Source of the DNA: an uncultured Actinomycetes bacterium
GTDB taxonomy: Bacteria; Actinomycetota; UBA4738; HRBIN12
Length of the DNA: 64,000 nt
Direction: 5' to 3'
Assembly (NCBI GenBank): GCA_963719165.1
Contig: CAVRAV010000001.1
Coordinates: forward strand, 1,829,215 to 1,893,214
A program made the translations under genes and the position numbers. How positions within the stretch are numbered: position 1 is the first letter of the stretch; each line of letters starts with the position of its first letter. Below are positions 1-64,000 of this stretch, piece after piece. Under the pieces are notes generated by a model. That model was not told the DNA's origin, ran no database searches, and worked only from the letters and a program-made list of their open reading frames with translations.

Positions 1-1266
1 GTCGAACGCGGCCTGCTCCGAATCGAACGCGCGCGCGCGGCCGCGGAACACGAGGCCCTCGGCGCCCGCGGCCTTCACGACGGCACCGTCGGGCGCGAGG
101 TTTCCACGGAGGATCGCGAGCCCGCCCCACGGGTGGATCGGGGCGGCGATAGGACGGATCACCTCACCGTCGGGTGCGGGAATGTCGGCGGCCGCGAGGT
201 CCTCGGCGAGGGTCTTGCCCGACACGGTGAGGCAGTCACCGTGCAGATGGCCAGCCTCCAGGAGCTCTCGCATCACGACCGGGACGCCGCCCACGCGGTC
301 GATGTCGCTCATCACGAACCGCCCCGCCGGCCGGACGTCCACGAGGTGGGGGACCGTCCGTCCGATCCGATCGAAGTCCTCGAGCTGCAGATCCACGTGC
401 GCCTCGCGCGCGATGGCGAGGAGGTGCAGCACCGCGTTCGTCGAGCCCGCCAGAGCCATGACCACGGAGATGGCGTTCTCGAAGGCCTCTTTGGTCATCA
501 CCTCGCGCGGGAGCGGCCCTCCTTCGGCCACGATCTGGGCCGCACGGACCCCCGATCCGCGCGCGAACACCTCGCGGCGGTAGTCGACCGCAGGTGGGCT
601 GGCGCTGCCGGGCAGCGACATCCCCAGCGCTTCTCCCACGGCGGCCATCGTGTTGGCGGTGTACATGCCCGCACACGACCCCGTGCCCGGACAGGCGGCC
701 CGCTCGATGTCGCGGAGCTCGGCATCGTCGATGACACCCTTCGCATGCGAGCCAACGGCCTCGAACACGTCCTGGATCGTGATGTCCCGCCCTCGGTAGG
801 TCCCCGGGAGGATCGTGCCGCCGTACAGGTACACGGACGGAAGGTTCATGCGCGCCATCGCCATCAACATGCCGGGCTCGGATTTGTCGCAGCCGGCGAT
901 GCCCACGAGGGCGTCCATCCGCTCCGCGTGCAGCACGAGCTCGACCGAATCCGCGATCAGGTCGCGGCTCATGAGCGACGCCTTCATCCCCTCGTGGCCC
1001 ATGGCGATGCCGTCGGACACGGCGATCGTGGTGAACTCGATCGGAACGGCGCCACCCTGGCGCACGCCTTCCTTGGCGAGCGCGGCGAGCTTGTCCAGGT
1101 GGTAGTTGCAGGGCGTCACCTCGTTCCAACTCGACGCGACACCCACCTGCGCCTTCGAGAAGTCCTCTTCGGAGAATCCCACGGCGCGAAGCATGGCGCG
1201 GGCGGGAGCGCGGTGCGGCCCTTCCGTGACCTCCCAGCTGCGCGGGCGATCCTTCCCGGCTGCCAT
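1..1266 (-). CDS. ilvD: Dihydroxy-acid dehydratase, partial: N-terminal 422 aa present, C-terminus runs off the window start
   Basis: Reverse translation from the ATG at 1266 gives [36 protein letters not shown]...[11 protein letters not shown]...[17 protein letters not shown], which is canonical IlvD/EDD-family sequence. There is no stop before position 1. The ORF is absent from the ORF track because it is open-ended. Confidence 0.9.
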
Positions 1267-1359
1267 GCTTTCGACCTCCTCGACGCCGTTCCCGACGGTA
1301 GGCCGACACGGTACCAACCGCGGCCCGAGCCGCCGCCAGTTAGGCTTCTGGCTCGACCC

Positions 1360-2783
1360 ATGGGCGACGAAACGATCACGATCCCACCTGACGCGGGCCG
1401 CAGCTGGTGGCTGCACGAGGCCCTCGCCGCCGACCCGGGCGAGCCGGCCCCGCCGCTGTCCGCCGACACCGGCGCCGACGTCGTGATCCTGGGCGGCGGC
1501 TACACGGGGATGTGGACGGCGTACCACCTCAAGCGACTCGACCCCGGCGTTGACATCGTGCTCGTGGAACAGGACATCTGCGGCGGCGGCCCGAGCGGGC
1601 GCAACGGCGGGTTCCTCAACGGCTTCTGGAACGAGGTCGAGACGCTTGCGCACGAGTTCGGCGATGAAGCCGCGCTTCGGATCTGCCGGGCCGGCGATGA
1701 CAGCGTGGCGTCGATCGCGGCGTTCTGCGAGGAGCACGGCGTCGACGCGGAGCTGCACCAGGACGGGGAGCTCTCGGTCGCCGGATCCGAGGCGCAGGTG
1801 GGGGGTGGGCCGACCTCATCATCACCGCCGATCGACTGGGCGTGAGCGACCTCTTCGACGTGCTCACGCCCGAGGAAGTGCGTGCCCGGGTCGACTCCCC
1901 CACCTTCCGCGGCGGCGTCTTCACGCCGAAGGGCGCGACGGTGCAGCCGGCGATGCTGGGACGCGGACTCCGCCGCGTACTCCTAGAGCTCGGCGTGCGG
2001 ATCCATGAGGCCACGCCCGTCACCCGGTTCGGCGCGGGAACGCCGTGCGTGGCCGAGACCCCCGGGGGAACGGTCAGGGCGGGGGCGGCCGTGGTGGCGC
2101 TGAACGCGTGGGCGTCGCACTGGAAGCGGTTCCGCCGCACGATCACCGTGCGCGGCAGCTACATCGTGCTCACCGCGCCCGCGCCCGAGCGGCTGGAGGC
2201 GATCGGGTGGACCGACGGGATGGGCGTGTCGGACTTTCGCTCTGCGCTGCACTACCTGCGCACCACGCCCGACGGACGGATCGCGTTCGGGATCGGCGGG
2301 ATGCAACCGAACCTGGCCCGCCGGATCGGACCCCGTTTCGCCTACGACGAAGCCGCGCTGCGGGTGGCCGCCCGGGACCTGTACCGCATGTTCCCCAGCT
2401 TCCGCGACGTCCCCATCGAGGCCGGGTGGGGCGGGCCCATCGATGTCTCCGGGACGCACCTACCGTTCTTCGGGACGCTCGAGAAGGGCACGGTCCACTA
2501 CGGGCTCGGGTACACGGGCAACGGCGTGGGCCCCGCCCACCTGGGCGGGGAAATCCTCGCGCATCGCGCGCTCGGGCGCTTGTCTCCCCTCCTGGAGCTG
2601 CCGCTCGTGGACGCCGAGCCGAGGCGGTTCCCGCCGGAGCCCCTGCGCTCCCCGGGGACGCTCATCGCGAACCACGCCATCCGCCGCAAGGACGACGTGG
2701 AGGATCGCGGCGAACAGCCGAACCCCCTGGTGGACTTCGTCGCACGTCTGCCGAGGCGTCTGGGCTACCACCTCGGTCCGTGA
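1360..2783 (+). pseudogene. FAD-dependent oxidoreductase (DAO family, PuuB/OrdL gamma-glutamylputrescine-oxidase-like), split by a -1 frameshift in a G6 run near 1803-1808
   Basis: The N-terminal part is the ORF-track frame 133..1845 from the ATG at 1360 ([17 protein letters not shown]...GRNGGF, a dinucleotide-binding fold). The C-terminal part is frame 1842..2783. The two frames join seamlessly as ...[24 protein letters not shown]... if the gggggg run is read as G7. Confidence 0.75.
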
Positions 2784-2816
2784 CGACGCGCTTGGGCCGG
2801 CACGCCAACTCGTCGG

Positions 2817-3654
2817 TCAGCCCAGCGCGATGAGGGCCACGCCCGCGAGGGCCATCGTCACGCCGAGGACCTGGGTGCTCCCCAATCGCTCGTGAAGGAA
2901 GCCGCGCGCCAGCAGGACGGTGGCGACCGGGTACATCGAGGCCAGCACCGCGACGAGGCTGAGCAGACCGCGCCGGGAGGCCAGGACGAAGAGCAGGTTG
3001 GCGCCGTTGTCCATGACGCCGACCGCCACGAGGGTCCCGAGCTGGCTCCGCGCCATCGCGAACGAGGGCCGACGAACGAGCAACGCGATGCCCAGCAGGA
3101 CGAGCGCGCCCACCCGGACGAACAGGATCGTCCAGGCCGGATCCTCTTCGCCGCCGGCGTCCAGCAGCACCACGAGGAGGCCGAGCGTCGCGGCCGCGAC
3201 GCTCGCCAGCACGACGGCCCGGGGATGGATCCGCGCCCCGGCCTCGTCACGATGGCGCGCCGCGAGGACGACACCACCGATGCGCGAGCGCCACCCCCAC
3301 CAACTGGAGCGGAGCCGGCCGCTCCCCGCGGGCGAGACCCGCGGCCACGGGCACGAGCCCCGAAAGCGCGGCGATCGGCGCCACCACGCCCATGGGGCCC
3401 AGCGCGAGCCCCGAGTAGAGCGCGGCGAGGCCGACCGTACCCAGCACGCCGGCGAGCAGCCCGATCAGCACCACCCGCGACGACGGGAACCCGGGAAGGA
3501 CGATGAGCACCACCGCGACGGTGAACGCGAATCCGGCCAGCTGCGAGACCGCGGAGACCGTCAGGATGGATAGGCGCCTCGTGGAGAGCCCGCCCAGGAA
3601 GTCGGCGGAGCCCCAGCTTGCCGAGGCCCCCAGGGCCAGCACGATCGCGAGCAT
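2817..3654 (-). pseudogene. EamA/DMT-family transporter, split by a frameshift near 3250-3265 in a gcgcgc stretch
   Basis: ORFs 3247..3654 (N-terminal half, MLAIVLALGASASWGSADFLGG...) and 2817..3212 (C-terminal half) are two halves of one 10-TM EamA protein in different frames. The alternative frame reads ...LAIGGVVLAARHRDEAGARIHPRAVVLASVAAATLG continuously. Confidence 0.7.
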
Positions 3655-3734
3655 CGCGCAACGCTAGCAGCGGCCTTCCGTCTCGCTCCCCACATAGACT
3701 TCGGAGGACCCAGCCGAGGAGGCACTCCGTGGAT

Positions 3735-4934
3735 ATGCGCCTGAGCGCCGAGGACGCGCACCTGCAGGCACGTGCGCGCGCCTTCACCGACCAGGTGTTG
3801 ATCCCGCTCGAGGACGAGTGCGAAGACAACGACGGACTCTCCATCGCGAGCGCGGCGGCGGCCAAGCAGGCGGTGCTGGACCACAGGTTCAACGGCATCA
3901 ACCACTCCGTCGCCGACGGCGGACAGGGATTCGACCTGTTCCAGCAGATGCTCGTCGAGGAGCAATGGGGACGGGCGACCGGGGCGCTCTGGGACATCCC
4001 GTGGCGCCCGGCGATCCCGCTTCGCCGCGGCACCGAGGCGCAGAAGGAGCGGTACCTGCGCCCCGCGTTGCGGGGCGACCGGCGAGACGCGTACGCGATC
4101 ACCGAGGAGGGAGCGGGATCGGACCCCACCATGGTCGCGACGACGGCGCGGCGCGACGAGGGCGCGTGGGTGATCGACGGGGAGAAGTGGCACGTCACGT
4201 CCGGCGACGTCGCCGACTTCTTCGTCGTGCACGCCCACGTGGATGGCGATCCCGCCCTGGCAACCGTCTTCTTGGTGGACAAGAGCGCGCCGGGCGTGCG
4301 CCTCGTTCGCACGCCGAAGTACACGCACACGTTCGTCTTCGAGCATCCGATCTTCGCGTTCGAAGGGGTGCGCCTGGACGACGACGCGATCTTGGGCGAG
4401 GTCGGGCAGGGCTTCGAGCTCACCAAGGATTGGTTCGTCGAGGAACGGATGATGATCGGGGCGCGAACCGTCGGCGCCTCGACCCGGGCGCTGCGAGCGC
4501 GCGCTCGACGTTCGCGACAGGAGCGCGTCCAGTTCGGCCGGGCCATCGTGGGCTTCCAGGCGATCGAGTTCATGCTCGCCGACATGGCCGCCGAGCTGAT
4601 GGCCGCGAAATCGCTGCTGTATCGCGCGTGCTGGGAGGCGGCGCGGGGCGGCGCAGACCGCAAGCAGACCCATGCCATGGCGAGCGCCGTCAAGCTCGTG
4701 TGCTCGGAGACCGCCGGACGGATCATCGACAAGGCGGTCCAGATATTCGGGGGACGCGGCTACATGCGCGAGGAGCCCGTTGAGCGCCTCTACCGAGAGA
4801 TCCGCGTGGACCGGATCTGGGAGGGGACCTCGGAGATCCAGCGGATGGTGATCGGCAACGAGCTGCGCAAGCGTGGCGCCGAGCTGTATGCGGGGTGGCC
4901 CGGGATCGAGGCACGCACGCCCCGGGGGGCGTAA
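3735..4934 (+). CDS. Acyl-CoA dehydrogenase
   Basis: ATG at 3735 preceded by GAGGAGG. MRLSAEDAHLQARARAFTDQVLIPLE...[12 protein letters not shown]...GFQAIEFMLADM...[10 protein letters not shown]...[11 protein letters not shown] are ACAD family motifs. Confidence 0.85.
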   Translation: MRLSAEDAHLQARARAFTDQVLIPLEDECEDNDGLSIASAAAAKQAVLDHRFNGINHSVADGGQGFDLFQQMLVEEQWGRATGALWDIPWRPAIPLRRGTEAQKERYLRPALRGDRRDAYAITEEGAGSDPTMVATTARRDEGAWVIDGEKWHVTSGDVADFFVVHAHVDGDPALATVFLVDKSAPGVRLVRTPKYTHTFVFEHPIFAFEGVRLDDDAILGEVGQGFELTKDWFVEERMMIGARTVGASTRALRARARRSRQERVQFGRAIVGFQAIEFMLADMAAELMAAKSLLYRACWEAARGGADRKQTHAMASAVKLVCSETAGRIIDKAVQIFGGRGYMREEPVERLYREIRVDRIWEGTSEIQRMVIGNELRKRGAELYAGWPGIEARTPRGA

Positions 4935-4968
4935 GGTCGCACCGGACCCGATGACCGAAGGAGCTGTC

Positions 4969-5160
4969 ATGTACGGCGAGCGACCACACACGGAGGGCGG
5001 CGGAAGCGGTGCCGACCGGGGCGGCCCCGATCAGGAACGGATGATGCAGGAGGCCGAGCGCGAGCGTCTCGTCGAAGAGGCCGAGGACATCCACGCGCAG
5101 GAGGCGGCGGAGCGCGGAGAAACGATCCCGAAGCGCCCGTGGTGGAAGTTCTGGGCGTGA
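4969..5160 (+). CDS. Small (63 aa) highly charged hypothetical protein
   Basis: Strong SD GAAGGAG sits 7 nt before the ATG. The product MYGERPHTEGGGSGADRGGPDQERMMQEAERERLVEEAEDIHAQEAAERGETIPKRPWWKFWA is low-complexity. I recognise no family. Confidence 0.35.
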   Translation: MYGERPHTEGGGSGADRGGPDQERMMQEAERERLVEEAEDIHAQEAAERGETIPKRPWWKFWA

Positions 5161-5221
5161 GGCCGGTGGACGTTCGGTCGTGAGGCAGCTGGGAGCTCTG
5201 CCGTGAGGACGGGCACGCCGC

Positions 5222-5882
5222 TCAGGTCCCGTCCAGGCAGCCTTCGACGGCGTCGGGTAGCCCCGGGATCGTGAGACCCGCCCCGCCGTCCACGAAGTCG
5301 TAGCGCACGCCCTGCCAGGTGCCGGGCAGGCCGGGGTAGGCACGGCGGGCGGTATCGCCCGCATCCCACTGGAACCCGCTCCAGTCGGGCGAGACGAACC
5401 CGGCGGTGTCATAGGGAGCCACGGCGACCACCCCCCGCCCGAACCGCCGCTGTTCCACCAGGAAACGGCCCTGGTACGCGGGATCGTCCTTCGCGTAGAG
5501 CTTGATGTACCAGCGCTCGATGTCCTTGAGATACCCCTGCTCCGACGGCGGCGACTCGGGTCCCACGAAATAGCGCATCTCCACCACCTCGAGGGGGCCG
5601 TCGACCGGAGCCGTGCGCCGGATGAGCCCGAGTGGGTCCGTGAACCGGGGCGAGTCCGCAGCCGGCGACCTCCAACCCCCGACGCACGTGGGGGAGGCGG
5701 CGCCCTTCCTCGGAAGCGGCGTGAGCGGCAACGCGGGCGCGGTCGGGGAGACGCCCGCCCCCGATGCGTCGGAGGCCACCACGGGCGAGGAGGCCGCCGG
5801 TCTGCTCCGTGTTGCCCTGGCACGCAGCGGCCGTGGACGCCACGGCGACCAGCGCGATGATCAGGGTGGTGAACCTACGCAC
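5222..5882 (-). pseudogene. Lipoprotein of unknown function. The signal peptide and lipobox are in one frame and the mature domain is in another, with a frameshift near 5790-5800
   Basis: GTG at 5882 with GGAG 6 nt upstream gives VRRFTTLIIALVAVASTAAAC-QGNTEQTGG (lipobox). Frame 5222..5782 continues with an S/P/A-rich linker, then ...YFVGPESPPSEQGYLKDIERWYIKLYAKDDPAYQGRF.... A single-base indel links the two frames. Confidence 0.5.
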
Positions 5883-6011
5883 CTGCAGCTCCGAACGCCT
5901 CGAGAGGGACCGCAAGGATACCGACCCCATCCCCGCTTGGTAGAACTGATGCCCATGCCCGCACGCACCCATCCCCTCGACGAAGGACGCGGCGACGCCC
6001 ATCCGTTGCCG

Positions 6012-7397
6012 ATGAGCCGTCGGAAGTTCCTCACCACGTCGGCGATGGCCGTCGCGGGTGGCGTGCTGTTCTCCTGCACGGGCGGACGCACGATCCCCAC
6101 CGTGAGCGACGCCACGCCGGCGTCGGACACCGCGACGCCGATCAAGCGCGTGATCTACGTCATGCTCGAGAACCGGAGCTTCAACAACGTGTTCGGCGGG
6201 TTCCCGGGGGTCGTGGGCACCGACACGGGCGTGAGCTACGGCAAGGAGGTGCCGTTGCGCGACTGCCCGGACTGGCTGCCGGGAGATCTCCCGCACGACC
6301 GCGCCGCGTATCTGAACTGCATGAACGGCGGGAAGCTCGACGGGTTCGGCACCGGGATCTACGGGCCGGAATGGGCGTACTCCCAGCTCCGTGAGCACCA
6401 GATCCCCAACTACTGGCGCTGGGCGCGCGAGTTCGCGGTCTCCGACCATTTCTTCGCATCGGCGTCGGGACCGTCGTATCCCAATCACTTCTTCTTCATC
6501 GCCGGGACCTCGGGCGGCGTCATCGACAACCCCGAGAACATCGAGACCCGGGTGGACGGCGACAAGAAGTTCAAGAGCTGGGGCTGCGACGCCCTGGGCG
6601 CCGACGTCTTCGTGTTCGCCAAGGACCCCCAGGGCAACCTCTCCAAGCACGACACCTGCTTCTCCTTCCCCACCGTCGGTCAGCAGCTCACCCAGGCGGG
6701 GGTCGACTGGACCTTCTACTCGGCCTCGCCCGGACAGACGGGCTATTTCTGGAACGCGTACAACGGGATCTCCGAGGTCTTCCACACGGACCTGTGGCAT
6801 GAGCACACTCGTCCCGTCGACCAGCTCGTGCAGGACATCGGCGCGGGCGACCTGCCCGCGGTCACGTGGGTGACTCCTCGGTTCGAGCTCTCCGACCACC
6901 CGCCGGTGAGCACCGGGTTCTCCCACAACTGGGTCACGGACATCGTGAACGCCGTCATGACCTCGGCCATGTGGGAGCACACGGCGATCTTCGTGACATG
7001 GGATGAGTGGGGCGGCTTCTACGACCCCGTCGCGCCCCCCGTCGTGGACGATGTCGGGCTCGGCTTCCGGGTCCCCCTGCTCACCATCAGCCCCTACACA
7101 CCGCGAGGCCTCATCGATACGCAGGTGGGCGAGTTCTCGACGCCGCTGCGATTCATCTCCGACAACTGGGGCCTGAAGTACCTCACGCCGCGGATCGCGA
7201 ACACCCACGACATGTCGCACCTGTTCGACTTCCGACGCCAAGCCGCGCGCGCCGATGGTCTCCCCCAAGGAGGCGCCCACCTACGGGACCCCGTGGCAGT
7301 TCCCCACGGACTACCCCGGGTGGCCTGCGGGCACGGTTCCCACGACGGACCCCTTCTGAGGGCTCGGTCCCGTCGGCCCGTCTTGAACACAGGCTAG
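6012..7397 (+). CDS. Phosphoesterase-family protein (phospholipase C / acid phosphatase AcpA-like) with a Tat signal and a possible lipobox
   Basis: MSRRKFLTTSAMAVAGGVLFSC is a twin-arginine signal, followed by VIYVMLENRSFNNVFGGFPG...DHFFASASGPSYPNHFFFIAG, typical of the PF04185 phosphoesterase family. An alternative ATG lies at 5949. Confidence 0.75.
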   Translation: MSRRKFLTTSAMAVAGGVLFSCTGGRTIPTVSDATPASDTATPIKRVIYVMLENRSFNNVFGGFPGVVGTDTGVSYGKEVPLRDCPDWLPGDLPHDRAAYLNCMNGGKLDGFGTGIYGPEWAYSQLREHQIPNYWRWAREFAVSDHFFASASGPSYPNHFFFIAGTSGGVIDNPENIETRVDGDKKFKSWGCDALGADVFVFAKDPQGNLSKHDTCFSFPTVGQQLTQAGVDWTFYSASPGQTGYFWNAYNGISEVFHTDLWHEHTRPVDQLVQDIGAGDLPAVTWVTPRFELSDHPPVSTGFSHNWVTDIVNAVMTSAMWEHTAIFVTWDEWGGFYDPVAPPVVDDVGLGFRVPLLTISPYTPRGLIDTQVGEFSTPLRFISDNWGLKYLTPRIANTHDMSHLFDFRRQAARADGLPQGGAHLRDPVAVPHGLPRVACGHGSHDGPLLRARSRRPVLNTG

Positions 7398-9470
7398 CTG
7401 CGAGGGAGCACCAGCACGTCCACGGCCGCACAGCCGACCGGCGACACGATCAGGGGATTCACGTCGAGGGCGTCGAGCCGATCGCCCAGGTCCGCGGCGA
7501 GGACCGACAGGCGCACGATCGCCGAAGCGAGCGCGCCCACGTCTGCGGGCGCCGCGCCGCGGAGGCCCTCGAGCAACGGACGGGCACTCAGCCCGTGCAC
7601 GAGCTCGCGTGCGCGCCGTTCGTCCAGTGGCGGCAGCGCCGAGGCGCCGATCATGCAGCAACTCCACCAGGACGCCGCCGGCCGCGACGACGACCATCGG
7701 GCCGAACTGGGGGTCGCGCACGATCCCGAGGGCGAACTCGACGCCCCCCGCTGACCATCGGGAGCCACGATCACGTCCGGGCCGAGGCGCGCCGCCAGGT
7801 CGTCGTAGGCCTCCCGGACCTCGTCGCGATCTGCCAGCGATACCCGCACCCCGCCAACCTCGGACTTGTGATGGACGCCGGGCGCCGCCGTCTTGAGGAC
7901 CACCGGGTAGCCGAGCGCGTCCGCCACCGCCACGGCGTCGTCCGCGGAGCTCGCCGCCTGGGCTCGGACGACCGGCACGCCGTAGTCCGCGAGCAGCGCG
8001 AGGCCCTCGAGCTCGGTCAGCATCGAACCGGACTCCAGGCGCGCGCCCCAGCGCGATCGCACGTCGGAGCTCACCGCGTCGGGGACCACGAGGCTCGGGC
8101 GCGCGGAGAGGTCGCGATACCGCATCAGATGTCCCAGCGCCTTGAGGCCCGAGGCGGTGCCTTCGAGGACCGGGATGCCCGCCTCGCGCAGGTACCGACC
8201 TTCCTCGGGCGCCACGGCGCTCGCGAGGTTGGACAGCACGCAGAAGGGCTTGGTGGTTGCCGCCGCGACGTCGAGCGCCACCGCGAGGTACCCCTCGTCA
8301 TAGGGCTGCCCCTGGCGAGTGAGGTCGACCACGAACGCAAGGGCCGCGGTGTCGGGATCGTCGTGCAGCGCCAGGAACGCGTCCCGGAAGATGCGGTCCG
8401 CGTCGATGCCCGTCCCCCAGGCGTCGAGTGGATTGGCGGCCTCGAGCCCGGGGTCCAAGGTGTCCGCGAGCTCGGCGCGCGTGTGCATCGGAGATCGCAG
8501 CGAACGGCACCCCAAGGTCCTGGGCGACGTCCGCCAGCAGGGCGCGCTCGCCGCCGGAGTCGTGGACGCGTGGCGATGCCCTCCCCCGTCGTGACGCGCC
8601 TGGGGGACGCGAACAGCTCCATGGCGTCGGCCATCTCTTCGAGCGAGCGGACCTCGAGCACGCCATAGGCGTCGAACAGCGCCTCGTACGCGCCGTGCTC
8701 GCCCGCGAGCGCCCCCGAATGGGCCGTGACCATGGCCTTGGACCCTTCGGTGCGACCGACCTTCAGCGCCAGCACCGGGATGTCGGAGGCGGCGGCGCGC
8801 GTCGAGCTGCGCTCGGAAGCGATCCGGGCCTCGAACGGTCTCCAGCAGCAACGCGAGCACCCGCGTGCTCGACAGGCCGAGCGCGTACTCCATGTAGTCC
8901 GCCATGGTGGTCACGATCTCCTGGCCGCTCGAGACCAGCAGGTTGAACCCGATGCCGCGGTCACTGAACGCGAACGCGGCGAACGCGGAACCGCTGTGCG
9001 AGATGAAGGTGACCGGGCCGGGCCGCAGGACGTCCGGGGTGTCGAAGCCCGTGGCCCGCAGGTGGGCCTCCTCGTTCAGGAACCCCATCCCGTTGCCGCC
9101 GCACAGCGGGATCCCCGCCTCGCGCGCGAGCGCGGCCACGCGCTCGAAGAGCGGCGGGCGGTCCGGGTCGGGATCGGCCTCGTGCAGCGAGGAGAAGGTG
9201 ACCGCCGAGCGCGACCCCGCCGCGATGGCCTCCGCGAGCGCCCCCTCGATCCGATGGTTCGCCACGCCCAGGATGGCGAGGTCCGGGGGGCCGGGAACCT
9301 CGGCCACCGACGGGTAGCACCGGTGGCCGAGCACCTCGTCGTAGCCCGGGTTCACGGGGTAGATCGCGCCCTCGTAACCCGCCGCGCCGCAGCTCCACCA
9401 TCATCTGGCGGCCGAGCGAACCCTCCTTGACGCTCGCGCCGACCACCGCGACGGACCGGGCCACGAGCAT
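7394..9470 (-). pseudogene. Acyl-CoA synthetase (NDP/ADP-forming; CoA-binding + ATP-grasp) pseudogene with at least 6 frameshifts. It is a paralog of the intact gene at 52732..54831
   Basis: Recognisable segments are scattered over three frames: MLVARSVAVVGASVKEGSLGRQMMVELRRGG (ORF 8961..9557), YEGAIYPVNPGYDEVLGH...GIPLCGGNGMGF...FISHSGSAF (ORF 7394..9355), MLALKVGRTEGSKAMVTAHSGALAGEHGAYEALFDAYGVLEV (ORF 8125..8775), HDSGGERALLADVAQDLGVPFA (ORF 8298..8666), and ...AQFGPMVVVAAGGVLVELLHDRRLG (ORF 7311..7721). Junk translation separates them. Confidence 0.7.
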
Positions 9471-9561
9471 GGGCTCGAGGGCCGGACGCGCGGGTCCCTC
9501 GGCACGGGGTTCCCCTGGCGGCTCGATGCCGGGTCCGGGCCCGGCGGTGCGTGGCACGGCC

Positions 9562-11181
9562 CTACTTCTTGGCGATGGCCTTGTCCTTCTTGGCCATCTT
9601 GAAGGCCTGCCACCCGGGGATGCCGTTCACGCCGCCGCCGCCGTGCGTGGCGCACGACCCGTGGTAGAGGCCGCGGACGGGGGTGCGGAAATCGGCGTAA
9701 CCGGGGGCGGGACGCATGTGGAACAGCTGATCCACGCTCAGCTCGCCGTGGAAGATGTTGCCGCCGATCAGCCCGAGCTCCTGTTCCATGTCGTAGGGCC
9801 CGATCACCTGGTAGTCGATGATCGAATCCTTGAAGTTCGGCGCGAGCTCGTTGTAGCCGTCGAAGATCCGTTGCGCGTAGGCGTCGAGCTCGTCGCGGTG
9901 CGGCTCCAGGTTCCAATCGTCGGGCACCCACTGCGTGAACATCGAGAACACGTGCACGCCCTCGGGCGCGAGCTTCTTGTCGAGCGTGGTGGGGATCGTG
10001 CCGTCCACGAAGGGCGCGACGGCCGGCTTGCGATCGATGTGCGCGTCCTGGAACGCCCGCTCCGCGTACTGCGGGCTGAGGCAGAGCTCCACCGAGCCCG
10101 TGTGGTGGGCCTGCTGCTCCTTCCCCGGCTGCGCCACGAAGTCCGGCAGTTCGGAGATGGCGACGTTCACCTTCACCGTGCCCGATCGGGTCTTCCACCG
10201 CTCGATGTCCCACACGAAGTCCGCGGGAAGCTCGTGGCGATCGAGCAGGTCGAGGAACGCGATCTTCGGGTGGATCGTGGTGACCACGACCGGGGCGCGC
10301 AGCTCCTCGCCGTTCTCGAGCGCCACGCCAACCGCCCTGCCGCCGCGGACGAGGATCTTGTTGACCTTCGCCTCGGTGCGGATCTCGCACCCGAACGATT
10401 CCGCCGAGCGCCGGATGGAGTCGGACACCGCGCCCATGCCGCCCTGCTGGAACCCCCAGGAGCCGAGGTGACCGTCGCCGACGTCCCCGATGGAGTGGTG
10501 GAGCATCACGTACGCCGTGCCGGGCTCGTCCGGACCCGCCCACGTGCCGATCACGCCGTTCACCGTGAGCATGGCCTTGATGGCATCGGATTCGAACCAG
10601 TCGTTCAGCAGATCCGAGACGCTCATCGTGAACAGACGCGTCACGTCGGCCACGCCGCGCTGCCCGAGGCCGCGCATGTTCCACGCGGTCTGGGCCTGGG
10701 GCAGGAGGTCGCCCAGCTTGGTGGAGCCCACATGGGGCGGAACGGAGAGCAGGAGCGGCCCCAGGACGTCGGAGACACCTTTCATCCACGCCTCCCATTT
10801 GGGGAGTGTCTCGGCGTCCTTCTTCGAGAACTGCGCGATGGACTCGTGGGACTTGGCGGCGTCGTCGGCGTACACCGTGATCGCCCGTCCGTCCGGGAAC
10901 GCCTGGAAGTACGGCCCGAACGGCGTGACGTCGTAGCCGAACCGCTTGAGGTTCAGCTCGCGGATGATGGACGGCGGCATCAGCGACATGACGTAGGAGT
11001 ACGTGGTGACGTTGATCTCCGGGTGATCGGCGAACGGCGCGCTCGTGTCGGCGGCGCCGCCCGTCTTGTGCCGAGACTCGAGCACCACCGTGCGCGCACC
11101 CTCGCGCGCGAAGTACGCGCCGGAGGTTAGTCCGTTGTGTCCGCCGCCGATCACGATGGCGTCGTAGGTGTTCGAAGCCAT
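9562..11181 (-). CDS. NAD(P)/FAD-dependent oxidoreductase, phytoene-desaturase (CrtI)-related family
   Basis: MASNTYDAIVIGGGHNGLTSGAYFAREGARTVVLESRHKTGG is a Rossmann GxGxxG fold. The ORF is 539 aa, clean, with SD GAGGGGAAGGA upstream. Confidence 0.8.
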   Translation of the reverse strand: MASNTYDAIVIGGGHNGLTSGAYFAREGARTVVLESRHKTGGAADTSAPFADHPEINVTTYSYVMSLMPPSIIRELNLKRFGYDVTPFGPYFQAFPDGRAITVYADDAAKSHESIAQFSKKDAETLPKWEAWMKGVSDVLGPLLLSVPPHVGSTKLGDLLPQAQTAWNMRGLGQRGVADVTRLFTMSVSDLLNDWFESDAIKAMLTVNGVIGTWAGPDEPGTAYVMLHHSIGDVGDGHLGSWGFQQGGMGAVSDSIRRSAESFGCEIRTEAKVNKILVRGGRAVGVALENGEELRAPVVVTTIHPKIAFLDLLDRHELPADFVWDIERWKTRSGTVKVNVAISELPDFVAQPGKEQQAHHTGSVELCLSPQYAERAFQDAHIDRKPAVAPFVDGTIPTTLDKKLAPEGVHVFSMFTQWVPDDWNLEPHRDELDAYAQRIFDGYNELAPNFKDSIIDYQVIGPYDMEQELGLIGGNIFHGELSVDQLFHMRPAPGYADFRTPVRGLYHGSCATHGGGGVNGIPGWQAFKMAKKDKAIAKK

Positions 11182-11328
11182 GGGTACAGGTCCTTCCCCT
11201 CGGCCGGGACCCTGCTCCCGGGCCTGACGATCGCGCCAGTATCGCCTTTCCTTGAATGCTCAGTCAACTTGGCGCCGCTTCGAGATCCGTTTTGACTTCG
11301 CTGGTCATGCGGGTACAGTTGCGTCGCA

Positions 11329-11396
11329 CGGTCGACCGATCGGGCCCTCCGGTCACGCATTCCTGTGTGGCGTTCAGCCGGGCCGACGACCGGTCG
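11329..11396. promoter_or_regulatory. Candidate TetR operator region: two perfect 10-bp palindromes, CGGTCGACCG (11329-11338) and CGACCGGTCG (11387-11396), in the divergent CrtI-like/TetR intergenic
   Basis: Both palindromes are read directly from the sequence. They lie between divergently transcribed genes, immediately upstream of the TetR RBS. Confidence 0.3.
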
Positions 11397-11413
11397 GCGC
11401 GGAGGAGCGACCC

Positions 11414-12040
11414 ATGGCACGCACGCGACAGAGGAACGGCAGGGATCGTCATCAGGAGATCCTCGACGCCGCGGCGCGCGTGATCACCGATCGAGGGCTC
11501 GCCGAGACCCGCATCTCCGACATCGCGGAGCGATGCGGGGTCTCTCCCGGCCTCATCCTCTATTACTTCGACTCCAAGGACCGGCTGCTCGCCGAGGCCC
11601 TGACGTCGGCCAACGACCAGTTCTATCTGCGTCTGTCCCGCGAGATGCGGCGCATGTCGTCGGCGCGGGATCAACTACTTCGCCTGGTGGAGCTGAGCGT
11701 GCCGGGTCTCCTTCCCGAGTTCGAGAGGCTGGACGAATGGGCGCTGTGGATCGAGATCTGGGTGCTTGCGCTGCGCGATCCGGAGCTTTCCAAAGAGCGA
11801 GAGGTCCTGGATCGGCGATGGCGCCAGTCGATCGCCGATATCGTGCGCCACGGACGGAGCACCGGCGAGTTCCCAGAGGGCGACGATGCCGACGATCTCG
11901 GCGTCGCGATCGGCGCCCTGATCGACGGCCTCGCGATCCCGGTCATGATGAACGATCCCGCCTTCACGCCCGAGCGCATGCGCGACATCTGCATGGACGT
12001 GGCGCTGAAGCTGATCGGCTTCACCCCCGCCGCGACCTAA
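11414..12040 (+). CDS. TetR-family transcriptional regulator
   Basis: ATG at 11414 after GGAGGAG. The N-terminal HTH is ILDAAARVITDRGLAETRISDIAERCGVSPGLILYYFDSKDRLL. It is divergent from the oxidoreductase gene. Confidence 0.85.
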   Translation: MARTRQRNGRDRHQEILDAAARVITDRGLAETRISDIAERCGVSPGLILYYFDSKDRLLAEALTSANDQFYLRLSREMRRMSSARDQLLRLVELSVPGLLPEFERLDEWALWIEIWVLALRDPELSKEREVLDRRWRQSIADIVRHGRSTGEFPEGDDADDLGVAIGALIDGLAIPVMMNDPAFTPERMRDICMDVALKLIGFTPAAT

Positions 12041-12087
12041 CGCGAGGCGCCGGCCGGCCTCGACGTCCCCGGGTAGTCTTCCTGGCC

Positions 12088-13086
12088 ATGGCCGCGACCC
12101 CGCTCGTGATGGACGTCGACACCGGTGTCGATGACGCCGTGGCTCTGCTCTTCGCCGCGTCTTCAACCGAGGTGGAGCTGATCGGCACCACCTGCGTGAT
12201 GGGCAACGTCAGCGTCGCGCAGGCGACCGAGAACACGCTGGCGGTGCTGGAGCTCGTCGGCCTCGGCGACGTCGAGGTGGCCGCGGGGGCCGCGCGGCCG
12301 CTCGTGCGCGATCACGAGCCGTTCCCCGAGGTGCACGGTGAGCGCGGGCTGGGCCGAGCCGTCCTCGCGCCGTCGCACGCGTCGCCATCGGATCGTTCCG
12401 CCGCGCAGCTCATCGTGGAGACGGTTCGCGCACGCCCCGGCGAGGTCCTCCTCGTCGCGACCGGCCCCCTCACGAACATCGCGCTCGCGGTCGCCGAGGA
12501 ACCGCGTCTGCCCGAGCTCCTCAAGGGGTTCGCCATCATGGGCGGGGCCTTCGCGCAGGCCGGCAACGTGTCGCCGGCCGCCGAGGCGAACATCTGGGTC
12601 GATCCCGAGGCCGCGCAGGCAGTGTTCCGAGCGTTCACGGGAGTCCCCGGGCCGCAGCTGCCGATCTGTGCAGGTCTCGACGTCACGGAGCGGGTGCGGA
12701 TGACGACCGCCGACGTCGACGCGGTGTGCGCCCCCGCGCCCGATACCCCGCTGGCCCGGTTCGTACGCGAGACCGTGGCGTTCTACATCGAGTTCTACGA
12801 ACGCCACGGCGACGGATCGGGGGCAGCGATGCACGACCCCCTGGCCCTGGCCATCGCCCTCGATGGCTCGCTTGCCGAGCTCGTAAGCACGCGCGTCGAG
12901 GTGGAGTGCGAAGGTCGCTGGACCCGGGGCATGACCGTCACCGACCTCGCTGACGTACGTCATTCGCCCTGGGCGATGGGCTGGCAACCCGCCGAGAACG
13001 CGCGGGTCGCCCTCTCGGTCGATGCGGAGCGCGCCTCCGCCCGCCTCATGGAACGGCTGCGGGGGTTGGTCGAGGCCCGGGCGTGA
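12088..13086 (+). CDS. Nucleoside hydrolase (inosine-uridine preferring, IU-NH family)
   Basis: MAATPLVMDVDTGVDDAVALL contains the DxDxxxDD motif. The ORF is 332 aa. Confidence 0.85.
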   Translation: MAATPLVMDVDTGVDDAVALLFAASSTEVELIGTTCVMGNVSVAQATENTLAVLELVGLGDVEVAAGAARPLVRDHEPFPEVHGERGLGRAVLAPSHASPSDRSAAQLIVETVRARPGEVLLVATGPLTNIALAVAEEPRLPELLKGFAIMGGAFAQAGNVSPAAEANIWVDPEAAQAVFRAFTGVPGPQLPICAGLDVTERVRMTTADVDAVCAPAPDTPLARFVRETVAFYIEFYERHGDGSGAAMHDPLALAIALDGSLAELVSTRVEVECEGRWTRGMTVTDLADVRHSPWAMGWQPAENARVALSVDAERASARLMERLRGLVEARA

Positions 13087-13955
13087 ACACCGGTTCGCTC
13101 GCCGTGATCGGCGCCATCAACGTGGACCTCGTCGTGACGGGTGCGCGCCTGCCGGTGCCCGGCGAGACGGTGGTGGGCGGAACGTTCGCCCAACACCACG
13201 GAGGCAAGGGCGGCAACCAGGCGGTGGCGGCGTCGCGCGCGGGCGCGGGCGACGTCGCCATGATCGGCGCGGTGGGCGACGATGCGTTCGGGGCCGCCTC
13301 GTTGGCCGCGCTCGAGGAGGACGGCGTCGACGTCGGTCACGTGGCGCGCGTCGGCGGATCGGCGACGGGGGTCGCGCTGATCGCCGTGAACGCCACCGGG
13401 GAGAACCAGATCTCGGTGGCCCCCGGCGCCAACGAGATGCTCGCCGCGGCCCGAGTGACGGCGGCGCTCGCCGACGTGGCTCCCTCCGTGGTGCTGGTGA
13501 GCCTGGAGGTGCCCCTCCAGGCCGCCCGCGCCGCTGGCGCGTGGGCGCGGGAGCGGGGTGTGACGCTCGTGCTCAATCCGGCCCCGGCGGGAACGGCCGT
13601 GGCCGCGCTGCTGCCGTTCGCGTCCGTGGTGACCCCCAACGAGGGCGAAGCGTCGGCCCTGGGCGCGCCCCCTTCGGGCGTCGTGGTCGTGCAGACGCGC
13701 GGAGCCGCCGGAGCAACGATCGTGCGCGAGGGCGCCCGCGTCGACGTCCCCGCGCCGGCGGTGCGGGTCGTGGATACCACGGGTGCGGGCGATTGCTTCA
13801 ACGGCGTCCTCGCCGTCTCCCTGGGGGAAGGCCGTGAGCTGCTGGAGGCCGTGGAACGGGCCGTCACCGCCGCCGCGCTCGCAGTCACCGCGGCGGGGGC
13901 TCGCGCCGGGATGCCTACGCGCGAGACCCTGGACCTCGAGCTCACGTCCGGCTGA
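13083..13955 (+). CDS. rbsK: Ribokinase
   Basis: The GTG start overlaps the upstream stop (GTGA). LAVIGAINVDLVV...GGKGGNQAVAA...DTTGAGDCFNG are PfkB/ribokinase signatures. Confidence 0.8.
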   Translation: MNTGSLAVIGAINVDLVVTGARLPVPGETVVGGTFAQHHGGKGGNQAVAASRAGAGDVAMIGAVGDDAFGAASLAALEEDGVDVGHVARVGGSATGVALIAVNATGENQISVAPGANEMLAAARVTAALADVAPSVVLVSLEVPLQAARAAGAWARERGVTLVLNPAPAGTAVAALLPFASVVTPNEGEASALGAPPSGVVVVQTRGAAGATIVREGARVDVPAPAVRVVDTTGAGDCFNGVLAVSLGEGRELLEAVERAVTAAALAVTAAGARAGMPTRETLDLELTSG

Positions 13956-13984
13956 ACGCGTTTCGAACGCGCGCCGTGCAGCGG

Positions 13985-14875
13985 TCAGCCGCGCTGAGCC
14001 CTCGCCCAGGCGGCCACGAGCTCGCGACCGGAGGCTCCGTCGGGATCCTTCTGCGGGTTGTAGCACCCGAACGAGGCGCCGATCAGCCCCGGTGATGACG
14101 CGAGCGGACGCAGCACGGTGAGGAGCTCGTCCCAGGTCATCCCGCCCGGCATCAGATAGTCCGTGGCCGGAAACACCGCTTCATCCAGGACGTCCACGTC
14201 GAGGTGCAGCCAGAAGCCGCCCGGAAGGGCCGCCAGTCCCTCCGCGATGGTGTCTGCCACGTCCGCCGCCGACCCGTCGGCCCGAAGCGCGTCCAGCGAG
14301 AACAACCCCACCCCACGGTCCAGGGTTCCCTCGTCGTGGAGCTTCCGGAGGTTGGCGTACTCGTCGTGATCGCGGTACCCGATCAGGTTCACGTCGGTGC
14401 CGGCCACGGACGCCCCACCGGCCGCCTCCACCCATGCGGCCGGCCCGAACCCGAGCGCCACGCTCACCGGCATATCGGCGGCCTCCCCGGTCGGCGAAGA
14501 CTCACCGTCGTAGACATCGAGGTGCCCGTCGAGGTAGGCGAGGCCGATGCGACCGCGTGCGTCGCGGGCGCCCGCAAGCGCGCCGGGAAGCTCCGCGCAG
14601 CAGCCGCCGGCCAGGAACGGGCGGTGGCCGCGCGTGAGGGAGGCGGCGACGGCCCCACGGAGCGCGGCCGTCGTGGCCAGCACGTCGGCGCTGCCCACGA
14701 TGCCGGTGGCGCCGTCACGCTCCTCGCCGCGGATGCTGACGGGGAGGTCGCCGGCGTCGCCTCCCCCGAGCACCTCCACCAGACCGTGTTCGCGCAAGGC
14801 CGCGGGCCCGTGCTCGGTGCCGCCGGCGCGCCCCACCGAATCGATGGGCACGCCGATGAACGTCATCCGCTCCAT
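13985..14875 (-). CDS. Arginase/agmatinase/formiminoglutamase-family ureohydrolase
   Basis: FIGVPIDSVGRAGGTEHGPAALRE...DGHLDVYD...HLDVDVLDEA is the arginase-fold metal-binding pattern. Confidence 0.7.
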   Translation of the reverse strand: MERMTFIGVPIDSVGRAGGTEHGPAALREHGLVEVLGGGDAGDLPVSIRGEERDGATGIVGSADVLATTAALRGAVAASLTRGHRPFLAGGCCAELPGALAGARDARGRIGLAYLDGHLDVYDGESSPTGEAADMPVSVALGFGPAAWVEAAGGASVAGTDVNLIGYRDHDEYANLRKLHDEGTLDRGVGLFSLDALRADGSAADVADTIAEGLAALPGGFWLHLDVDVLDEAVFPATDYLMPGGMTWDELLTVLRPLASSPGLIGASFGCYNPQKDPDGASGRELVAAWARAQRG

Positions 14876-14926
14876 GGAGCGTTCAACGATACAAGCGCGT
14901 CCACGGATCTTCGAGGAGTTCCTCGT

Positions 14927-17392
14927 TCAGCCCCGCAGGTGCTCGCCGCGCGGGTCGTGGAACGCCGCCGCCTGCACCGCGGCCGGAACGACCTCGCCGC
15001 GGATCTCCACGGCCCACCCGGCGCCGTCGGGATCCCCACGGATCCACGCTAGGGCGGCCGACCCCCCCAGGGTAGGGGCCACGGAGCCGGACGTGACGTG
15101 CCCGAGTCGCTCTCCGTCGCGCACCACGGACTCCCCGTGCCACAGGACGGCGTCGGGCACGTGCAGTGAGACCAGCCGGCGCTCCCGCGGGCCGAGCGAG
15201 GCCGCGGCCAACGCGTCCCTGCCCACGAAGACCCCGTCGAGGTGCACCGCGAACCCGAGCCCCGCGGCGTAGGCGTCGTCGAGGGGTCCCATGTCGTGAC
15301 CCCACGAGCGGAAGCCTCGCTCGATCCGGGCGGCATCGAACGCGAACGCGCCCGCGTGCCGCAGTCCGAGATCGGCGCCCGCGCCCACGATGCGGTCGTA
15401 CAGATCGCTCACGAACTCCGTCGGCACGTACAGCTCCCAGCCGAGCTCCCCGGTGTAGGACAGCCGCAGGGCCCACGCCTTCGTCCACCCCACCTCGATC
15501 TCGCGCGCGGTCATGAACCCGAAGGCCTCGTGGGAAAGATCCTCCTCCGACACGCGGCCCAGCAGCTCACGCGACGCGGGGCCGGCGAGGTGCAACACCG
15601 CCCACCCGCTCGTGACGTCGGTGACGGTGGCGCCGGCCGGGAGCCCGGTTCGCAACAGCATCTCCGTGCGCCGCTGCGCGGACGTCGGCGCCACCACGAG
15701 GAACCGATCCTCGCCGAGGCGCGTCACCGTGGGATCCATCTCGATCCCGCCGCGTTCGTTGCACAGCAGCGTGTACACGACGCGGCCGACCGCAAGGTCC
15801 ACGGCGGAGGCGCACAGGCGCTCGAGCCCCGCCGCCGCCTCGGGCCCCTGGACCACGAACTTGGCGTACGAGGAGAGGTCGTACATCGCCACCGCCTCTC
15901 GCGTGGCCCGCACCTCCTGTGCCAACGCCGGGAACCACGACGGCTCCGTGAACGAATACCTCGCCGGTGGATCAAGGACTCCGGGCTGGAACCAGTTCAC
16001 GCGCTCCCATCCCGCCGCCTCGCCGAAGGCGGCGCCCGCCGCCCTGAGCCGGTCGTACAGCGGCACGCGCCGAACGCCGCGGGCGGTCACGGGCTGCTTG
16101 CCCGGCCAATGCATCTCGTAGAGTCCGCCCAGCGATTCGACGGTGCGCACGTGCATCCACGATCGATCGTTCGCCCACCGGCCCATGCGCGCGACATCGA
16201 CGTCGGCGACATCCATCGTGGGATGCCCCGCCACGATCCACTCGGCGGCCGCCCTTCCGGCGCCGGGTGCGTAGATGACCCCCTGCGAGTTGAATCCCGC
16301 CGCCACGAAGAGGCCGGGGACCTCCGGCACGTACCCGAGCTGGAAGTTCGCGTCGGGCGTGAAGCTCTCCGGGGCGCGCAGGTAGTGGGAGAACCCGATC
16401 CGCTCCAGCTCGGGCACGCGTTCACGCGCCGCTCGCAGGACCGGCGCGAAGTGATCCCAGTCGGGCCCGAACTCCACGAACCCCTCGGTGCCGATCTCGG
16501 CGACCCGCTTTGGCTTGCCCTGGGGTTCGAACGCGCCGATCAGGTACCGCCCGCCGTAGTGGCGGATGTACAGGTAGCCGTCGAGATCGCGCAAGAAGGG
16601 CGCCCGCTCGCGCGCGCCCTCGCTTCGTTCCGTCATGACCCAGACGTGCTCTGCCGGGTAGAGGGCCACGCTCGCGCCCACCTTCCGCGCGAGCTCCGAG
16701 GTCCACAGCCCGGCAGCGAGCACCACGGTCTCGGCCTCGATGACGCCTCGGGAGGTCACGACGCCCGCGACGCGACCGCGGTCCATGATGAAGCCTTCCA
16801 CCGCGGTCTCGGGGACGTAGCACGCCCCGCGGTCAATGGATCCCTTCGCGAAGGCGAGCGCAGCGCCGCCGGGATTCACGGTGCCGTCGGTGGGGAAGTT
16901 CACGGCGCCGTGAAGATCCTCGACGTTGGCGGCGGGCCAGCACGCCTTGATGCCTCCGCGGTCGAGGACCTCGACGTCGATCCCGAAGTCCTTGGCGAGC
17001 GCGACGCCGTAGAGGGCCTCCTGCAGACGGCCTGCCGTTCGCGCGATCGTCATGGCTCCGTGTCTGCGCATGCCTGTCTCCACGCCCGTCTCGGCAGGCA
17101 GTCGTTCGTAGGTCGTGGCGTTGTCCTTGGTGAGCGCCGTGAGCGCGTGGTTGGCCCGGATCTGCGAGACGAGGCCGGCCGCGTGCCAAGTGGTGCCGTT
17201 GGTCAACCGCCCCCGCTCCAGCATCACGACGTCGGTCTCGCCTGCTCGGGTGAGGTGATAGGCGATGCTCGAACCGATGATCCCGCCTCCCACGATCACC
17301 ACCCGGGCCCGCCCCGGCAGCTCGCGGCGCGGGGCGAGCACCGTGGCCGCGTCGAGGTCGCGGTCGGCGAGACGCTCGGCGATGGGGGTCAT
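14927..17392 (-). CDS. Dimethylglycine/sarcosine dehydrogenase-family flavoenzyme (FAD oxidoreductase fused to a GcvT-like aminomethyltransferase domain)
   Basis: 821 aa. VVIVGGGIIGSSIAYHL marks the FAD site. The C-terminal GcvT domain has ...YTGELGWELYVP.... The ORF is clean. Confidence 0.85.
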   Translation of the reverse strand: MTPIAERLADRDLDAATVLAPRRELPGRARVVIVGGGIIGSSIAYHLTRAGETDVVMLERGRLTNGTTWHAAGLVSQIRANHALTALTKDNATTYERLPAETGVETGMRRHGAMTIARTAGRLQEALYGVALAKDFGIDVEVLDRGGIKACWPAANVEDLHGAVNFPTDGTVNPGGAALAFAKGSIDRGACYVPETAVEGFIMDRGRVAGVVTSRGVIEAETVVLAAGLWTSELARKVGASVALYPAEHVWVMTERSEGARERAPFLRDLDGYLYIRHYGGRYLIGAFEPQGKPKRVAEIGTEGFVEFGPDWDHFAPVLRAARERVPELERIGFSHYLRAPESFTPDANFQLGYVPEVPGLFVAAGFNSQGVIYAPGAGRAAAEWIVAGHPTMDVADVDVARMGRWANDRSWMHVRTVESLGGLYEMHWPGKQPVTARGVRRVPLYDRLRAAGAAFGEAAGWERVNWFQPGVLDPPARYSFTEPSWFPALAQEVRATREAVAMYDLSSYAKFVVQGPEAAAGLERLCASAVDLAVGRVVYTLLCNERGGIEMDPTVTRLGEDRFLVVAPTSAQRRTEMLLRTGLPAGATVTDVTSGWAVLHLAGPASRELLGRVSEEDLSHEAFGFMTAREIEVGWTKAWALRLSYTGELGWELYVPTEFVSDLYDRIVGAGADLGLRHAGAFAFDAARIERGFRSWGHDMGPLDDAYAAGLGFAVHLDGVFVGRDALAAASLGPRERRLVSLHVPDAVLWHGESVVRDGERLGHVTSGSVAPTLGGSAALAWIRGDPDGAGWAVEIRGEVVPAAVQAAAFHDPRGEHLRG

Positions 17393-17400
17393 GGACAGCG

Positions 17401-18609
17401 CTACGCGGCCAGGGCACCAACGATGGCGGCGAAGGCCGCGAACTGGAGGCGCTCCAGCTCCGGATCATCGGCGACCGGGAGCGACGAGAACTTCGCGATC
17501 ACGGTATCCGAGGGAGGGTGCACGGCGACGAACTGCCCCTCGATCCCGATCGCCGCGTAGAAGGGCGTGTGGGGATCGAAGACCCACCACTTGTTCCGGT
17601 AATGGCTGTGGGGGAACATCGGATCCGGCTCGGCCGCGCCCGCGTAGGCGGCCGCCCCGTCGGGCGCGCCCGCGATCGTGTCCGCCACCCACGCCGCCGG
17701 GACGAGTTGGCGCCCGTCGGGGCCCGCGCCGCCGCGCACCCACACCTGTCCGAAGCGCGCGAGGTCGCGCAGCGATGCGCTCATACCGCCCGACGCCATC
17801 GCGGCCCCGGCACGGTCCAACGCGATGCAGGCCTCGACCTCCGCGCCCATCGGCACCCAAAGCTCCCGGCCGATCAGTTCCGGGAGCCGGGCTCCTCCCG
17901 CGCGCTCCACGACCCAGCCGAGCATGGAAGTGACGACCGAGCGATAGTCGAACGCCCCGCCGTGCTCGCGGTCGTTCTCGAGCCCCACGAGATACGCGTG
18001 GGTATCGGGATCGTGCCGATCGTAGGAGGGACCCATGCCGTTCGCCACGGAGTACCTGCCCATGTCGCCGTCCATGTCGTCGTAGACCTCGTCGAATCGG
18101 GTCCCCGTGCGCATGTCGAGCAGATGCTGGATCGTGGCCCCGGCCCACGACGTTCCCGCCGCCTCGGGCACCACTTCGGCCACGGCGGCATCCACGCTCA
18201 GGTCCCCCCGACCCACCAAGATCCCGGCGATCGAGGCGACCACGGACTTGGTGGTGGAGAACATCACGTGCGTGTTCCGGGGGCCGAAGCCGTTCGCATA
18301 TCGCTCGGTCACCACCTCGCCACGGTGCAGGACGAGGAACCCATCCGTGTACGTCGTCTCGAGCATCTCGCCGACCGTCCAGGTGGCTCCATCGAAGTCA
18401 AAGGCGATGTCGTCGAGCCTCCGCTCGGCGCGCGGGAGCGGCTCGGGTGCCTCGGCGGCCGGGATCGGCGCCGTGGGGACGACCTCTCGAAGATGCTGGA
18501 GGCTCCAACGGTTGAACGGGGGCAGCAGCCAGTTCTCGAGTGTGACGAGTCGCTCACCTGGCGGGGGCGTGCCGCGCATCAGCCCCAGCTCGTCGGCCGT
18601 CGCCGGCAT
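17401..18609 (-). CDS. Serine hydrolase (class C beta-lactamase/esterase family)
   Basis: ATG at 18609 with a GGAGCGAGGG SD. The SxxK motif is at MFSTTKSV. The ORF is about 400 aa and ends 9 bp before the downstream DMGDH-like start. Confidence 0.7.
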   Translation of the reverse strand: MPATADELGLMRGTPPPGERLVTLENWLLPPFNRWSLQHLREVVPTAPIPAAEAPEPLPRAERRLDDIAFDFDGATWTVGEMLETTYTDGFLVLHRGEVVTERYANGFGPRNTHVMFSTTKSVVASIAGILVGRGDLSVDAAVAEVVPEAAGTSWAGATIQHLLDMRTGTRFDEVYDDMDGDMGRYSVANGMGPSYDRHDPDTHAYLVGLENDREHGGAFDYRSVVTSMLGWVVERAGGARLPELIGRELWVPMGAEVEACIALDRAGAAMASGGMSASLRDLARFGQVWVRGGAGPDGRQLVPAAWVADTIAGAPDGAAAYAGAAEPDPMFPHSHYRNKWWVFDPHTPFYAAIGIEGQFVAVHPPSDTVIAKFSSLPVADDPELERLQFAAFAAIVGALAA

Positions 18610-18677
18610 CCCTCGCTCCACGATCTGTCCGCGCCTCCCCGGGTCGGTGGGGGAGCCTACCGCGCTCGGGTCGCTGC

Positions 18678-19844
18678 TCACCCCAGGGTCGGGCGGCCCA
18701 TGGCCCGACGCCACTCCTCGTTGAACCAGTAGAGGAAACGGTCCTGCCGTGGGTACACGCCGCGCGTGAACGCGCGGGAGCTCACGCCGGTCTGCGCACG
18801 TTCGCACGCCACCCAATCCTGCTTGCTGATCAGGTCCCACAGTTCGACGGTGGGCTCGGGCTTGAACAGGGCGGGGTCCGCGATCGTCTCGGGACGGAAG
18901 AGGAACTCGCTCACGACGGTGGTGTGGTCGGGACCCTTCGGGTACCCGATGTAGTACATCCCGGCGTCGGGGTGCAGGTTCAGCATCAGGTTCGGGAACT
19001 GGTAGGTGCCGTAGTACATCTCGTAGTCCTCGGGCTGGAGATCCGGCAACCGCGGCAGCTCGGATGTCCCCGTCGTGGTGAAGGATGTCGCACCCTCGAC
19101 CATGCGGTTCCCGTCGTCGGGGATCTCCTCGTCCCAGACCTCGCCGAACCGGAAGAGCGGGATGACCTGCACGAGCTCGGGATGGATCTGCGGGCAGTGG
19201 AGGCACTCGTTGTAGTTCTCCACCACGATCTTCCAGTTGGCCTTCACCTCGTAGACGAGGCGCACCCCCACCCGCAGCTCGTCCATCTTGAAACGATCGA
19301 ACGCGGTGATGGTCTCGGCGCCGCTGTTCAACGACTCCACGAGCGTCTGCTTCGGGCCATCCGTCGACAGGTTCACGAACAGGAAGCCGGCGTACGTATC
19401 GACGGCGATGTCGTACAGGGGGTGGTCACCGCGATCGAAGTGCTCGTCCTCCCTGACGTTCGGCGAGCCGATCAGCTGCCCGTTGAGGTCGAACGTCCAC
19501 GCGTGGTAAGGGCACACGATGGCCTTGCGAACGCTCGCCGTGCCCTCGACGTCGTCGAGGAACTTCGTCCCGCGATGGCTGCAGACGTTGTAGAAGGCGC
19601 GCAGCTGACCGTCCTCGTTCCGCGTGATGAAGATCGACTCGCCCGCGACATCGCGCACGACGTAGTCGCCGGCGTTCGAGATCTCCTCGGTGCGGCCCAC
19701 GCAGATCCACTGGCCCCACCAGATCCTCTCGCGCTCGTCCTGCCATACCTGCGGACTCGCGTAGTCGGCGCTGCCGAGCGTCGGGCGCGGTACCCACTCG
19801 GATCCGTCGTTGCGGATCTTGATCTCTTGTTCGGTCTTGGCCAT
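18678..19844 (-). CDS. Rieske [2Fe-2S] non-heme-iron oxygenase alpha subunit (GbcA/CntA/Stc2-like, alpha-only type)
   Basis: ATG at 19844 after GGAGG. Rieske motifs are CSHRG...CPYHAW. Mononuclear-iron motif is NYNECLHCPQIHP. The ORF is 388 aa. There is no beta subunit or reductase gene in the window. Confidence 0.8.
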   Translation of the reverse strand: MAKTEQEIKIRNDGSEWVPRPTLGSADYASPQVWQDERERIWWGQWICVGRTEEISNAGDYVVRDVAGESIFITRNEDGQLRAFYNVCSHRGTKFLDDVEGTASVRKAIVCPYHAWTFDLNGQLIGSPNVREDEHFDRGDHPLYDIAVDTYAGFLFVNLSTDGPKQTLVESLNSGAETITAFDRFKMDELRVGVRLVYEVKANWKIVVENYNECLHCPQIHPELVQVIPLFRFGEVWDEEIPDDGNRMVEGATSFTTTGTSELPRLPDLQPEDYEMYYGTYQFPNLMLNLHPDAGMYYIGYPKGPDHTTVVSEFLFRPETIADPALFKPEPTVELWDLISKQDWVACERAQTGVSSRAFTRGVYPRQDRFLYWFNEEWRRAMGRPTLG

Positions 19845-20007
19845 GCGGGCGGTCCTCCGGGACTGGTCGGGTCCCGTCCAGGATAAGCGGGAGGGAGCCG
19901 TGGTGATTGGCGCCGCAGCAGAGCGGCGGCGCCGCAGCGTCCCGGGCAGCGCCCTGCCGTACAGTCGTGGAACCGTTCGAACGATCGCCGTCGAAGAAGG
20001 GGGCCCT

Positions 20008-21684
20008 ATGCAAGCAGGGCGGAAGTCACCGTTGGCTCGGGCCTTTCGTGAGTACGCGCAAGCCCAGCGTCGCCGGGGTCCGAGCGACCCGCCCCACGAG
20101 TTCGAAGAGACGCTGGAGCGGCTCGAGCGGCCGGGGATCTCTCGTCGCGAGGTGCTCAAGGCCGGCGGGATCCTCGGAGCGGGCTTGGCCCTGGCCGCCT
20201 GCACGACCTCCACCGAACGGACCGACGAGTCGGCGGCCACCGTGATCTCGCCGAGTCCGCATGACGGCCGGGTCGTCGTGGTGGGGGCCGGGCTCGCGGG
20301 CATGACCGCCGCGTACCGGCTGACGCAGGCAGGTGTCCCGGTTCGCCTCTACGAGGCTCGCGACCGGCTGGGGGGACGCTGTTGGACCGCTCGTGGGTTC
20401 GCCCAGGGGCAGATCGCCGAGCACGGCGGCGAGTTCATCGACACGCGCCACGTGCACATCCGTCAGCTCGCCCGCGAGCTCGGTCTCACGCTCGACGACC
20501 TCTGGAGCGGCTCTGCGGCAGGAGCGACGTATCCGCGCCTCGTGGGCGGCAAGGAGCTCCTGGTGAGCACGACCAAGCCCGTGATGGATCGCGTGAATGC
20601 GGCCGCTACCGAGACGGCGCGCAGGATCGGTCTCCTCACGGCGGGCGGCGCGCTGGACATGGCCGCGATCTCTTATCCGAGCCCGACCCCTGCGGCGGTG
20701 GACGTCGATCGGTCGTCCATGCAGGAGTGGCTCGAGACGAACGTCCACGGCGTGGTGGGCTCGGACGTAGGCGACTGGCTCGATGAGGTCATGTGCGGCT
20801 GGTACGGGCTCAACCTCTCCGACCTGTCGGCGCTCAATTGGTTGGACTACCTGGTGATCCCGGCCCCCGGCGCGGACGAGCGCTGGCACGTTCAGGGCGG
20901 CAACGATCGCATCATCAGCGGCGTGGCGAGCCGGCTCCCGACGGACACCGTCACGATGAACGCGGCGCTCGCCGCCCTGCGCCGGACCGGCGACGGCAGC
21001 TACGAGCTCACGTTCGACGGCGTGGGCGCTCCGGTCGTCGCCGACCTCGTCGTGCTCACCCTGCCCATGACCACGCTCCGTCAAGTGGACCTGAGCGCCG
21101 CCGGCTTCAGCGAACAGAAACTGGCCGCGATCCGGGATCTCGCCATGGGTTACGACGTGAAGCTCCTGCTCCAGTACGGCACCCGGCCCTCGACGTTCGG
21201 CGATTGGGGCGGAGGCATGGAATACGCCGACCCCGACTTCGTGACGTGGGAGAGCTCGGTGGCGCAGCCCGGCACGGCGGGTCTCATCACCGTCTACGCG
21301 GGCGGGCGCACGGGGGCGAGCTGGACGGCCGATCGACCGCACGGCCCCGGGCCGGAGCCCCTCGTCACCGACATCCTCGGCCGGATCGACGAAGCGGTTC
21401 CGGGGTCGGCGGCCCGCTACAACGGCCGCTCCTGTGCCGACCTCTGGACGCGTGACCCCTGGACGAACGGAGCCTACGCGGCCTTCGCGCCGGGCCAGTA
21501 CACGAGCCTGTGGGCCGGGACGGCCCAGGCCGACGGCAACGTGCACTTCGCGGGCGAGGCGACCTCCACCTACAGCCAGGGGTACCTCAACGGCGGGGTG
21601 GAGAGCGGGGACCGGGCCGCTCAGGAGGTCTTGGAGAAGCTCGGCGTGCCCGTGCCGACCTCGCTCTCGAGGCTCCCGCACTGA
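20008..21684 (+). CDS. Flavin-containing amine oxidase, Tat-secreted, possibly a lipoprotein
   Basis: The Tat signal is [39 protein letters not shown]...YEARDRLGGR is a MAO-family FAD fold. Confidence 0.8.
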   Translation: MQAGRKSPLARAFREYAQAQRRRGPSDPPHEFEETLERLERPGISRREVLKAGGILGAGLALAACTTSTERTDESAATVISPSPHDGRVVVVGAGLAGMTAAYRLTQAGVPVRLYEARDRLGGRCWTARGFAQGQIAEHGGEFIDTRHVHIRQLARELGLTLDDLWSGSAAGATYPRLVGGKELLVSTTKPVMDRVNAAATETARRIGLLTAGGALDMAAISYPSPTPAAVDVDRSSMQEWLETNVHGVVGSDVGDWLDEVMCGWYGLNLSDLSALNWLDYLVIPAPGADERWHVQGGNDRIISGVASRLPTDTVTMNAALAALRRTGDGSYELTFDGVGAPVVADLVVLTLPMTTLRQVDLSAAGFSEQKLAAIRDLAMGYDVKLLLQYGTRPSTFGDWGGGMEYADPDFVTWESSVAQPGTAGLITVYAGGRTGASWTADRPHGPGPEPLVTDILGRIDEAVPGSAARYNGRSCADLWTRDPWTNGAYAAFAPGQYTSLWAGTAQADGNVHFAGEATSTYSQGYLNGGVESGDRAAQEVLEKLGVPVPTSLSRLPH

Positions 21685-21762
21685 GCCTGATCGCGCTTGC
21701 TGAGCGGCGAACCGGTCGATGGCCGTACGCACATCTGGTGCCGTGCGTGAGTGGGTGAGGTC

Positions 21763-22215
21763 TCAGGTGCCCGATCGGTCAGCGAACGTCCTCACGTCCG
21801 CGGCGTGCTCGTCGTAATGGACCCACGACTCGTCGGCCGCCCAGGCGATGGGCGCCGCCGTCAGGCCCGGGCGCGAGGCGGCCTCGCGCAGGCCGGCGCG
21901 GGCCTCCTCGGCCCCGTTCATGACATCGCTCCAGTCCATCGACGAGGAGGCCTCGGCGACCTTCGCGTTCACGGCGTCCCAATCTTCGCCGGGTCGGAGG
22001 TCGAACGGGTCGACGAAGGCCGGTCCGTTCGCCGCACCCAGGTGCTCGGCCGCGAACCGAGACCAGTAGGCGCAATGCCACACCACGTCTTTGAGCGTCC
22101 ACTCCCCCACCACGCCGGCGGTCTCGCGACGGTCCTCGGGCACGCGCGCGACCTGTGCACCGAACGCCTCCCACGAGGCCTCCTCGCGATCCAGGAACTC
22201 CTTCACACCCTCCAT
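21763..22215 (-). CDS. DinB/YfiT-like (mycothiol-dependent maleylpyruvate-isomerase N-terminal-domain-like) hypothetical protein
   Basis: ATG at 22215 after GGGAGG. The ORF is 150 aa and contains WTLKDVVWHCAYWSRFAAEHL. Confidence 0.4.
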   Translation of the reverse strand: MEGVKEFLDREEASWEAFGAQVARVPEDRRETAGVVGEWTLKDVVWHCAYWSRFAAEHLGAANGPAFVDPFDLRPGEDWDAVNAKVAEASSSMDWSDVMNGAEEARAGLREAASRPGLTAAPIAWAADESWVHYDEHAADVRTFADRSGT

Positions 22216-22359
22216 AACGACCTCCCGCGATCGACTCCCCGGCGCCGTGACGCCCGTGTCCGGCCCCTTCGGCGCATCGACGATGGTACCGAAGCCGGCC
22301 TCGGCGGGCTCTGTTAGGTTGCCGAGCGTGCGGTGCGTGCCGCCGGTAAGGAGCGATCC

Positions 22360-23388
22360 GTGCAGCTCGGCATGATAGGCCTCGGCCGTATGGGCGCGAA
22401 CATGGTGCGCCGGCTCACCCGCGCCGGCCACGACTGCGTGGCCTTCGACGTCGTCCCCCAGGCCGTCGCTGTCACGGAGGCCGAGGGCATCGTCGGCGCG
22501 CGCTCCCTGCGGGATCTGGCCACCAAGCTCATGGCTCCGCGCCACGTGTGGATGATGGTCCCCGCCGGCGTGGTCGACGCCACGATCTCCGAGATCGCGC
22601 CCCTCCTCGAGCCCGGCGACACCCTCATCGACGGCGGAAACTCCTACTACGTGGACGACCTGCGTCGAGCGGAGGAACTTGCCTCACGGGGACTGCGCTA
22701 CCTCGACGTGGGGGTGAGCGGAGGGATCCGCGGGCTCGATCGCGGCTACGCTTTGATGATCGGCGGCGACGCCGAGCCGGTCGCCGCGCTCGATCCCGTC
22801 TTCGCGGCACTCGCGCCGGGCGTGGAGGCGGCGGCGAGGACGCCGGGGTGCGAAGGTCCCCCCGGGCCCGCCGAACTCGGCTACCTGCACTGCGGGCCCA
22901 CGGGGGCCGGGCACTTCGTGAAGATGGTGCATAACGGCATCGAGTACGGACTCATGGCCGCCTACGCCGAAGGCTTGAACGTCCTGGCTCACGCGGGCGA
23001 GGGCGGAGCGGATCGCTCGGTGGACGCCGAGACGACCCCGCTGCGGGACCCGGATCGCTATCGGTACGACTTCGCGCTCGACGAGGTAGCGGAGGTGTGG
23101 CGCCGCGGCTCCGTCGTGGCCTCGTGGCTCCTGGACCTCACCGCCGCGGCGCTTCGCGAGCACCCCGACCTCGCCGGATACGAGGGCCGCGTGAGCGACT
23201 CGGGGGAGGGCCGATGGACGGCGCAGGCCGCCATCGACACCGGCACGCCCACCCCGGTGCTCACCGCGGCCCTCTTCGCACGCTTCGCGAGCCGGGGAGA
23301 AGACGACTTCGCTCGCCGGGCGCTATCCGCGATGCGGGCAGAGTTCGGCGGACATGCCGAGGCGCCATCGGAGGCCTCCACGCCATGA
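22360..23388 (+). CDS. gnd: 6-phosphogluconate dehydrogenase (decarboxylating), short NAD-type (YqeC-like)
   Basis: GTG at 22360 after [25 protein letters not shown] shows the Rossmann fold. [22 protein letters not shown] is 6PGDH-specific. Confidence 0.75.
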
Positions 23389-24794
23389 GTCCCCGGGCGT
23401 ACTCGGACGCCCTCGTGATCTTCGGGATCACGGGCGACTTGGCGTATCAGAAGATCATCCCGGCCCTGCAGGCGATGGAGCGCAGGGGCAACCTGAAGGT
23501 GCCCGTGGTGGGCGTCGCGCGTTCAGGGTATTCGAAGGAGAAGCTCGTGGAGCGGATGCGCGCGAGCCTGGAGGATCACGGGGGCGCCGACCCGGAGGCG
23601 TTCCCGGCGCTCACCGACCGCCTGCGCTACGTGGATGGCGATTACACGGATCACGCGACGTTCGCGCAACTCCGCACCACGCTCGGCGACGCCACCCACC
23701 CCTTGTTCTACCTCGCGATCCCCCCGAGCCTGTTCGCGACGGTGGTCGAACACCTGCACGAGTCGGGCAGCGCCGCCAAGGGCCGCGTGGTCGTCGAGAA
23801 GCCCTTCGGACGTGACCTCGCGTCGGCGCACGAGCTCAACGCCGTGTTGCGGTCGGTATTCCCGGAGGACTCGATCTTCCGCATCGACCATTTCCTGGGG
23901 AAGGAGCCCGTACAGAACCTCGCCTACTTCCGGTTCGCGAACACGTTCCTGGAGCCCTTCTGGAACCGGAACTACGTGGACAACGTGCAGATCACCATGG
24001 CCGAGAAGTTCGGGCTCCGCAAGCGTGGGCGGTTCTACGAACAGGTCGGGGCGATCCGCGATGTCGTGCAGAACCATCTGCTCCAGGTGTTGGCGCTCGT
24101 GGCGATGGACCCGCCGAGCGGTCTCGACCGCGACGCCTTCTTGAACGAGCGGGTGCGGCTCCTGAAATCGATCCGCCCGCTCGACCCCGACGACGTGGTG
24201 CGCGGGCAGTTCGCGGGCTACCGGGCGCTCGAAGGCGTGGCCGACGACTCGGAGGTGGAGACCTTCGTCGCGCTGCGGGCGCACGTCGAAACATGGCGTT
24301 GGGCCGGCGTCCCGTTCTACATCCGGGCGGGCAAGCGCCTGCCCGTGACGTGCACCGAGGTGCTCGTCGAGCTGAAGCGCCCTCCCCGCAACGTCTTCAA
24401 CGAGCACGATCCCGGTCATCCGAACCATGTCATCTTCCGGCTCGGGCCCGACGTCAACATCACCCTGGGCGCCCGGGCGAAGCTGCCGGGCGAGGAGATG
24501 GCGGGCGAGGACGTCGAGCTGATGGCCCGGCACCAGTCGGGAGACGTCATGGCTCCCTACGAGCGGCTCCTCACCGACGCGATGGAGGGCGACGCCGACC
24601 TCTTCTCGCGCCAGGACATCGTCGAGACCTCGTGGCGGATCGTGGACCCGGTCCTGGACGGCGCCTCGACGCTCGAGTCCTACGCGCAGGGGTCCTGGGG
24701 GCCGCGCGAGGCCGACCGCCTGATCGACGGCGGCCACGGATGGCACGAACCGGGGCGCCGGGCGACGGGGCTCCCGGCAGACGTCTCCGGGTGA
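23385..24794 (+). CDS. zwf: Glucose-6-phosphate dehydrogenase
   Basis: The ATG overlaps the gnd stop (ATGA). Signatures are [27 protein letters not shown] and RIDHFLGKE. Confidence 0.9.
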
Positions 24795-24812
24795 CCGGCC
24801 GGCCTCGGCCGG

Positions 24813-25544
24813 CTATGCGTTCAACAGCGAGGCCGCGTCCACGTCCACGAACCACTCGGCTCCCTCGATGACCTGCGCCGGACATGCCATCGGATCCCTC
24901 GGCCCCTCGAGGGCGGCGGCGAGCGCCGACGCCTTGTGAGCGCCGCTGACGAGGAAGAGCTTGCGGCCCGATGCGTTCAAGATCGGGGGCGTGAGGGAGA
25001 CTCGGCGGCGCGGGGCGGCCGGTGCCTCGACCGGCATGGCCCATCGCAGGCCTTCCTGCACCGCCGCGGTGCGTGGGAACAGGGAGGCCGTGTGCCCGTC
25101 CTCCCCCAAGCCGAGCAGGGCCAGGTCGAGACGCGCTCCCGCATCGGTCGGGGGCGCCCCGGTCATGGCGCCGAACGTCCGGCGCAGCAACCGCTCGTAC
25201 TCGGCCGCCACCAGCTCGGGATCGTCCTCCCCCCGGATCCGATGTACGTGGCCATCCGCGATGGGGACGTGGTCGAGCAGGGTCTCCTTCGCCATGAGGT
25301 AGTCGCTCTGCGGATCGAAAGGGGGCACGCAGCGCTCGTCGCCCCAGAAGACGTGCACGGACTCCCACGGGATCCGCTCGGCGTAGCCGGGACCCGCCAG
25401 CCGCTCGTAGAGCCCGCGCGGGGTCTCACCACCGGAGAGCGCGACCAGGAACCGGCCGGTGGCGTCCACGGCATCGGCGCTCGCGTCCACCACGAACTCG
25501 GCGGCCGCGCGCGAGACCGCGGCCGGATCGGCGAAGACGCGCAT
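24813..25544 (-). CDS. pgl: 6-phosphogluconolactonase
   Basis: MRVFADPAAVSRAAAEF...ALSGGETPRGLYERL...LLGLGEDGHTASLFP is the Pgl/NagB-fold signature. The gene is convergent with zwf. No opcA is present. Confidence 0.8.
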   Translation of the reverse strand: MRVFADPAAVSRAAAEFVVDASADAVDATGRFLVALSGGETPRGLYERLAGPGYAERIPWESVHVFWGDERCVPPFDPQSDYLMAKETLLDHVPIADGHVHRIRGEDDPELVAAEYERLLRRTFGAMTGAPPTDAGARLDLALLGLGEDGHTASLFPRTAAVQEGLRWAMPVEAPAAPRRRVSLTPPILNASGRKLFLVSGAHKASALAAALEGPRDPMACPAQVIEGAEWFVDVDAASLLNA

Positions 25545-25617
25545 GGGAGGAAGTGTGCCACCGGGCGAGACCGCTCCGCCAGGACCCATGCGACGCCACT
25601 GACCCCCACGCCGGCCC

Positions 25618-26796
25618 TCAGCCGACGAGCGGATCGACGCCTCGCTTAACGAGCTGGTCGGCGATGATGTTGCGCTGGACCTCTGAGGTCCCCTCCCAGA
25701 TCCGATCCACCCGCAACTCGCGGTAGAAGCGCTCCGCCACGTTCTCCCGCATATAGCCTCGACCGCCGAAGATCTGCACCGCCCGGTCGGCGACCCGACC
25801 GGCCATCTCGCTCGCGTAGAGTTTCGCCATCGAGCACTGAGCATGCTGCAGCTTCTCGTCGGCGCCGGCATCGATGTTCTCCGCGAGCCGGTAGGTCATG
25901 AGCCGGGCGGCCCACAGCTCGGTCAGGGAATCCGCCAGCATGTGCTGGATCGCCTGGAACCCGATGATCGGCGAGCCGAACTGCACCCGCTCCTTGGCGA
26001 AGTCCGTGGCCGCCTCGACCAAGCGCTCCGCGGCGCCACAGCAACGCGCCGCGATCATGAGGCGCTCATAGCGGAACCACTCGTACGTGAAGGCCAACCC
26101 GTCGCCCTCCTCACCCACGAGGTTCGCCGCCGGTACCACGACGTCTTCGAAGGCCACGATGGGGTGCGTGTCCGCATAGGTGTGCGCGTAGGCGGGCGAG
26201 CGCACCTCGCGAACGCCGGGCGTGTCCTTGTCCACGAAGAACATCGCGTGCTGGCCCTCGTGGGGCCCGGTCGCGATCCGCGCCTGGAAGAAGCAATAAC
26301 TCGCGTGATTGAACGACGTGACGTGCATCTTGACGCCGTTCAACGTGTACGCGTCGGCCTCCAGGCGAGCCGTGGCCTCGATGGCGCTCACGTCGGAGCC
26401 GGCCCCTTCCTCGGTGATGGCGTAACATTCGTGCATCTCCCCGCGGATCGTGGGCAGGATCCAGGACTTCATCTGGTGCTCGCTCGCGACGGCCGGCGCC
26501 CATGCGGGAGGCGTGTGGACGCACCACCCCAACGCGTTGGTCACGCGCCCGATCTGTTCGGAGACGAGCACCTGCTGCAGCATCGTCATCCCCGAGCCCC
26601 CCAGAGCCTTGGGCATGTTCATGGCGTACAACCCGAGTTCGATGGCCAGGCGGTGGTGCTCGTCTCGGGTCTCCTGGGGGATGCGCCCGCCGTGCGCCTC
26701 GGCGTGGATCTCCCAGGGGATGAGCCCATCGTCCACGAACTTGCGGGCGCGCGCCTGGATCGCTCGATCATCCTGCGACAAGGGATAGGAGCTCAT
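25618..26796 (-). CDS. Acyl-CoA dehydrogenase (paralog of 3735..4934)
   Basis: [29 protein letters not shown]...[11 protein letters not shown]...[10 protein letters not shown]...[11 protein letters not shown]. Confidence 0.85.
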
Positions 26797-26913
26797 GACG
26801 GAACGCTCGCTTTCGGCGGAGAGGTCGCGAGCATACCGCGAGCGTTGAATCACGATTCAATCGCGGACGCGTTGGGTTTGACGCCCGAGCGCCGGGCCGA
26901 GAGCATCGGTGCG

Positions 26914-27837
26914 ATGAAGTGGAAGCGCGGAACGCGCAGCGTCAACCTCGAGGATCGACGCCGCCAAGGAGGCGGCACCCGCTCGGGCGGCCTCGGGGGC
27001 ATGGGAGGCCTCGGGGGAGGCGGCGGCGGGCTGCCGCTGCCCACGGGCAGGGGCGGGATCGGCGTCATCGTGCTGGTGCTGGTGCTGGTGCTGATCGGTG
27101 GCTCTCGGCTGTTGGGCGGAAACGGGACAGGGGTCGACACGGGAGGGGCGCTCGATGGGTTCGGGCCGGGACCCAGCACCGGCGGTCAGATCCCGCCCGG
27201 CGACGAGAAGCTCGCCGACTTCGCCTCGTTCGTGCTGGACGACGTCCAGGGGTACTGGACGGTCGTGTTCCGCGACGCGGGGCGGACCTATGCGCCGGCC
27301 ACGATGGTCCTGTTCACACGATCCACGCGCACGGCGTGCGGGACCGCCTCCTCGGCCACCGGCCCGTTCTATTGCCCGGCCGATCAAAAGGTCTATCTGG
27401 ACCTGGGGTTCTTCCGCGAACTTCGCGATCGATTCGGGGCGGGGGGAGACTTCGCCCAGGCCTACGTGATCGCGCACGAGCTCGCCCACCACGTCCAGGA
27501 CGAGCTCGGCATCAACGCGCAGGTGCAGCGCGCATCACGAAGCGACCCCTCCTCGGCCAACGACCTGTCGGTCCGCCTCGAGCTCCAGGCGGACTGCCTG
27601 GCGGGCGTGTGGGCGCACTCGGTGCAACAGCGCGGTGACTTGGAGGCGGGCGACATCGAGGAGGGCCTGAACGCGGCCGCCTCGGTGGGCGACGACCGGA
27701 TCCAGGCGTCAACGACCGGGCGGATCGACCCCGAAACCTGGACGCACGGGTCGTCGGAGCAGCGTTCCCGCTGGTTCCGAACGGGGTTCGACGGGGGCGA
27801 CATCAGCGCCTGCGACACGTTCTCCGGCTCGACCTGA
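26914..27837 (+). CDS. YpfJ-family neutral zinc metallopeptidase (PF04228), membrane-anchored
   Basis: Gly-rich N-terminus followed by the TM segment [13 protein letters not shown]. The zinc-binding HExxH is at AHELAHHVQ. Confidence 0.7.
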
Positions 27838-27848
27838 TCAGCCGCGGT

Positions 27849-28883
27849 TCACCCGATGAACTCCAGCCGCGCGCGGTGTTCGGCGAGCTGCGCGAGCGTC
27901 CGCTCGTCGATGGCGCGTTCGCGTTCGGGCTCGTCGATGTCGGGCCCCTCGCCAAATAGCTCGCCACTCAGGTAGCGCTGGCCCGTGTCGCTCACGACGG
28001 TCACGATGCGCCGGAGCTCGGGATGTGCGGCCGCGACCTTATGCACCGCGGCGACGTTGATGCCCGCGGACGGACCACACAACATCCCTTCCTCGCGCGC
28101 CAGTCTGCGGGCGGTGTCGAGGGCCTCTGCAGTGGAGGCCGTGACGATGCCGTCCATGGCGCTCAGGTCGAGGTTGGGCGCGACGAGGCCGTCGCCGATG
28201 CCGGGGACGCCGTGTCGGCCCCACGACTGCTTCGAGATCAGCGGGCACTCCGAGGGCTCAACGGCGAATGCTTTGACCTCCGGGTCGTGGGCCTTCAGCG
28301 AACGCGCCACGCCGGAGATCCAGCCCCCGGTGCCCTGGGCCGCCACCACCGCATCGACGTGGCCGCTCGCTTGCTCCCAGATCTCCTCTCCCGAGGCGAG
28401 CTGGGCTTCGGGGTTGTCCGGGTTCTCGAACTCGCCGGGGAAGAAGTATCGGTCCGGGTCGCGTGCGCGCATCTCCTGCATCCGCTCGAGTGCGAGGTCG
28501 ATGTCCGTGCCGGCGCCTGGCGTGAGCACGAGCGCCGCCCCGTAGGTCTCGATCATGCGCTTGCGCTCGCGGCTCATGCCCTCCGGCATGACGATCACGC
28601 AGTCGTAGCCCTTGATCGCCGCCACCGCGGCGCACGCGATCCCCGCGTTCCCGGTGGTGCACTCGATGATCGTCATCCCGGGCCGCAGATCGCCACGCGC
28701 CTCGGCCCGCGCGAGCATCTGGGCGTAGATCCGGTCCTTCACGGAGCCGGTGGGCCCGTACCACTCGACCTTCGCCAAGATCACCACATCGTCAGGGGTC
28801 ACCCGCTGTAATCGGACGAGCGGCGTGCGCCCGATGGCGCCCAGCAGCGTCGGCACCTCGGTCCGCAAGCCATCCCACTCCAT
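27849..28883 (-). CDS. Cysteine synthase-family PLP enzyme (CysK/CysM-like) with a C-terminal extension
   Basis: ATG at 28883. GSVKDR carries the PLP lysine. TTGNAGIACA and the GTGG loop are also present. Confidence 0.75.
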   Translation of the reverse strand: MEWDGLRTEVPTLLGAIGRTPLVRLQRVTPDDVVILAKVEWYGPTGSVKDRIYAQMLARAEARGDLRPGMTIIECTTGNAGIACAAVAAIKGYDCVIVMPEGMSRERKRMIETYGAALVLTPGAGTDIDLALERMQEMRARDPDRYFFPGEFENPDNPEAQLASGEEIWEQASGHVDAVVAAQGTGGWISGVARSLKAHDPEVKAFAVEPSECPLISKQSWGRHGVPGIGDGLVAPNLDLSAMDGIVTASTAEALDTARRLAREEGMLCGPSAGINVAAVHKVAAAHPELRRIVTVVSDTGQRYLSGELFGEGPDIDEPERERAIDERTLAQLAEHRARLEFIG

Positions 28884-28906
28884 GGGCAAGGCTGCCCCTC
28901 CCTCGC

Positions 28907-29701
28907 TCACCCGGCCGCCGGGCGTCGTCGCTCCACGTACCCGAGACGCCGGGAGATCGCCGTGGCCGCCTCCATCGTCAAGCGTCCGATCCGCGGGAGA
29001 TCCATCGGGCGCATCCGGAAGGCCGGCCCGCTCACGCTGAGGGCCGCCACCGCCTCGCCGTCCGCGCGGCGGATCGGGGCGGCCACCGCGTTCAGCCCCT
29101 CCTCGAGCTCCTCCATCGTCGTGGCGTACCCACGCGCGCGGATCTCGCCGAGCTGGGTGCGGAGCTTGCGCGGGTCCGTGATCGTGGCGGACGTCGTGCG
29201 GGCGAGCGGCGCGGCAAGCAATCGATCGCGTTCCCGATCGTCCAGGTTGGCGAGGAGCATCTTCCCGTTCGACGTAGCGTGCAGCGGCGTGCGGCGCCCC
29301 ACCCAGCTGACGGCCACGATCGACCGGGTCCCGGTCACCTGATCGATGTACACGACGGCGTCGCCCGACAAGACGCCGAGGTTCACCGTCTCGCGCGTGC
29401 GGTCGGCGAGGTCCTCCAGGATCGGACGAGCGGTTCGGACGAGGTCCATGCTCGCCATGGCCGCGCCCGCGAGCCTTATGAGGCCGAACCCGAGGCGATA
29501 CTTCTCGGTGATGGGGTCGCGCTCCACCATCGCCCGCTCGGCGAGCGTCGCCACGAGCCGTGAGGCCGTGGCCTTGTGCACGTCGAGCCGGCGACCCAGC
29601 TCGGAAACGCCCAGCTCCCCCGCCTCGGCGATCAGCTCCAGCGCCCGAAGCGCGCGATTCACCGACTGGAGGTTCCCGCCGCGCTCCGATCCGTCTCGCA
29701 T
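28907..29701 (-). CDS. IclR-family transcriptional regulator
   Basis: [43 protein letters not shown] is the HTH, followed by an IclR effector domain. It lies divergent to soxB across about 190 bp. Confidence 0.85.
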
Positions 29702-29890
29702 CCCGCAACACCCGTCCGCTCGCCACGACCTTGGGGCAACAACGCTCGGACGCTACGCCGGGCCCCGCGAGGCTGTCAACGCGCTGAGCGCGCGTGCGTT
29801 GCGCCTGTCGCGCCCTGTCCGTTGACCACGGCCGGGCCGTCCCCGAGGCTTGCGGCATCGGAGCCTGAGGTGCTCCGCGCTGGGTCCGAC

Positions 29891-31099
29891 ATGTCCGAGG
29901 AACGATCGCGCTATTGGCGAGCCGCCGAGCCGAAGGCTGCCTACGACGTCATCGTGGTGGGTGGAGGCGGCCACGGCCTCGCCACCGCCTACTATCTCGC
30001 CGCCGTCTACGGCATCGCCGACGTGTGCGTGGTGGAGAAGGGGTGGATCGGCGGCGGCAACATGGCACGCAACACCACGATCATCCGCTCCAACTACCTC
30101 TGGGACGAATCCGCCGCCATCTACGAGCATTCGTTGCGGTTGTGGGAGGCGCTCGAGGAGACGCTCGAGTTCCCGTTGGAGTTCTCCCAGCGCGGCGTCC
30201 TCAACCTCGCGCACGACCTCGGTGACGTGCGCTCGAGCATGCGGCGTGTGAACGCGAACCGGCTCAACGGCGTCGACGCGGAATGGCTCGACGCCGGCGA
30301 GGTGAAGGGGTTCTGCCCCATCGTGAACGTTTCGCCCGACGTCCGCTACCCGGTGCTCGGCGGCACGTTGCAGCGTCGCGGCGGTGTGGCTCGCCACGAC
30401 AAGGTGGCGTGGGCCTACGCCACGAACGCCGACCGCCTGGGCGTGGATATCGTGGAGCACGCCGAGGTCACGGGGTTCCTGCGCGGCTGCGACGGTGCGG
30501 TCGTGGGCGTGGAGACGTCCCGCGGCTCGATCCGCGCCAACCGCGTGGCGCTCGCCGCAGCCGGACATACGAGCGTCCTCGCCTCGATGCTGACCCTGCG
30601 GTTGCCGATCCAGTCGCACCCACTCCAGGCGCTCGTCTCCGCGCTCTACGAGCCCGTGCTGCACACGGTGGTGATGTCGAACGCCGTGCACGTGTACGTG
30701 AGCCAGGCGGACAAGGGCGAACTCGTCATGGGCGCCGGGATCGATCCGTACAATGCCTACACGCAGCGCGGCTCCTTCCACGTGATCGAGCATCAGATGG
30801 CGGCCGCGGTCGAGCTGTTCCCGCTCTTCGCTCGCGCCAGCGTGCTGCGAACCTGGGCCGGCATCGTGGACGTCAGCCCCGACGCCTCGCCCATCATGAG
30901 CAGGACGCCCATCCCCGGTCTCTTCCTCAACTGCGGGTGGGGGACGGGCGGGTTCAAGGCGACGCCCGCGGCCGGTCGGGTGTACGCCGAGTTGGTCGCG
31001 AACGGCGAGCCGGGGCCGCTCGCGCGTCCTTACGCACTGGAGCGCTTCACCACGGGGGCCCTGATCGACGAACACGGCGCGGCGGCGGTCGCGCATTGA
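29891..31099 (+). CDS. soxB: Sarcosine oxidase beta subunit (heterotetrameric)
   Basis: [36 protein letters not shown]... is 403 aa. The stop TGA lies inside the first repeat unit. Confidence 0.85.
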
Positions 31100-31246
31100 C
31101 TGCGCGCGTGGGAGATGCGCATTGACTGCGCGCGTGGGAGATGCGCATTGACTGCGCGCGTGGGAGATGCGCATTGACTGCGCGCGTGGGAGATGCGCAT
31201 TGACTGCGCGCGTGGGAGATGCGCATTGACTGCGCGCGTGGGAGAT
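31091..31246. repeat. Perfect tandem repeat, 6 x 26 bp (GCGCATTGACTGCGCGCGTGGGAGAT), at the soxB/soxD junction
   Basis: Read directly from the sequence. Each unit carries the soxB 3' end (gcg cat TGA) plus a GGGAGA Shine-Dalgarno and an ATG. A partial 'gcgc' follows the last unit. Confidence 0.95.
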
Positions 31247-31251
31247 GCGCC

Positions 31252-31533
31252 GTGCTCTTGATCCCTTGCCCCTACTGCGGGCCGCGCGAGGAGACCGAGT
31301 TCCACTACGGCGGGCAGGCGCACGTGGCCTACCCCGCGGATCCGGCCGCGCTCTCCGACGAGGAATGGGCCGACTTCCTGTTCATGCGCGAGAACCCGAT
31401 GGGCGCATGGTCCGAGCGATGGGTACACGAAGCTGGATGCCGGCGGTGGTTCAACGTGGTGCGTTCCACGGCGACGAACGAGATCCAGGCTGCCTACGCG
31501 ATCGGCGAGCCGCCGCCGAGAGGCGACGGGTGA
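31252..31533 (+). CDS. soxD: Sarcosine oxidase delta subunit
   Basis: GTG at 31252, 6 nt after the GGGAGA of the last repeat unit, gives MLLIPCPYCGPREETEFHYGG..., the SoxD Cys-rich N-terminus. An in-frame ATG at 31219 inside repeat unit 5/6 is an alternative start. Confidence 0.8.
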   Translation: MLLIPCPYCGPREETEFHYGGQAHVAYPADPAALSDEEWADFLFMRENPMGAWSERWVHEAGCRRWFNVVRSTATNEIQAAYAIGEPPPRGDG

Positions 31534-34220
31534 CATCCTCGCGCCGCTCCGAGGGCGGCTCGGGGATCGACCGCGGCGTGCCGTTGCGGTTCTCCTTCGA
31601 CGGGTCCACCCGCGAAGGCTACGCGGGCGACACGCTCGCGAGCGCTCTGCTTGCCAACGGCGTGGACGTCGTGTGCTCCTCGCCGATCCTCAACCGCCCG
31701 CGTGGCGTGTTCTCCGCAGGGGTCGAGGAGCCCTGCGCCTTCGTGGAGGTGAGCGCGCCGCGGCTCGAACCAATCGTGGCCGCCCCAGCCGTGGAGCTGG
31801 TCGATGGGCTGAGGGCTGCGGGCCGCCCCGGCGTGGGACGACTCCGGGAGGACGATGCCGGTGCCGCGCCGGCCGATCACCGGAACGTGCATGTGGAGAC
31901 CCTCGTGGTGGGCGCCGGCGTTACCGGCCTTCGCGCCGCGCGCGAGGCCGCGCGCTCCGGTGAGCGCGTGATGCTCGTGGACGAGCGCCACTGGCTCGGA
32001 GGCACGGCGCACAGCGCCGCCGACATCGACGGGGAGGCGGCGGCGGCCTGGGTACAGATCGTGGCCGCCGAGCTCGACGAGGCGCCTGGGGTGCGCGTCT
32101 TGCCGCGCGCCACCGCGCTCGGCGTGTACGACGCGGGCTACGTCGTCGTGGCGCAGAGGAGCCGGGGCGCGGAGCGCATCTGGCACGTGCGTGCCGGGCG
32201 CGTGGTCCTCGCCACCGGGGCCCACGAGCGCCCGATCGCCTTCGCCGACAACGATCGCCCCGGCGTCATGCTCGCATCCGCGGCCGTGCTCTACGCCGAC
32301 CGGTTCGGCGTGCTGCCCGGCGAGCGGGCCGTGGTCTTCACGACGAATCACGGCGGCCACGCGGCGGCCGAGGCCCTCGCCGAGGCCGGCGTCGAGATCG
32401 CGGCGATCCTGGACGCCGGCGAGGGCGGCCCCGCCACCGATCGCGCGCGCGACCGCGGTATCGAGGTGCGCACCCGCTGGGCCGTGGCCTCCACCGCGGG
32501 GGGCGACCGTGTCCGATCGGTCCTCGGGGTCGGGCCCGACGGGGTCGAGGAGGTGTTCGATGCGGACCTCGTCCTCGTGGCCGGTGGGTGGAACCCCGTC
32601 GTCCAGCTGTGGCGCGGCATCGGCGGCGGCGTTCGCTACGACGACGACCTCGCCTGCTTCCTCCCCGACGGCCCGGCACCGCCATGGCTCGAGATCGAGG
32701 GAGCCGCCGCGGGGGTCGGTCTGCCCGCCGTCACGCCGTACTGGTTCACGCCCGGGGCCGACCTCAGCCACCACTTCATCGATCTGCAGAGGGATTCGAC
32801 GGTCGCAGACGTGCTCGACGCGGTCGACATGAACCTGCGGTCGATCGAGCACGTGAAACGGGCGACCTATATCGGCACGGCCATCGATCAGGGACGCACG
32901 AGCGGCGTCCACACGGCCGCCATCGTGAACGAGGCCCTGGGCGCCGGCCCAGGCGCCCAGGGCCCTTCGAACAGCCGGCCGCCGTATACCCCGGTGCCGT
33001 TCGCGGCCCTCGCCGGCCGCGACCGTGGGAACCTGCTCGATCCCGTGCGCTCGACGCCGATCCACGCGTGGCACGTCGAGCACGGCGCCACCTTCGAGAA
33101 CGTCGGCCGATGGAAGCGCCCGCGCTTCTTCCCGGCGGGTCCCTCGGAGGCTCTGGATGCCGCGGTGGACCGGGAGTGCCTCGCCGTGCGGGGCTCCGTG
33201 GGCGTCCTGGACGCATCGACCCTGGGAAAGATCGAGTTGGCGGGTCCCGACGTGGGGACCTTCCTCGACCGGCTCTACACCAACCGGATGTCGAGCCTGG
33301 CGATCGGCGCGATCCGTTACGGCCTCATGCTGGGGATCGACGGCATGGTGATGGACGATGGCGTGGCCATGCGCCTCGCACGGGATCGCTACCTCCTCAG
33401 CACGACGACCGGCGGAGCGGCCCCGGTGATGAGCCACGTCGAGGAATGGCTGCAAACCGAGTGGCCGGACCTTCGTGTCTGGGCCACGAGCGTCACCGAG
33501 CAGTGGGCGACGGTGGCGGTGAACGGACCCCGCGCGCGCGATGTGCTGTCACGGCTCGGCACGGGGATCGCCCTCGACGCCGCGTCGTTCCCGTTCATGA
33601 GCTGGCGCGAGGGTGTCGTCGCTGGCATGCCGGCGCGGATCGCCCGCGTGAGCTTCAGCGGCGAGCTCGCCTACGAGATCTCCGTGCCGGGCTGGTACGG
33701 GCTCGCGATGTGGGAGGCCGTGATGGCCGCTGGGACCGCCTTCGGCATCACGCCCTACGGCACCGAGTCCATGCACGTGCTGCGCGCCGAGAAGGGGTTC
33801 CCGATCGTGGGCCAGGACACCGACGGCACGGTCACGCCCCACGACCTCGGCATGTCGTGGATCGTGAACGAGACCAAGGAGGACTTCATCGGCAAGCGAT
33901 CGCTCTCGCGCCCCGAGGCCAGACGCCTCGATCGCAAGCACCTCGTCGGACTCCTGCCCGTGGAGCCCGACGCCGTGCTGCCCGAAGGCGCCCAGATCGT
34001 GCTGCGCGACACCGGGACGATCCCCATGCCGATGGCGGGGCACGTGACCTCGTCCTACCGCAGCCCCGCGCTCGACCGCTCGATCGCGCTGGCGATGGTG
34101 GCGGGGGGTCGCGACCTGATCGGCACGACGGTGTTCGCCCCCCTCCCCGGGGCGACGATCCCCGCCGTCGTGACCGCTCCGATCTTCTTCGATCCCGAGG
34201 GAACGCGCCGTGACGGCTGA
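31530..34220 (+). CDS. soxA: Sarcosine oxidase alpha subunit
   Basis: The GTG overlaps the soxD stop (GTGA). The ORF is 896 aa. HVETLVVGAGVTGLRAAREAA marks NAD/FAD binding. The C-terminal GcvT-like domain has ...FSGELAYEISVP.... Confidence 0.9.
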   Translation: MTSSRRSEGGSGIDRGVPLRFSFDGSTREGYAGDTLASALLANGVDVVCSSPILNRPRGVFSAGVEEPCAFVEVSAPRLEPIVAAPAVELVDGLRAAGRPGVGRLREDDAGAAPADHRNVHVETLVVGAGVTGLRAAREAARSGERVMLVDERHWLGGTAHSAADIDGEAAAAWVQIVAAELDEAPGVRVLPRATALGVYDAGYVVVAQRSRGAERIWHVRAGRVVLATGAHERPIAFADNDRPGVMLASAAVLYADRFGVLPGERAVVFTTNHGGHAAAEALAEAGVEIAAILDAGEGGPATDRARDRGIEVRTRWAVASTAGGDRVRSVLGVGPDGVEEVFDADLVLVAGGWNPVVQLWRGIGGGVRYDDDLACFLPDGPAPPWLEIEGAAAGVGLPAVTPYWFTPGADLSHHFIDLQRDSTVADVLDAVDMNLRSIEHVKRATYIGTAIDQGRTSGVHTAAIVNEALGAGPGAQGPSNSRPPYTPVPFAALAGRDRGNLLDPVRSTPIHAWHVEHGATFENVGRWKRPRFFPAGPSEALDAAVDRECLAVRGSVGVLDASTLGKIELAGPDVGTFLDRLYTNRMSSLAIGAIRYGLMLGIDGMVMDDGVAMRLARDRYLLSTTTGGAAPVMSHVEEWLQTEWPDLRVWATSVTEQWATVAVNGPRARDVLSRLGTGIALDAASFPFMSWREGVVAGMPARIARVSFSGELAYEISVPGWYGLAMWEAVMAAGTAFGITPYGTESMHVLRAEKGFPIVGQDTDGTVTPHDLGMSWIVNETKEDFIGKRSLSRPEARRLDRKHLVGLLPVEPDAVLPEGAQIVLRDTGTIPMPMAGHVTSSYRSPALDRSIALAMVAGGRDLIGTTVFAPLPGATIPAVVTAPIFFDPEGTRRDG

Positions 34221-34770
34221 GCCGGTCGCGAGGTCTCCGCTCGCGCACCGGTCGCAGCACCTGAGGGCCATCGGGACCGTCGATCGATCCCTATGGGTTG
34301 CGGAGGTGCCGTTCCTCACGCAGGTCGGCCTTCGTGCCGAAGGCGTCCCGACCTCCGGTCTCGCCCTGCCCCTCGAGCCCGACACGGTCCGCATCGACGG
34401 CGAGCGTGCGACGCTGTGGCTGGGTCCCGACGAGTGGCTCGTCACCGGCCCGCCAGGCTCCGCGGGGGCCGTCATCGCGGATCTGCACGCCGGCCTCGGA
34501 GACCGGCCTCACGCCTGCATGGATCTATCGGCGAACCGCGCGGTGCTCGACCTCGGTGGCTCGGTCGCGTTCGAGGTCCTCGACCGCGGATGCTCACTCG
34601 ACCTGCACCCCTCGCGATGGTCCGAGGGCATGTGCGCCCAGACGAACCTCGCCCGGGCGCAGGTGATCCTGCAGCAGGGGCCGGAGGTCACGAGGATCTT
34701 CGTGCGGCCCTCGTTCGCGAGCTACCTCGTGGACTGGCTCGCGTCCGCCGCCGCGGCGGTCGGGGGCTGA
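34210..34770 (+). CDS. soxG: Sarcosine oxidase gamma subunit
   Basis: The GTG start overlaps the soxA stop. The ORF is 186 aa in the canonical soxBDAG order. Confidence 0.75.
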   Translation: MTAEPVARSPLAHRSQHLRAIGTVDRSLWVAEVPFLTQVGLRAEGVPTSGLALPLEPDTVRIDGERATLWLGPDEWLVTGPPGSAGAVIADLHAGLGDRPHACMDLSANRAVLDLGGSVAFEVLDRGCSLDLHPSRWSEGMCAQTNLARAQVILQQGPEVTRIFVRPSFASYLVDWLASAAAAVGG

Positions 34771-34814
34771 CGCCGGGTTCAACGGGGCTCGTTGGGGCCT
34801 TCGGGCCGGTCCGC

Positions 34815-35325
34815 TCAGCGGTAGAGGGCGAGCTCCTGCGTGTCGGTCATGTCCAGGACGGCGTGCGCGTCGGTAGCCTGGGCTGGCGAGCCGTGCGCGA
34901 CCAGCAGATAGCGACCGACAGACAGGTCCTCTTCGTAGTCCTGCACATTCGCGGCCGGGACACCCACCTCGGCGAGGACGCCGATGCCCGCGCCGGCCAG
35001 GGCCCCGGCGCCACCCCCGATCACCGCCGCGGCGAGCAGCCCGCTCGCCACGACGACGGCACCACCGGGGATCGCGAGCGTCACGAGCGCTCCCGTCGAT
35101 CCCGCCGAACAGGGCACCGCGACCGGCGCCCTTCGCCGTGGGGCTATCCGCCGCGTCGAAGGCCCCCTCGGGTGCCGCCTCGCCGGCACCCACGACCGTG
35201 ATGCGGTCCTCCGGGACGCCGCGCTCGCGCAGGGCGTCGAACCCCAAGCGCGCCTGCTCGTCCGTCTCGTAGACCGCCACGACGGAGGCCTGTTCGCCGC
35301 CCGCCGATCGACCCGTCTCAACCAT
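34815..35325 (-). pseudogene. YflT/general-stress-protein-like membrane protein with a glycine-zipper, frameshifted near 35105
   Basis: ATG at 35325 after GGAGGCGGAGG gives MVETGRSAGGEQASVVAVYETDEQARLGFDALRERGVPEDRITVVGAGE (ORF 34594..35325). The C-terminal TM/Gly-zipper and ...VQDYEEDLSVGRYLLVAHGSPAQATDAHAVLD are in frame 34815..35420. Confidence 0.45.
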
Positions 35326-35358
35326 CCTCCGCCTCCATGCCTCGTCGCCCGGCCAAGG

Positions 35359-36246
35359 CTAGCCCAGATCCCGACCGAGCTCCGCGAGCATGCGCTCCTG
35401 CCACGCGACCGTGGCCTCAACCTGATTGAACGTGAACAGGTGCAGCGCGACGACGGCGGCGGTTGGATCGCACATCGAGGGCGCCATCCCCTCCAGCAGG
35501 GCGTCGGGGCCGAAGCTCCCGGGCGAGAGCAGCTTTCCCACCATCCGCCGGTTCTTCATGAGATAGCGCGCCGAGTCGGCCACCCCGATCTTGGCCGAGA
35601 CCGCCATAAGTTTCTTCAGATCGGCGACCCCGGGCGTGCCGAGGTTCACCGGGAGTTCAACCCCCGCCGCCCGCATGCGGGCGATCCAGGCCATGATGGC
35701 GTCGGGGTTGAAGCACATCTGGGTCGCCATGTAGGCGGCGTAGCGCTGCTTCTCCACCAACACCTCCACCAATCGGGCCTCGGAGATGTTCGGGTGACCT
35801 TCCGGATACGCCGGGACTCCGATCTCTGCGAAGGGATGGCCGGTCTCGTGGATGGCGCGAAGCAGCGACAGCCCGTCGGGGTAGGCGCCGGGATCCTTCG
35901 CGTCGCCCCCCACGACGAACGCTCGCTCGAGCCCCGAGCCTGCGCAGCGCTGGAGGAGGTCGGCGAGGTGGGCGGCGTCCCGAACCATGTGCGCGGACAG
36001 GTGCGGGATCGCCTCGTGGCCGTGATCACGCAATCGCTCGCAGAGGTCCAGCGTGGCCTCGAGCCCCCTGCCGGGCGAGGCGGTCACCGTCACCGTGGCC
36101 CGCGCGGGCAGGTGGGCGGCGTGCTCCATGGCGCTCGCGAGCGGGATCAACTCGAACTTGGGCTCGGCTACCAGGGCGCGCAGGGCCGATCGCTCAGGCG
36201 CCGAGAGCGCGTTCGACGGCTTGCGTTTGCCTAGCACCACGTTCAC
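35359..36246 (-). CDS. metF: Methylenetetrahydrofolate reductase
   Basis: GTG at 36246 after CAGGAGGACGA. FVVGGDAKDPGAYPDGLSLLRAI...ATQMCFNPDAIMAWI is MetF family. It is the last gene of the operon. Confidence 0.8.
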   Translation of the reverse strand: MNVVLGKRKPSNALSAPERSALRALVAEPKFELIPLASAMEHAAHLPARATVTVTASPGRGLEATLDLCERLRDHGHEAIPHLSAHMVRDAAHLADLLQRCAGSGLERAFVVGGDAKDPGAYPDGLSLLRAIHETGHPFAEIGVPAYPEGHPNISEARLVEVLVEKQRYAAYMATQMCFNPDAIMAWIARMRAAGVELPVNLGTPGVADLKKLMAVSAKIGVADSARYLMKNRRMVGKLLSPGSFGPDALLEGMAPSMCDPTAAVVALHLFTFNQVEATVAWQERMLAELGRDLG

Positions 36247-36272
36247 TCGTCCTCCTGCTCGCGGGCGGCAAC

Positions 36273-37814
36273 CTACACGTTCGAGTCCGGGAACGAGGCC
36301 TTCTGACGCTCGATCCACTCGCGCAGCTCCAGGTCGACGGCCTCGTCGATGGCCGGGGGTTCGTAGTCGGCGAGCGTCTTCTTCCATATCGGGTTGGCCC
36401 GGGTGGCGGACTCGAGCGCCCCCTCGAGCTCCCATTGTTCGAAGCTGTTGTTGTCGGCGACGGAGGAGCGGAAGAAGGCCGTCTCGAAGTTCGCGAGCGT
36501 GTGCGCGGTTCCCAGGAAATGCTGACCGGGACCGTTCTCCACGATGGCGTCCACCGCCTGGCCGTTCGGGCTCAGATCGACGCCCTTCGCGAACGCGTGC
36601 ATCATCCCGCACTGGTCGAGGTCCATCACGAACTTCTCGTACCCCATGGTGAGCCCCCCCTCGAGCCATCCGGCCGCATGCAGCACGAAGTTGACCCCGC
36701 CCAGCACGGTCGGCTGCAGCGTGTTGGCGGACTCGTACGCCGCCTGGGCATCCGGGACCTTGGAGGCGGTCAGGGAGCCGCCGCTGCGGAACGGAACGCC
36801 CAGACGGCGCGCGCATGCCGCGAGGGAGTAGAGCACGAGCGCCGGCTCGGGCGTGCCGAACGTCGGCGCGCCGGACTGCATGGACATCGAGGATGCGAAG
36901 GACCCGAACACGACCGGCGCGCCCGCCCGCACGAGCTGGACGTAGGTCATGCCCGCGAGCGCCTCGGCGAGCGTCTGCGCGGCCGCCCCCGCCACCGTGG
37001 CCGGGCTCATGGCTCCCGCCAGGATGAACGGCGTGATGATCACCGCCTGGTTCGCCTCCGCGTAGGCCTTGGCCGCTCCGAGCATGCTCGAGTCCCACAC
37101 GAGCGGCGAGTTCGCGTTGATGAGGCTGAGGAGGTACGTGCGCTCCTCCAGCGCGTCCTTCCCGAACAAGATGCGGGCCATCTCGACCGAGTCCTGCGCC
37201 CGCTGGGGGTGGGTCACGGACCCCATGAACGGCTTGTCCGAATAGCGCATGTGCGCGTAGACCATGTCGTAATGGCGCTTGTTCACGGGCAGGTCGACCG
37301 GTTCGCAGACGGTGCCGCCCGAGTGGTGCAGGAACGGCGAGCTGTACGCGAGCTTCACGAAGTTCCGGAAGTCCTCGATCGTCCCGTAGCGTCGGCCGCC
37401 GTCGAGGTCCCGCACGAACGGCGATCCGTAGGCCGGCGCGAACACGGTCGCGTCCCCGCCGATCTGCACGTCGTGCGCGGGGTTGCGGGCGTGCTGGACG
37501 AACACCGAGGGGGCGCTGGCTCGGATCACCTCCCGGCACATCCCCCGCGGGAACCGCACGCGCTCCCCTTCGACGCCGGCGCCCGCGGCTTTCAGCAACG
37601 CGAGGGCATCGGGGGCGCCCTTGAAGTCGATCCCGACCCGTTCCAAGATCGTTTCGGCGTTGTCCTCGATCACGCTCAATCCTTCTTCGGAAAGGACCTC
37701 GAAGGGCGCGAGCGTGCGCGTGATGTAGGGGACGGCCTCGACGGCGTGCGCCGCCCGCACGGCCGCCCGCCCCGCGCGCCCGCCGGTGCGCCGCGCTCTG
37801 GGAGCATCGCTCAT
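36273..37814 (-). CDS. MttB-superfamily methyltransferase without pyrrolysine (glycine betaine/quaternary amine:corrinoid methyltransferase, MtgB-like)
   Basis: ATG at 37814 after GAGAGGAG. The ATGA overlaps the upstream gene. The N-terminus RRTGGRAGRAAVRAAH is typical of MttB. The ORF is 513 aa with no in-frame TAG. Confidence 0.8.
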   Translation of the reverse strand: MSDAPRARRTGGRAGRAAVRAAHAVEAVPYITRTLAPFEVLSEEGLSVIEDNAETILERVGIDFKGAPDALALLKAAGAGVEGERVRFPRGMCREVIRASAPSVFVQHARNPAHDVQIGGDATVFAPAYGSPFVRDLDGGRRYGTIEDFRNFVKLAYSSPFLHHSGGTVCEPVDLPVNKRHYDMVYAHMRYSDKPFMGSVTHPQRAQDSVEMARILFGKDALEERTYLLSLINANSPLVWDSSMLGAAKAYAEANQAVIITPFILAGAMSPATVAGAAAQTLAEALAGMTYVQLVRAGAPVVFGSFASSMSMQSGAPTFGTPEPALVLYSLAACARRLGVPFRSGGSLTASKVPDAQAAYESANTLQPTVLGGVNFVLHAAGWLEGGLTMGYEKFVMDLDQCGMMHAFAKGVDLSPNGQAVDAIVENGPGQHFLGTAHTLANFETAFFRSSVADNNSFEQWELEGALESATRANPIWKKTLADYEPPAIDEAVDLELREWIERQKASFPDSNV

Positions 37815-39850
37815 GTGGGACTCCTCTCGATGGTGGGACCGGCGGTACGTGAACGCCGTCGGCGACGCATCCGGTCCTCCGACCCGGAACCGGATCCGGC
37901 GCGGCGGGCGGGTAGCCGTACGACTTCAGCGAGGCGCGGATAGGGGTCGGCGGCGTGGGGGATCCCCATCGCGCCGACGAAATGCTCCTGGAACCGCGGT
38001 TCCACCGCCGTCTCGACCTTCTCCACGCGACGCACCACGGTTTCGATCTCGTCGCGCGCGGCGCGGTTGAGCAGCGCGATCCGCGCGCCCGTGCCGGCGG
38101 CGTTTCCGGCGCTCGTGACTGATGCCGGGTCGCAGTCGGGCACGAGACCGAGCACCATGGCGTGCACGGGATCGATGTGCGCGCCGAACGCTCCGGCGAG
38201 CCGGATCCGATCGACGGCGTCGATCCCCAGGTGATCCATCAACAGCTTGCACCCGGCCCACAGCGCGGCCTTGGCGAGCTGGATAGCACGAACGTCCATC
38301 TGGCTGAGCCGGAGCGGCACCCGCCCTTCGCTCAGGACATAGGCGAACGTGCGTCGGTCGGAGACGATCCGCGGGGAGCGCTCCGCCAGCGCGCCGTCGA
38401 TCACGCCGTCCTCGGTGATGACCCCGGCGAGGAACAGCTCGGCCACGAGCTCGATGATCCCCGAGCCGCAGATGCCGGTGACGGCGCTCGGTTCGAAGCC
38501 CGGCTCGTCGGACCAAGCGTCGTTGCCGATGACCTTGTAGCGGGGCTCGAGCGTCGCTGCGTCGACGCGGACGCGTTCGACCGCACCGGGCGCCGCCCGC
38601 TGCCCGCCGGTGACCTGCGCGCCTTCGAAGGCGGGCCCGGTGGGGCTCGAGGCCGCGAGCAAGCGATCGCGGTTGCCGAGCACGATCTCCGCGTTCGTCC
38701 CGACATCCACGATGAGGTTGACCTGTTCCTGTGCGTGAGGCGCCTCGGACAGGATGACCCCCGCGGTATCGGCGCCCACGTGACCGGCGATGCAGGGCAA
38801 GAGGTAGACGCGAGCGCCGGGATTCACACCGCGCAGGTCAAGGTCGAGCGCGCGCCGGTGCACCGCGCCGTCGGTCGCGAGCGCGAACGGGGCCCCGCCC
38901 AGCTCCGTCGGGTCGAGCCCGAGGAGGAGGTGGTGCATGATCGGATTGCCTACCACCGTGAGATCCAGCACGTCGGAGGGCGCCTCGGCCGCCTGCGAGC
39001 ACAGTTCCCCGACGAGATCCTCGAGGCACCCGCGGATCGCGCGCGTGAGCTCGGCCTCGGACCCCGGATTCATCATCACGTAGGACACGCGGCTCATGAG
39101 GTCCTCGCCGAAGCGGATCTGCGGGTTCATCGAACCTGCCGATGCCAGGACGTCGCCGCTCGCGAGGTCGCACAGATGCCCGGCCACGGTGGTGGAACCG
39201 ACGTCGAAGGCGATCCCGAGCGCCCGGCCGTGGTACCCCGGCCACACGGCGACGATCGATCGACCGTCGTGCACGGCCACGGTGGCCGTCCAGTCGCCGG
39301 CGCGCAGCGTGCGCTGCAGCGCCGCGAGGACGTGGGCGTCGCACGCCAGCCCCGCGAGTCGCCAGTCGCGTTCGAGGGCCTCCTCCAGACGCTGGAGGTC
39401 GCCCGAGGGATCACGGAGGTCGGGTTCGCGCACCTCCACGTAGTGCAGGCGGATCGTGGGATCCACTTCGATCGGGTGGGCGTCCGCCTCCTTGCGGATC
39501 ACCTGGCGATGGATCTGGCTCTCCGGCGGCACGTCGATCACGAGGTCGCCCAGGATGCGTGCGTGGCACCCGAGCCGCCGATCGTGCCCCAGGCCATCGC
39601 GGTCCCGGTAGCGCTGCTCCGGCTCGCTGAACGCCGTGAGGTGCGCGGCTGTCGAATCGATGGCGAGCTTGGCGAACGCGCCCTCGCTCACCACCACCTG
39701 GCAACGACCGCAGATCCCCCGGCCCCCGCATACGGAGTCCAGGTCGACCCCGAGGGTGCGCGCCGCGTCGAGCAGGTCGGTGCCCTGGGCGAATCGCCCG
39801 CGCAATCCCGACGGGGTGAACACGACGAGCGGCTCGCGAGGAGGATTCAC
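37811..39850 (-). CDS. Reductive activase of corrinoid enzymes (RACo/RamA-like; ASKHA ATPase with an N-terminal plant-type 2Fe-2S ferredoxin)
   Basis: The GTG at 39850 overlaps the mtgA-like stop (GTGA). The ferredoxin cysteines are CGGRGICGRCQV. The body is ASKHA (AFDVGSTTVAGHL..., DVGTNAEIVLG). Confidence 0.8.
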   Translation of the reverse strand: MNPPREPLVVFTPSGLRGRFAQGTDLLDAARTLGVDLDSVCGGRGICGRCQVVVSEGAFAKLAIDSTAAHLTAFSEPEQRYRDRDGLGHDRRLGCHARILGDLVIDVPPESQIHRQVIRKEADAHPIEVDPTIRLHYVEVREPDLRDPSGDLQRLEEALERDWRLAGLACDAHVLAALQRTLRAGDWTATVAVHDGRSIVAVWPGYHGRALGIAFDVGSTTVAGHLCDLASGDVLASAGSMNPQIRFGEDLMSRVSYVMMNPGSEAELTRAIRGCLEDLVGELCSQAAEAPSDVLDLTVVGNPIMHHLLLGLDPTELGGAPFALATDGAVHRRALDLDLRGVNPGARVYLLPCIAGHVGADTAGVILSEAPHAQEQVNLIVDVGTNAEIVLGNRDRLLAASSPTGPAFEGAQVTGGQRAAPGAVERVRVDAATLEPRYKVIGNDAWSDEPGFEPSAVTGICGSGIIELVAELFLAGVITEDGVIDGALAERSPRIVSDRRTFAYVLSEGRVPLRLSQMDVRAIQLAKAALWAGCKLLMDHLGIDAVDRIRLAGAFGAHIDPVHAMVLGLVPDCDPASVTSAGNAAGTGARIALLNRAARDEIETVVRRVEKVETAVEPRFQEHFVGAMGIPHAADPYPRLAEVVRLPARRAGSGSGSEDRMRRRRRSRTAGPTIERSPT

Positions 39851-40785
39851 GGCGCGGGCGGCGCTTCCGCGCCGGCGGCCGCCGCCGCTCGCCTGCGACC
39901 CTCGCGGCCGCCTCTGCGCCCGGCGTTCGGGCCACCCGTGGGCTGCTCGCGATAGCGACCGATCCAGGCGCCGCAGTCCCTGTCCACGCCCATCAGCACG
40001 TCGGCCGCCATCACGGCCTGCCGGACCTCCTCGTGCAAGGGGCTGGTGATGGCGCTCGTGAGGCCGTTCGCGATGGCCATGGCGAGGAACGCGCCGTTGA
40101 TCCCGTTGCGGTTGGGCAGGCCGAACGACACGTTGGACGCCCCACACGTGGTGTTGACCCCCAGCTCGTCATGCAGCCGGCGGACCAAGGAGAACACCTG
40201 GCGCCCCGCGCCGCCTAAGGCCCCGATCGGCATCACCAGGGGATCCACGACGATGTCGGCCGGCCCGATGCCGTGATCCGCGGCCGCGCGCACGATCTTC
40301 TCGGCCACGGCGAAGCGCACGTCGGGGTCCTCGCTGATCCCGGTCTCGTCGTTCGTGATCGCCACGACCGCCGCCCCGTGCTTGGCCACCAGCGGCAGCA
40401 CCTGCTCGAGGCGCTCGTCCTCTCCGGTGACGGAGTTCACGAGCGGCTTGCCCACGTAGGCGTTCAGCCCGGACTCCAGCGCCGCCACGATGGACGAGTC
40501 GATCGACAGGGGGAGGTCGGTCAGCGACTGCACCAACCGGACGGTCGCGGACAAGATCGCGGGCTCGTCCGCCAGCGGGATCCCGGCGTTCACGTCGAGC
40601 ATGTGCGCGCCCGCGGCCACCTGCGCGTGCGTGTCGGCCACCACCGTGGAGTAGTCGCCGGCCTTCATCTCCTCCGCGAGACGCTGGCGGCCGGTGGGGT
40701 TGATGCGCTCTCCGATGATCACGAAGGGCCGACCCGGGCCGATCATCACCTCGCGGGTGGCCGAGCCCAACACGGTGTCGGTCAT
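39847..40785 (-). CDS. Methyl-tetrahydrofolate:corrinoid methyltransferase (pterin-binding, MtgA/AcsE/MtrH-like)
   Basis: ATG at 40785, with a GGAG SD. IIGERINPTGRQRLAEEMKAGDY...LDVNAGIP...NSVTGE...CGASNVSFGLPNR is the pterin-binding DHPS-like TIM barrel. Confidence 0.8.
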   Translation of the reverse strand: MTDTVLGSATREVMIGPGRPFVIIGERINPTGRQRLAEEMKAGDYSTVVADTHAQVAAGAHMLDVNAGIPLADEPAILSATVRLVQSLTDLPLSIDSSIVAALESGLNAYVGKPLVNSVTGEDERLEQVLPLVAKHGAAVVAITNDETGISEDPDVRFAVAEKIVRAAADHGIGPADIVVDPLVMPIGALGGAGRQVFSLVRRLHDELGVNTTCGASNVSFGLPNRNGINGAFLAMAIANGLTSAITSPLHEEVRQAVMAADVLMGVDRDCGAWIGRYREQPTGGPNAGRRGGREGRRRAAAAAGAEAPPAP

Positions 40786-41090
40786 ACCGGCGCTCCGCCT
40801 TCGATGCCGCCCGAGCGGATGGCGGCGCGAAGGACGTCTTCCGTCCAAGCCTCCTCCAGCGCCTCGGCGGCCGCCGACACCTCGGCATCGAGGTCGTCGC
40901 CGCACGCGCGCTTGTCCATACGCATCTGCTCGGTGTAGTCGTCCGACCCGATCAGGCCCGCCACCATCGCCGCGGCATCCACGGCCTCTTGGAACCGCTC
41001 CGGCAGGAGGGCGCGGGCACTCGTGCCCTCGCCGCGCGCCACGATCTGCATCGGGATGTCGCGCCAACGGATGACGGTCAGGTCGGCCAC
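40782..41090 (-). CDS. Small conserved hypothetical protein (102 aa) embedded in the corrinoid methyltransferase operon
   Basis: GTG at 41090 with a strong GAGAGGAG 5 nt upstream. The stop overlaps the mtgA-like start (ATGA). The product is VADLTVIRWRDIPMQIVARGEG.... It may be related to the small 'virulence factor' domain proteins seen next to MttB clusters. That is from memory, unverified. Confidence 0.55.
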   Translation of the reverse strand: MADLTVIRWRDIPMQIVARGEGTSARALLPERFQEAVDAAAMVAGLIGSDDYTEQMRMDKRACGDDLDAEVSAAAEALEEAWTEDVLRAAIRSGGIEGGAPV

Positions 41091-41109
41091 GGGGTCTCCT
41101 CTCGGTGGC

Positions 41110-41802
41110 TCAGGACGCCATCGCCCGTTTGGCGATCACGAGCGCTTGCGCGGTCTCGGCCGCCACGGCGGCGTCGCGACAGTAGGCATCGGCGCCCACG
41201 GCCTTGCCGAACTCTTCGTTCAACGGCGCTCCTCCGACGAGCACGATGTAGCGCTCGCGCATGCCCCGCGCCGCGAGCTCGTCGATCACGACCTTCATGT
41301 AAGGCATGGTGGTGGTGAGGAGCGCGCTCATCCCCAGGATGTCGGGTTCGTGCTCCTCCAGCGCGGCGAGGTAGTTCTCGACGGGGTTGTTGATGCCCAG
41401 GTCGATGACTTCGAACCCCGCCCCTTCCAGCATCATCGCCACGAGGTTCTTCCCGATGTCGTGGATGTCGCCCTTCACCGTCCCGATCACGACCTTGCCG
41501 ATCGGCTCTGCGCCGGTCTCGGCCAGCAGGGGACGCAGGATCGCCATACCGGACTTCATGGCGTTCGCCGCGAGGAGCACCTCGGGAACGAACAGGATCC
41601 CGTCGCGAAAATCGATGCCCACGATCCGCATGCCCTCGACCAGCGCGTCGTTCAACACGCGGTCGGCCGCCCACCCCCGGCCCAACAGGAGGTTCGTGCC
41701 CTCGACGATCTCCTCGGCGAGACCGTCGTAGAGGTCGTCGTGCATCTGGCTCACGAGCTCGTCGTCCGGCAGGGACGAGAGGTCGAGTTCCTGGTCGCTC
41801 AT
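41110..41802 (-). CDS. Cobalamin (B12)-binding corrinoid protein (MtgC/MttC-like)
   Basis: ATG at 41802 after AGGAG. The B12 lower-ligand motif DxHxxG is GDIHDIGKN, followed by the Rossmann-like B12-binding domain. Confidence 0.85.
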   Translation of the reverse strand: MSDQELDLSSLPDDELVSQMHDDLYDGLAEEIVEGTNLLLGRGWAADRVLNDALVEGMRIVGIDFRDGILFVPEVLLAANAMKSGMAILRPLLAETGAEPIGKVVIGTVKGDIHDIGKNLVAMMLEGAGFEVIDLGINNPVENYLAALEEHEPDILGMSALLTTTMPYMKVVIDELAARGMRERYIVLVGGAPLNEEFGKAVGADAYCRDAAVAAETAQALVIAKRAMAS

Positions 41803-41811
41803 GATCGGCTC

Positions 41812-44289
41812 CTATGCCTTGAGTCGTTCGCCCTTGGGGTCCCACAACGGTTCGTTGCCGACGGTCGCGGCGTGCCGCACGCCGAAGTACTCGACCTCCA
41901 CGGCGGTCCCGGCCACGGCCGCCTCGGCGGGGAGGTAGCCGTACGCGATGCCCCTGCCCACCGCGTAGCCGTAGGCCGCCGACGTCACGTAACCCGCGAC
42001 ACGCCCTTCGTGCCAGATCGGCTCGTAGCCCATCACCACGACGCGCGGGTCGTCGAGGGTGATGCACGACAGTCGCCGCGGGGGACCACCGGCATCGCGG
42101 ATCGCCTCGAGCGCGGCTCGCCCCTGGAACTCCTTGTCCCAGTGAACGGCGAAGCCGAGGCCCGCCTCCAGCGGATCGTGCTCGGTGTTGATGTCCTGGC
42201 CCCAGAGCCGGTATCCCTTCTCCAGGCGCAGGGAATCGAACGCACCGCTGCCGGCCGCCACCATGCCGTGCTCGATGCCCGCGCGCCAGAGCAGGTCCCA
42301 CACCCGGTCCCCCATCGCGAACTGGCCGTAGAGCTCCCATCCGAGTTCCCCGGCGTAGCTGATGCGCTGCGCCCACACGGGGCTCACCTCCCCGACGTTC
42401 AGGTACCGGGCGGTGAGGTACGGGAAGGCGTCGTTGGCAACGTCGGCGTCGGTCACCCGCTCGAGGATGTCTCGCGCCCGTGGTCCCCACAGCCCCAACG
42501 CGAACAGCGAGCCTGTGCGCTCGCTGATCGTGACCCGTTCGTCGGCGCGGATCTGCGACCGCAACCACGCGACGTCGTGCGGACCGCTACCGCCGCCGGT
42601 CACGAGGCGGAACAGCCGCTCGTCCTTGCGGATCACGGTGAGATCCAGCCGGATGCCGCCCTTCGGCGTGAGCGCGGCCGTGTAGACGATCGAACCCACC
42701 GGTCGATCGATGCGGTTGGCGAAGATCCGCTCCAGGTAGGAGAGCGCATCCGGGCCCGACACGTCGAACTTCGCGAACGGCGTGATGTCGAACAGCCCGG
42801 CGTGCGAGCGCGTGGCGAGATGCTCGGCGCCCACCTCGGGCGACCACCCGCGCGCCGCCCACCCCGACCGGCGAGCCCATTCATGAGCGACGCCGCCGAC
42901 GAGCGCCCGATTCTCGCGGAACCAGCGCGGGCGCTCCCAGCCGGCGCTCGTGAAGAACTCGGCGCCCAACCCCAGGTGCCGAGCGAAGAACGGCGTGAGC
43001 CGCAGGTCGCGTGGTCTCGCCGGCTGTTGCAGCGGGTGGATGATGTCGTACACCTCGCGGTACTGCTGCTTCCCCCGCTCCACGACGAAGGGCGCCGACG
43101 TCTGGAACGGGTAGAACCGGTTGGCGTCGGCCTCGGCGAGGTCGTAGGAGGGCTCGCCCTCGACCATCCACTCGGCGACCTGCCGCGCCATGCCGGCCGC
43201 GTGGGTCACCCAGACGGCCTCGCACACCCACACGCCGCGCGTGGACGCGCTCTCGCCCACCACGGAACCACCGTCAGGGGTGAAGCTGAACATCCCGTTC
43301 AGCGACCGGGCCGGATCGCTCGGGCGCATCGTGCCGCGCAACGCCGGGAACAGCCGTCCGGCCTCGGCCTCGCACACGTCGAAGTCGTCGGGGGTCCAGG
43401 GCATCAACGACGGCATCGCCCCCTCGCCTGTCCGCCGGATCTCCTCCTGCGGCGTGACGATGGGTTCGTGGCGATAGTTCCCCACACCGAAGTGGTCGCC
43501 GCGCTGGCGGAAGTACGAAGAGCCGTCCTGATGCCGCACCACGGGCTGCTGCATCCAGGTGTCCCCAACGAGCGCCTCGAGGCCGGGGACCGGATCCGTC
43601 CACACGAGCTGGTGCTGCACGGCCACGAGCGGGATCGGCACGCCGGCGAGGGCACCGACGGTAGGCCCCCAGAGCCCCGCGCAGATCAAGACGCGGTCGC
43701 ATTCGATCCGCCCCCGGTCGGTCTCGACGGCGCGCACGCGCCCGTCCCGCCGGTCGAAGCCCGTCACGCTCACGCCGCCCTCGAACGCCACTCCGCGAGA
43801 CTCCGCATCGCGCGCCAGCCGCGTCACGATCTGCACCGACTTGGCAGCGCCGTCGCTCGGGACCCAGAGCGCCGCCAGGATCGATCCCGGGTCGAGCAGC
43901 GGGCTCTTTTGAGCGGCCTCCTCGGGCTCCAGGAGCCCGGATCCATCGATCCCGTAGGAACGGGCGAACCCCTGTCTACGCTTGAGCTCTTCGACCCGCT
44001 CGGGCGTGGTCGCGACCTCGAGACTCCCCGTCCCGTACCAGCATCGCTCGCCGTCGAGGTCGATGTCCGCGTAGAGGCCCACCGAGTCGCCGGCGAGGCG
44101 GCACATCGTTCGCGACGGGTTGATCTGGAACACGATCCCCGGGGCGTGCGATGTCGAGCCGCCGGTCGCGAACAGCGGCCCCTGATCGATCACGAGGACG
44201 TCGCTCGCGCCGAGGTTCGCGAGGTGATAGGCGGCGCTCACGCCCACGATCCCGGCGCCGACGATCACGGTCTGGGCTCGGTCCCGCAT
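41812..44289 (-). CDS. Dimethylglycine/sarcosine dehydrogenase-family flavoenzyme (second copy), first gene of the corrinoid operon
   Basis: ATG at 44289 after GAGGAG. TVIVGAGIVGVSAAYHL marks the FAD site. The C-terminal GcvT domain has ...YAGELGWELY.... The ORF is 825 aa. Confidence 0.85.
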   Translation of the reverse strand: MRDRAQTVIVGAGIVGVSAAYHLANLGASDVLVIDQGPLFATGGSTSHAPGIVFQINPSRTMCRLAGDSVGLYADIDLDGERCWYGTGSLEVATTPERVEELKRRQGFARSYGIDGSGLLEPEEAAQKSPLLDPGSILAALWVPSDGAAKSVQIVTRLARDAESRGVAFEGGVSVTGFDRRDGRVRAVETDRGRIECDRVLICAGLWGPTVGALAGVPIPLVAVQHQLVWTDPVPGLEALVGDTWMQQPVVRHQDGSSYFRQRGDHFGVGNYRHEPIVTPQEEIRRTGEGAMPSLMPWTPDDFDVCEAEAGRLFPALRGTMRPSDPARSLNGMFSFTPDGGSVVGESASTRGVWVCEAVWVTHAAGMARQVAEWMVEGEPSYDLAEADANRFYPFQTSAPFVVERGKQQYREVYDIIHPLQQPARPRDLRLTPFFARHLGLGAEFFTSAGWERPRWFRENRALVGGVAHEWARRSGWAARGWSPEVGAEHLATRSHAGLFDITPFAKFDVSGPDALSYLERIFANRIDRPVGSIVYTAALTPKGGIRLDLTVIRKDERLFRLVTGGGSGPHDVAWLRSQIRADERVTISERTGSLFALGLWGPRARDILERVTDADVANDAFPYLTARYLNVGEVSPVWAQRISYAGELGWELYGQFAMGDRVWDLLWRAGIEHGMVAAGSGAFDSLRLEKGYRLWGQDINTEHDPLEAGLGFAVHWDKEFQGRAALEAIRDAGGPPRRLSCITLDDPRVVVMGYEPIWHEGRVAGYVTSAAYGYAVGRGIAYGYLPAEAAVAGTAVEVEYFGVRHAATVGNEPLWDPKGERLKA

Positions 44290-44395
44290 GTCGCTCCTCA
44301 GCGCGGCTCCTCGCCGCGACCCCGCGATGTTCTCACCCACCGTTGCGGCAGCAAGGCTCCAGTTGCGCGCACAGCAACACGACAGCCCCCGCCGT

Positions 44396-45844
44396 TCAGC
44401 CCAGGTTGAGCACCACCGTCTTCAGCTCGGTGAGCCGCTCCATCGAGAAGCGCCCGCCGACCCGGCCGACGCCGCTGCGAGAGCCCGCGCCCCCGCCGAA
44501 CGGCAGGTGCGGCTCCCAGTAGTTCGTGCCCTCGTTCACGTTCACCCACCCGGCGCGCACCGACTCCGCGTAACGCAGTCCACGCTGCAGGTCCGCCGTG
44601 AAGATCGCGGTGAGCAGGCCGTAGGGCGACGCGTTGACGAGCGCGATCGCCTCGTCCTCGTGGCGGATGGCCGTGATGGGCACCACGGGCCCGAACGTCT
44701 CCTCGCGTGCCACCTCCATCTCCTGCGTGACGCCTTCGAGGACGGTTGCCTCGAAGAACAGGTCGCTGCCGTGTTGGGGGGCTCGCTCGCCGCCCGCGAG
44801 CACGGTGGCGCCCCGGTCGAGGGCGTCCCGCACGTGACGTTGGGTCTTGTCCGCGGTGGCTTCGTTGTTCAGCGGCCCCATCGTCGTGGCGTCGTCGAAC
44901 GGATCGCCGAGATGGATCCGCTCCGCCACCGCCGCGACAAGCTTGCCCACGTATGCGTCCTTCACGTCCGCATGCACGAGGATGCGCTCCCCGGCGGTAC
45001 AGCTCTGTCCCGCGTTGAGGTAGGCCGCCACCAGCGTCGCATCGACCGCCGCGTCGAGGTCGGCGTCCTCCATGATCACGAGAGGGCCGTTGCCTCCCAT
45101 CTCGAGCAAGAGGTCCTTGCCGGCCGCGCGCGCGGCCACCGTCAGCCCGGTGGCGATCGAACCGATGAACCCGACCGCCTGCGTGCCGGGGTTCGCTGCG
45201 AGCTCGTCGCCCACCACCGGGCCGGCGCCCGTCACCATGTTCACCACCCCGGGCGGCACCTCGGCCGCCTCGAGACAGCGGATGAGCTCGACCGCGCAGA
45301 GGGACGTGCTGGGGGCGGGCGCCCACGCCACGGTGTTCCCGTACGCGATGGCCGGTGCGAGGATCTCCCCCGGCATCGTGTAGGGCCAGTTCCACGGGCT
45401 GATCACAGAGACGACGCCACGCGGGACCCGCTGCAGGAGCACACGTTTGGCGGGGTCCACGGACGGCGGCAGCACGCCCTCCATGCGCACCGCGTCGGCC
45501 GCAGCCATCTCGAAGTACGCGATCAGTTCCTCGACCTCGTCGCGCGCCTCGGCGGCCAACGGCTTCCCCTGGTCCGACGAGAGCACGCGCGCCATCGCCT
45601 CTCGGCGCTCGTCGATGGCCGCCGCCACACGCCGCAAGAGGGCCGCCCGGGCGAACGGGCCGGCGGCCGACCACGCGGGGAAGGCCACGCGCGCGGCCTC
45701 GATCGCCCGCCGGGCATCGCCGCGCGTCCCGGCCGCGACGGAGCCGATCACGGCGCCCGTTGACGGGCTCGTGGACTCGAACGTCGCGCCGTCCTCGGCC
45801 GGGCCCCAGGCGCCGCCGATGTACAGGCCGATCTCGTGCCCCAT
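44396..45844 (-). CDS. Aldehyde dehydrogenase (candidate betaine-aldehyde dehydrogenase)
   Basis: MGHEIGLYIGGAW...VISPWNWP...EMGGNGP...NAGQSCTAGERI shows the catalytic Cys and Glu motifs. Its position between the ProVWX-like genes and the GB operon suggests a BetB role. Confidence 0.75.
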   Translation of the reverse strand: MGHEIGLYIGGAWGPAEDGATFESTSPSTGAVIGSVAAGTRGDARRAIEAARVAFPAWSAAGPFARAALLRRVAAAIDERREAMARVLSSDQGKPLAAEARDEVEELIAYFEMAAADAVRMEGVLPPSVDPAKRVLLQRVPRGVVSVISPWNWPYTMPGEILAPAIAYGNTVAWAPAPSTSLCAVELIRCLEAAEVPPGVVNMVTGAGPVVGDELAANPGTQAVGFIGSIATGLTVAARAAGKDLLLEMGGNGPLVIMEDADLDAAVDATLVAAYLNAGQSCTAGERILVHADVKDAYVGKLVAAVAERIHLGDPFDDATTMGPLNNEATADKTQRHVRDALDRGATVLAGGERAPQHGSDLFFEATVLEGVTQEMEVAREETFGPVVPITAIRHEDEAIALVNASPYGLLTAIFTADLQRGLRYAESVRAGWVNVNEGTNYWEPHLPFGGGAGSRSGVGRVGGRFSMERLTELKTVVLNLG

Positions 45845-45920
45845 GGCTTCGCGGCTCCCTCCCGGCGCACGCGGGGCGGCCGAAGGCCGCCCCGACCGTG
45901 CGTCATGCGCGCCGGACGAG

Positions 45921-46934
45921 CTACGCCGGCTGCGCCGCCATCCCGGCGTCCACCCACGGCTGCCAGACCTGCGGGTTCTGGTCGATCCAGTCCTGAGCGG
46001 CCTTCGCTGGGTCATCCCCCTTGCTGATGCCCAGGCCGATGATGTTCTGGTCGTCGTTCGTGTAGGTCATCGCGCTCAAGAAGGCGAAGGCGGCCGGCGC
46101 CTTCGTCTGGAGATCCTGGTTGAAGGCCTTGTAGAGGTCGTCCTGCGGGTAGGCGCACGCGTACTTGGTGGCGTCATCCGCCGCCGCCTGCTCGCAGGCG
46201 GGCGTGACGTCGGGCAGCTTCATCATGGTCAGGTCGTACTTCTGCTGGGCCCAGTGGGGCGTCCAGAAGTACATCAGGATGGGGCCCTTCTTCTGGTACG
46301 CGGCGTCGAGGGCGGACAGCTCCGCGTCCTCCGAACCGCCGTACACGACCTTCATGTTGAGACCGAGGTTGTCGGCGATGGGCTGGTCGAAGGTCACGAA
46401 GCTCGGATCGCCGTCGAGGATCTGACCCTGGCCCGGCGTCTCGCTGGTCTGGAACAGGGTCTCGTTGCCCTTCAGGCCCTCCCAGGTCTTGAGCTCGGGA
46501 TGGGTGTCCAGCATGTAGGTCGGGAACCACCAGCCGATCTGACCGGTCACCCCGAGCAGTCCCCCGTCCACCACGCCGTTGCCGGATTCGATGTACTTCT
46601 TGTAGTCCTCCGCGTGCCCGGACGGCCACACCTCGAGGGTGGCGTCGATCTGCCCCTTCGCGATCGCGGGGAACTGCGCGTACTCGGAGATCTTCTTGCT
46701 GTCCACCGCGTAGCCGAGCTTGTCCTGCAGCAGCTGCTCCGCCACGGCGACGTTGGCGGCCGACCCGACCCACGGGTTGATCGCGAACGTGATCGTCGTA
46801 CCGGAGTTGTCGGGCGCGGAACTCCCCGACGCGCTCCCCGACGCGCTCGAGTTGTCTTTCACGTCGCTGCAGGCGCTCATGAGCAACACGATCGCCACCG
46901 CGAACGCACCGATCGCCCAACCTCGCTTGGTCAT
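45921..46934 (-). CDS. Glycine betaine/proline betaine ABC transporter substrate-binding lipoprotein (ProX/OpuAC-like)
   Basis: ATG at 46934 after GAGGAG. MTKRGWAIGAFAVAIVLLMSAC is a lipobox, followed by an OpuAC-family domain. Confidence 0.8.
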   Translation of the reverse strand: MTKRGWAIGAFAVAIVLLMSACSDVKDNSSASGSASGSSAPDNSGTTITFAINPWVGSAANVAVAEQLLQDKLGYAVDSKKISEYAQFPAIAKGQIDATLEVWPSGHAEDYKKYIESGNGVVDGGLLGVTGQIGWWFPTYMLDTHPELKTWEGLKGNETLFQTSETPGQGQILDGDPSFVTFDQPIADNLGLNMKVVYGGSEDAELSALDAAYQKKGPILMYFWTPHWAQQKYDLTMMKLPDVTPACEQAAADDATKYACAYPQDDLYKAFNQDLQTKAPAAFAFLSAMTYTNDDQNIIGLGISKGDDPAKAAQDWIDQNPQVWQPWVDAGMAAQPA

Positions 46935-46945
46935 CCCTGCTCCTC

Positions 46946-49018
46946 TCATCGCGAACCTTCCCCTTCTCCTACGTCGTCGGCTGCCCCTCGGGACGGGGCC
47001 ATCACCGAACGCTCCTGATGCCCCGACGCCCTTCCGGTGGCCGAAGCCTGGCCGAGCGCCTGGGTGATCCGGTCGATCACGATGGCCATCAACAAGATCG
47101 CGACGCCGGCGACGACGCCCAGACCCGGATCGTGCGACAGCCCGTTGACGATCAGGTAACCGAGGCCCGCGCCGCCGACGAGACCCGCGATGATCACGAC
47201 GGAGAAGACCATGATGACGGTCTGGTTCACGCCGAGCAGGATCGAGGGGCGGGCGAGCGGGAGCTGCACCTTCCACAACGTCTGCGCCGGGGTCGCGCCG
47301 AAGGCGTCGGACGCCTCGACGATGTCCTTGGGGACCTCACGGATGCCCAGGTCCGTGAGCCGTACGCCTGGCGGCAGCGCATAGACGAGGGCCGCGATCA
47401 CGCCGGGGACCCTCCCCACCCCGAACAGCGCGACGGCCGGCACTAGGTAGACGAACTGCGGCATCGTCTGCATCGTGTCGAGGATGGGCTTGAGGACCGC
47501 GTGGACGCGGTCGCTCGTGCCCGACCAGATCCCGAGCGGGATGGCGAGCACCACCGAGGCGACGACCGCCACCAGGACCTGGCTGAGCGTGTTCATGGCG
47601 GGGTCCCACATCCCGATGACACCGACGCCGGCCAGCAGGAGGAACGCGAGCAGCGGGAGCGTCCATCGCCTCGAGACCGCCCAGCCGATCAGCGCCGCGA
47701 AACCGCAGACCATCCACCAGGGCAAGCCGGTGAGCAGCTTGAAGAGGGGGTCGAGGGCATAGCGGATCGTCGCACCCGTGAGGGCGGTGGTGGCTCCCCC
47801 GAACGTTCGGAGCACCCAGGACTCGGCCTGGTTCACGGGCGCCGAGATCGAGACCGCGAGCGATGACGGGAAGTCTTGCTGACGGAGCACCTGGCGCCCG
47901 ATGAAGATCGCCGCGATCACCGCCACCACGGCCACGACCAGGATCATGCGTCGCGACACGACGACGCCCAGGATGCGCGAACCGCTCGACCCGCGCCGGA
48001 CCCGATCGCGCAGGCTCCACGAGAAGGTCACGCGATCGAAGACGATGGCCATGGCCACGATGGCGAGCCCGGCCGCGAGCGCCTCGCCCACGTTCAAGGT
48101 GCTGAGGGCATCGAGCACCGACTGACCCAGCCCCCCCGCGCCGATGGTGGCCGCGAGGACCACGATCCCCAGCGCCATCATGATGCTCTGGTTCACGCCG
48201 AGCATCACGGACGGCTTCGCGAGCGGGAGCTGGACCTTGCGAAGCATCTGTCGCGAGGTCGCGCCGAAGGAACGGCCCACCTCGAGCGAACCTTCCGACA
48301 CCTGCTTGATCCCGAGGCTAGTGAGCCGGATCGCGGGCGGGATCGCGAAGATGACCGTCGCCGCGATCGAGGGCGGAGCCCCGATGCCGAGCAGCAGCGC
48401 GAAGGGCACGAAGTAGGAGAACGCCGGGATGGTTTGCATCGCGTCGAGGATTGGGCGCAGGGCTCGCTCCACCCGCGGATGACGCCCGGCCCAGATCCCC
48501 ATCGGAAGCCCCACCGCGACCGAGATCGCGACCGAGATCGCGATCAGGGCCAGGGTCTCCAGGCTGGCCTCCCAGAATCCGAGCACGCCGAAGGACAGGA
48601 ATCCGACGGCGGCGAGGACGCCCATGCGCCAGCCCGCGAGCACGCCGGCGACGGCGGCCGCGAGCGTCACCACCCCGACCCAGGTCAGGCGGGAGAGGAA
48701 CAGGACGAGGTTGTCGTACAGGGACTGGAACGCCGTCTGCATCGGCGTGAGCACGTGTACGAAGAAGGCGTTCGTGCGCTGGTTGTCGATGACCCAGTTC
48801 ACGAAATCGTTGAACGGTTTCGCGGCGTCGACCGTCAGGCTCTTCGGGAAGCCGGGCGTGAGCTGAAGGCCGACGATGACGGCGACGACGACACCCGCGA
48901 TCCACACCAAGCGTCGGCGCCAGCGAGGCCGGGCACGGAAGACGAGGTCGCTCCGTTCCGCGGCCTCCTCGCGCTCGAGCTCGCCCAGGCCGGAGGACGG
49001 CGGTGCTTCAACCGTCAC
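46946..49018 (-). CDS. Glycine betaine ABC transporter permease with two fused TMDs (ProW/OpuAB-like)
   Basis: 690 aa. Two repeated permease modules each carry the EAA-like loop (...LGATSRQMLRKVQLPLAKP... and ...FGATPAQTLWKVQLPLARP...). The GTGA overlaps the proV stop. Confidence 0.8.
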   Translation of the reverse strand: MTVEAPPSSGLGELEREEAAERSDLVFRARPRWRRRLVWIAGVVVAVIVGLQLTPGFPKSLTVDAAKPFNDFVNWVIDNQRTNAFFVHVLTPMQTAFQSLYDNLVLFLSRLTWVGVVTLAAAVAGVLAGWRMGVLAAVGFLSFGVLGFWEASLETLALIAISVAISVAVGLPMGIWAGRHPRVERALRPILDAMQTIPAFSYFVPFALLLGIGAPPSIAATVIFAIPPAIRLTSLGIKQVSEGSLEVGRSFGATSRQMLRKVQLPLAKPSVMLGVNQSIMMALGIVVLAATIGAGGLGQSVLDALSTLNVGEALAAGLAIVAMAIVFDRVTFSWSLRDRVRRGSSGSRILGVVVSRRMILVVAVVAVIAAIFIGRQVLRQQDFPSSLAVSISAPVNQAESWVLRTFGGATTALTGATIRYALDPLFKLLTGLPWWMVCGFAALIGWAVSRRWTLPLLAFLLLAGVGVIGMWDPAMNTLSQVLVAVVASVVLAIPLGIWSGTSDRVHAVLKPILDTMQTMPQFVYLVPAVALFGVGRVPGVIAALVYALPPGVRLTDLGIREVPKDIVEASDAFGATPAQTLWKVQLPLARPSILLGVNQTVIMVFSVVIIAGLVGGAGLGYLIVNGLSHDPGLGVVAGVAILLMAIVIDRITQALGQASATGRASGHQERSVMAPSRGAADDVGEGEGSR

Positions 49019-50043
49019 GAGGCCTCGTCTTCCACCATCGCGGCCAGCACGGCGGCGCGGTCCACCGTCCCGACCTGCGCCCCGTCGCTCACGACCCGGA
49101 AGGGACGGTCTTCGTCAACCAATCGCGGGAGCACGTCGCGCACGACCGTCGTCGCCTCCACGTCGCCCGCATAGGTCGCCCCTCCGTTCGCCGAACGCAT
49201 GATCGTGCGCACCGTGAGCACATGGGTGCGCGGGATATCGCGCGTGAAGTCGGCGACGTAGTCGTCTGCCGGGGATGCCACGACCTCCTCGGGCGTGCCC
49301 ACCTGCACGAAGTGCCCGTCCTTCATGATCGCGATCCGGTCTCCGAGCTTGAGGGCCTCCATCAGGTCGTGGGTGATGAAGATCATGGTCTTCTTCACCT
49401 CACGCTGGAGCCGGATGACCTCGTCCTGCATGTCGCGACGGATCAGCGGATCGAGCGCGCTGAAGGGCTCGTCGAAGAGCATGATCTCGGGGTCGGTGGC
49501 CAGCGCGCGGGCCAGCCCGACCCGTTGCTGCATCCCTCCCGACAGCTCGTCGGGGAACGACCGGCCCCACGAGCCGAGCCCCACGCGTTCGAGCACCTCC
49601 TGCGATCGCGCCGCGCGGGCACCCTTCTCCGAGCCCTGCACCTCGAGCCCGAACGCGACGTTATCCAGGATCGTGCGATGTGGAAGCAGCCCGAAGTGCT
49701 GGAACACCATGCTGATCTTGTTCCGGCGCAGCGCCCGCAGGTGCTCGGCGTCCATGGCCACGACGTCGGCTCCTTCCACGAACACCTGCCCGCTCGTGGG
49801 CTCGTGCAGGCGGTTGATCATGCGCACGAGCGTCGACTTGCCGGAGCCGGATAGGCCCATGACCACGAACACCTCGCCGGGCGCGACCTCGAAGGAGACG
49901 TCCCGCACCGCCGCGACGCAGCCGGTCTTCTCGAGGAGTTCAGAACGCGAAAGCGCCGCGTCGGCGGAGCCCACGATCTTCTCCGCCTTCGGCCCGTAGA
50001 CCTTCCAGACGTTGCGGCAAGAGACCGAGACCTTCGTGGCCAC
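49015..50043 (-). CDS. Glycine betaine ABC transporter ATP-binding protein (ProV/OpuAA-like) with a C-terminal CBS region
   Basis: GLSGSGKST is the Walker A. LSGGMQQRVGLARAL is the ABC signature. The GTG start at 50043 is approximate. The gene is divergent from betA. Confidence 0.8.
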   Translation of the reverse strand: MATKVSVSCRNVWKVYGPKAEKIVGSADAALSRSELLEKTGCVAAVRDVSFEVAPGEVFVVMGLSGSGKSTLVRMINRLHEPTSGQVFVEGADVVAMDAEHLRALRRNKISMVFQHFGLLPHRTILDNVAFGLEVQGSEKGARAARSQEVLERVGLGSWGRSFPDELSGGMQQRVGLARALATDPEIMLFDEPFSALDPLIRRDMQDEVIRLQREVKKTMIFITHDLMEALKLGDRIAIMKDGHFVQVGTPEEVVASPADDYVADFTRDIPRTHVLTVRTIMRSANGGATYAGDVEATTVVRDVLPRLVDEDRPFRVVSDGAQVGTVDRAAVLAAMVEDEAS

Positions 50044-50183
50044 GTCCAACCAGGAACCCCTCCTCCCGGTGACTCCTCGACCGTCGGATAGTGGTCCGGG
50101 GGGGTCGCGCGCGCAAGCCAGGGGTTGCGCCGTCGGCAACGGCTCGCGCGCGCAGCGCCCCACCGTGGTGCAGAATCCGCCGC

Positions 50184-51887
50184 ATGGCCGGGGCCTACGA
50201 CTTCGTGATCATCGGCGGCGGATCGGCCGGTAGCGCGCTCGCGAACCGACTGAGCGCCGACCCGGCGAACCGGGTCCTGGTGCTCGAGGCCGGGCGCTCG
50301 GACTACCCGTGGGACGTCTTCATCCACATGCCGGCAGCCCTCGCGTTCCCGATCGGCAGTCGGTTCTACGACTGGAGATACGAGTCCGAGCCCGAGCCGT
50401 TCATGAACGGGCGACGCATCTATCACGCGCGCGGCAAGGTCCTCGGCGGCTCCAGCAGCATCAACGGCATGATCTTCCAACGAGGCAACCCGCTCGATTA
50501 CGAGCGTTGGGGCGCCGATCCGGGCATGGAGACGTGGGACTACGCGCACTGCCTCCCCTACTTCAAGAGGATGGAGAATTGCCTGGCGGCGGATCTGGAC
50601 GACGCCTTCCGCGGCCACGCGGGCCCGCTCGTGCTGGAGCGCGGCCCGGCCTCGAACCCGCTGTTCGGCGCCTTCTTCGAGGCCGTCCAGCAGGCGGGAT
50701 ATCCCCTCACCGGGGACGTGAACGGGTATCGCCAGGAGGGGTTCGCGCCGTTCGATCGCAACGTCCATCGCGGGCGCCGCCTCTCGGCGGCGCGCGCCTA
50801 CCTGCATCCGGTGATGGGGCGAGGGAACCTCGAGGTCAAGACCCGCGCGTACGTCTCCAAGATCGTCTTCGAAGGCGAGCGTGCCGTGGGGGTCGAGTTC
50901 ACGCAGGGACGGGGATCGATCACCCGGGTGCGGACGGGCAACGTGGTCCTGTGCGGCGGGGCCATCAACTCGCCACAGCTGCTGCAGCTCTCCGGGGTGG
51001 GCGACGCCGAGGCCCTCGCCGCCCTCGGCATCCCCGTGGTCGCCGACGTGCCGGGCGTTGGTGAGCACCTCCAGGACCATCTGGAGGTCTACATCCAGTA
51101 CGCGAGCAAGCAGCCCGTCTCCATCGCCCCCGGCATGAAGCTGTGGCGTCGTCCGTTGATCGGTGCGCAGTGGCTCTTCCTGCGCTCGGGTCTGGGCGCA
51201 AGCAACCACTTCGAGGCGGGCGGGTTCGTCCGCGGCGATGACGACGTTGCCTATCCGAACCTGATGTTTCACTTCCTGCCGATCGCCATCCGCTACGACG
51301 GTTCGGCGCCCGCGGGGGATCACGGGTACCAGGTGCACGTCGGCCCCATGTACTCGGACGCGCGCGGCACCGTGAAGATCGAGAGTTCCGACCCGAGGCG
51401 GAAGCCGGCGCTGCGATTCAACTACCTGTCCACCGACCAGGACCGCCGCGAGTGGATCGAGGCGATCCACGTGGCGCGCGACATCCTGACCCAGCCAGCG
51501 TTCGAGCCGTTCAACGGTGGCGAGCTCTCACCCGGCGAGGGGGTCGCCACCGACGAGGAGGTGCTCGCGTGGGTGGCGAGCGATGCCGAGACCGCCCTGC
51601 ATCCTTCCTGTACGGCGCGGATGGGCGTCGATGACCTGTCGGTCACCGACCCGCATACCATGGGGGTCCGTGGCCTCGAAGGACTCCACGTGGTCGACGC
51701 CTCGGTGATGCCGTACGTGACGAACGGCAACATCTACGCCCCCGTCATGATGGTGGCGGAGCGTGCGGCGGACCTGATCCTCGGCAACACGCCGCTGGAG
51801 CCCGAACCGGTCGCGTTCTATCGGCACACGGATGACCGAACGGGCGATCCGGCGGGGAAGACGGCCGTCGAGCAAGGGGGGAACTAG
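50184..51887 (+). CDS. betA: Choline dehydrogenase (GMC oxidoreductase)
   Basis: [24 protein letters not shown]...[14 protein letters not shown] is the GMC signature. The ORF is 567 aa. Confidence 0.8.
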
Positions 51888-52735
51888 CTTCCCACCCCCA
51901 ACACGATCAACCCCGCGACCGCCACGAACGCGCCCAGGATCTGGTTCGGCACCGGCCGCTCGTGCAGGAACACCACGGACAAGGCCACCGCGATCAGCGG
52001 GAAGATCGCCGAGGCCACGAGGACGATCGAGAGGAACCCGGCCTCGGCGCCCGAAGAGAACGCGACCACCCCGACCAGGTCCACGAGGCCGGTGGCCACC
52101 GCGGCGGTGGTGCCCACGTTGCGGCCGATGCTCCGCAGATCGTTCCGCTGGATCGCCGCGAGCCCGGCGAAGCACACGAGCTGTGCGGTGCGCGAGGCCC
52201 ACAGGGCCGGCACCCACCCCACCTGCTTCGCCCCCCAGCCGAGGATGAAGCCGCCGATCCCGAACAGCACGGCCGCGGCGACCGCCCACGGGAGGCCGGG
52301 GGGCACGCCGTGGGTTCCGGCACGCAACTTGCGCAGGTCCGTGGAGGCGAGCATGACTCCCACCACGGTCACGGCCGCGCCGGCCAACGCCACGGGACCG
52401 GGACGTTCGTGCAGGATCACCATCGACAGCGCCACGCCCACCAGGGCGTACGCCGCGCTGATCGGCGAGACCACCACCATCGGCCCGAGCTGCAGGGCGC
52501 GATAGTGCGTGGTGTAGGCCCCCGCCGACACCACCCCGTTCAGCAGCATCCACCCCGCGATCGGCCCCAGGACGGCCACGTCGTGGTGGCCCGCGAAGAG
52601 CAGCACGGTCACCACGACCGCGCTCAGCCCCTGCGCGACGAGGACCGTGGAGACGCTGCCGATCCTGCGGCCCGAAACCGCCCCTGTGAAGTCCGCCGAG
52701 CCCCACCCGAGCGCGGCGACGAGCCCGTAGATCAC
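51884..52735 (-). CDS. EamA/DMT-family transporter
   Basis: The GTG at 52735 overlaps the upstream ACS stop (GTGA). [18 protein letters not shown] opens 10 predicted TM segments. Confidence 0.7.
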
Positions 52736-54831
52736 GCGGGCCGGGCTTCCGCGAGCGCGTCGACCGCGACGGCGCCTCGCTCCCCCACCAGCAGCGGATT
52801 GGCCTCCAGGGCCACGATCCGGTCCTGCAGGTCGTGCGCCGCCCACGCGATCGCCTCGACGGCGCGGGCCGTGGCGCGCAGGTCGTGGCGCGCAGGATCG
52901 AGACCGCACCGCGACGCCTGAGCGTGCGTGAAGGACAGCGCCTGCTTCGCGCTCAAAGGACACGGCACGAAGACCGCCTCCCCCGATTCCGCGCGCACCC
53001 CGCCGGGGCGCACGGTGATCATGGCGCCGAAGCGCCCGTCGATCAGCGCGCCGACGAGCACCTCCGTACCGCTCATCATCTGCTGGACGAGGACGCGAGG
53101 CCTTTCGGCACCTGCCCGACTCGCGGCCTCGAGCACCTCCGTGGACGCCCGCTCGACATCGGCCGCGTTCGCGATCGCGAGCCGAACGCCACCCAGCCGT
53201 GCCTTGTGCGGGACCTCGGCGGCGAGGGCCTTGACCGCCACGGGGAACCCGATCGTTCGCGCGAACGCCGCGGCACGCCGAGGCGTCGAGCACGACGCCT
53301 CGCGGGGACGCCGAACCCCGTAGAGGGCGAGGAGCTTGGCACCCACGACCTCGTCAAGCGGCCCGACGCGGCCGCGCAGGATCCGCATCGCTCTGCCGCG
53401 GTTGGCGTGGGCCGGCCGGTGCGACACGGCCCTGGCGCGCGAACCCTGGAACGCGATCAACGCCTCGATGGCTCCCGCGGCCGCCCGATGCCCCTGGAGG
53501 AAGGGCAGCTTCCAGCGCCTCGTGAAGGCGATCGCCTCGGGGGTGTAGGCGAGCGGGCTCATCGCGACGCTCGCGAACGCGACCCCGGTCTCGCGCTGCA
53601 GCTGCAGCGCCTTGCGCAAGACGGGGTCGGCCCAGGGGGTCTCGCCTGCCAGCCGCGGCGGGAACGCGTCGAACGCGATCAATCCCACGGCGGGGTCGCG
53701 GGCGAGCGCCTCGAGCGCACCCTCGAACATCGAGGTCTCCACCGCGGCCTGACCCGTGACGTCGAGGGGATTGTTCTGTGATGCGAAGTGCGGCAGGACC
53801 CGCCGCAGCTTGGTCTTCGTCCCCGCCGTGAACGCCGGGAGCTCGAGGCCCTTGGCTCCGGCCGCCTCCGCGAACAGCGTGCAGGCGCCGCCGGATTGCA
53901 GGGCGGCCGCCACGCCGGGCGCCCGGAGTCTCTTCACTCGACTCAGGAGCACCGCGGCTTCGAACATGGTCACGGGGTCCTCGACCATCACGACCCCGTG
54001 CCCACGCAACCACGCGTCGCGGAGGCCGGTGTCGCCGGCCAACGCCCCCGTGTGGGCCACGATCGACAGGCGGGCCGCCTCGCTCCGGCCTTGCGGTGCG
54101 CAGATCAAGGTGGGCTTGCCCGCGGCCCGCAGCGCTTCGAGACCGCGCGCGATGCCCTCCACGTCTCGCATCGTCTCGATGTACGAGGTCACCACCTTCG
54201 TCTTCGGGTCCGCTGCGGCCCAGGCGAAGAGGTCTCCCAAGCCCAGGACGGCCTCGTTCCCGACGCCGAGGATGAGGCGCATGCCGACACCTCGGTCCGA
54301 CGCGAGCTGGTTCATCGCCCACGCGACGGTCCCGCTCTGCGAGATCACGCTGATCGAACCGGCCACCGGGACGGGCGGGGGCGTCGTGCCGTAGGGCGCG
54401 ACATGGTCAATGTAGTTGACGAACCCCTCGACGTTCGGTCCCAGGATCGGGATCCCGGTGCGGAGGGAGGCCGCACGCAGCTCCTCCTGGAGCGCCCGTC
54501 CCTCGTCGCCCGCCTCGGCGAACCCGGAGGAGACGACCATGGCTGCCCGCACGCCCACGGCGCCGCAGTCGTCGATCATCCTGACCACGACGCGCGCGGG
54601 CACGACGAAGACCACCAGGTCGATGCCGTGCGGAAGCTCCCTGATGGAGGCGCGGCACGGCCGGCCCCACACCTCGGCGTACTTGGGGTTCACGGGAAGG
54701 AGCTCCCCGGTGTATCCGAGGTGACGTAGCGATCGTTCGATCTCGGGGGCCCACGAGTCCGGGGATTCCGACGCCCCCACGATCGCGATGGATCGAGGCG
54801 CGAGCAGGGGCGTGAGATCGGGCGGGATCAC
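52732..54831 (-). CDS. Acyl-CoA synthetase (NDP/ADP-forming; CoA-binding + succinyl-CoA-synthetase-like + ATP-grasp), intact
   Basis: The GTG at 54831 overlaps the enoyl-CoA hydratase stop (GTGA). LLAPRSIAIVGASESPDSWA is the CoA-binding motif. VISQSGTVAW is also present. A C-terminal ATP-grasp domain follows. The ORF is 700 aa. Confidence 0.8.
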   Translation of the reverse strand: MIPPDLTPLLAPRSIAIVGASESPDSWAPEIERSLRHLGYTGELLPVNPKYAEVWGRPCRASIRELPHGIDLVVFVVPARVVVRMIDDCGAVGVRAAMVVSSGFAEAGDEGRALQEELRAASLRTGIPILGPNVEGFVNYIDHVAPYGTTPPPVPVAGSISVISQSGTVAWAMNQLASDRGVGMRLILGVGNEAVLGLGDLFAWAAADPKTKVVTSYIETMRDVEGIARGLEALRAAGKPTLICAPQGRSEAARLSIVAHTGALAGDTGLRDAWLRGHGVVMVEDPVTMFEAAVLLSRVKRLRAPGVAAALQSGGACTLFAEAAGAKGLELPAFTAGTKTKLRRVLPHFASQNNPLDVTGQAAVETSMFEGALEALARDPAVGLIAFDAFPPRLAGETPWADPVLRKALQLQRETGVAFASVAMSPLAYTPEAIAFTRRWKLPFLQGHRAAAGAIEALIAFQGSRARAVSHRPAHANRGRAMRILRGRVGPLDEVVGAKLLALYGVRRPREASCSTPRRAAAFARTIGFPVAVKALAAEVPHKARLGGVRLAIANAADVERASTEVLEAASRAGAERPRVLVQQMMSGTEVLVGALIDGRFGAMITVRPGGVRAESGEAVFVPCPLSAKQALSFTHAQASRCGLDPARHDLRATARAVEAIAWAAHDLQDRIVALEANPLLVGERGAVAVDALAEARPA

Positions 54832-55661
54832 GACCCCTGGTCCCGGAACCTCGCGTCCCTCCAGGCGATCGCCGCCTTCAGACCCTCCGCCTGCGTGATG
54901 CGACGGAACTCGTCGCGGGCGGGGAGGTTCGCGGTCTCGATCATGACGTCCAGCTCGATGTTCGCCGCGAGCGCCGTGCGGAATCCGGCCACGTCCCAGG
55001 CCCGATTCGCGGCTCGCTTCGCGGTCTGCACCACGAAGGGTTCGTTCTTCGCGACCTCGGTCGCGAGCGCGAGGGTGGCATCGTCCAGGTCCTCGCGCGC
55101 GACGACGCGGTTCACGAGGCCGATCCGCAGGGCCTCGTCGGCCGAGACGCGGTCCTCGCCCGTGAAGAGGAGCTCCTTGGCCTTGCGCACCCCCACCACC
55201 CACGGCAGGAACATCGAGACGACGCCCGAGCCGAATCGGATGTCCACGTACCCGAACTTCGCGTCGTCGGCGGCGACCGCCAGGTCGCACGCGAGCATGA
55301 GGTCGGTGCCGCCGGCGAGGCAGTACGAGTGCACCTGCGCGATCGTGGGCTTCGGGCAGTCGGTGAACTCGAGCATGCGCTCGAGGGAGGTGGCGAGCGA
55401 GCGATGCCAGACACGGGCGTCGAGCTCGCCCTCGGCGGCGTCCTCGTTGAGGTCGTAGCCCGAGCAGAACGCCCGGCCGGCGCCACGCAGGACCACCACG
55501 CGAACGGCGTCGTCCGCGCCCGCGGCGCGGACCGCCTCCGAGAGCCCCTCGACCAGCTCGTGGTTCAAGGCGTTCAACGCGTTCGGCCGGTTCATGGTCA
55601 GCCGCCGAACGGGGCCGAGATCCTCGACGACGACGGGTTCGGTGGCTGTTGCCTCGCGCAC
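54828..55661 (-). CDS. Enoyl-CoA hydratase/isomerase (crotonase family)
   Basis: GTG at 55661 after AGGGAAGG. LNRPNALNALN...VVVLRGAGRAFCSGYDL...LAGGTDLMLACDLAVA are crotonase motifs. Confidence 0.85.
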   Translation of the reverse strand: MREATATEPVVVEDLGPVRRLTMNRPNALNALNHELVEGLSEAVRAAGADDAVRVVVLRGAGRAFCSGYDLNEDAAEGELDARVWHRSLATSLERMLEFTDCPKPTIAQVHSYCLAGGTDLMLACDLAVAADDAKFGYVDIRFGSGVVSMFLPWVVGVRKAKELLFTGEDRVSADEALRIGLVNRVVAREDLDDATLALATEVAKNEPFVVQTAKRAANRAWDVAGFRTALAANIELDVMIETANLPARDEFRRITQAEGLKAAIAWRDARFRDQGS

Positions 55662-55730
55662 GGGCCTTCCCTTCTTCTCGTGCTCGGTGGACGTGAGGCC
55701 CGGATGCTAGCAACGACGCGGGTGGGGCGC

Positions 55731-58348
<2,618 letters not shown>

Positions 58349-58356
<8 letters not shown>

Positions 58357-59335
58357 CGTCACCATCGAGGTCACGCCCGGCGGGATCCCGCAGGGACCGC
58401 CGAGCCGGCGCGAGGCCCGACGACGAGCCCGGGAAGACGAGGGCACGTGGTCGCCGAGGTGGTACTGGCCGTCCCTCGCGGCGCCGTCCACGATCTGGCT
58501 GCTGATCTTCTTCCTCGTGCCCCTCTACGTCGTCGTGTCCGTCGCGTTCGGCACCTCGGGCCCGATCTTCGGCGAGCCGCTGCCCGTCTACGAACCGTGG
58601 TACTGGAGCACGTCTTCCTTCCAGCAGGTCCTCGGGCGGTTCTTCGGTGACGCGGCGTTCTGGCAGCCTGCCCTCATCCGGACGTTCGTCTTCGTGGCCA
58701 TCGCCTCCGTCATCTGCGTCGTGGTGGGCTTCCTGGTCGCGTACTACGTCGCCCGCTACGGCGGGAAGCGCAAGACCCTCTACCTCGTGCTCCTCGTGGC
58801 GCCGTTCTGGATCAGCTACCTCATGCGGATCTTCGCGTGGCAGAGCCTGTTGACCGCCGAGGGGTGGGTGAACCGGGTGCTCCAGTTCTTCCACGTCATC
58901 TCGGCCCCGGTTGACTGGCTCTCCGGCAAGCCCATCACGGTGATCCTCTCGCTCGTCTACGGCTATATCCCGTACATGATCCTGCCGATCTACGGCGGGA
59001 TCGATCGAATGAACCTCAGCCTGCTGGAGGCGAGCCGGGACCTCGGAGCCGGGCCCCTGCGCACGTTCCTGCGGGTGACGGTCCCGGTGTCCAAACAGGC
59101 CATCCTGGCCGGCGTGGTGATCGTGTCGCTCCCGATGTTCGGCGACTACTACACGAACAACCTGATGGGGTCCCCGCGAACCTCCATGTTCGGGAACCTG
59201 ATCGACAAGACCGTGACCCAATCGAACCAGGGACCGCGCGCGGGCTCGCTCGTCCTCATGCTCATGGTGATCTTGATCATCCCGATGGCCTACTACCTGC
59301 GGTCGACACGGCGAGCGGCGGAGGGACTCGAATGA
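58349..59335 (+). CDS. Polyamine ABC transporter permease (PotB-like)
   Basis: The GTG at 58349 overlaps the SBP stop. The ORF is a 6-TM permease. Confidence 0.75.
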
Positions 59336-60267
59336 GCGAAGTCGCGGTGCAGGCCGGTGGGGGCACCGCGGGGATCGGCGCGTCGCCGAAGCCCGCCGGG
59401 AACTGGCTGACCAGCCCATGGCGCAAACCGATCTTCCTTCGGACGTTCACGTGGGCATACATCGCGTGGTCGATCGTGCCCGTCATCATCGCGATCGGAT
59501 TCAGCTTCAATGCCGGGCGGTCCCGGAGCATCTGGCAAGGGTTCTCGTTCAGATGGTGGTGGCAGGACCCCACCGACTCGCTCTTCCAGGATCCGGCGCT
59601 GCGCCAGGCCATCGTGCAGAGCCTCAAGCTGTCCGTCATCACGATGCTGATCGCGGTGCCGCTCGGCACGATGTTCGCGATCGCGATCGACCGCTGGCAC
59701 ACGCGGCCCGCCAAGTTCGCCAACTTCGGCATGTTGTTCTCCTTCGTGCTACCGGAGATCATCCTGGGCGTCGCCCTGTGGCTGCTGTTCACGAACCTGT
59801 TGAAGTCCGTGCTCGGCCTCGGCACCACGGCACAGCTGCTCGGCTTGATCACCTTCCAGCTCTCCTATCCGGTGATCATCGTCCGGGCACGATTACTGAC
59901 GATCGGGCCGTTCTACGAAGAAGCCGCGATGGACCTGGGGGCGAAGCCGCGCCAGGCGATCACGAGCGTCCTGCTTCCGCTCCTGTACCCCGCCATCTTC
60001 GCGAGCTTCGCGATCGTGTTCGCGGATACCATCGACGACTTCGTCACCGTGAACTACCTCGCCTCGACCGTGGCGACCCAGCCGCTGTCCGTGAAGATCT
60101 ATTCCGCCGCGCGCTCCTCGCCCACCCCGTCCGTGAACGCGGCGGCGACCTTCATGTTGATCTCCACGTTCGTCGCGATCGGTCTGGCGCTGATCGTGTA
60201 CCGGTTCCTCACACGCGGCCAGCGGTCCGAAGGCGCCTCGAGCGTGACGGAGTTCGCCGGCTTCTGA
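59332..60267 (+). CDS. Polyamine ABC transporter permease (PotC-like)
   Basis: The ATGA overlaps the PotB-like gene. The product MSEVAVQAGG... is a 311-aa permease. Confidence 0.75.
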   Translation: MSEVAVQAGGGTAGIGASPKPAGNWLTSPWRKPIFLRTFTWAYIAWSIVPVIIAIGFSFNAGRSRSIWQGFSFRWWWQDPTDSLFQDPALRQAIVQSLKLSVITMLIAVPLGTMFAIAIDRWHTRPAKFANFGMLFSFVLPEIILGVALWLLFTNLLKSVLGLGTTAQLLGLITFQLSYPVIIVRARLLTIGPFYEEAAMDLGAKPRQAITSVLLPLLYPAIFASFAIVFADTIDDFVTVNYLASTVATQPLSVKIYSAARSSPTPSVNAAATFMLISTFVAIGLALIVYRFLTRGQRSEGASSVTEFAGF

Positions 60268-60303
60268 GGTGCGCGGCGGCCGGCATCCGGCCTTGGTGGA
60301 TGC

Positions 60304-61425
60304 TCAGTGGTCGACGAGGGCAGCGTCGTCGTCGTCGCTCAGGCCCGTCCCGCCCTGGGACAGCACGCGCAACGCCTCGCGCGGGAAATGCACGGTCACG
60401 GGGTTCCCCGACTCGTAGGGCACCGCGCCCCCCTCGTTCTGGATCCAGGCCTGGGTCGTTTCGCCAGGTGCGAGATGCACGATCACCTGGAGCACCGACC
60501 CGACGTACACCACCCGCTCCACCATGCCCGGGACCCGGTTCTCGCCGGTGGTGCCCTGCGCCTGCAGATCCACGCGCTCCGGACGGATCGTGATCTTGGC
60601 GGCGCCACTCGTGTCGGCGTCTCCCCGGCCGGCGATAAGGTCGAAATCGCCGAGCTTGACGCGGCATCCTCCGTCGCCGGGTCCCGAGGCCGTGGCCTCC
60701 ATGAGGTTCGACACGCCCAGGAAGTCCGCGACGTAGGCCGTCGCGGGCTCCTCGTAGATCTCCTTCGGGGGCCCCACCTGCTCCACACGGCCTTGCGACA
60801 TCACGGCGATGCGATCCGACATCGTCAGCGCCTCCTCCTGGTCGTGCGTCACGTAGACGAACGTGATGCCGACCTCCTCCTGGAGCGCCTTCAATTCGAT
60901 CTGGAGGCGCTTACGCAGCTTGGCGTCGAGCGCGCCCAACGGCTCGTCCAGGAGCAGCACGGCGGGGTTCAGGATGAGCGCGCGCGCGAGCGCGACGCGC
61001 TGCTGCTGCCCGCCGGAGAGTTGGTTCGGGCGACGCTTGCCGAAGTCGCTCAGCGCGACCATGTCCAAGGCCGCCCCGACGCGCTTGCGCGTCTCCTCCT
61101 TCGAGGCCTTCTGATACTTCAGCCCGAACGCGACGTTGTCGGCGACGGTGAGATGGGGGAACAGCGCGTAGTTCTGGAACACGGTGTTCACGTTGCGACG
61201 ATGGGGCGGGACCTGCGCCATGTCCACGCCGTCGAGGAGGATCTGGCCCTCGGACGGCCGCTCGAACCCCGCGATCATCCGCAGGGACGTCGTCTTCCCG
61301 CATCCCGAGGGACCCAAGAGCGAGAAGAACTCACCCGACGGCATGTCGAGGTTGATGCCCGCGACCGCCGTGAAGTCACCGAAGCGTTTCACGAGGTCGA
61401 CCAGCTGAACCTCTCCGCCCGCCAT
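60304..61425 (-). CDS. Polyamine ABC transporter ATP-binding protein (PotA-like), convergent to potBC
   Basis: GPSGCGKTT is the Walker [16 protein letters not shown] is the signature. A C-terminal TOBE domain follows. Confidence 0.8.
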
Positions 61426-61504
61426 CGTGCGCGGAGTCTAGCCCATCGTCCCTGGACCCGGTCAAGGCGGCGAGCCCCGGAGGGCGCCATGGGATGATGC
61501 CGCG

Positions 61505-62719
61505 ATGGACGAGCTCGGCCCTCGGCCGCGATCCGATCCGATCCCGGACGATGCGGCCGACGGAGCCCGCGCGCCGGTCGTTCCCCTCCTTGCGGGGTAC
61601 TGGTCGTTCGGTCAGTACTGGGGAGTGTGGGTCATCCTCGTCTTCGAGTACCAACGTCACCACGGGATCGGCGACGCGCGCCTCGGCCTGCTGTACACCT
61701 TCCTGTCGATCGTCGCGGTCGTGGTCATGCTCCTGATCGCCCCCCGCATGCAGCCCTTATCCCTGCGGACGAGCGTGACGCTGTCCCTGGCCACCCTCGC
61801 GCTCGCGAGCGTGGCGATCGGGTTCCTCCCCGGTTCCTTGATCGCTCTCGGATTCGTGCTCGTGGGGGCCGGCAACGGTCTGATCGACGTGTTCCTGAAC
61901 GTCGCCGCGCAGCGCGCGGAAACCCAGCGCAAGAGGCCGGTCCTGCAGTGGCTGCATGCGTCCTACGCCCTCGGTGGCGTGACCGGCGCGGCGGCGGCGG
62001 CGGCGGTGCGCGCAGGTGGCCTGGACTATCGGTGGGGTTTCGCCTACGCGGCCTCGGCCCTGGCGGCGACGACCATATGGAACGCCGTGACGGCTTCGCG
62101 AGAACGGGCACCCGCGGGCACCGAGACATCCCTGTCCATCTCCACGCTGTCGCGAACGCCGGCGCTGTGGATCCCGGCGCTCGCGGTCTTGTTCGCGTTC
62201 CTCGTGGAGGGATCCATGGACACGTGGTCCGGCCTGTACCTGCGCGACGGACTGGGGGCCTCCGCCACGATCGCGGCCGTTGCGTTCATGGCGTTCTCGG
62301 GAGCGACCTTCTTCGGAAGACTCTTCGCGGGGCGCGTCTTGTTCAGCCTGGGCGGGCGGAGCACGATCCTCGCCTCCGGCGTGGGATCTGCGATCGCGGG
62401 CTCGCTCGCGGTCCTCACGAGCAACCCCTGGATCGTGGGCCTCGCGTTCCTCCTGCTCGGGTTCTCGATCAGTGCGGCCGCCCCCGCGGGCTTCGGGCTC
62501 ACGGAGAGCATCGACGAGGACCCGACGAACGCCATCACGGCAGTGACCACCGTGGGCTACTCCGGGTTCATCTGGAGCCCGCCCCTGTTGGGGTGGATCG
62601 CGCAGACCGTCGATCTGCGCGCGGCGATGGCCGTCATCGTGGCCGGCACGTTCGGGCTCATCGTGGTCGGCTCCCTCGCCCCGCGGGGGGTGCGGGAGCC
62701 GGTCAGTCCGCCAGGTTGA
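61505..62719 (+). CDS. MFS transporter
   Basis: 404 aa with 12 predicted TM segments and typical MFS loop motifs. Confidence 0.65.
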   Translation: MDELGPRPRSDPIPDDAADGARAPVVPLLAGYWSFGQYWGVWVILVFEYQRHHGIGDARLGLLYTFLSIVAVVVMLLIAPRMQPLSLRTSVTLSLATLALASVAIGFLPGSLIALGFVLVGAGNGLIDVFLNVAAQRAETQRKRPVLQWLHASYALGGVTGAAAAAAVRAGGLDYRWGFAYAASALAATTIWNAVTASRERAPAGTETSLSISTLSRTPALWIPALAVLFAFLVEGSMDTWSGLYLRDGLGASATIAAVAFMAFSGATFFGRLFAGRVLFSLGGRSTILASGVGSAIAGSLAVLTSNPWIVGLAFLLLGFSISAAAPAGFGLTESIDEDPTNAITAVTTVGYSGFIWSPPLLGWIAQTVDLRAAMAVIVAGTFGLIVVGSLAPRGVREPVSPPG

Positions 62720-64000
62720 TCCAGATGTGCTTGGCCTCGAGGTAGTCCTCTACGCCCTCCCTGCCGAGCTCTCGTCCGATCCCCGACTGTTTGTAGCCCC
62801 CCCACGGGGCCTCGGTCGGCGCGGGCTGGGTGTCGTTGATCCACACGATTCCGGCGCGTAACGATTTGGCCGTGTTGATGGCCTTCTTGATGTCGTTCGT
62901 CCACACGGCGGCGGCCAGTCCATATTCGTTGTCGTTGGACAACTCGATCACCTCCTCGGGGCTCGTGAACGGGATCACGGACATCACGGGACCGAAGATC
63001 TCCTCTCGAGCGATGCGCGCGTCGTTCGCGACGTCGGAGAAGATGGTGGGCGGGACGAAATAACCTCCGGCCAGGCGAGGATCCGCGGGCAGTCGCCCCT
63101 GCGCTGCCAGCGTGGCCTCGGAGCGCCCGACCTCGATGTACCCCTGCACACGCTCTTGTTGTTCCTTCGAAACGAGCGGGCCCATCGTGGTGCCTTCGGA
63201 CAGTCCGTCACCCATCACGACGTCGTTGGCGTGCTGCACGAGAGCGCTCAGGGCGTCGTCGTAGATCGCGCGCTCGATGAACACGCGCGAGCCCGCCGAA
63301 CAGATCTCGCCCTGGTTCCAGAAGATGCCGTTCGCGCTGCCCTGGATCGCGGCGTCGAAGTCGGCGTCTGCGAACACGATGTTCGGCGATTTGCCTCCGA
63401 GCTCGAGCGTGACGCGCTTGAGCGTGTCGGCTCCGCTGCGCATGATCACCTTGCCGACCACTTTCGAGCCCGTGAATCCCACCTTGTCCACCTTGGGGCT
63501 CGCCACCAGCGGCGCTCCCGCGGTCTCACCGAACCCCGTGATCACGTTCAGCACGCCCGCCGGGAGGCCCGCCTCCTCCAGGATCTTGGGGATCTCCAGG
63601 GCCGTGAGCGGGGTCTGTTCGGCAGGCTTGAGCACGAGCGTGCATCCGGCAGCGATGGCGGGGGCCACCTTCTGCACCGCCATCGGCATGGGGTAGTTCC
63701 ACGGGGTGATGGCGGCGGCCACGCCCATCGGCTCCTTCACCACCAGGGACATCGCCTCGTTGCCCACGGGTGGGATGTACCCGTCGATCTTGGTCGCCCA
63801 TCCGCCGTAGTACTCGAACATGAAGGCGACCTCTTCGAGGTCGTCGCGAGCCTCGCCCACGGGCTTTCCGCAGTCAAGGGACTCGAGCGCCGCGAGGCGA
63901 TCGAGCTCACGCCGCATGATCTCCGCGGCGCGAAGCAAGATCCGCCCGCGATCGCGCCCGGTGAGCCCGGGCCACCACGCGCCTGCGTCGAAGGTCCGCC
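62703..64000 (-). CDS. Aldehyde dehydrogenase, partial (N-terminus beyond the window end)
   Basis: ITPWNYPMPM...ELGGKSPNIVF...NQGEICSAGSRVFIE are ALDH catalytic motifs. The ORF continues past 64000. Confidence 0.85.
   Translation of the reverse strand, partial: RTFDAGAWWPGLTGRDRGRILLRAAEIMRRELDRLAALESLDCGKPVGEARDDLEEVAFMFEYYGGWATKIDGYIPPVGNEAMSLVVKEPMGVAAAITPWNYPMPMAVQKVAPAIAAGCTLVLKPAEQTPLTALEIPKILEEAGLPAGVLNVITGFGETAGAPLVASPKVDKVGFTGSKVVGKVIMRSGADTLKRVTLELGGKSPNIVFADADFDAAIQGSANGIFWNQGEICSAGSRVFIERAIYDDALSALVQHANDVVMGDGLSEGTTMGPLVSKEQQERVQGYIEVGRSEATLAAQGRLPADPRLAGGYFVPPTIFSDVANDARIAREEIFGPVMSVIPFTSPEEVIELSNDNEYGLAAAVWTNDIKKAINTAKSLRAGIVWINDTQPAPTEAPWGGYKQSGIGRELGREGVEDYLEAKHIWINLAD

Follow-up and report, generated by a model that had tools for sequence, protein, structure and literature searches.

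Bacterial minisatellites (VNTRs) consist of identical head-to-tail copies whose number changes by slipped-strand mispairing, and most of those described lie within coding regions or promoters. Phase-variable simple-sequence contingency loci have units that are not a multiple of 3, adjoin coding sequence and follow an on/off frameshift logic. The MIRUs of mycobacteria, with units of roughly 46-100 bp, are dispersed and apparently mobile, and stand in tandem between operon genes. As far as the summary of Supply et al. 1997 given in PMC12548453 goes, MIRUs couple at a -4 nt spacing, their short ORF overlaps its neighbours, and little effect on downstream expression is thought to result. Termination-reinitiation coupling in general uses -4 (NTGA) or -1 (TGATG) overlaps or short 'delivery' ORFs; it is best between -4 and +3 nt and lost beyond about 20-40 nt, and a short ORF can hand ribosomes on to the gene after it (PMC12548453, PMC10666635). 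Genes for the subunits of heteromeric enzymes are enriched for stop/start overlaps (PMC10666635).

The locus studied here lies in a window of 64,000 nucleotides (the whole stretch of DNA analysed) from an uncultured Actinomycetota host, not a Mycobacterium. MIRUs appear to be its closest analogue in architecture: tandem units stand between operon genes of an actinobacterium (soxB and soxD in the window, soxB and yjbR in its relatives), copy number varies, and each unit holds a putative short ORF whose start and stop overlap its neighbours at -4 nt, here as a TTGA at each boundary. The unit differs from a MIRU in its length of 26 bp, in its visible derivation from the local soxB/yjbR junction, and in being found at one locus only, within the window and 96 related loci. 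Its likeness to termination-reinitiation coupling lies in the TTGA (window, relatives L087 and L089) or TGATG (relative L090) at every unit boundary, and in the sox genes encoding subunits of a heteromeric enzyme; the difference is that a series of 2-6 identical mini-cistrons replaces the single overlap, and that coupling is here putative. As in other VNTRs, the copies are identical, head to tail and different in number between relatives, and they are homogeneous within an array and divergent between species, as in concerted evolution; unlike most of those described, this array has its anchor precisely at a stop codon, and both its period of 2 mod 3 and its stop/start architecture are preserved. 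With contingency loci it shares a unit that is not a multiple of 3 and adjoins coding sequence, but the repeat is outside both frames and any recognisable promoter spacer, and no on/off frameshift logic applies. Beyond MIRUs, no tandemly repeated relay or coupling junction was found in the literature searched.

The reading that we favour, with a probability of about 0.6, is that of a minisatellite born by duplication of the soxB-stop/yjbR-start junction, in which a chain of mini-ORFs is rebuilt with each copy and may relay ribosomes.

The repeated junction and its sox operon

The features of the junction and of the genes around it are the following.

29891-31099, + strand: soxB, sarcosine oxidase beta family, inferred ATG start at 29891 (TIGR01373, 611.6 bits, cut-off 529; PF01266)
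31091-31250, + strand: tandem array of six perfect 26-bp units GCGCATTGACTGCGCGCGTGGGAGAT followed by GCGC, 6.15 copies (TRF, exact and mismatch searches)
31096-31261, + strand: chain of six mini-ORFs, TTG starts overlapping TGA (sequence)
31219-31221, + strand: ATG of unit 5, in frame with soxD (11 additional residues), no spacer to GGGAGA (sequence)
31240-31245, + strand: GGGAGA of the last unit, SD-like, 6 nt 5' of the soxD GTG (sequence)
31245-31247, + strand: ATG of unit 6, opening an ORF of 991 codons that crosses soxD out of frame and enters the soxA frame (sequence)
31252-31533, + strand: soxD, delta subunit, GTG start at 31252 (PF04267, 1e-37; TIGR01374, 130.9 bits, cut-off 116.5)
31530-34220, + strand: soxA-like alpha subunit (TIGR01372, 1036 bits, below the cut-off of 1164; Pfam GCV_T, SO_alpha_A3, Fer2_4)
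34210-34770, + strand: soxG-like gamma subunit (PF04268, 1.6e-17; TIGR01375, 98.4 bits, below the cut-off of 143.95)

Genes for beta, delta, alpha and gamma subunits are adjacent, as in a heterotetrameric sarcosine oxidase operon (soxBDAG), an assignment made irrespective of substrate specificity. The identities that a preliminary description had given to soxB and soxD were borne out, both products scoring above the NCBIfam cut-offs; soxA and soxG remain below theirs, yet their Pfam domains and the gene order fit soxBDAG. The soxB product matches the 409-aa database protein P0002 at 100% over 402 aa, the GTG of soxD aligns with the ATG or GTG starts of its relatives (MLLIPCPYCG...) in junction alignments, and the end of soxD and the beginning of the soxA-like gene share 4 nt.

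Six perfect repeats had been described at 31086-31260, and they were recovered by TRF and by exact search over a slightly narrower interval. TRF reported there a single array (period 26, 6.2 copies, 100% matches, score 320), by far the strongest tandem array of the window. Exact search placed the unit starts at 31091, 31117, 31143, 31169, 31195 and 31221, with GCGC after the last one. No further copy with up to 3 mismatches was found on either strand of the 64 kb window, and none of 100 dinucleotide shuffles gave any unit match. Head-to-tail copies of a 26-bp unit fall within the size range of minisatellites and VNTRs (about 10-100 bp).

Unit 1 opens with the final 9 nt of soxB, GCG CAT followed by TGA (31097-31099), and units 2-6 repeat these codons and the stop. 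As had been proposed, the last unit supplies the SD of soxD, all six units carry GGGAGA and ATG (GGGAGA recurs at 31110, 31136, 31162, 31188 and 31214), and the six ATGs rotate through all three frames. ATG and GGGAGA share one base (GGGAGATG), leaving a spacer of 0 nt, and the unit ATGs, flush with GGGAGA, are poor starts. The suggestion that they form a ladder of SD and ATG decoys is weakened by this spacer, and by the TTGA chain described below, which leads to soxD and not away from it. The ATGs are rather a trap for annotation: a 104-aa 'SoxD' and a 991-aa 'SoxA' both begin at repeat ATGs. The gap between soxB and soxD is 152 nt, and would be 22 nt without the five extra units; typical gaps range from -1 to about 35 nt. 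The TTGACT present in each unit was considered as a -35 box and rejected, no promoter-like site being found in 29000-32000.

Copy number and origin in related genomes

The preliminary description had called for a comparison with orthologous loci, and these proved to carry from 1 to about 5 copies at the soxB stop. Homologous 26-bp arrays on this stop were found in three related uncultured Actinomycetota species from independent metagenomes (L087, 2.7 copies; L089, 2.7 copies; L090, 4.7 perfect copies), each time before a yjbR-family gene. A fourth locus, L091, whose SoxB is identical to that of L090, has at least 2.8 copies before yjbR, and its contig ends within the array; these four loci come from four different JGI samples. 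A single copy stands at the junction in L088, a member of the same clade, as well as in the outgroups L092-L096, L001-L011 and L083. In the SoxB tree all array bearers fall within one clade. Including the window, with 6.15 copies, the number of units at one locus therefore differs between related genomes, as expected of a VNTR, in a comparison made between species only.

The nearest genomes are uncultured Actinomycetota MAGs. An exact 27-mer of the unit had no match in JGI metagenome contigs, and a degenerate SoxD N-terminal pattern retrieved five loci, none conspecific. The candidate with the top bit score, P0001, was set aside, being 78% identical at the DNA level and devoid of the repeat. 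A dispersed or mobile element found no support either in the window, the fetched loci or viral contigs, where only single matches at chance level occurred.

The unit core TGCGCGCG matches the start of yjbR, and among 93 loci it is confined to the soxB-stop junction; yjbR itself is absent from the window. We conclude that the array is a genuine, lineage-restricted minisatellite, the copy number of which varies between species. Given the homologous arrays in front of yjbR and the match of the unit core to the yjbR start, the array family is older than these species and was born at a soxB/yjbR junction. The window lineage later lost yjbR, so that the array now abuts soxD. The array is dispensable, since L088 of the same clade has one copy. 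It had been proposed that the repeat was a recent slipped-strand amplification of a coupling junction. A tandem duplication of a stop/start junction is indeed what is found, and the copies, without a single difference between them, speak for a recent expansion or homogenisation. What does not stand is a one-off event at a soxB/soxD junction, homologous arrays preceding yjbR in three species.

The mini-ORF chain and its possible translation

An unbroken run of 9-codon mini-ORFs leads from soxB to soxD. TTG starts are found at 31096, 31122, 31148, 31174, 31200 and 31226, each overlapping the previous TGA (ATTGA, -4 spacing), and the distance from an internal TTG to its GGGAGA is 6 nt, as for the soxD GTG; the first TTG, at 31096, has no good SD upstream. 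Five mini-ORFs encode LTARVGDAH and the sixth a different peptide of 11 residues, the stop of which (TGA, 31259-61) overlaps the in-frame third codon of soxD (TTG, 31258), 7 nt past the GTG. The stop/start overlaps of termination-reinitiation, NTGA or TGATG, are thus present in the sequence at each unit boundary.

From this arrangement we infer a slippage mechanism, a translation of the mini-ORFs and an effect on expression. The 26 bp that underwent tandem duplication would have comprised the stop of soxB together with the start of yjbR, originally the next gene. The duplicated unit holds the last soxB codons with TGA, a start overlapping this TGA, and a purine-rich, SD-like tail. Because 26 is 2 mod 3, each unit encodes a mini-cistron of 8-9 codons whose stop overlaps the start in the next unit, and every extra copy regenerates the coupling junction that it displaces. 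Replication slippage or unequal exchange would then expand and contract the array, leaving identical copies within a genome while species diverge. The strong hairpin potential of the DNA in the window variant (z = -6.1 for the sense strand, -4.9 for the antisense strand) probably helps slippage. Since the deletion of yjbR in the window lineage, the last unit supplies the soxD SD. Ribosomes finishing soxB may re-initiate along the chain, or bind the terminal SD directly; SoxD would still be made despite the 152-nt gap and a predicted stable hairpin, with a SoxD:SoxB ratio probably somewhat lower than with one copy.

The main alternative, which we regard as possible but doubtful, is that the array is a neutral or slightly deleterious product of slippage and relays nothing: ribosomes would load de novo at the last GGGAGA and start at GTG 31252, and the chain would be an untranslated by-product. 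Geometry could suffice to produce such a chain, as duplication of a junction with a period of 2 mod 3 always makes one (prior about 1/3); a single event could also have passed it down to every lineage. TTG codons are weak starts, the mini-peptide differs across the deeper split of the lineages, copy number ranges without constraint from 1 to 6, and the array is missing from L088 and from all outgroups. The site may also just tolerate insertions, degenerate repeats devoid of a start being present at the same junction in other lineages, namely Streptomyces L037 and others as well as L084/L085. Four observations speak against an array free of constraint. The period is still 26 across a +1/-1 pair of indels among lineages; the chain of overlapping mini-ORFs is intact in 4 of the 4 lineages, despite a change of overlap type from TTGA (-4) to TGATG (-1); the units of L087 and L089 differ by three substitutions, each at a third position in the TTG frame, so that both encode the peptide LTARGGWAH; and a structured gap of 152 nt should otherwise break the coupling between two subunits of the same enzyme (PMC10666635).

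A stronger version of the ribosome relay, in which it is under selection, seems unlikely to us. Coupled mini-cistrons would pass ribosomes from soxB to the next gene, and a unit number adjustable by slippage would tune subunit stoichiometry. The period of 2 mod 3 and the overlaps would be kept while the sequence drifts and homogenises, and in the window the hairpin would be opened only by translating ribosomes.

Further alternatives and implications

Folding of the region added three predicted features.

31073-31080, + strand: CACGGCGC in soxB, left arm of an 8-bp inverted repeat (folding)
31077-31287, + strand: long RNA hairpin into which the array is predicted to fold (MFE -144 kcal/mol, z about -10)
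31247-31254, + strand: GCGCCGTG, right arm of the 8-bp inverted repeat, containing the soxD GTG (folding)

The unit consists of two quasi-palindromes, GAUGCGCAUU and CUGCGCGCGUGG, with GA between them. The array might act mainly through its RNA, where a near-continuous hairpin of about 75 bp would either mask the soxD RBS or, as a processing or stability element of the RNase III type, set the soxDAG mRNA apart from soxB; in both cases expression of the downstream subunits would be lowered or uncoupled to an extent that depends on copy number. For six copies the model gives an MFE of -144 kcal/mol, whereas shuffles give -106 +/- 3.8 and the reconstructed one-copy junction has z = +0.8; every further unit brings about -21 kcal/mol. 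At two copies or more, the soxD SD is predicted to fall from 0.85 to 0.34 in its unpaired fraction, the arms CACGGCGC and GCGCCGTG being paired at each copy number modelled, and structure just past the stop of the upstream gene shows a negative correlation with coupling (PMC12548453). We nevertheless find this explanation improbable. The homologous arrays of relatives give z values of -2.7, -0.9 and +1.2: the long hairpin is predicted in the window lineage only and is not the common trait of the repeat family, which rules it out as a conserved function. Its basis is a thermodynamic prediction, and no Rfam family reached its gathering score, the sole match being a spurious plant miRNA precursor (MIR9657, 28.8 bits against 53). 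The idea that a ribosome standing at the soxB stop frees the soxD SD was ruled out by constrained folding for three copies or more, the helix re-registering and the accessibility of the SD staying at 0.34. As the SD is predicted to be mostly paired from two copies on and not to be freed from three on, SoxD expression could be impaired rather than preserved.

The possibility of an assembly artefact, an array that is spurious or has a wrong copy number, had also been raised. Assemblers fail at perfect repeats, and the array, with 160 bp, is longer than a 150-nt read. Repeated k-mers vanish only at k >= 135, and a graph with k = 141 resolves at most six copies, so six could be a floor. The contig of L091 breaks inside its array, and a second assembly of the window species was not found in the searches made; the junction in fact marks a spot where short-read assemblies break. 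Still, we hold an artefact to be very improbable, because homologous arrays of the same period occur in four independent assemblies, three of them (68-121 bp) shorter than a read. The unit-to-unit join GGGAGATGCGCATTGA, moreover, could not arise from single-copy reads, and P0002, the 100%-identical SoxB, sits on a contig of 2.66 Mb, which suggests long-read data.

The least credible proposal is that of a phase-variable switch turning soxD or soxB on or off: a perfect, slippage-prone repeat with a unit that is not a multiple of 3 and with VNTR-like variation of copy number among relatives does invite it, but a classical switch is excluded because the array sits between the soxB stop and the soxD start, where copy number shifts neither frame, the last two ATGs, counted from the 3' end, keep a constant relation to soxD and soxA, and no promoter-like hexamers with a spacing that the array could alter were found in 29000-32000.

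If the chain is untranslated, the locus is a tolerated minisatellite of modest interest. If ribosomes are indeed relayed along it, the array would be a locally born counterpart of MIRUs, showing how operons absorb intercistronic expansions. At a single junction of a heteromeric enzyme operon, the clade offers a natural series of 1, 2, 4 and 6 inserted units, with 0 to 130 extra nt and the overlap rebuilt in every unit; as it stands, this series is suited to testing whether mini-cistrons in a row can extend coupling over long distances. It suggests a route by which MIRU-like repeats may arise from an ordinary gene junction.

The 26-bp array and its flanking genes

TRF places the tandem array at 31091-31250 (period 26, 6.2 copies, 100% matches, score 320), and the next-best score in the 64 kb window is at most 74. 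Exact matching puts the unit starts at 31091, 31117, 31143, 31169, 31195 and 31221, followed by GCGC. The preliminary description had reported six perfect copies within 31086-31260: the six copies are confirmed by both methods, while the limits had to be corrected. No further unit copy was found in the window at up to 3 mismatches, and shuffles likewise yielded none. The other perfect tandem repeats of more than 20 bp with units of at least 3 bases are GTGCTG ×4 at 27070-27093 and two 12-bp units in 2.2-2.4 copies at 46822-46848 and 48515-48543, all far smaller. The identity of the flanking genes and the position of the soxB stop were as first described:

Upstream of the array: soxB, sarcosine oxidase beta family (TIGR01373, 611.6 bits, cut-off 529)
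31097-31099: TGA stop of soxB, inside unit 1
31252: GTG start of soxD, in line with the ATG/GTG starts of soxD in relatives
Downstream of the array: soxD, delta subunit (TIGR01374, 130.9 bits, cut-off 116.5; Pfam SoxD, 1e-37)
Next after soxD: alpha-like and gamma-like genes

An assembly artefact, one of the explanations first proposed, is not borne out: the unit-to-unit join between GGGAGAT and GCGCATTGA is not obtainable from single-copy reads, and homologous arrays of 68-121 bp, i.e. shorter than one read, are present in independent assemblies. A spurious array is thus very unlikely. As to the count, the window array (160 bp) exceeds a 150-nt read, and repeated k-mers vanish only at k ≥ 135; for a short-read assembly at k=141, six would be the maximum of resolvable copies, and could be a floor. 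A 2.66 Mb contig encoding an identical SoxB (database protein P0002) suggests long-read data, and exactly six copies in the source genome is probable.

Homologous arrays and their origin

Species-representative genomes, which do not include the source species (best SoxB identity 84%), provided 80 orthologous loci, where soxB and soxD usually lie -1 to about 35 nt apart. The gap is 152 nt in the window, and 22 nt once the five extra units are subtracted. A protein search returned, besides the 100% identical P0002, relatives at 85-91%. Four loci from independent JGI metagenomes carry arrays, all on the soxB stop and all of period 26, so that comparison with orthologous loci, as initially proposed, revealed homologous arrays with copy numbers differing between species.

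Arrays at the soxB stop in related metagenome loci (locus; SoxB identity; unit; copies)
L087; 91%; GCGCATTGACTGCGCGCGGGGGATGG; 2.7
L089; 90%; GCGCATTGACTGCGCGCGG(T/C)GGGTGG; 2.7
L090; 88%; GCGCACTGATGCGCGCGGTGGAGGGG; 4.7, perfect
L091; as L090, different sample; as L090; at least 2.8, the contig stopping within the array

In these relatives, the array precedes a 113-aa YjbR-family gene (PF04237), itself followed by soxD. This gene starts with the sequence of the unit core, TGCGCGCG(T) (ATGCGCGCGTCG...). No yjbR homologue was found across the whole window. The order soxB-yjbR-soxD occurs without repeat in L088 (90%), L092-L096 (85-86%), L086, L001-L005 and L007-L009, and plain soxB-soxD junctions without repeat in L006, L010, L011 and L083. 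In the SoxB tree, the window, L087, L088, L089 and L090 form one clade, whose sister is the array-less L092/L094. We conclude that the array is homologous across species, variable in number and derived from a stop/start junction, and that it is built so that every copy regenerates this junction. The original view of an amplified coupling junction therefore holds for the stop/start origin, but the original partner was the start of yjbR, not that of soxD.

The yjbR gene of the nearest relatives (YjbR/MmcQ family, 112-113 aa) usually overlaps soxB by TGATG; it lies at L088 3709-4050, L089 2717-3058, L090 3011-3352 and in the junctions of L001-L005 and L007-L009. Conservation is uneven over the locus: window 29006-29711, upstream of soxB, is 93% identical in DNA to L088 1580-2285 (inside an IclR-family regulator gene there), against only about 83% for soxB DNA itself.

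The simplest history, as read from these sequences, would comprise four steps. The ancestor of the clade would have tandemly duplicated 26 bp of the soxB-stop/yjbR-start junction; each lineage would then have expanded, contracted and homogenised its own array; that of L088 would have shrunk to one copy; and the window lineage would have deleted yjbR, a deletion joining the array to soxD, so that the purine-rich tail of the unit is now the soxD SD. Growth and shrinkage presumably proceeded by replication slippage or unequal exchange. Slippage would be favoured, since as DNA the single strands also form stable folds (z -6.1 and -4.9).

Repeats at soxB junctions were also seen in other lineages. 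In Streptomyces, a repeat of 11 bp, GCCCGCTGAGA, degenerate and in up to 6.1 copies at 80% identity (L037 5192-5258, also the junctions of L013, L016, L042 and L071), likewise starts with the soxB stop and duplicates its TGA, the gap to soxD being 23 to 85 nt depending on species. A third lineage is that of the related metagenome contigs L084 (about 4040-4090) and L085 (about 700-790), whose soxB-soxD gaps contain different numbers of a degenerate ~13-nt repeat, caaacacagcgcc. In Nonomuraea and Paenarthrobacter, large arrays of 30-33-bp units (3-11 copies), unrelated in sequence to the window's unit, lie upstream of soxB:

L019 3500-3841
L046 1500-1699
L049 1603-1814
L045 1496-1600
L035 153-244

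Starts, stops and folding of the array

Every unit does contain the SD-like GGGAGA and the ATG first noticed, but the ATG shares one base with GGGAGA (GGGAGATG) and, with no spacer, is poorly placed for SD-directed initiation. The codon 6 nt after GGGAGA, matching the placement of the soxD GTG, is TTG. With the TGA of its own unit it forms ATTGA, the classical -4 overlap of stop and start. Since the period is one short of 27 (26 = 27 - 1), the 9-codon ORF opened by each TTG (LTARVGDAH) ends on the TGA of the next unit, which overlaps the next TTG in turn. Six mini-ORFs are thereby linked in a chain without a break, beginning at the soxB stop. The last one ends at TGA 31259-31261, 7 nt beyond the soxD GTG, overlapping the in-frame codon 3 of soxD (TTG 31258). 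This codon is CTG in the compared relatives; as TTG it gives the window a TTGA overlap (31258-31261).

Two repeat-borne ATGs are likely annotation traps for gene callers: ATG 31219, in the soxD frame, would yield a 104-aa N-extended soxD (31219-31533), and ATG 31245 opens a 991-codon ORF (31245-34220) running out of frame through soxD and then in the soxA frame. A phase-variable switch, also suggested initially, is dismissed: the array lies between the soxB stop and the soxD start, copy number cannot shift either frame, and the array is no phase-variable contingency locus.

The window unit is made up of two RNA quasi-palindromes, GAUGCGCAUU and CUGCGCGCGUGG, with GA between them, so that six copies zip into one long predicted hairpin (MFE -144 kcal/mol, versus -106 ± 3.8 for shuffles; z about -10), each unit contributing about -21 kcal/mol. 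Reconstructed with a single copy, the junction is unremarkable (z +0.8). In the fold models, the share of the soxD SD left unpaired drops from 0.85 to 0.34 once the array has two copies or more. Structure is not conserved among the arrays of relatives (z -2.7, -0.9 and +1.2), which makes the hairpin peculiar to the window variant, where it may be locally relevant. A ribosome on the soxB stop freeing the soxD SD was rejected for three or more copies, as the helix re-registers in the fold model. An 8-bp inverted repeat, CACGGCGC/GCGCCGTG (31073-31080/31247-31254), brings the soxD GTG and soxB codons together by pairing, whatever the copy number modelled, and may be an ancestral RNA-unfolding coupling element. 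No Rfam family matched the array; the plant miRNA precursor MIR9657 (31114-31201; 28.8 bits, gathering score 53) is a spurious match produced by the long hairpin.

A putative ribosome relay

The array would be tolerated because it does not keep ribosomes from soxD: they would either terminate and reinitiate serially from one mini-cistron to the next, or load directly at the terminal SD. The SoxD:SoxB ratio would be modestly altered at most. Coupling works best at -4 to +3 nt and is largely lost past about 20-40 nt, heteromeric complexes show an enrichment of overlaps among the genes of their subunits, and a downstream gene can receive ribosomes via short ORFs (PMC12548453, PMC10666635).

The main rival sees in the chain a geometric by-product that is not translated, and in the array a neutral minisatellite. 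Indeed, a duplicated junction gives such a chain whenever its period is 2 mod 3, TTG starts are weak, the first TTG has no SD ahead, and the array was dispensable in L088. All four array-bearing lineages retain the anchor on the soxB stop and a G-rich SD-like tail 5-10 nt ahead of the start. A by-product accounts less well for two further features that they share. The period stays at 26 bp although a +1/-1 indel pair separates L090-type from TGAC-type units, and the chain is unbroken between the soxB stop and the downstream gene's start, which it slightly oversteps in the window, despite a change of overlap from TTGA (-4; window, L087, L089) to TGATG (-1; L090). Moreover, in the TTG frame, all 3 substitutions between L087 and L089 units hit a third codon position and LTARGGWAH is unaltered, a suggestive pattern expected in about 1 case in 27 by position alone, in a tiny sample. 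Over the deeper split the mini-peptide is not conserved, as the by-product reading would have it. Overall, we give the chain roughly one chance in three of acting as a ribosome relay, and hold the remainder of our account with high confidence.

The closest analogue is the mycobacterial MIRU. As summarised in PMC12548453, MIRUs are tandem units between operon genes whose ORF is linked to the adjacent gene by coupling at -4 nt, an arrangement believed to lessen the impact of insertion (citing Supply et al. 1997). On paper our array works likewise, but its unit is 26 bp long, derives from the local junction and, as far as the window, the compared loci and viral contigs show, is not dispersed, and its host belongs to another actinobacterial group. 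It therefore fails MIRU membership. By its structure and its copy-number differences between species, it is a VNTR/minisatellite. None of the literature searched describes a coupling junction repeated in tandem. From its sequence, we regard the array as a locally born, MIRU-like minisatellite of putative coupled mini-cistrons, and the clade as a natural series of copy numbers in which long-range translational coupling could be tested.

Follow-up and report, generated by a model that had tools for sequence, protein, structure and literature searches.

A putative aerobic, cobalamin-dependent glycine betaine demethylation locus in an uncultured soil actinobacterium

Described routes of cobalamin-dependent betaine demethylation

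An aerobic, cobalamin-dependent route of glycine betaine demethylation, comprising MtgBCD, MetF2 and RamA, has been described in marine bacteria (Mausz et al., PNAS 2025; PMC12478193). The aerobic MtgBCD genes are often co-located, or in operons, with genes for the later demethylation steps, and MtgC, MtgD, MetF2 and RamA have been studied by genetics and proteomics in aerobic R. pomeroyi (PMC12478193). In P. inhibens, mtgB1CD is induced by glycine betaine. An MtgBCDE cluster in S. meliloti is also cited by Mausz et al. (PMC12478193); the orthologue cluster that we located in this species encodes an ASKHA protein, a MeTHF:cobalamin methyltransferase, an MTHFR, a "virulence factor", a DUF1638 protein and a cobalamin-binding protein, with bmt 6 kb away. 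An anaerobic system, MtgB/MtgC/MtgA, is known from D. hafniense (2QNE, 9YCE; Picking et al., JBC 2026, PMC13080624). In addition, type 4 MTHFRs have been reported to be coupled to THF-dependent demethylases, with the CmuAB corrinoid system as a listed partner (Yu et al., Commun Biol 2025; PMC11868366).

The DNA analysed here, a 64-kb stretch (the window), derives from a soil actinobacterium of an uncultured lineage in the phylum Actinomycetota. An earlier note on this DNA took its arrangement of corrinoid and oxidative genes to be undescribed. Because the aerobic pathway with MtgBCD, MetF2 and RamA had already been reported from marine bacteria in 2025, the locus is better seen as a new example than as a new system. 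Judging from sequence comparison, we put at roughly 70% the probability that it represents the actinobacterial counterpart of the MtgBCD system, aerobic and cobalamin-dependent, wired into a complete betaine-to-glycine pathway. The corrinoid enzyme set most likely strips the first methyl group from the osmolyte glycine betaine.

Products of the seven genes

Seven tightly packed genes occupy positions 35359-44289 of the minus strand, in the order dmgo, mtgC, PF13769, mtgD, ramA/RACo, mtgB, metF. All seven ORFs are present at the positions given earlier, and a Pfam scan recovered the families that the earlier note had assigned to their products.

The mtgB gene (36273..37814, minus strand) encodes a pyrrolysine-free member of the MttB superfamily (PF06253, MTTB; 748 bits) in an uninterrupted ORF of 513 codons, with no internal stop and no pyrrolysine codon. 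MtgB scores 710 bits against S. meliloti 4YYC, 423 against D. hafniense MtgB (DhMtgB) and 97 against M. barkeri MttB (7XCL). It is 62% identical to 4YYC, 64% identical to the S. meliloti genomic copy (L085; tblastn) and 45% identical to DhMtgB over ~467 residues. A true trimethylamine MttB, the identity that the earlier note saw as incompatible with its reading, was considered and rejected, as the protein reaches 255 bits against a cut-off of 525 (TIGR02369), has no in-frame UAG and matches the M. barkeri enzyme at the low score given above. An Rfam match to PYLIS_3 falls within the mtgB ORF, which has no UAG.

Three of the four betaine-binding residues of DhMtgB are kept: Y129, R343 and H379 correspond to Y97, R312 and H348, each of which is experimentally required in the D. 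hafniense enzyme (PMC13080624). The fourth, F356, is replaced by G387, and W383, four residues earlier, may substitute for it. Glycine occupies this position in 86 of the 86 cassette-linked homologues recovered, as well as in 4YYC, and the full Y/R/H/W/G signature is identical in MtgB and the S. meliloti copy (4YYC, L085). We infer that MtgB is a glycine betaine:corrinoid methyltransferase.

The remaining components of a methyl transfer system are encoded alongside. The putative corrinoid protein MtgC (41110..41802, minus strand) combines the domains B12-binding_2 (PF02607) and B12-binding (PF02310), with a DxHxxG motif (DIHDIG, residues 112-117) and an SxL motif (SAL, at 159). Its best NCBIfam match is the glycine-betaine-specific corrinoid protein MtgC (NF047996), at 204 bits and below the cut-off of 370. 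MtgD (39847..40785, minus strand), a predicted methyl-THF:corrinoid methyltransferase, carries a Pterin_bind domain (PF00809) and passes the cut-off of NCBIfam PRK07535 (338 versus 259 bits). A RamA/RACo-type reductive activase (37811..39850, minus strand), with a 2Fe-2S domain and an ASKHA ATPase, matches Fer2, RACo_linker, Raco_middle and RACo_C_ter; it has four N-terminal cysteines (Cys41/47/50/95), and its best NCBIfam match, AcsV, is at 353 bits, below cut-off.

The first gene, dmgo (41812..44289, minus strand), encodes a flavoenzyme with an FAD domain and a folate-binding GcvT-like domain (Pfam DAO, FAO_M, GCV_T and GCV_T_C; E-values 7e-77 and 4e-52). Its start, an ATG at 44289, agrees with the N-terminus of its homologue. 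Previously labelled a DMGDH, the protein is better matched by N,N-dimethylglycine oxidase of Arthrobacter globiformis (1PJ5), its best solved relative (728 bits, full length, residues 22-841), than by mammalian DMGDH (452 bits), and it appears to be of the dimethylglycine oxidase type.

The last gene, metF (35359..36246, minus strand; Pfam MTHFR, 50.7 bits), lies 26 nt downstream of mtgB. The best solved relative of its product is S6MTHFR of Sphingobium SYK-6 (7XG9), a "type 4", methyl-THF-oxidising enzyme, at 123 bits compared with 40 for the canonical type. Motifs specific to this type are L48/P49 in loop b2-a3, F215/C219 in helix a8 and P268/F269 in loop b8-a11. The hallmark residues are partly kept: E21, D107, Q175, P49 and F269 are present, and the protein departs at L48 (to S), R78 (to M), F215 (to V), C219 (to I) and P268 (to T). 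The homology favors the earlier proposal that MetF runs in reverse, and the enzyme is predicted to oxidise methyl-THF to methylene-THF.

The small protein of 102 amino acids encoded at 40782..41090 (minus strand) had been called unknown. It belongs to a named family with no assigned function, PF13769 ("Virulence_fact"; E 8e-15), which is also represented in the S. meliloti cluster. Its fold is predicted confidently; a search with the predicted fold found no relative in the PDB. PF13769 is a conserved member of the cassette from Actinomycetota to Alphaproteobacteria, a role for which we found no discussion in the literature. It is a tentative and rather doubtful candidate for a genuine, so far unrecognised, subunit of the corrinoid methyltransferase systems of aerobes; it might, for instance, serve the RACo-type activase or the corrinoid protein as a chaperone, redox partner or adaptor. 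DUF1638 has been reported as an accessory in the proteobacterial system. It had no tblastn match within the 64-kb window, and the nearest relatives (L001-L006 and L008-L010) lack it, but it is present in 46 other loci. Its loss from the cassette in this lineage, with retention of PF13769, would suggest some redundancy between the two accessories, or that betaine demethylation can proceed without DUF1638.

Flanking genes, the proposed route and its alternatives

The cassette is surrounded by genes for betaine and choline metabolism. Upstream on the minus strand, an aldehyde dehydrogenase gene (44396..45844; Pfam Aldedh) holds the same position in relatives L001-L007. Its product, earlier named BetB, is generic, scoring 358 bits against the BADH model, and because this is far below the cut-off of 669 it stays a candidate betaine-aldehyde dehydrogenase. 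Next on this strand (45921..50163) are genes for a betaine/choline ABC importer consisting of ProV, a fused ChoW-ProW permease and an OpuAC protein (Pfam ABC_tran, two BPD_transp_1, OpuAC). These genes overlap at GTGA and ATGA, and the NCBIfam scores (proV 364 versus a cut-off of 327, ChoW 471 versus 363, ProW 455 versus 439) bear out the ProVWX-like importer recognized earlier. The same is true of choline dehydrogenase, betA (50091..51887, plus strand, divergent; GMC_oxred_N and GMC_oxred_C), at 830 bits against an equivalog cut-off of 732 (TIGR01810).

On the other side, convergent with metF, the plus-strand genes soxBDAG (29876..34770) encode heterotetrameric sarcosine oxidase, as previously proposed. 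All four subunit families are present together in the order B-D-A-G (Pfam DAO; SoxD; Fer2_4, SO_alpha_A3 and GCV_T; SoxG), and SoxB scores 612 bits against a cut-off of 529 (TIGR01373). Divergent from soxB is a gene for an IclR-family regulator (28907..29701, minus strand; HTH_IclR and IclR_C); by synteny, an IclR gene lies directly upstream of mtgC in most other lineages. The second DMGDH-family gene that had been noted in the flank of the operon is found at 14927-17392.

In the route that we propose, betaine would enter by the ProVWX/OpuA-type importer, or choline would be imported or oxidised by BetA and the aldehyde dehydrogenase. MtgB would take one N-methyl group from glycine betaine and place it on the corrinoid protein MtgC in its Co(I) state, MtgD would hand it to tetrahydrofolate, and the S6MTHFR-like MetF would convert the resulting methyl-THF to methylene-THF. 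Oxidised Co(II) would be returned to Co(I) by the RACo-type activase with ATP and a reductant, a repair that is probably often required in an aerobe. Dimethylglycine would then be oxidised by Dmgo and sarcosine by SoxBDAG, each loading a C1 unit onto folate. The hybrid scheme of the earlier note, corrinoid methyl transfer from betaine to THF followed by dimethylglycine and sarcosine oxidases, draws support in this form from sequence homology, from the residues of the active site and from a gene context that is conserved.

A less likely reading is that the same corrinoid machinery acts on another carboxylated quaternary amine (proline betaine, carnitine, gamma-butyrobetaine or another betaine) and that glycine betaine is demethylated elsewhere. 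Since MtyB and MtcB prefer different substrates at 53% identity, 45% identity to DhMtgB leaves specificity unfixed; furthermore, F356 is not conserved, and R312 and H348 are common to family members acting on other acidic quaternary amines. Y97, however, reported as non-conserved in MtcB, MtpB, MthB and MtyB, is kept, and the first gene of the operon is predicted to encode an oxidase for dimethylglycine, the product of betaine demethylation, with BetA, a betaine/choline importer and sarcosine oxidase in the flanks. The elsewhere might be a Rieske oxygenase related to CntA, GbcA and Stc2, encoded at 18678-20303, 15 kb from the operon, and P. inhibens does retain both B12-dependent and Rieske routes. 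This protein scores 158 bits for CntA and 112 for Stc2, but at 166 it is far under the GbcA cut-off of 670, and no reductase gene adjoins it.

Still less probable is a main role in methionine synthesis, in which MtgC, MtgD, MetF and the activase would make up a split, cobalamin-dependent synthase of the kind known in P. inhibens and R. pomeroyi, methylating homocysteine with methyl-THF as donor, and betaine demethylation would be secondary. Mutants of R. pomeroyi in mtgC and mtgD are methionine auxotrophs, and the modules there serve both functions; a dual role in methionine synthesis and betaine demethylation is conceivable here as well. Nevertheless, no homocysteine S-methyltransferase (MtgE/Bhmt, PF02574) was found among the scanned ORFs of the window, MetF is closer to the oxidising type, and the cassette sits among catabolic genes and, in all lineages examined, is tied to an MttB homologue.

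Co-transcription of the seven genes as a single operon is suggested by their spacing. Three junctions are 4-nt overlaps, in line with the coupling noticed earlier (ATGA for PF13769/mtgD, GTGA for mtgD/ramA, ATGA for ramA/mtgB), and the others are gaps of 9, 19 and 26 nt, each with a GGAG-like motif ahead of the following gene. That the genes are merely adjacent, without a common transcript or functional coupling, is very improbable: there is a 104-nt gap upstream of dmgo, a consensus promoter and terminator scan gave no signal above background, and the cassette of most other lineages has no DMGDH-family gene next to it, but the overlaps and short gaps with ribosome-binding-like motifs, and an identical gene order in at least six related MAG loci, argue for one unit.

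Distribution and comparison with known systems

Related MAGs keep the whole neighborhood. The colinear cassette occurs widely across Actinomycetota, Chloroflexota and Acidobacteriota; by synteny it is found in Gaiellales, Thermoleophilia, Acidimicrobiia, Chloroflexota and one acidobacterial MAG, and in none of 25 proteobacterial loci. The direct dimethylglycine oxidase fusion is limited to the nearest relatives, all but one of which have lost DUF1638. What is new here is modest: the spread of the colinear cassette, the lineage-limited fusion and the conserved PF13769 member. The locus extends aerobic B12-dependent betaine demethylation, on the reading preferred here, from marine Proteobacteria to uncultured soil Actinomycetes, and would mean that osmolyte turnover in soils draws on cobalamin. 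It draws attention to two accessory proteins, PF13769 and DUF1638, and the compact colinear arrangement of transport, choline oxidation, three predicted demethylations and folate C1 capture should be handy for heterologous reconstitution.

Among aerobic betaine catabolic systems, that of Arthrobacter globiformis resembles the present one in its dimethylglycine oxidase, matched over its full length by Dmgo, and here too SoxBDAG adjoins. What sets the present locus apart is the union of the oxidase gene with a corrinoid methyltransferase cassette; in Arthrobacter, the dmg and sox clusters have folate C1 genes at their flanks and are not known to lie beside a corrinoid cassette.

The anaerobic MtgB of D. 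hafniense (PMC13080624) shares superfamily, fold and three site residues with the protein described here, and likewise has its cognate corrinoid protein and methyl-THF methyltransferase encoded alongside. It differs in having F356 where MtgB has glycine with a tryptophan four residues earlier, and it serves anaerobic methylotrophy, whereas here the oxidases are O2-dependent and oxidation would proceed via folate and the dimethylglycine and sarcosine oxidases. The idea that an MTHFR encoded beside a methyl-THF-making demethylase runs oxidatively is shared with type 4 MTHFRs (PMC11868366), although the partner here is an MttB-family system, not considered in that paper, and the hallmark residues are only in part retained.

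The closest likeness is to the aerobic MtgBCD systems of R. pomeroyi, P. inhibens and S. meliloti (PMC12478193; Hammer et al., bioRxiv 2025). Shared are a non-pyrrolysine PF06253 MtgB (62-64% identical in S. meliloti, where PF13769 is also common to both clusters), MtgC, MtgD, a RamA/RACo activase and a dedicated MetF; a proposed logic in which the methyl group passes to THF and on to methylene-THF; and a link to betaine uptake, choline oxidation and dimethylglycine/sarcosine demethylation. S. meliloti and Paracoccus have a MetF plus MetV-like pair, whereas a single S6MTHFR-like gene is found here. The present locus also differs in the absence of DUF1638 from the window and of mtgE/bmt nearby, and in the dimethylglycine oxidase gene fused as the first of the series. 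Finally, the genes are dispersed or divergent in Proteobacteria, whereas in this member of the Actinomycetota they appear to form a single colinear operon.

Gene content of the operon and its flanks

The window has a GC content of about 70%, so raw ORF lists were noisy; ORFs were filtered by third-position GC. After this filter, minus-strand genes follow one another without a break from about 50163 to 35359. They include the seven genes named in the earlier note, all of which are present, with these Pfam matches: dmgo (41812-44289; DAO, FAO_M, GCV_T and GCV_T_C); mtgC, for a corrinoid protein (41110-41802; B12-binding_2 and B12-binding, with DIHDIG at residues 112-117 and SAL at 159); a PF13769 gene (40782-41090); mtgD (39847-40785; Pterin_bind); ramA, for a RACo-type activase (37811-39850; Fer2 and three RACo domains; four cysteines in the N-terminal part); mtgB, for the MttB homologue (36273-37814; PF06253 at 748 bits, with no internal stop); and metF (35359-36246; MTHFR). 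The coupled junctions are also as described, with three 4-nt overlaps (ATGA, GTGA and ATGA); the remaining gaps are 9, 19 and 26 nt, with a GGAG-like motif before each. Because a scan of the window for consensus promoters and terminators was uninformative in 70% GC DNA, spacing is the basis on which we infer that these genes are co-transcribed.

The flanking BetA, importer, sarcosine oxidase and second DMGDH-family genes likewise agree with the earlier description. BetA exceeds the equivalog cut-off of its NCBIfam model. The importer genes, identified by Pfam and NCBIfam as ProV, a fused ChoW/ProW double permease and OpuAC, belong to the same minus-strand run as the operon. The permease (46946-49018, minus strand) is a 690-aa fusion of two halves, of which the N-terminal one passes the ChoW model (choline) and the C-terminal one passes that of ProW. 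Pfam matches also place SoxB, SoxD, SoxA and SoxG genes convergent with metF, and an IclR regulator among the flanking genes. The aldehyde dehydrogenase adjoining the operon is generic (358 bits to the BADH model, against a cut-off of 669). A better candidate for betaine-aldehyde dehydrogenase, at 62703-63998 on the minus strand, is cut by the window end and scores 514 bits to the BADH model on the truncated sequence. Elsewhere in the window are a BetI-type TetR regulator (11228-12040, plus strand) and two ADP-forming acyl-CoA-synthetase-like genes (7394-9400 and 52732-55713, both minus strand) with CoA_binding_2, Succ_CoA_lig and ATP-grasp_5 domains.

The second DMGDH-family gene (14927-17392, Pfam) lies within 13985-21684, a possible second N-methyl or quaternary-amine catabolic island that also contains genes for an arginase-family protein, a beta-lactamase-fold protein, a Rieske oxygenase and a flavin amine oxidase. 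Its product is closer to mammalian DMGDH than to dimethylglycine oxidase. The reverse is true of dmgo, whose product matches Arthrobacter globiformis dimethylglycine (DMG) oxidase (1PJ5) over its full length at 728 bits, compared to 452 bits for mammalian DMGDH. A literature search for a link between corrinoid and dmg genes in Arthrobacter returned nothing relevant.

The MttB homologue and its substrate

The best solved relatives of the MttB homologue are a Sinorhizobium meliloti protein (4YYC; 710 bits, 62% identity) and Desulfitobacterium hafniense MtgB (DhMtgB; 423 bits, 45% identity). It was rejected as a true trimethylamine methyltransferase: the ORF has no in-frame UAG, scores 255 bits to TIGR02369 against a cut-off of 525, and matches the Methanosarcina barkeri enzyme (7XCL) at only 97 bits. 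The protein is thus free of pyrrolysine, as had been proposed. An Rfam PYLIS_3 match at 36674-36773 (minus strand; 43.3 bits, gathering threshold 38) falls inside this mttB-family ORF and, since the ORF is uninterrupted, probably reflects coding-sequence homology rather than a functional PYLIS element.

Mutagenesis and a betaine-bound structure identified Y97, R312, H348 and F356 of DhMtgB as binding glycine betaine; neither aromatic residue of this site is conserved in the carnitine, proline-betaine, butyrobetaine or phosphocholine enzymes (Picking et al., PMC13080624). Residues were mapped with the printed alignment, where subtracting 16 from the 2QNE index gives the residue number (checked on R, H and F). 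In the MttB homologue the first three are kept as Y129, R343 and H379, and the F356 position is occupied by G387, with a Trp four residues before it. This Y/R/H/W/G signature is shared by 4YYC and by all 86 homologues that were recovered in other genomes in linkage with the cassette, whereas paralogues of greater divergence in those loci lack it.

Substrate specificity is the main uncertainty in reading the system as one of betaine demethylation, because the F356 position differs and because MttB-family members at 53% identity can differ in the betaine they prefer. The Rieske oxygenase, 15 kb from the operon, bears on the same question, as its closest solved relative is the carnitine monooxygenase CntA (158 bits), followed by Stc2 and GbcA. 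However, it falls far under the GbcA cut-off (166 against 670 bits) and no reductase gene was found beside it; it was rejected as a GbcA equivalog.

Proposed fate of the methyl groups

Best matched among NCBIfam models by MtgC is the glycine-betaine-specific MtgC model (204 bits, under its cut-off of 370), and MtgD passes the model for methyl-THF:corrinoid methyltransferase (338 bits, cut-off 259). We propose, with a probability of roughly 0.7, that glycine betaine would lose its first methyl group by a B12-dependent reaction and would then be processed by DMG oxidase and sarcosine oxidase, so that all three methyl groups would be captured on folate. The cassette may have a dual role, serving in methionine synthesis as well as in betaine demethylation. 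That it is chiefly a split methionine synthase is unlikely, since no homocysteine methyltransferase domain was found among the scanned ORFs of the window.

The earlier note had MetF running in reverse. MetF resembles canonical MTHFR only weakly (40 bits), and its closest solved relative (7XG9, 123 bits) is S6MTHFR of Sphingobium SYK-6. This first member of the "type 4" class oxidises methyl-THF, and its gene adjoins THF-dependent demethylases (PMC11868366). The catalytic E, D and Q of S6MTHFR are kept, as are P49 and F269, but the hallmarks L48, R78, F215 and C219 are not. On this evidence, the reverse reaction is a reasonable though unproven prediction. In proteobacterial clusters, those of S. 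meliloti and a Paracoccus plasmid included (L085, 5440-7115; L086, 8298-10051), the MTHFR is encoded by two genes, one for a reductase and one for a "C-terminal domain-containing protein", in place of the single S6MTHFR-like gene of the actinobacterial cassette. The cassette has recruited MTHFRs of different types.

Distribution and relation to known systems

The genome collection searched does not contain the species itself, and the best MttB match in it is 85-86% identical. The closest relatives (81-86% identity) are from uncultured "Actinomycetes" MAGs, whose MFD isolate prefix makes them look like products of a soil survey. At 69-77% identity, relatives were found in Gaiellales, Thermoleophilia, Acidimicrobiia, Chloroflexota, one acidobacterial MAG and many Proteobacteria. 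When the window's proteins were mapped onto 84 loci, mtgC-PF13769-mtgD-ramA-mtgB was colinear in 29 of the 33 non-proteobacterial loci with enough upstream DNA, usually with metF after mtgB, but in none of the 25 proteobacterial loci, which have these genes in divergent or dispersed arrangements. PF13769 is a conserved member of the cassette across phyla; it has no solved structural relative, and the searchable literature does not mention it.

Most lineages have a DUF1638 gene between mtgC and the PF13769 gene and an IclR gene upstream of mtgC. Neither the 64-kb window nor its closest relatives have DUF1638. A DMG-oxidase gene lies directly upstream of mtgC only in the nearest relatives (L001-L010), a clade that keeps the full neighbourhood of OpuAC, aldehyde dehydrogenase, the seven genes, convergent SoxGADB, IclR and a PLP enzyme. 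One of these loci, L007, retains DUF1638 (6004-6618; compare 6043-6729 in L014) although the oxidase is already fused upstream, so the fusion preceded the loss of DUF1638. In the long-read MAG loci L001-L004 (3489-5981), DMG oxidase or SoxA is broken into two or three ORFs, probably through assembly frameshift errors rather than as real pseudogenes.

The functional part of the earlier interpretation is supported by these results; its claim that the arrangement was undescribed is not, since the window's system shares the gene set and scheme of the aerobic MtgBCD system of Mausz et al. (PNAS 2025, PMC12478193). Aerobic Ruegeria pomeroyi requires MtgC and MtgD for growth on betaine, and proteomics showed PF06253 proteins, MetF2, RamA and DUF1638 to be elevated on betaine, choline and carnitine. 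In their scheme, which is exactly that of the earlier note, the methyl group passes to the corrinoid and then to THF, and methyl-THF is oxidised by MetF2; about 5% of marine mtgC reads are actinobacterial (PMC12478193). In Phaeobacter inhibens, mtgBCD is co-expressed with the Rieske system GbcAB, and cobalt supply switches the route (Hammer et al., bioRxiv 2025). The S. meliloti locus, whose MttB orthologue is 64% identical to that of the window, matches the MtgBCDE cluster of Mausz et al.; it holds a cobalamin-binding protein, DUF1638, a "virulence factor" (PF13769), an MTHFR pair, a methyl-THF:cobalamin methyltransferase and an ASKHA activase, with bmt 6 kb away, and the Paracoccus plasmid carries the same gene set. 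The window's system therefore belongs to an already described kind, to which it makes an incremental addition: it comes from a soil actinobacterium, is fully colinear, begins with a fused DMG oxidase, has lost DUF1638 from the cassette and has an S6MTHFR-like MetF. The recognition of PF13769 as a conserved, unstudied cassette member across phyla is a further addition.

Follow-up and report, generated by a model that had tools for sequence, protein, structure and literature searches.

What does a protein of about 100 amino acids do in the middle of an operon for cobalamin-dependent methyl transfer, and how might one place it among the partners that are already known? The question arose from a 64-kb stretch of DNA of an uncultured Actinomycetes bacterium (this whole stretch is what we call the window), in which a first-pass annotation had noticed a small gene lodged between a corrinoid protein and a methyltransferase. 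The setting is a recent one: it was not until 2025 that aerobic B12-dependent demethylation of glycine betaine by the MtgBCD system, which has parts in common with the split methionine synthase, was seen to be a major way in which osmolytes turn over in the ocean (PMC12478193). The two papers that describe the MtgBCD and split MetH systems include RamA and DUF1638 in their parts lists, and neither mentions the family to which our small protein belongs, PF13769 (PMC5764234, PMC12478193).

The Gene and Its Operon

The open reading frame lies at 40782..41090 on the minus strand, starts with GTG and runs for 102 codons before a TGA; translated, it agrees exactly with the sequence first reported. 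The Shine-Dalgarno-like octamer GAGAGGAG (41096..41103, minus strand) precedes it, followed by 5 nt (ACCCC) and then the GTG, just as had been described. This ribosome site had also been counted among the strongest in the window, and it is a strong one; it is not, however, unique, since a second copy at 37821-37828 stands ahead of the MttB start, and the five copies in the window are overall no more than chance would provide. At the other end the stop codon overlaps the start of the next gene in an ATGA (40782..40785, minus strand; the junction reads GTATGA, and the methyltransferase ATG is at 40785).

Is it a gene at all? Its base composition by codon position (GC1/GC2/GC3 of 0.76/0.50/0.88 in a window of 70% G+C) is like that of its neighbours, and by the Nei-Gojobori method dN/dS against the closest orthologues is 0.15 (locus L001) and 0.21 (locus L002). 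The frame is a real gene under purifying selection. It is kept in homologous operons, and, with 80 loci behind it and dN/dS of 0.15-0.21, the earlier suggestion holds that the corrinoid methyltransferase operon contains here a genuine accessory gene, conserved and translationally coupled. A longer N-terminus was considered and rejected; the differences in length among homologues are C-terminal tails. The product is an acidic protein of 102 aa and 10.9 kDa (pI 4.3) with one Cys and no His—that is, with no Cys/His cluster—and its sequence contains no recognisable cofactor-binding or DNA-binding motif.

The genes around it, all on the minus strand, form a coherent set. The stop codon of a corrinoid protein gene (41110..41802; B12-binding cap and B12-binding domain, PF02607 and PF02310), whose best NCBIfam similarity is to MtgC models, below their cutoffs, lies 19 nt upstream of the GTG. 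Downstream comes a pterin-binding methyl-THF:corrinoid methyltransferase like MtgD/MtgA (39847..40785; PF00809; NF005719 at 338 bits against a cutoff of 259), whose stop overlaps, as GTGA, the GTG start of an ATP-dependent reductive activase of the RACo/RamA type (37811..39850; [2Fe-2S], linker, middle and ASKHA domains among PF00111, PF17650, PF17651 and PF14574). The stop of the RACo gene overlaps in its turn, as ATGA, the ATG of an MtgB-like, non-pyrrolysine methyltransferase of the MttB superfamily (36273..37814; PF06253 at 748 bits over its full length), a frame of 513 aa with no internal stop that scores below the cutoff of the equivalog for the pyrrolysine-type MttB. We presume this enzyme to be a glycine betaine:corrinoid methyltransferase.

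Directly upstream of the corrinoid gene, in the same operon, is a flavoprotein gene resembling dimethylglycine/sarcosine dehydrogenases (41812..44340; DAO and GCV_T domains), and the upstream part of the same-strand cluster (44396..50163, starts approximate) encodes an ABC ATPase, a fused permease, an OpuAC betaine-binding protein and an aldehyde dehydrogenase like betaine-aldehyde dehydrogenase. The window also holds a choline dehydrogenase above the BetA equivalog cutoff (829.7 bits against 732.1) and soxBDAG. The BetA, aldehyde dehydrogenase, OpuAC, dimethylglycine dehydrogenase-like and sox neighbours together suggest glycine betaine as the substrate of the operon.

All of this matches the aerobic MtgBCD(E) glycine betaine demethylase and split MetH (Mausz et al. 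2025) both in its core of MttB-family, MtgC-, MtgD- and RamA-like genes and in the choline dehydrogenase, aldehyde dehydrogenase, OpuAC transporter, dimethylglycine dehydrogenase-like gene and soxBDAG beside them. Unlike the published model, the operon here is actinobacterial, fully clustered and without DUF1638, which was absent from the whole 64-kb window by tblastn (another part of the genome may encode it). Five close relatives (loci L001, L002, L006, L018 and L019) likewise have no DUF1638 at the corresponding position, so a strict partnership of PF13769 with DUF1638 is not universal. MetV and MTHFR genes, which lie 3' of PF13769 in Proteobacteria, are absent from the window as well.

An Unstudied Family

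The first reading of the sequence recognised no function-bearing domain, although it named PF13769 as a family worth searching, and that search is what supplied the identity: the protein carries the signature of this family (Pfam name “Virulence_fact”) at 55.4 bits against a cutoff of 25 (E 8e-15), across profile positions 3-79 of 81, and the Pfam scan of the frame returned no other match. It is an ordinary member of PF13769. A weak NCBIfam match to TIGR03086 (19.9 bits against a cutoff of 83) was set aside as an artefact of an Ala-rich helix.

The family is not small. The window protein has 464 homologues, and the best 120 of the 464 are all at least 70% identical to it; the closest belong to uncultured Actinomycetes metagenome-assembled genomes (MAGs). 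Homologues of the family fall into 599 clusters at 50% identity, and a profile query gives at least 7,986 clusters at 90%. The residues conserved in the family (W9, R10, D11, I12, P13, Q15, R32, F33, D38, A41, Y52, C63, G64 and G95) are all present in the window protein, and this set, which includes a WRDIPxQ hairpin, is invariant or at least 90% conserved in a closer set of 141 sequences. A diverse set of 43 sequences trims the list: there only P13, A41, Y52 and G95 are invariant, W9, R10, D11, Q15, R32, F33 and D38 stay at or above 90%, and C63 and G64 are not conserved. The clade of the window has its own substitutions at otherwise conserved positions (A14M, W56M and R58M), and the window protein has no C-terminal tail of the kind that its close relatives carry.

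The AF2 model (pLDDT 95.9, pTM 0.85) gives a confident predicted α/β fold in the order β-β-β-α-α-β-α-α. Foldseek found no match to this model in the PDB, and a profile search of PDB sequences with PF13769 gave nothing below E 0.5. The literature we searched contained no study of any member of the family, and no interaction, genetic or biochemical data on one.

Gene Order Across Genomes

A query built from a 14-sequence alignment gathered 80 loci spanning four phyla (Actinomycetota, Chloroflexota, Alpha- and Gamma-proteobacteria and Acidobacteriota), and through them runs a nearly fixed order: corrinoid protein, DUF1638, PF13769, (MetV-like, MTHFR), pterin methyltransferase, RACo, MttB. The betaproteobacterium Azoarcus has the same order. 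Where the flanks are well covered (49 loci), the corrinoid protein is found in 47, RACo and the pterin methyltransferase in 46 each, DUF1638 in 43 and MttB in 39. Most of the carriers are uncultured MAGs from the environment (marine, soil and sponge), joined by rhizobial isolates; the lineages are mostly aerobic, and no strict anaerobe (such as an acetogen or methanogen) stood among the top-ranked matches listed. The first-pass annotation had placed similar small proteins next to MttB genes in other bacteria. The neighbourhood turns out to be a different one, with the corrinoid/DUF1638 genes on one side and the pterin methyltransferase on the other, and PF13769 persists in cassettes that contain neither MttB nor a pterin methyltransferase.

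Gene order alone allows more than one story. In the window, PF13769 is coupled by its ATGA to the pterin methyltransferase, and in Sinorhizobium meliloti (S. meliloti) and Azoarcus the translational coupling is to the MetV-like gene. In Rhodobacterales it keeps the company of a MetF2-like gene and of MtgD, with RamA, MtgC and DUF1638 elsewhere (in Pseudorhodobacter the MetF2-like gene and MtgD are its only conserved neighbours), and in Rhizobiaceae the cluster is split, so to speak, with PF13769 first in a MetV-MetF-MtgD-RACo operon, apart from MtgC-DUF1638. Each of these would suit a protein that serves the tetrahydrofolate side, one that binds MtgD (or else the methylene-THF reductase MetV/MetF), either to aid its docking on the corrinoid protein or to channel methyl-THF, and that has no part in reactivation; the Rhodobacterales and Rhizobiaceae arrangements fit such a role equally well. 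We nevertheless consider it unlikely, for reasons that the fusions and distances below make plain.

The other side of the gene suggests a second possibility. In the clade of the window PF13769 follows the corrinoid gene directly, and one might imagine a chaperone or assembly factor that binds apo- or holo-MtgC—loading B12, handling the cap or keeping O2 away from Co(I)—without any involvement of RACo; the mostly aerobic lineages of the carriers would agree with that. In most genomes, however, DUF1638 stands between the two genes (about 80% of loci have it directly upstream of PF13769), and the protein has one Cys, no His and no recognisable cofactor-binding motif, which also speaks against such a role.

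Might it instead regulate? In about 10% of loci PF13769 has none of these neighbours (L016, L020, L030, L074 and L060), and its solitude at the first four, its small size and acidity, and its place at the head of the THF-module operon in Rhizobiaceae could be taken for those of a protein that controls the expression or activity of the operon, as an anti-activator, for example, or a sensor of methyl-donor supply. Against this, a protein of such acidity and without a DNA-binding motif is encoded inside an operon with 4-nt overlaps, as structural subunits are; it is covalently fused to enzymes; and regulators of the IclR and GlxA types are already encoded near such clusters. We think a regulatory role very improbable.

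Fusions and Distances

The most telling evidence is covalent. In at least 22 clusters PF13769 is fused to the N-terminus of a [2Fe-2S]-containing RACo, giving proteins of 755-790 aa. One of these comes from an isolate, Terrarubrum flagellatum (a RefSeq CDS), and it shares 59-71% identity with at least 21 further clusters, so the PF13769::RACo fusion is a maintained lineage and not an artefact of assembly. When the fusion is modelled with AF2, the PF13769 domain retains its fold, with the same predicted order of strands and helices as in the window protein, and the ferredoxin domain begins its first strand only about 7 residues further on. The cassette of this lineage is minimal: corrinoid protein, DUF1638 and PF13769::RACo, with no MttB or pterin methyltransferase within 9 kb and no MTHFR nearby. 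PF13769 therefore travels with the corrinoid protein and the genes for its reactivation, and a cassette with neither of the enzymes that it would serve there tells against a role on the tetrahydrofolate side.

A single further fusion joins DUF1638 to PF13769 (P0207), and at two loci (L034 and L058) the DUF1638-PF13769 pair alone is kept. An apparent fusion to a pterin-binding domain (P0246) proved to be a frameshift artefact, and three more candidates (P0196, P0260 and P0268), which match only the first half of the PF13769 domain, are probably frameshift artefacts too. PF13769 was thus in no case found genuinely joined to a pterin-binding domain, which again speaks against the tetrahydrofolate side, and no fusion to a B12-binding domain occurred among the 150 representatives listed or the 120 matches of the fusion search, which weighs against a chaperone of MtgC.

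Evolutionary distances, compared in an exploratory way over 32 complete loci, lean in the same direction. Those of PF13769 correlate best with those of RACo (r 0.91) and the corrinoid protein (r 0.88), correlations of the mirror-tree kind that are confounded by shared phylogeny; the partial correlations are 0.54 for RACo, 0.51 for the corrinoid protein and at most 0.23 for DUF1638, the pterin methyltransferase and MttB. The low value for the pterin methyltransferase (0.17) counts against the tetrahydrofolate side, and the high ones for the corrinoid protein would be welcome to a chaperone, an idea that we regard, on balance, as quite doubtful. A corrinoid chaperone and an adaptor for the methyltransferases were the two roles proposed when the gene was first noticed. 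The strongest evidence has moved elsewhere: fusions join PF13769 to RACo and to DUF1638, and its distances track RACo and the corrinoid protein over the pterin methyltransferase and MttB.

A Possible Place in Corrinoid Reactivation

Our preferred reading, to which we give a probability of about one-half, is that PF13769 serves, without a cofactor of its own, as an adaptor in the RACo/DUF1638 module, which returns the Co(II) of the corrinoid protein MtgC to activity. It would be a dedicated accessory subunit of the aerobic type of cobalamin methyl-transfer system (MttB/MtgB, MtgC, MtgD and RACo), which converts glycine betaine to dimethylglycine and, in some bacteria, also does the work of a split methionine synthase. 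Its most likely part would be in repair of the cofactor. MtgC carries its cobalamin in the oxygen-sensitive Co(I) state; once this has been oxidised to inactive Co(II), RACo spends ATP to drive an electron onto the cobalt from the [2Fe-2S] domain at its N-terminus. PF13769, alone or together with DUF1638, might bind beside the mobile [2Fe-2S] domain of RACo and there act as a docking or positioning adaptor, bringing RACo together either with Co(II)-MtgC or with its own electron donor. That PF13769 binds RACo and MtgC, that it works as an adaptor and that it has any bearing on oxygen tolerance are our inferences; a protein with no Cys/His cluster and a pI of 4.3 fits an adaptor, and not a redox or DNA-binding protein.

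The known partners help to set limits on this proposal. RACo/RamA activases share the operon with PF13769, co-vary with it most closely and are joined to it in the fusion clusters; in the window the two are separate proteins, and PF13769, which has neither an ASKHA nor an Fe-S domain, cannot itself be an activase. The RACo/RamA homologues of strict anaerobes such as acetogens and methanogens, known from the CoFeSP/RACo and RamA systems, work without PF13769, so it cannot belong to the core chemistry. DUF1638 (PF07796) resembles PF13769 in being conserved, encoded beside MtgC and without an assigned mechanism, and it is genetically tied to RamA-like reactivation. In Phaeobacter the RamA-like protein and DUF1638 are both needed for the split MetH, and their phyletic profiles are almost the same (Price et al. 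2018, PMC5764234); in Ruegeria glycine betaine induces RamA as well as DUF1638 (Mausz et al. 2025, PMC12478193). The two families are nonetheless unrelated, DUF1638 being twice the size and rich in Cys, and DUF1638 has a fitness phenotype in Phaeobacter (PMC5764234). In the window PF13769 is present and DUF1638 is absent.

There is also an analogy, and only an analogy, with the reactivation domain of MetH (PF02965), whose function resembles the one proposed here: an extra module helps to repair cobalamin that has fallen to Co(II), on a cap and Rossmann B12 domain of the MetH kind. That domain binds S-adenosylmethionine and carries out a reductive methylation with flavodoxin, whereas the PF13769 systems use the ATP-driven RACo, and the two have no relation in sequence or fold.

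One can push the adaptor idea further. PF13769 might be the obligatory, overlooked third component that, with RACo and DUF1638, keeps cobalamin reduced in aerobes; its fold would be new and would dock on RACo's [2Fe-2S] arm, and without it abundant marine and soil lineages would have neither B12-dependent demethylation of glycine betaine nor methionine synthesis by split MetH. This stronger version we offer tentatively, expecting that it may well claim too much. A gene of about 100 aa that occurs in at least 590 species genomes, nearly always within the operon, and that has repeatedly been fused to the activase is, at any rate, a concrete and cheap experimental target.

The Family Name

What, finally, of the name? 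NCBI and JGI annotations call such proteins virulence factors (the “cvfA/B/C family”), which would place them outside one-carbon metabolism altogether, and these inherited names are all that speaks for that view. Staphylococcus aureus (S. aureus) CvfA is RNase Y, with KH and HD domains, and CvfB is an S1-domain RNA-binding protein; the Pfam scan found no KH, HD or S1 domain in our frame, no pathogen is among the carriers recovered, and their genomic context is consistently one of betaine and B12 methyl transfer. The literature searched (the cvfA/B/C names lay outside the search) contained no paper behind the name. Context effectively refutes the virulence reading. “Virulence factor” is a misnomer for PF13769, and because the label spreads to thousands of environmental genomes, we advise that the family be renamed.

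Results

The gene and its operon

The small open reading frame inside the corrinoid methyltransferase operon is a real gene. It occupies 40782-41090 (-), with 102 codons between a GTG start and a TGA stop, and its translation is identical to the peptide quoted in the first-pass annotation. The stop/start overlap claimed there is also present: the gene ends in GTATGA, within which lies the ATG (40785) of the pterin-binding methyl-THF:corrinoid methyltransferase (39847-40785, -), and overlaps of GTGA and ATGA follow at the methyltransferase/RACo and RACo/MttB-family junctions. Upstream, a corrinoid protein with cap and B12-binding domains (41110-41802, -) stops 19 nt before the GTG. The ribosome-binding site is strong, with GAGAGGAG at 41096-41103, 5 bases ahead of the GTG; the same octamer precedes the MttB-family start and has five copies in the window (overall no more than chance), so that it is a trait of the operon rather than of this gene alone.

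The coding signature is equally plain. Codon-position G+C (0.76/0.50/0.88, in a window of 70% G+C) resembles that of the neighbors, and dN/dS is 0.15 against L001 and 0.21 against L002, the two closest orthologues found, synonymous sites being saturated in more distant comparisons. A single-sequence search gave 464 homologues, the best 120 of which are all at least 70% identical and all carry PF13769; HMMER, run exhaustively against 1.84 billion representatives, gave 599 clusters at 50% identity, a profile search at least about 8,000 clusters at 90% identity, and a scan of one genome per species a relative in at least 590 species.

The same-strand (-) order begins with a glycine-betaine-type ABC transporter (ATPase, fused permease, and OpuAC binding protein) and an aldehyde dehydrogenase, and it ends with a dimethylglycine-dehydrogenase (DMGDH)-like flavoprotein, the corrinoid protein, PF13769, the pterin methyltransferase, a full RACo/RamA-type reductive activase, and a non-pyrrolysine MttB-family methyltransferase. 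With a divergent choline dehydrogenase (50091-51887, +), whose score clears the BetA equivalog cutoff, a gene cluster for heterotetrameric sarcosine oxidase (soxB-D-A-G; 29576-34770, +; IclR regulator at 28907-29701), and a second DMGDH/sarcosine-dehydrogenase-like gene (14927-17392, -), the window carries a nearly complete choline-to-glycine pathway. These genes constitute the aerobic, cobalamin-dependent route from choline through betaine aldehyde, glycine betaine, dimethylglycine, and sarcosine to glycine. The first demethylation of this route, MtgBCD, was described in 2025 in Ruegeria pomeroyi (PMC12478193), and MtgC and MtgD are common to it and to the split methionine synthase of Phaeobacter (PMC12478193; PMC5764234). 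No PF13769 protein is named in either account or in a 2025 Phaeobacter preprint.

Two other features of the window deserve mention. A Rieske/ring-hydroxylating oxygenase α-subunit (18678-20303, -) partly resembles GbcA, a monooxygenase acting on glycine betaine, at 166 bits against a much higher cutoff of 670, and it adjoins a flavin amine oxidase (19810-21684, +); the region may hold a second, O2-dependent N-demethylation route. The Rfam PYLIS_3 model (the pyrrolysine insertion sequence of mttB) matches 36674-36773 (-) at 43.3 bits against a gathering score of 38, within the MttB-family gene from near codon 348. Because that frame is free of in-frame UAG codons and belongs to the non-Pyl members, the match looks like coding-sequence homology to Pyl-type mttB and not like a working element.

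A misnamed family

The first-pass annotation recognized no function-bearing domain in the protein. It matches Pfam PF13769, "Virulence_fact," over nearly its full length at 55.4 bits (cutoff 25). Nothing marks it out within that family, which is large and already catalogued but has been given the wrong name and has gone unstudied: its relatives are labeled "virulence factor," "cvfA/B/C family virulence factor," or "hypothetical protein," and we found no study of the family in the literature searched. A role in virulence has nothing behind it but the inherited name.

At 10.9 kDa and pI 4.3, with one Cys and no His, the protein offers no obvious metal or cluster site, and DNA binding is implausible; that it acts as a regulator is, to us, very improbable. 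Conservation is concentrated in a β1-β2 hairpin (W9-R-D-I-P-x-Q15), at L29, R32, F33, A36, D38, A40, A41, Y52, and (W56) R57, and in C63-G-x-D-L-x-x-E70, L87, and G95. Cys63 is invariant only in the closer set of 141 sequences; the columns conserved in a more diverse set do not include it. The predicted fold is confident, and Foldseek found no counterpart for it in the PDB. Three close homologues (P0004, P0012, and P0024) bear an acidic, Gly/Pro-rich C-terminal tail of 10-25 residues that is missing here, the window gene ending exactly at its overlap with the next start codon. In P0144, a relative of 214 aa, PF13769 occurs twice in tandem (160 bits, two stretches), a hint that the domain may work as a dimer.

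Neighborhood

Across 80 loci from Actinomycetota, Chloroflexota, Alpha- and Gammaproteobacteria, and Acidobacteriota, the order is nearly constant—corrinoid protein, DUF1638, PF13769, pterin methyltransferase, RACo, MttB—and a plasmid record of the betaproteobacterium Azoarcus repeats it. The earlier suggestion of an accessory factor, here seen to be conserved along with the corrinoid system, was sound. In the 49 loci whose sequence extends 2.5 kb or more upstream and 5.5 kb or more downstream of PF13769, the flanks hold the corrinoid protein in 47, RACo in 46, the pterin methyltransferase in 46, DUF1638 in 43, and MttB in 39. About a tenth of loci have none of these neighbors, mostly short gammaproteobacterial contigs (L016, L020, L030, and L074) plus L060.

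DUF1638 separates the corrinoid gene from PF13769 in about 80% of related loci. We did not detect it in the operon (36273-44340, -) or across the 64-kb window, and at this position it is likewise missing from the closest relatives, the window's clade (L001, L002, L006, L018, and L019), and from L040, L043, and L051. For this clade, DUF1638 is either encoded elsewhere or dispensed with.

In Proteobacteria, genes for a MetV-like protein and for methylene-THF reductase stand between PF13769 and its pterin methyltransferase neighbor. Where clusters break up, the partner that PF13769 retains differs. In Rhizobiaceae, PF13769 comes first in a MetV-MetF-MtgD-(small hypothetical)-RACo operon, with MtgC-DUF1638 1.6-3.5 kb away; Pseudorhodobacter has a three-gene unit of PF13769, a 312-aa gene at the MetF2 position, and MtgD. 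Such Rhodobacterales and Rhizobiaceae arrangements favor an adaptor on the THF side, serving MtgD/MetF, a rival reading that we consider unlikely. In two Chloroflexia/Rhodospirillales loci, it is the DUF1638-PF13769 pair alone that stays together.

The 312-aa gene (L082:8317-9255, +) has no Pfam match at E<1e-3 and corresponds in position to the "MetF-like" SPO1862 of Ruegeria; it may belong to a divergent MetF2 family missed by current models. The 112-aa hypothetical between pterin methyltransferase and RACo in Sinorhizobium meliloti (L081:15058-15396, +), also without a Pfam match, may be another unrecognized small component.

Fusions and distance correlations

Covalent fusions are the most direct evidence on the partner of PF13769. 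The isolate Terrarubrum flagellatum, whose replicon is complete and annotated in RefSeq, encodes a 760-aa protein that joins PF13769 to a [2Fe-2S] ferredoxin and to the linker, middle, and ASKHA domains of RACo. Full-length PF13769::RACo proteins turned up in at least 21 further cases (755-790 aa, 59-71% identical to the Terrarubrum protein), which indicates that the fusions form a maintained lineage. In the AF2 model of the Terrarubrum protein (pLDDT 86, pTM 0.71), the PF13769 fold is retained, about 7 residues from the first strand of the ferredoxin domain. Three fusion genomes have a minimal cassette of corrinoid protein, DUF1638, and PF13769::RACo, with neither MttB nor pterin methyltransferase within 9 kb. 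Another protein, P0207, is a DUF1638::PF13769 fusion; P0246, an apparent fusion with a pterin-binding domain, proved to be a frameshift artifact.

The cassette (L084:1-12260, L085, L086, and L087) adjoins an oligopeptide-type ABC transporter, Ldh_2, and MR_MLE (enolase superfamily), ornithine-cyclodeaminase-like, and phosphonate-binding-like genes, surroundings reminiscent of proline/hydroxyproline-betaine catabolic clusters; they include no methyltransferase.

In an exploratory comparison of pairwise distances over 32 loci with all six genes intact, PF13769 tracked RACo (Pearson r 0.91; partial r, controlled for the mean of the other families, 0.54) and the corrinoid protein (0.88; 0.51), followed by the pterin methyltransferase (0.83; 0.17), DUF1638 (0.80; 0.23), and MttB (0.67; 0.19). 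Shared phylogeny confounds the test, so these values lend no more than weak support. A chaperone of MtgC, one of the roles first floated for the protein, strikes us as quite unlikely.

Discussion

Enzymes of the RACo/RamA type bind corrinoid proteins in the inactive Co(II) state. At the expense of ATP, they move an electron uphill from the [2Fe-2S] domain at their N-terminus onto the cobalt. In our proposal, to which we assign a probability of about one-half, the reactivation module of RACo and DUF1638 would have PF13769 as its third member, one without a cofactor. It would sit beside the mobile ferredoxin arm of RACo and help that arm make contact either with Co(II)-MtgC or with the physiological donor of electrons. 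The split MetH of Phaeobacter needs both a RamA-like protein and DUF1638, which co-occur across Alphaproteobacteria (Price et al., PMC5764234), and in Ruegeria both are induced on glycine betaine (Mausz et al., PMC12478193). The PF13769 carriers recovered are mostly from aerobic lineages, with no acetogens or methanogens among the top-ranked matches listed, a distribution that may reflect an adaptation to frequent oxidative inactivation.

PF13769 is not a new kind of system. What is new is the evidence linking the family to the RACo/DUF1638 reactivation module in the aerobic MtgBCD/split-MetH system: an operon position that stays fixed across phyla, repeated fusion with RACo, and a confidently predicted fold for which Foldseek found no counterpart in the PDB. 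The protein is a neglected but readily testable part of a pathway that now attracts interest.

Published proteomics may already have seen it. In Ruegeria pomeroyi, the "uncharacterized protein" SPO1861 adjoins metF2 (SPO1862) and mtgD (SPO1863) (Mausz et al., PMC12478193); since the Pseudorhodobacter order is PF13769, MetF2-position gene, MtgD, SPO1861 is, by synteny, probably the PF13769 homologue. It yielded no peptides in any succinate + ammonium replicate and up to 7 on N-osmolyte conditions (Dataset S1, PMC12478193), most replicates on carnitine, GBT, and succinate+GBT giving 6-7 and those on choline 2-3, the difference being significant on carnitine and on succinate + glycine betaine.
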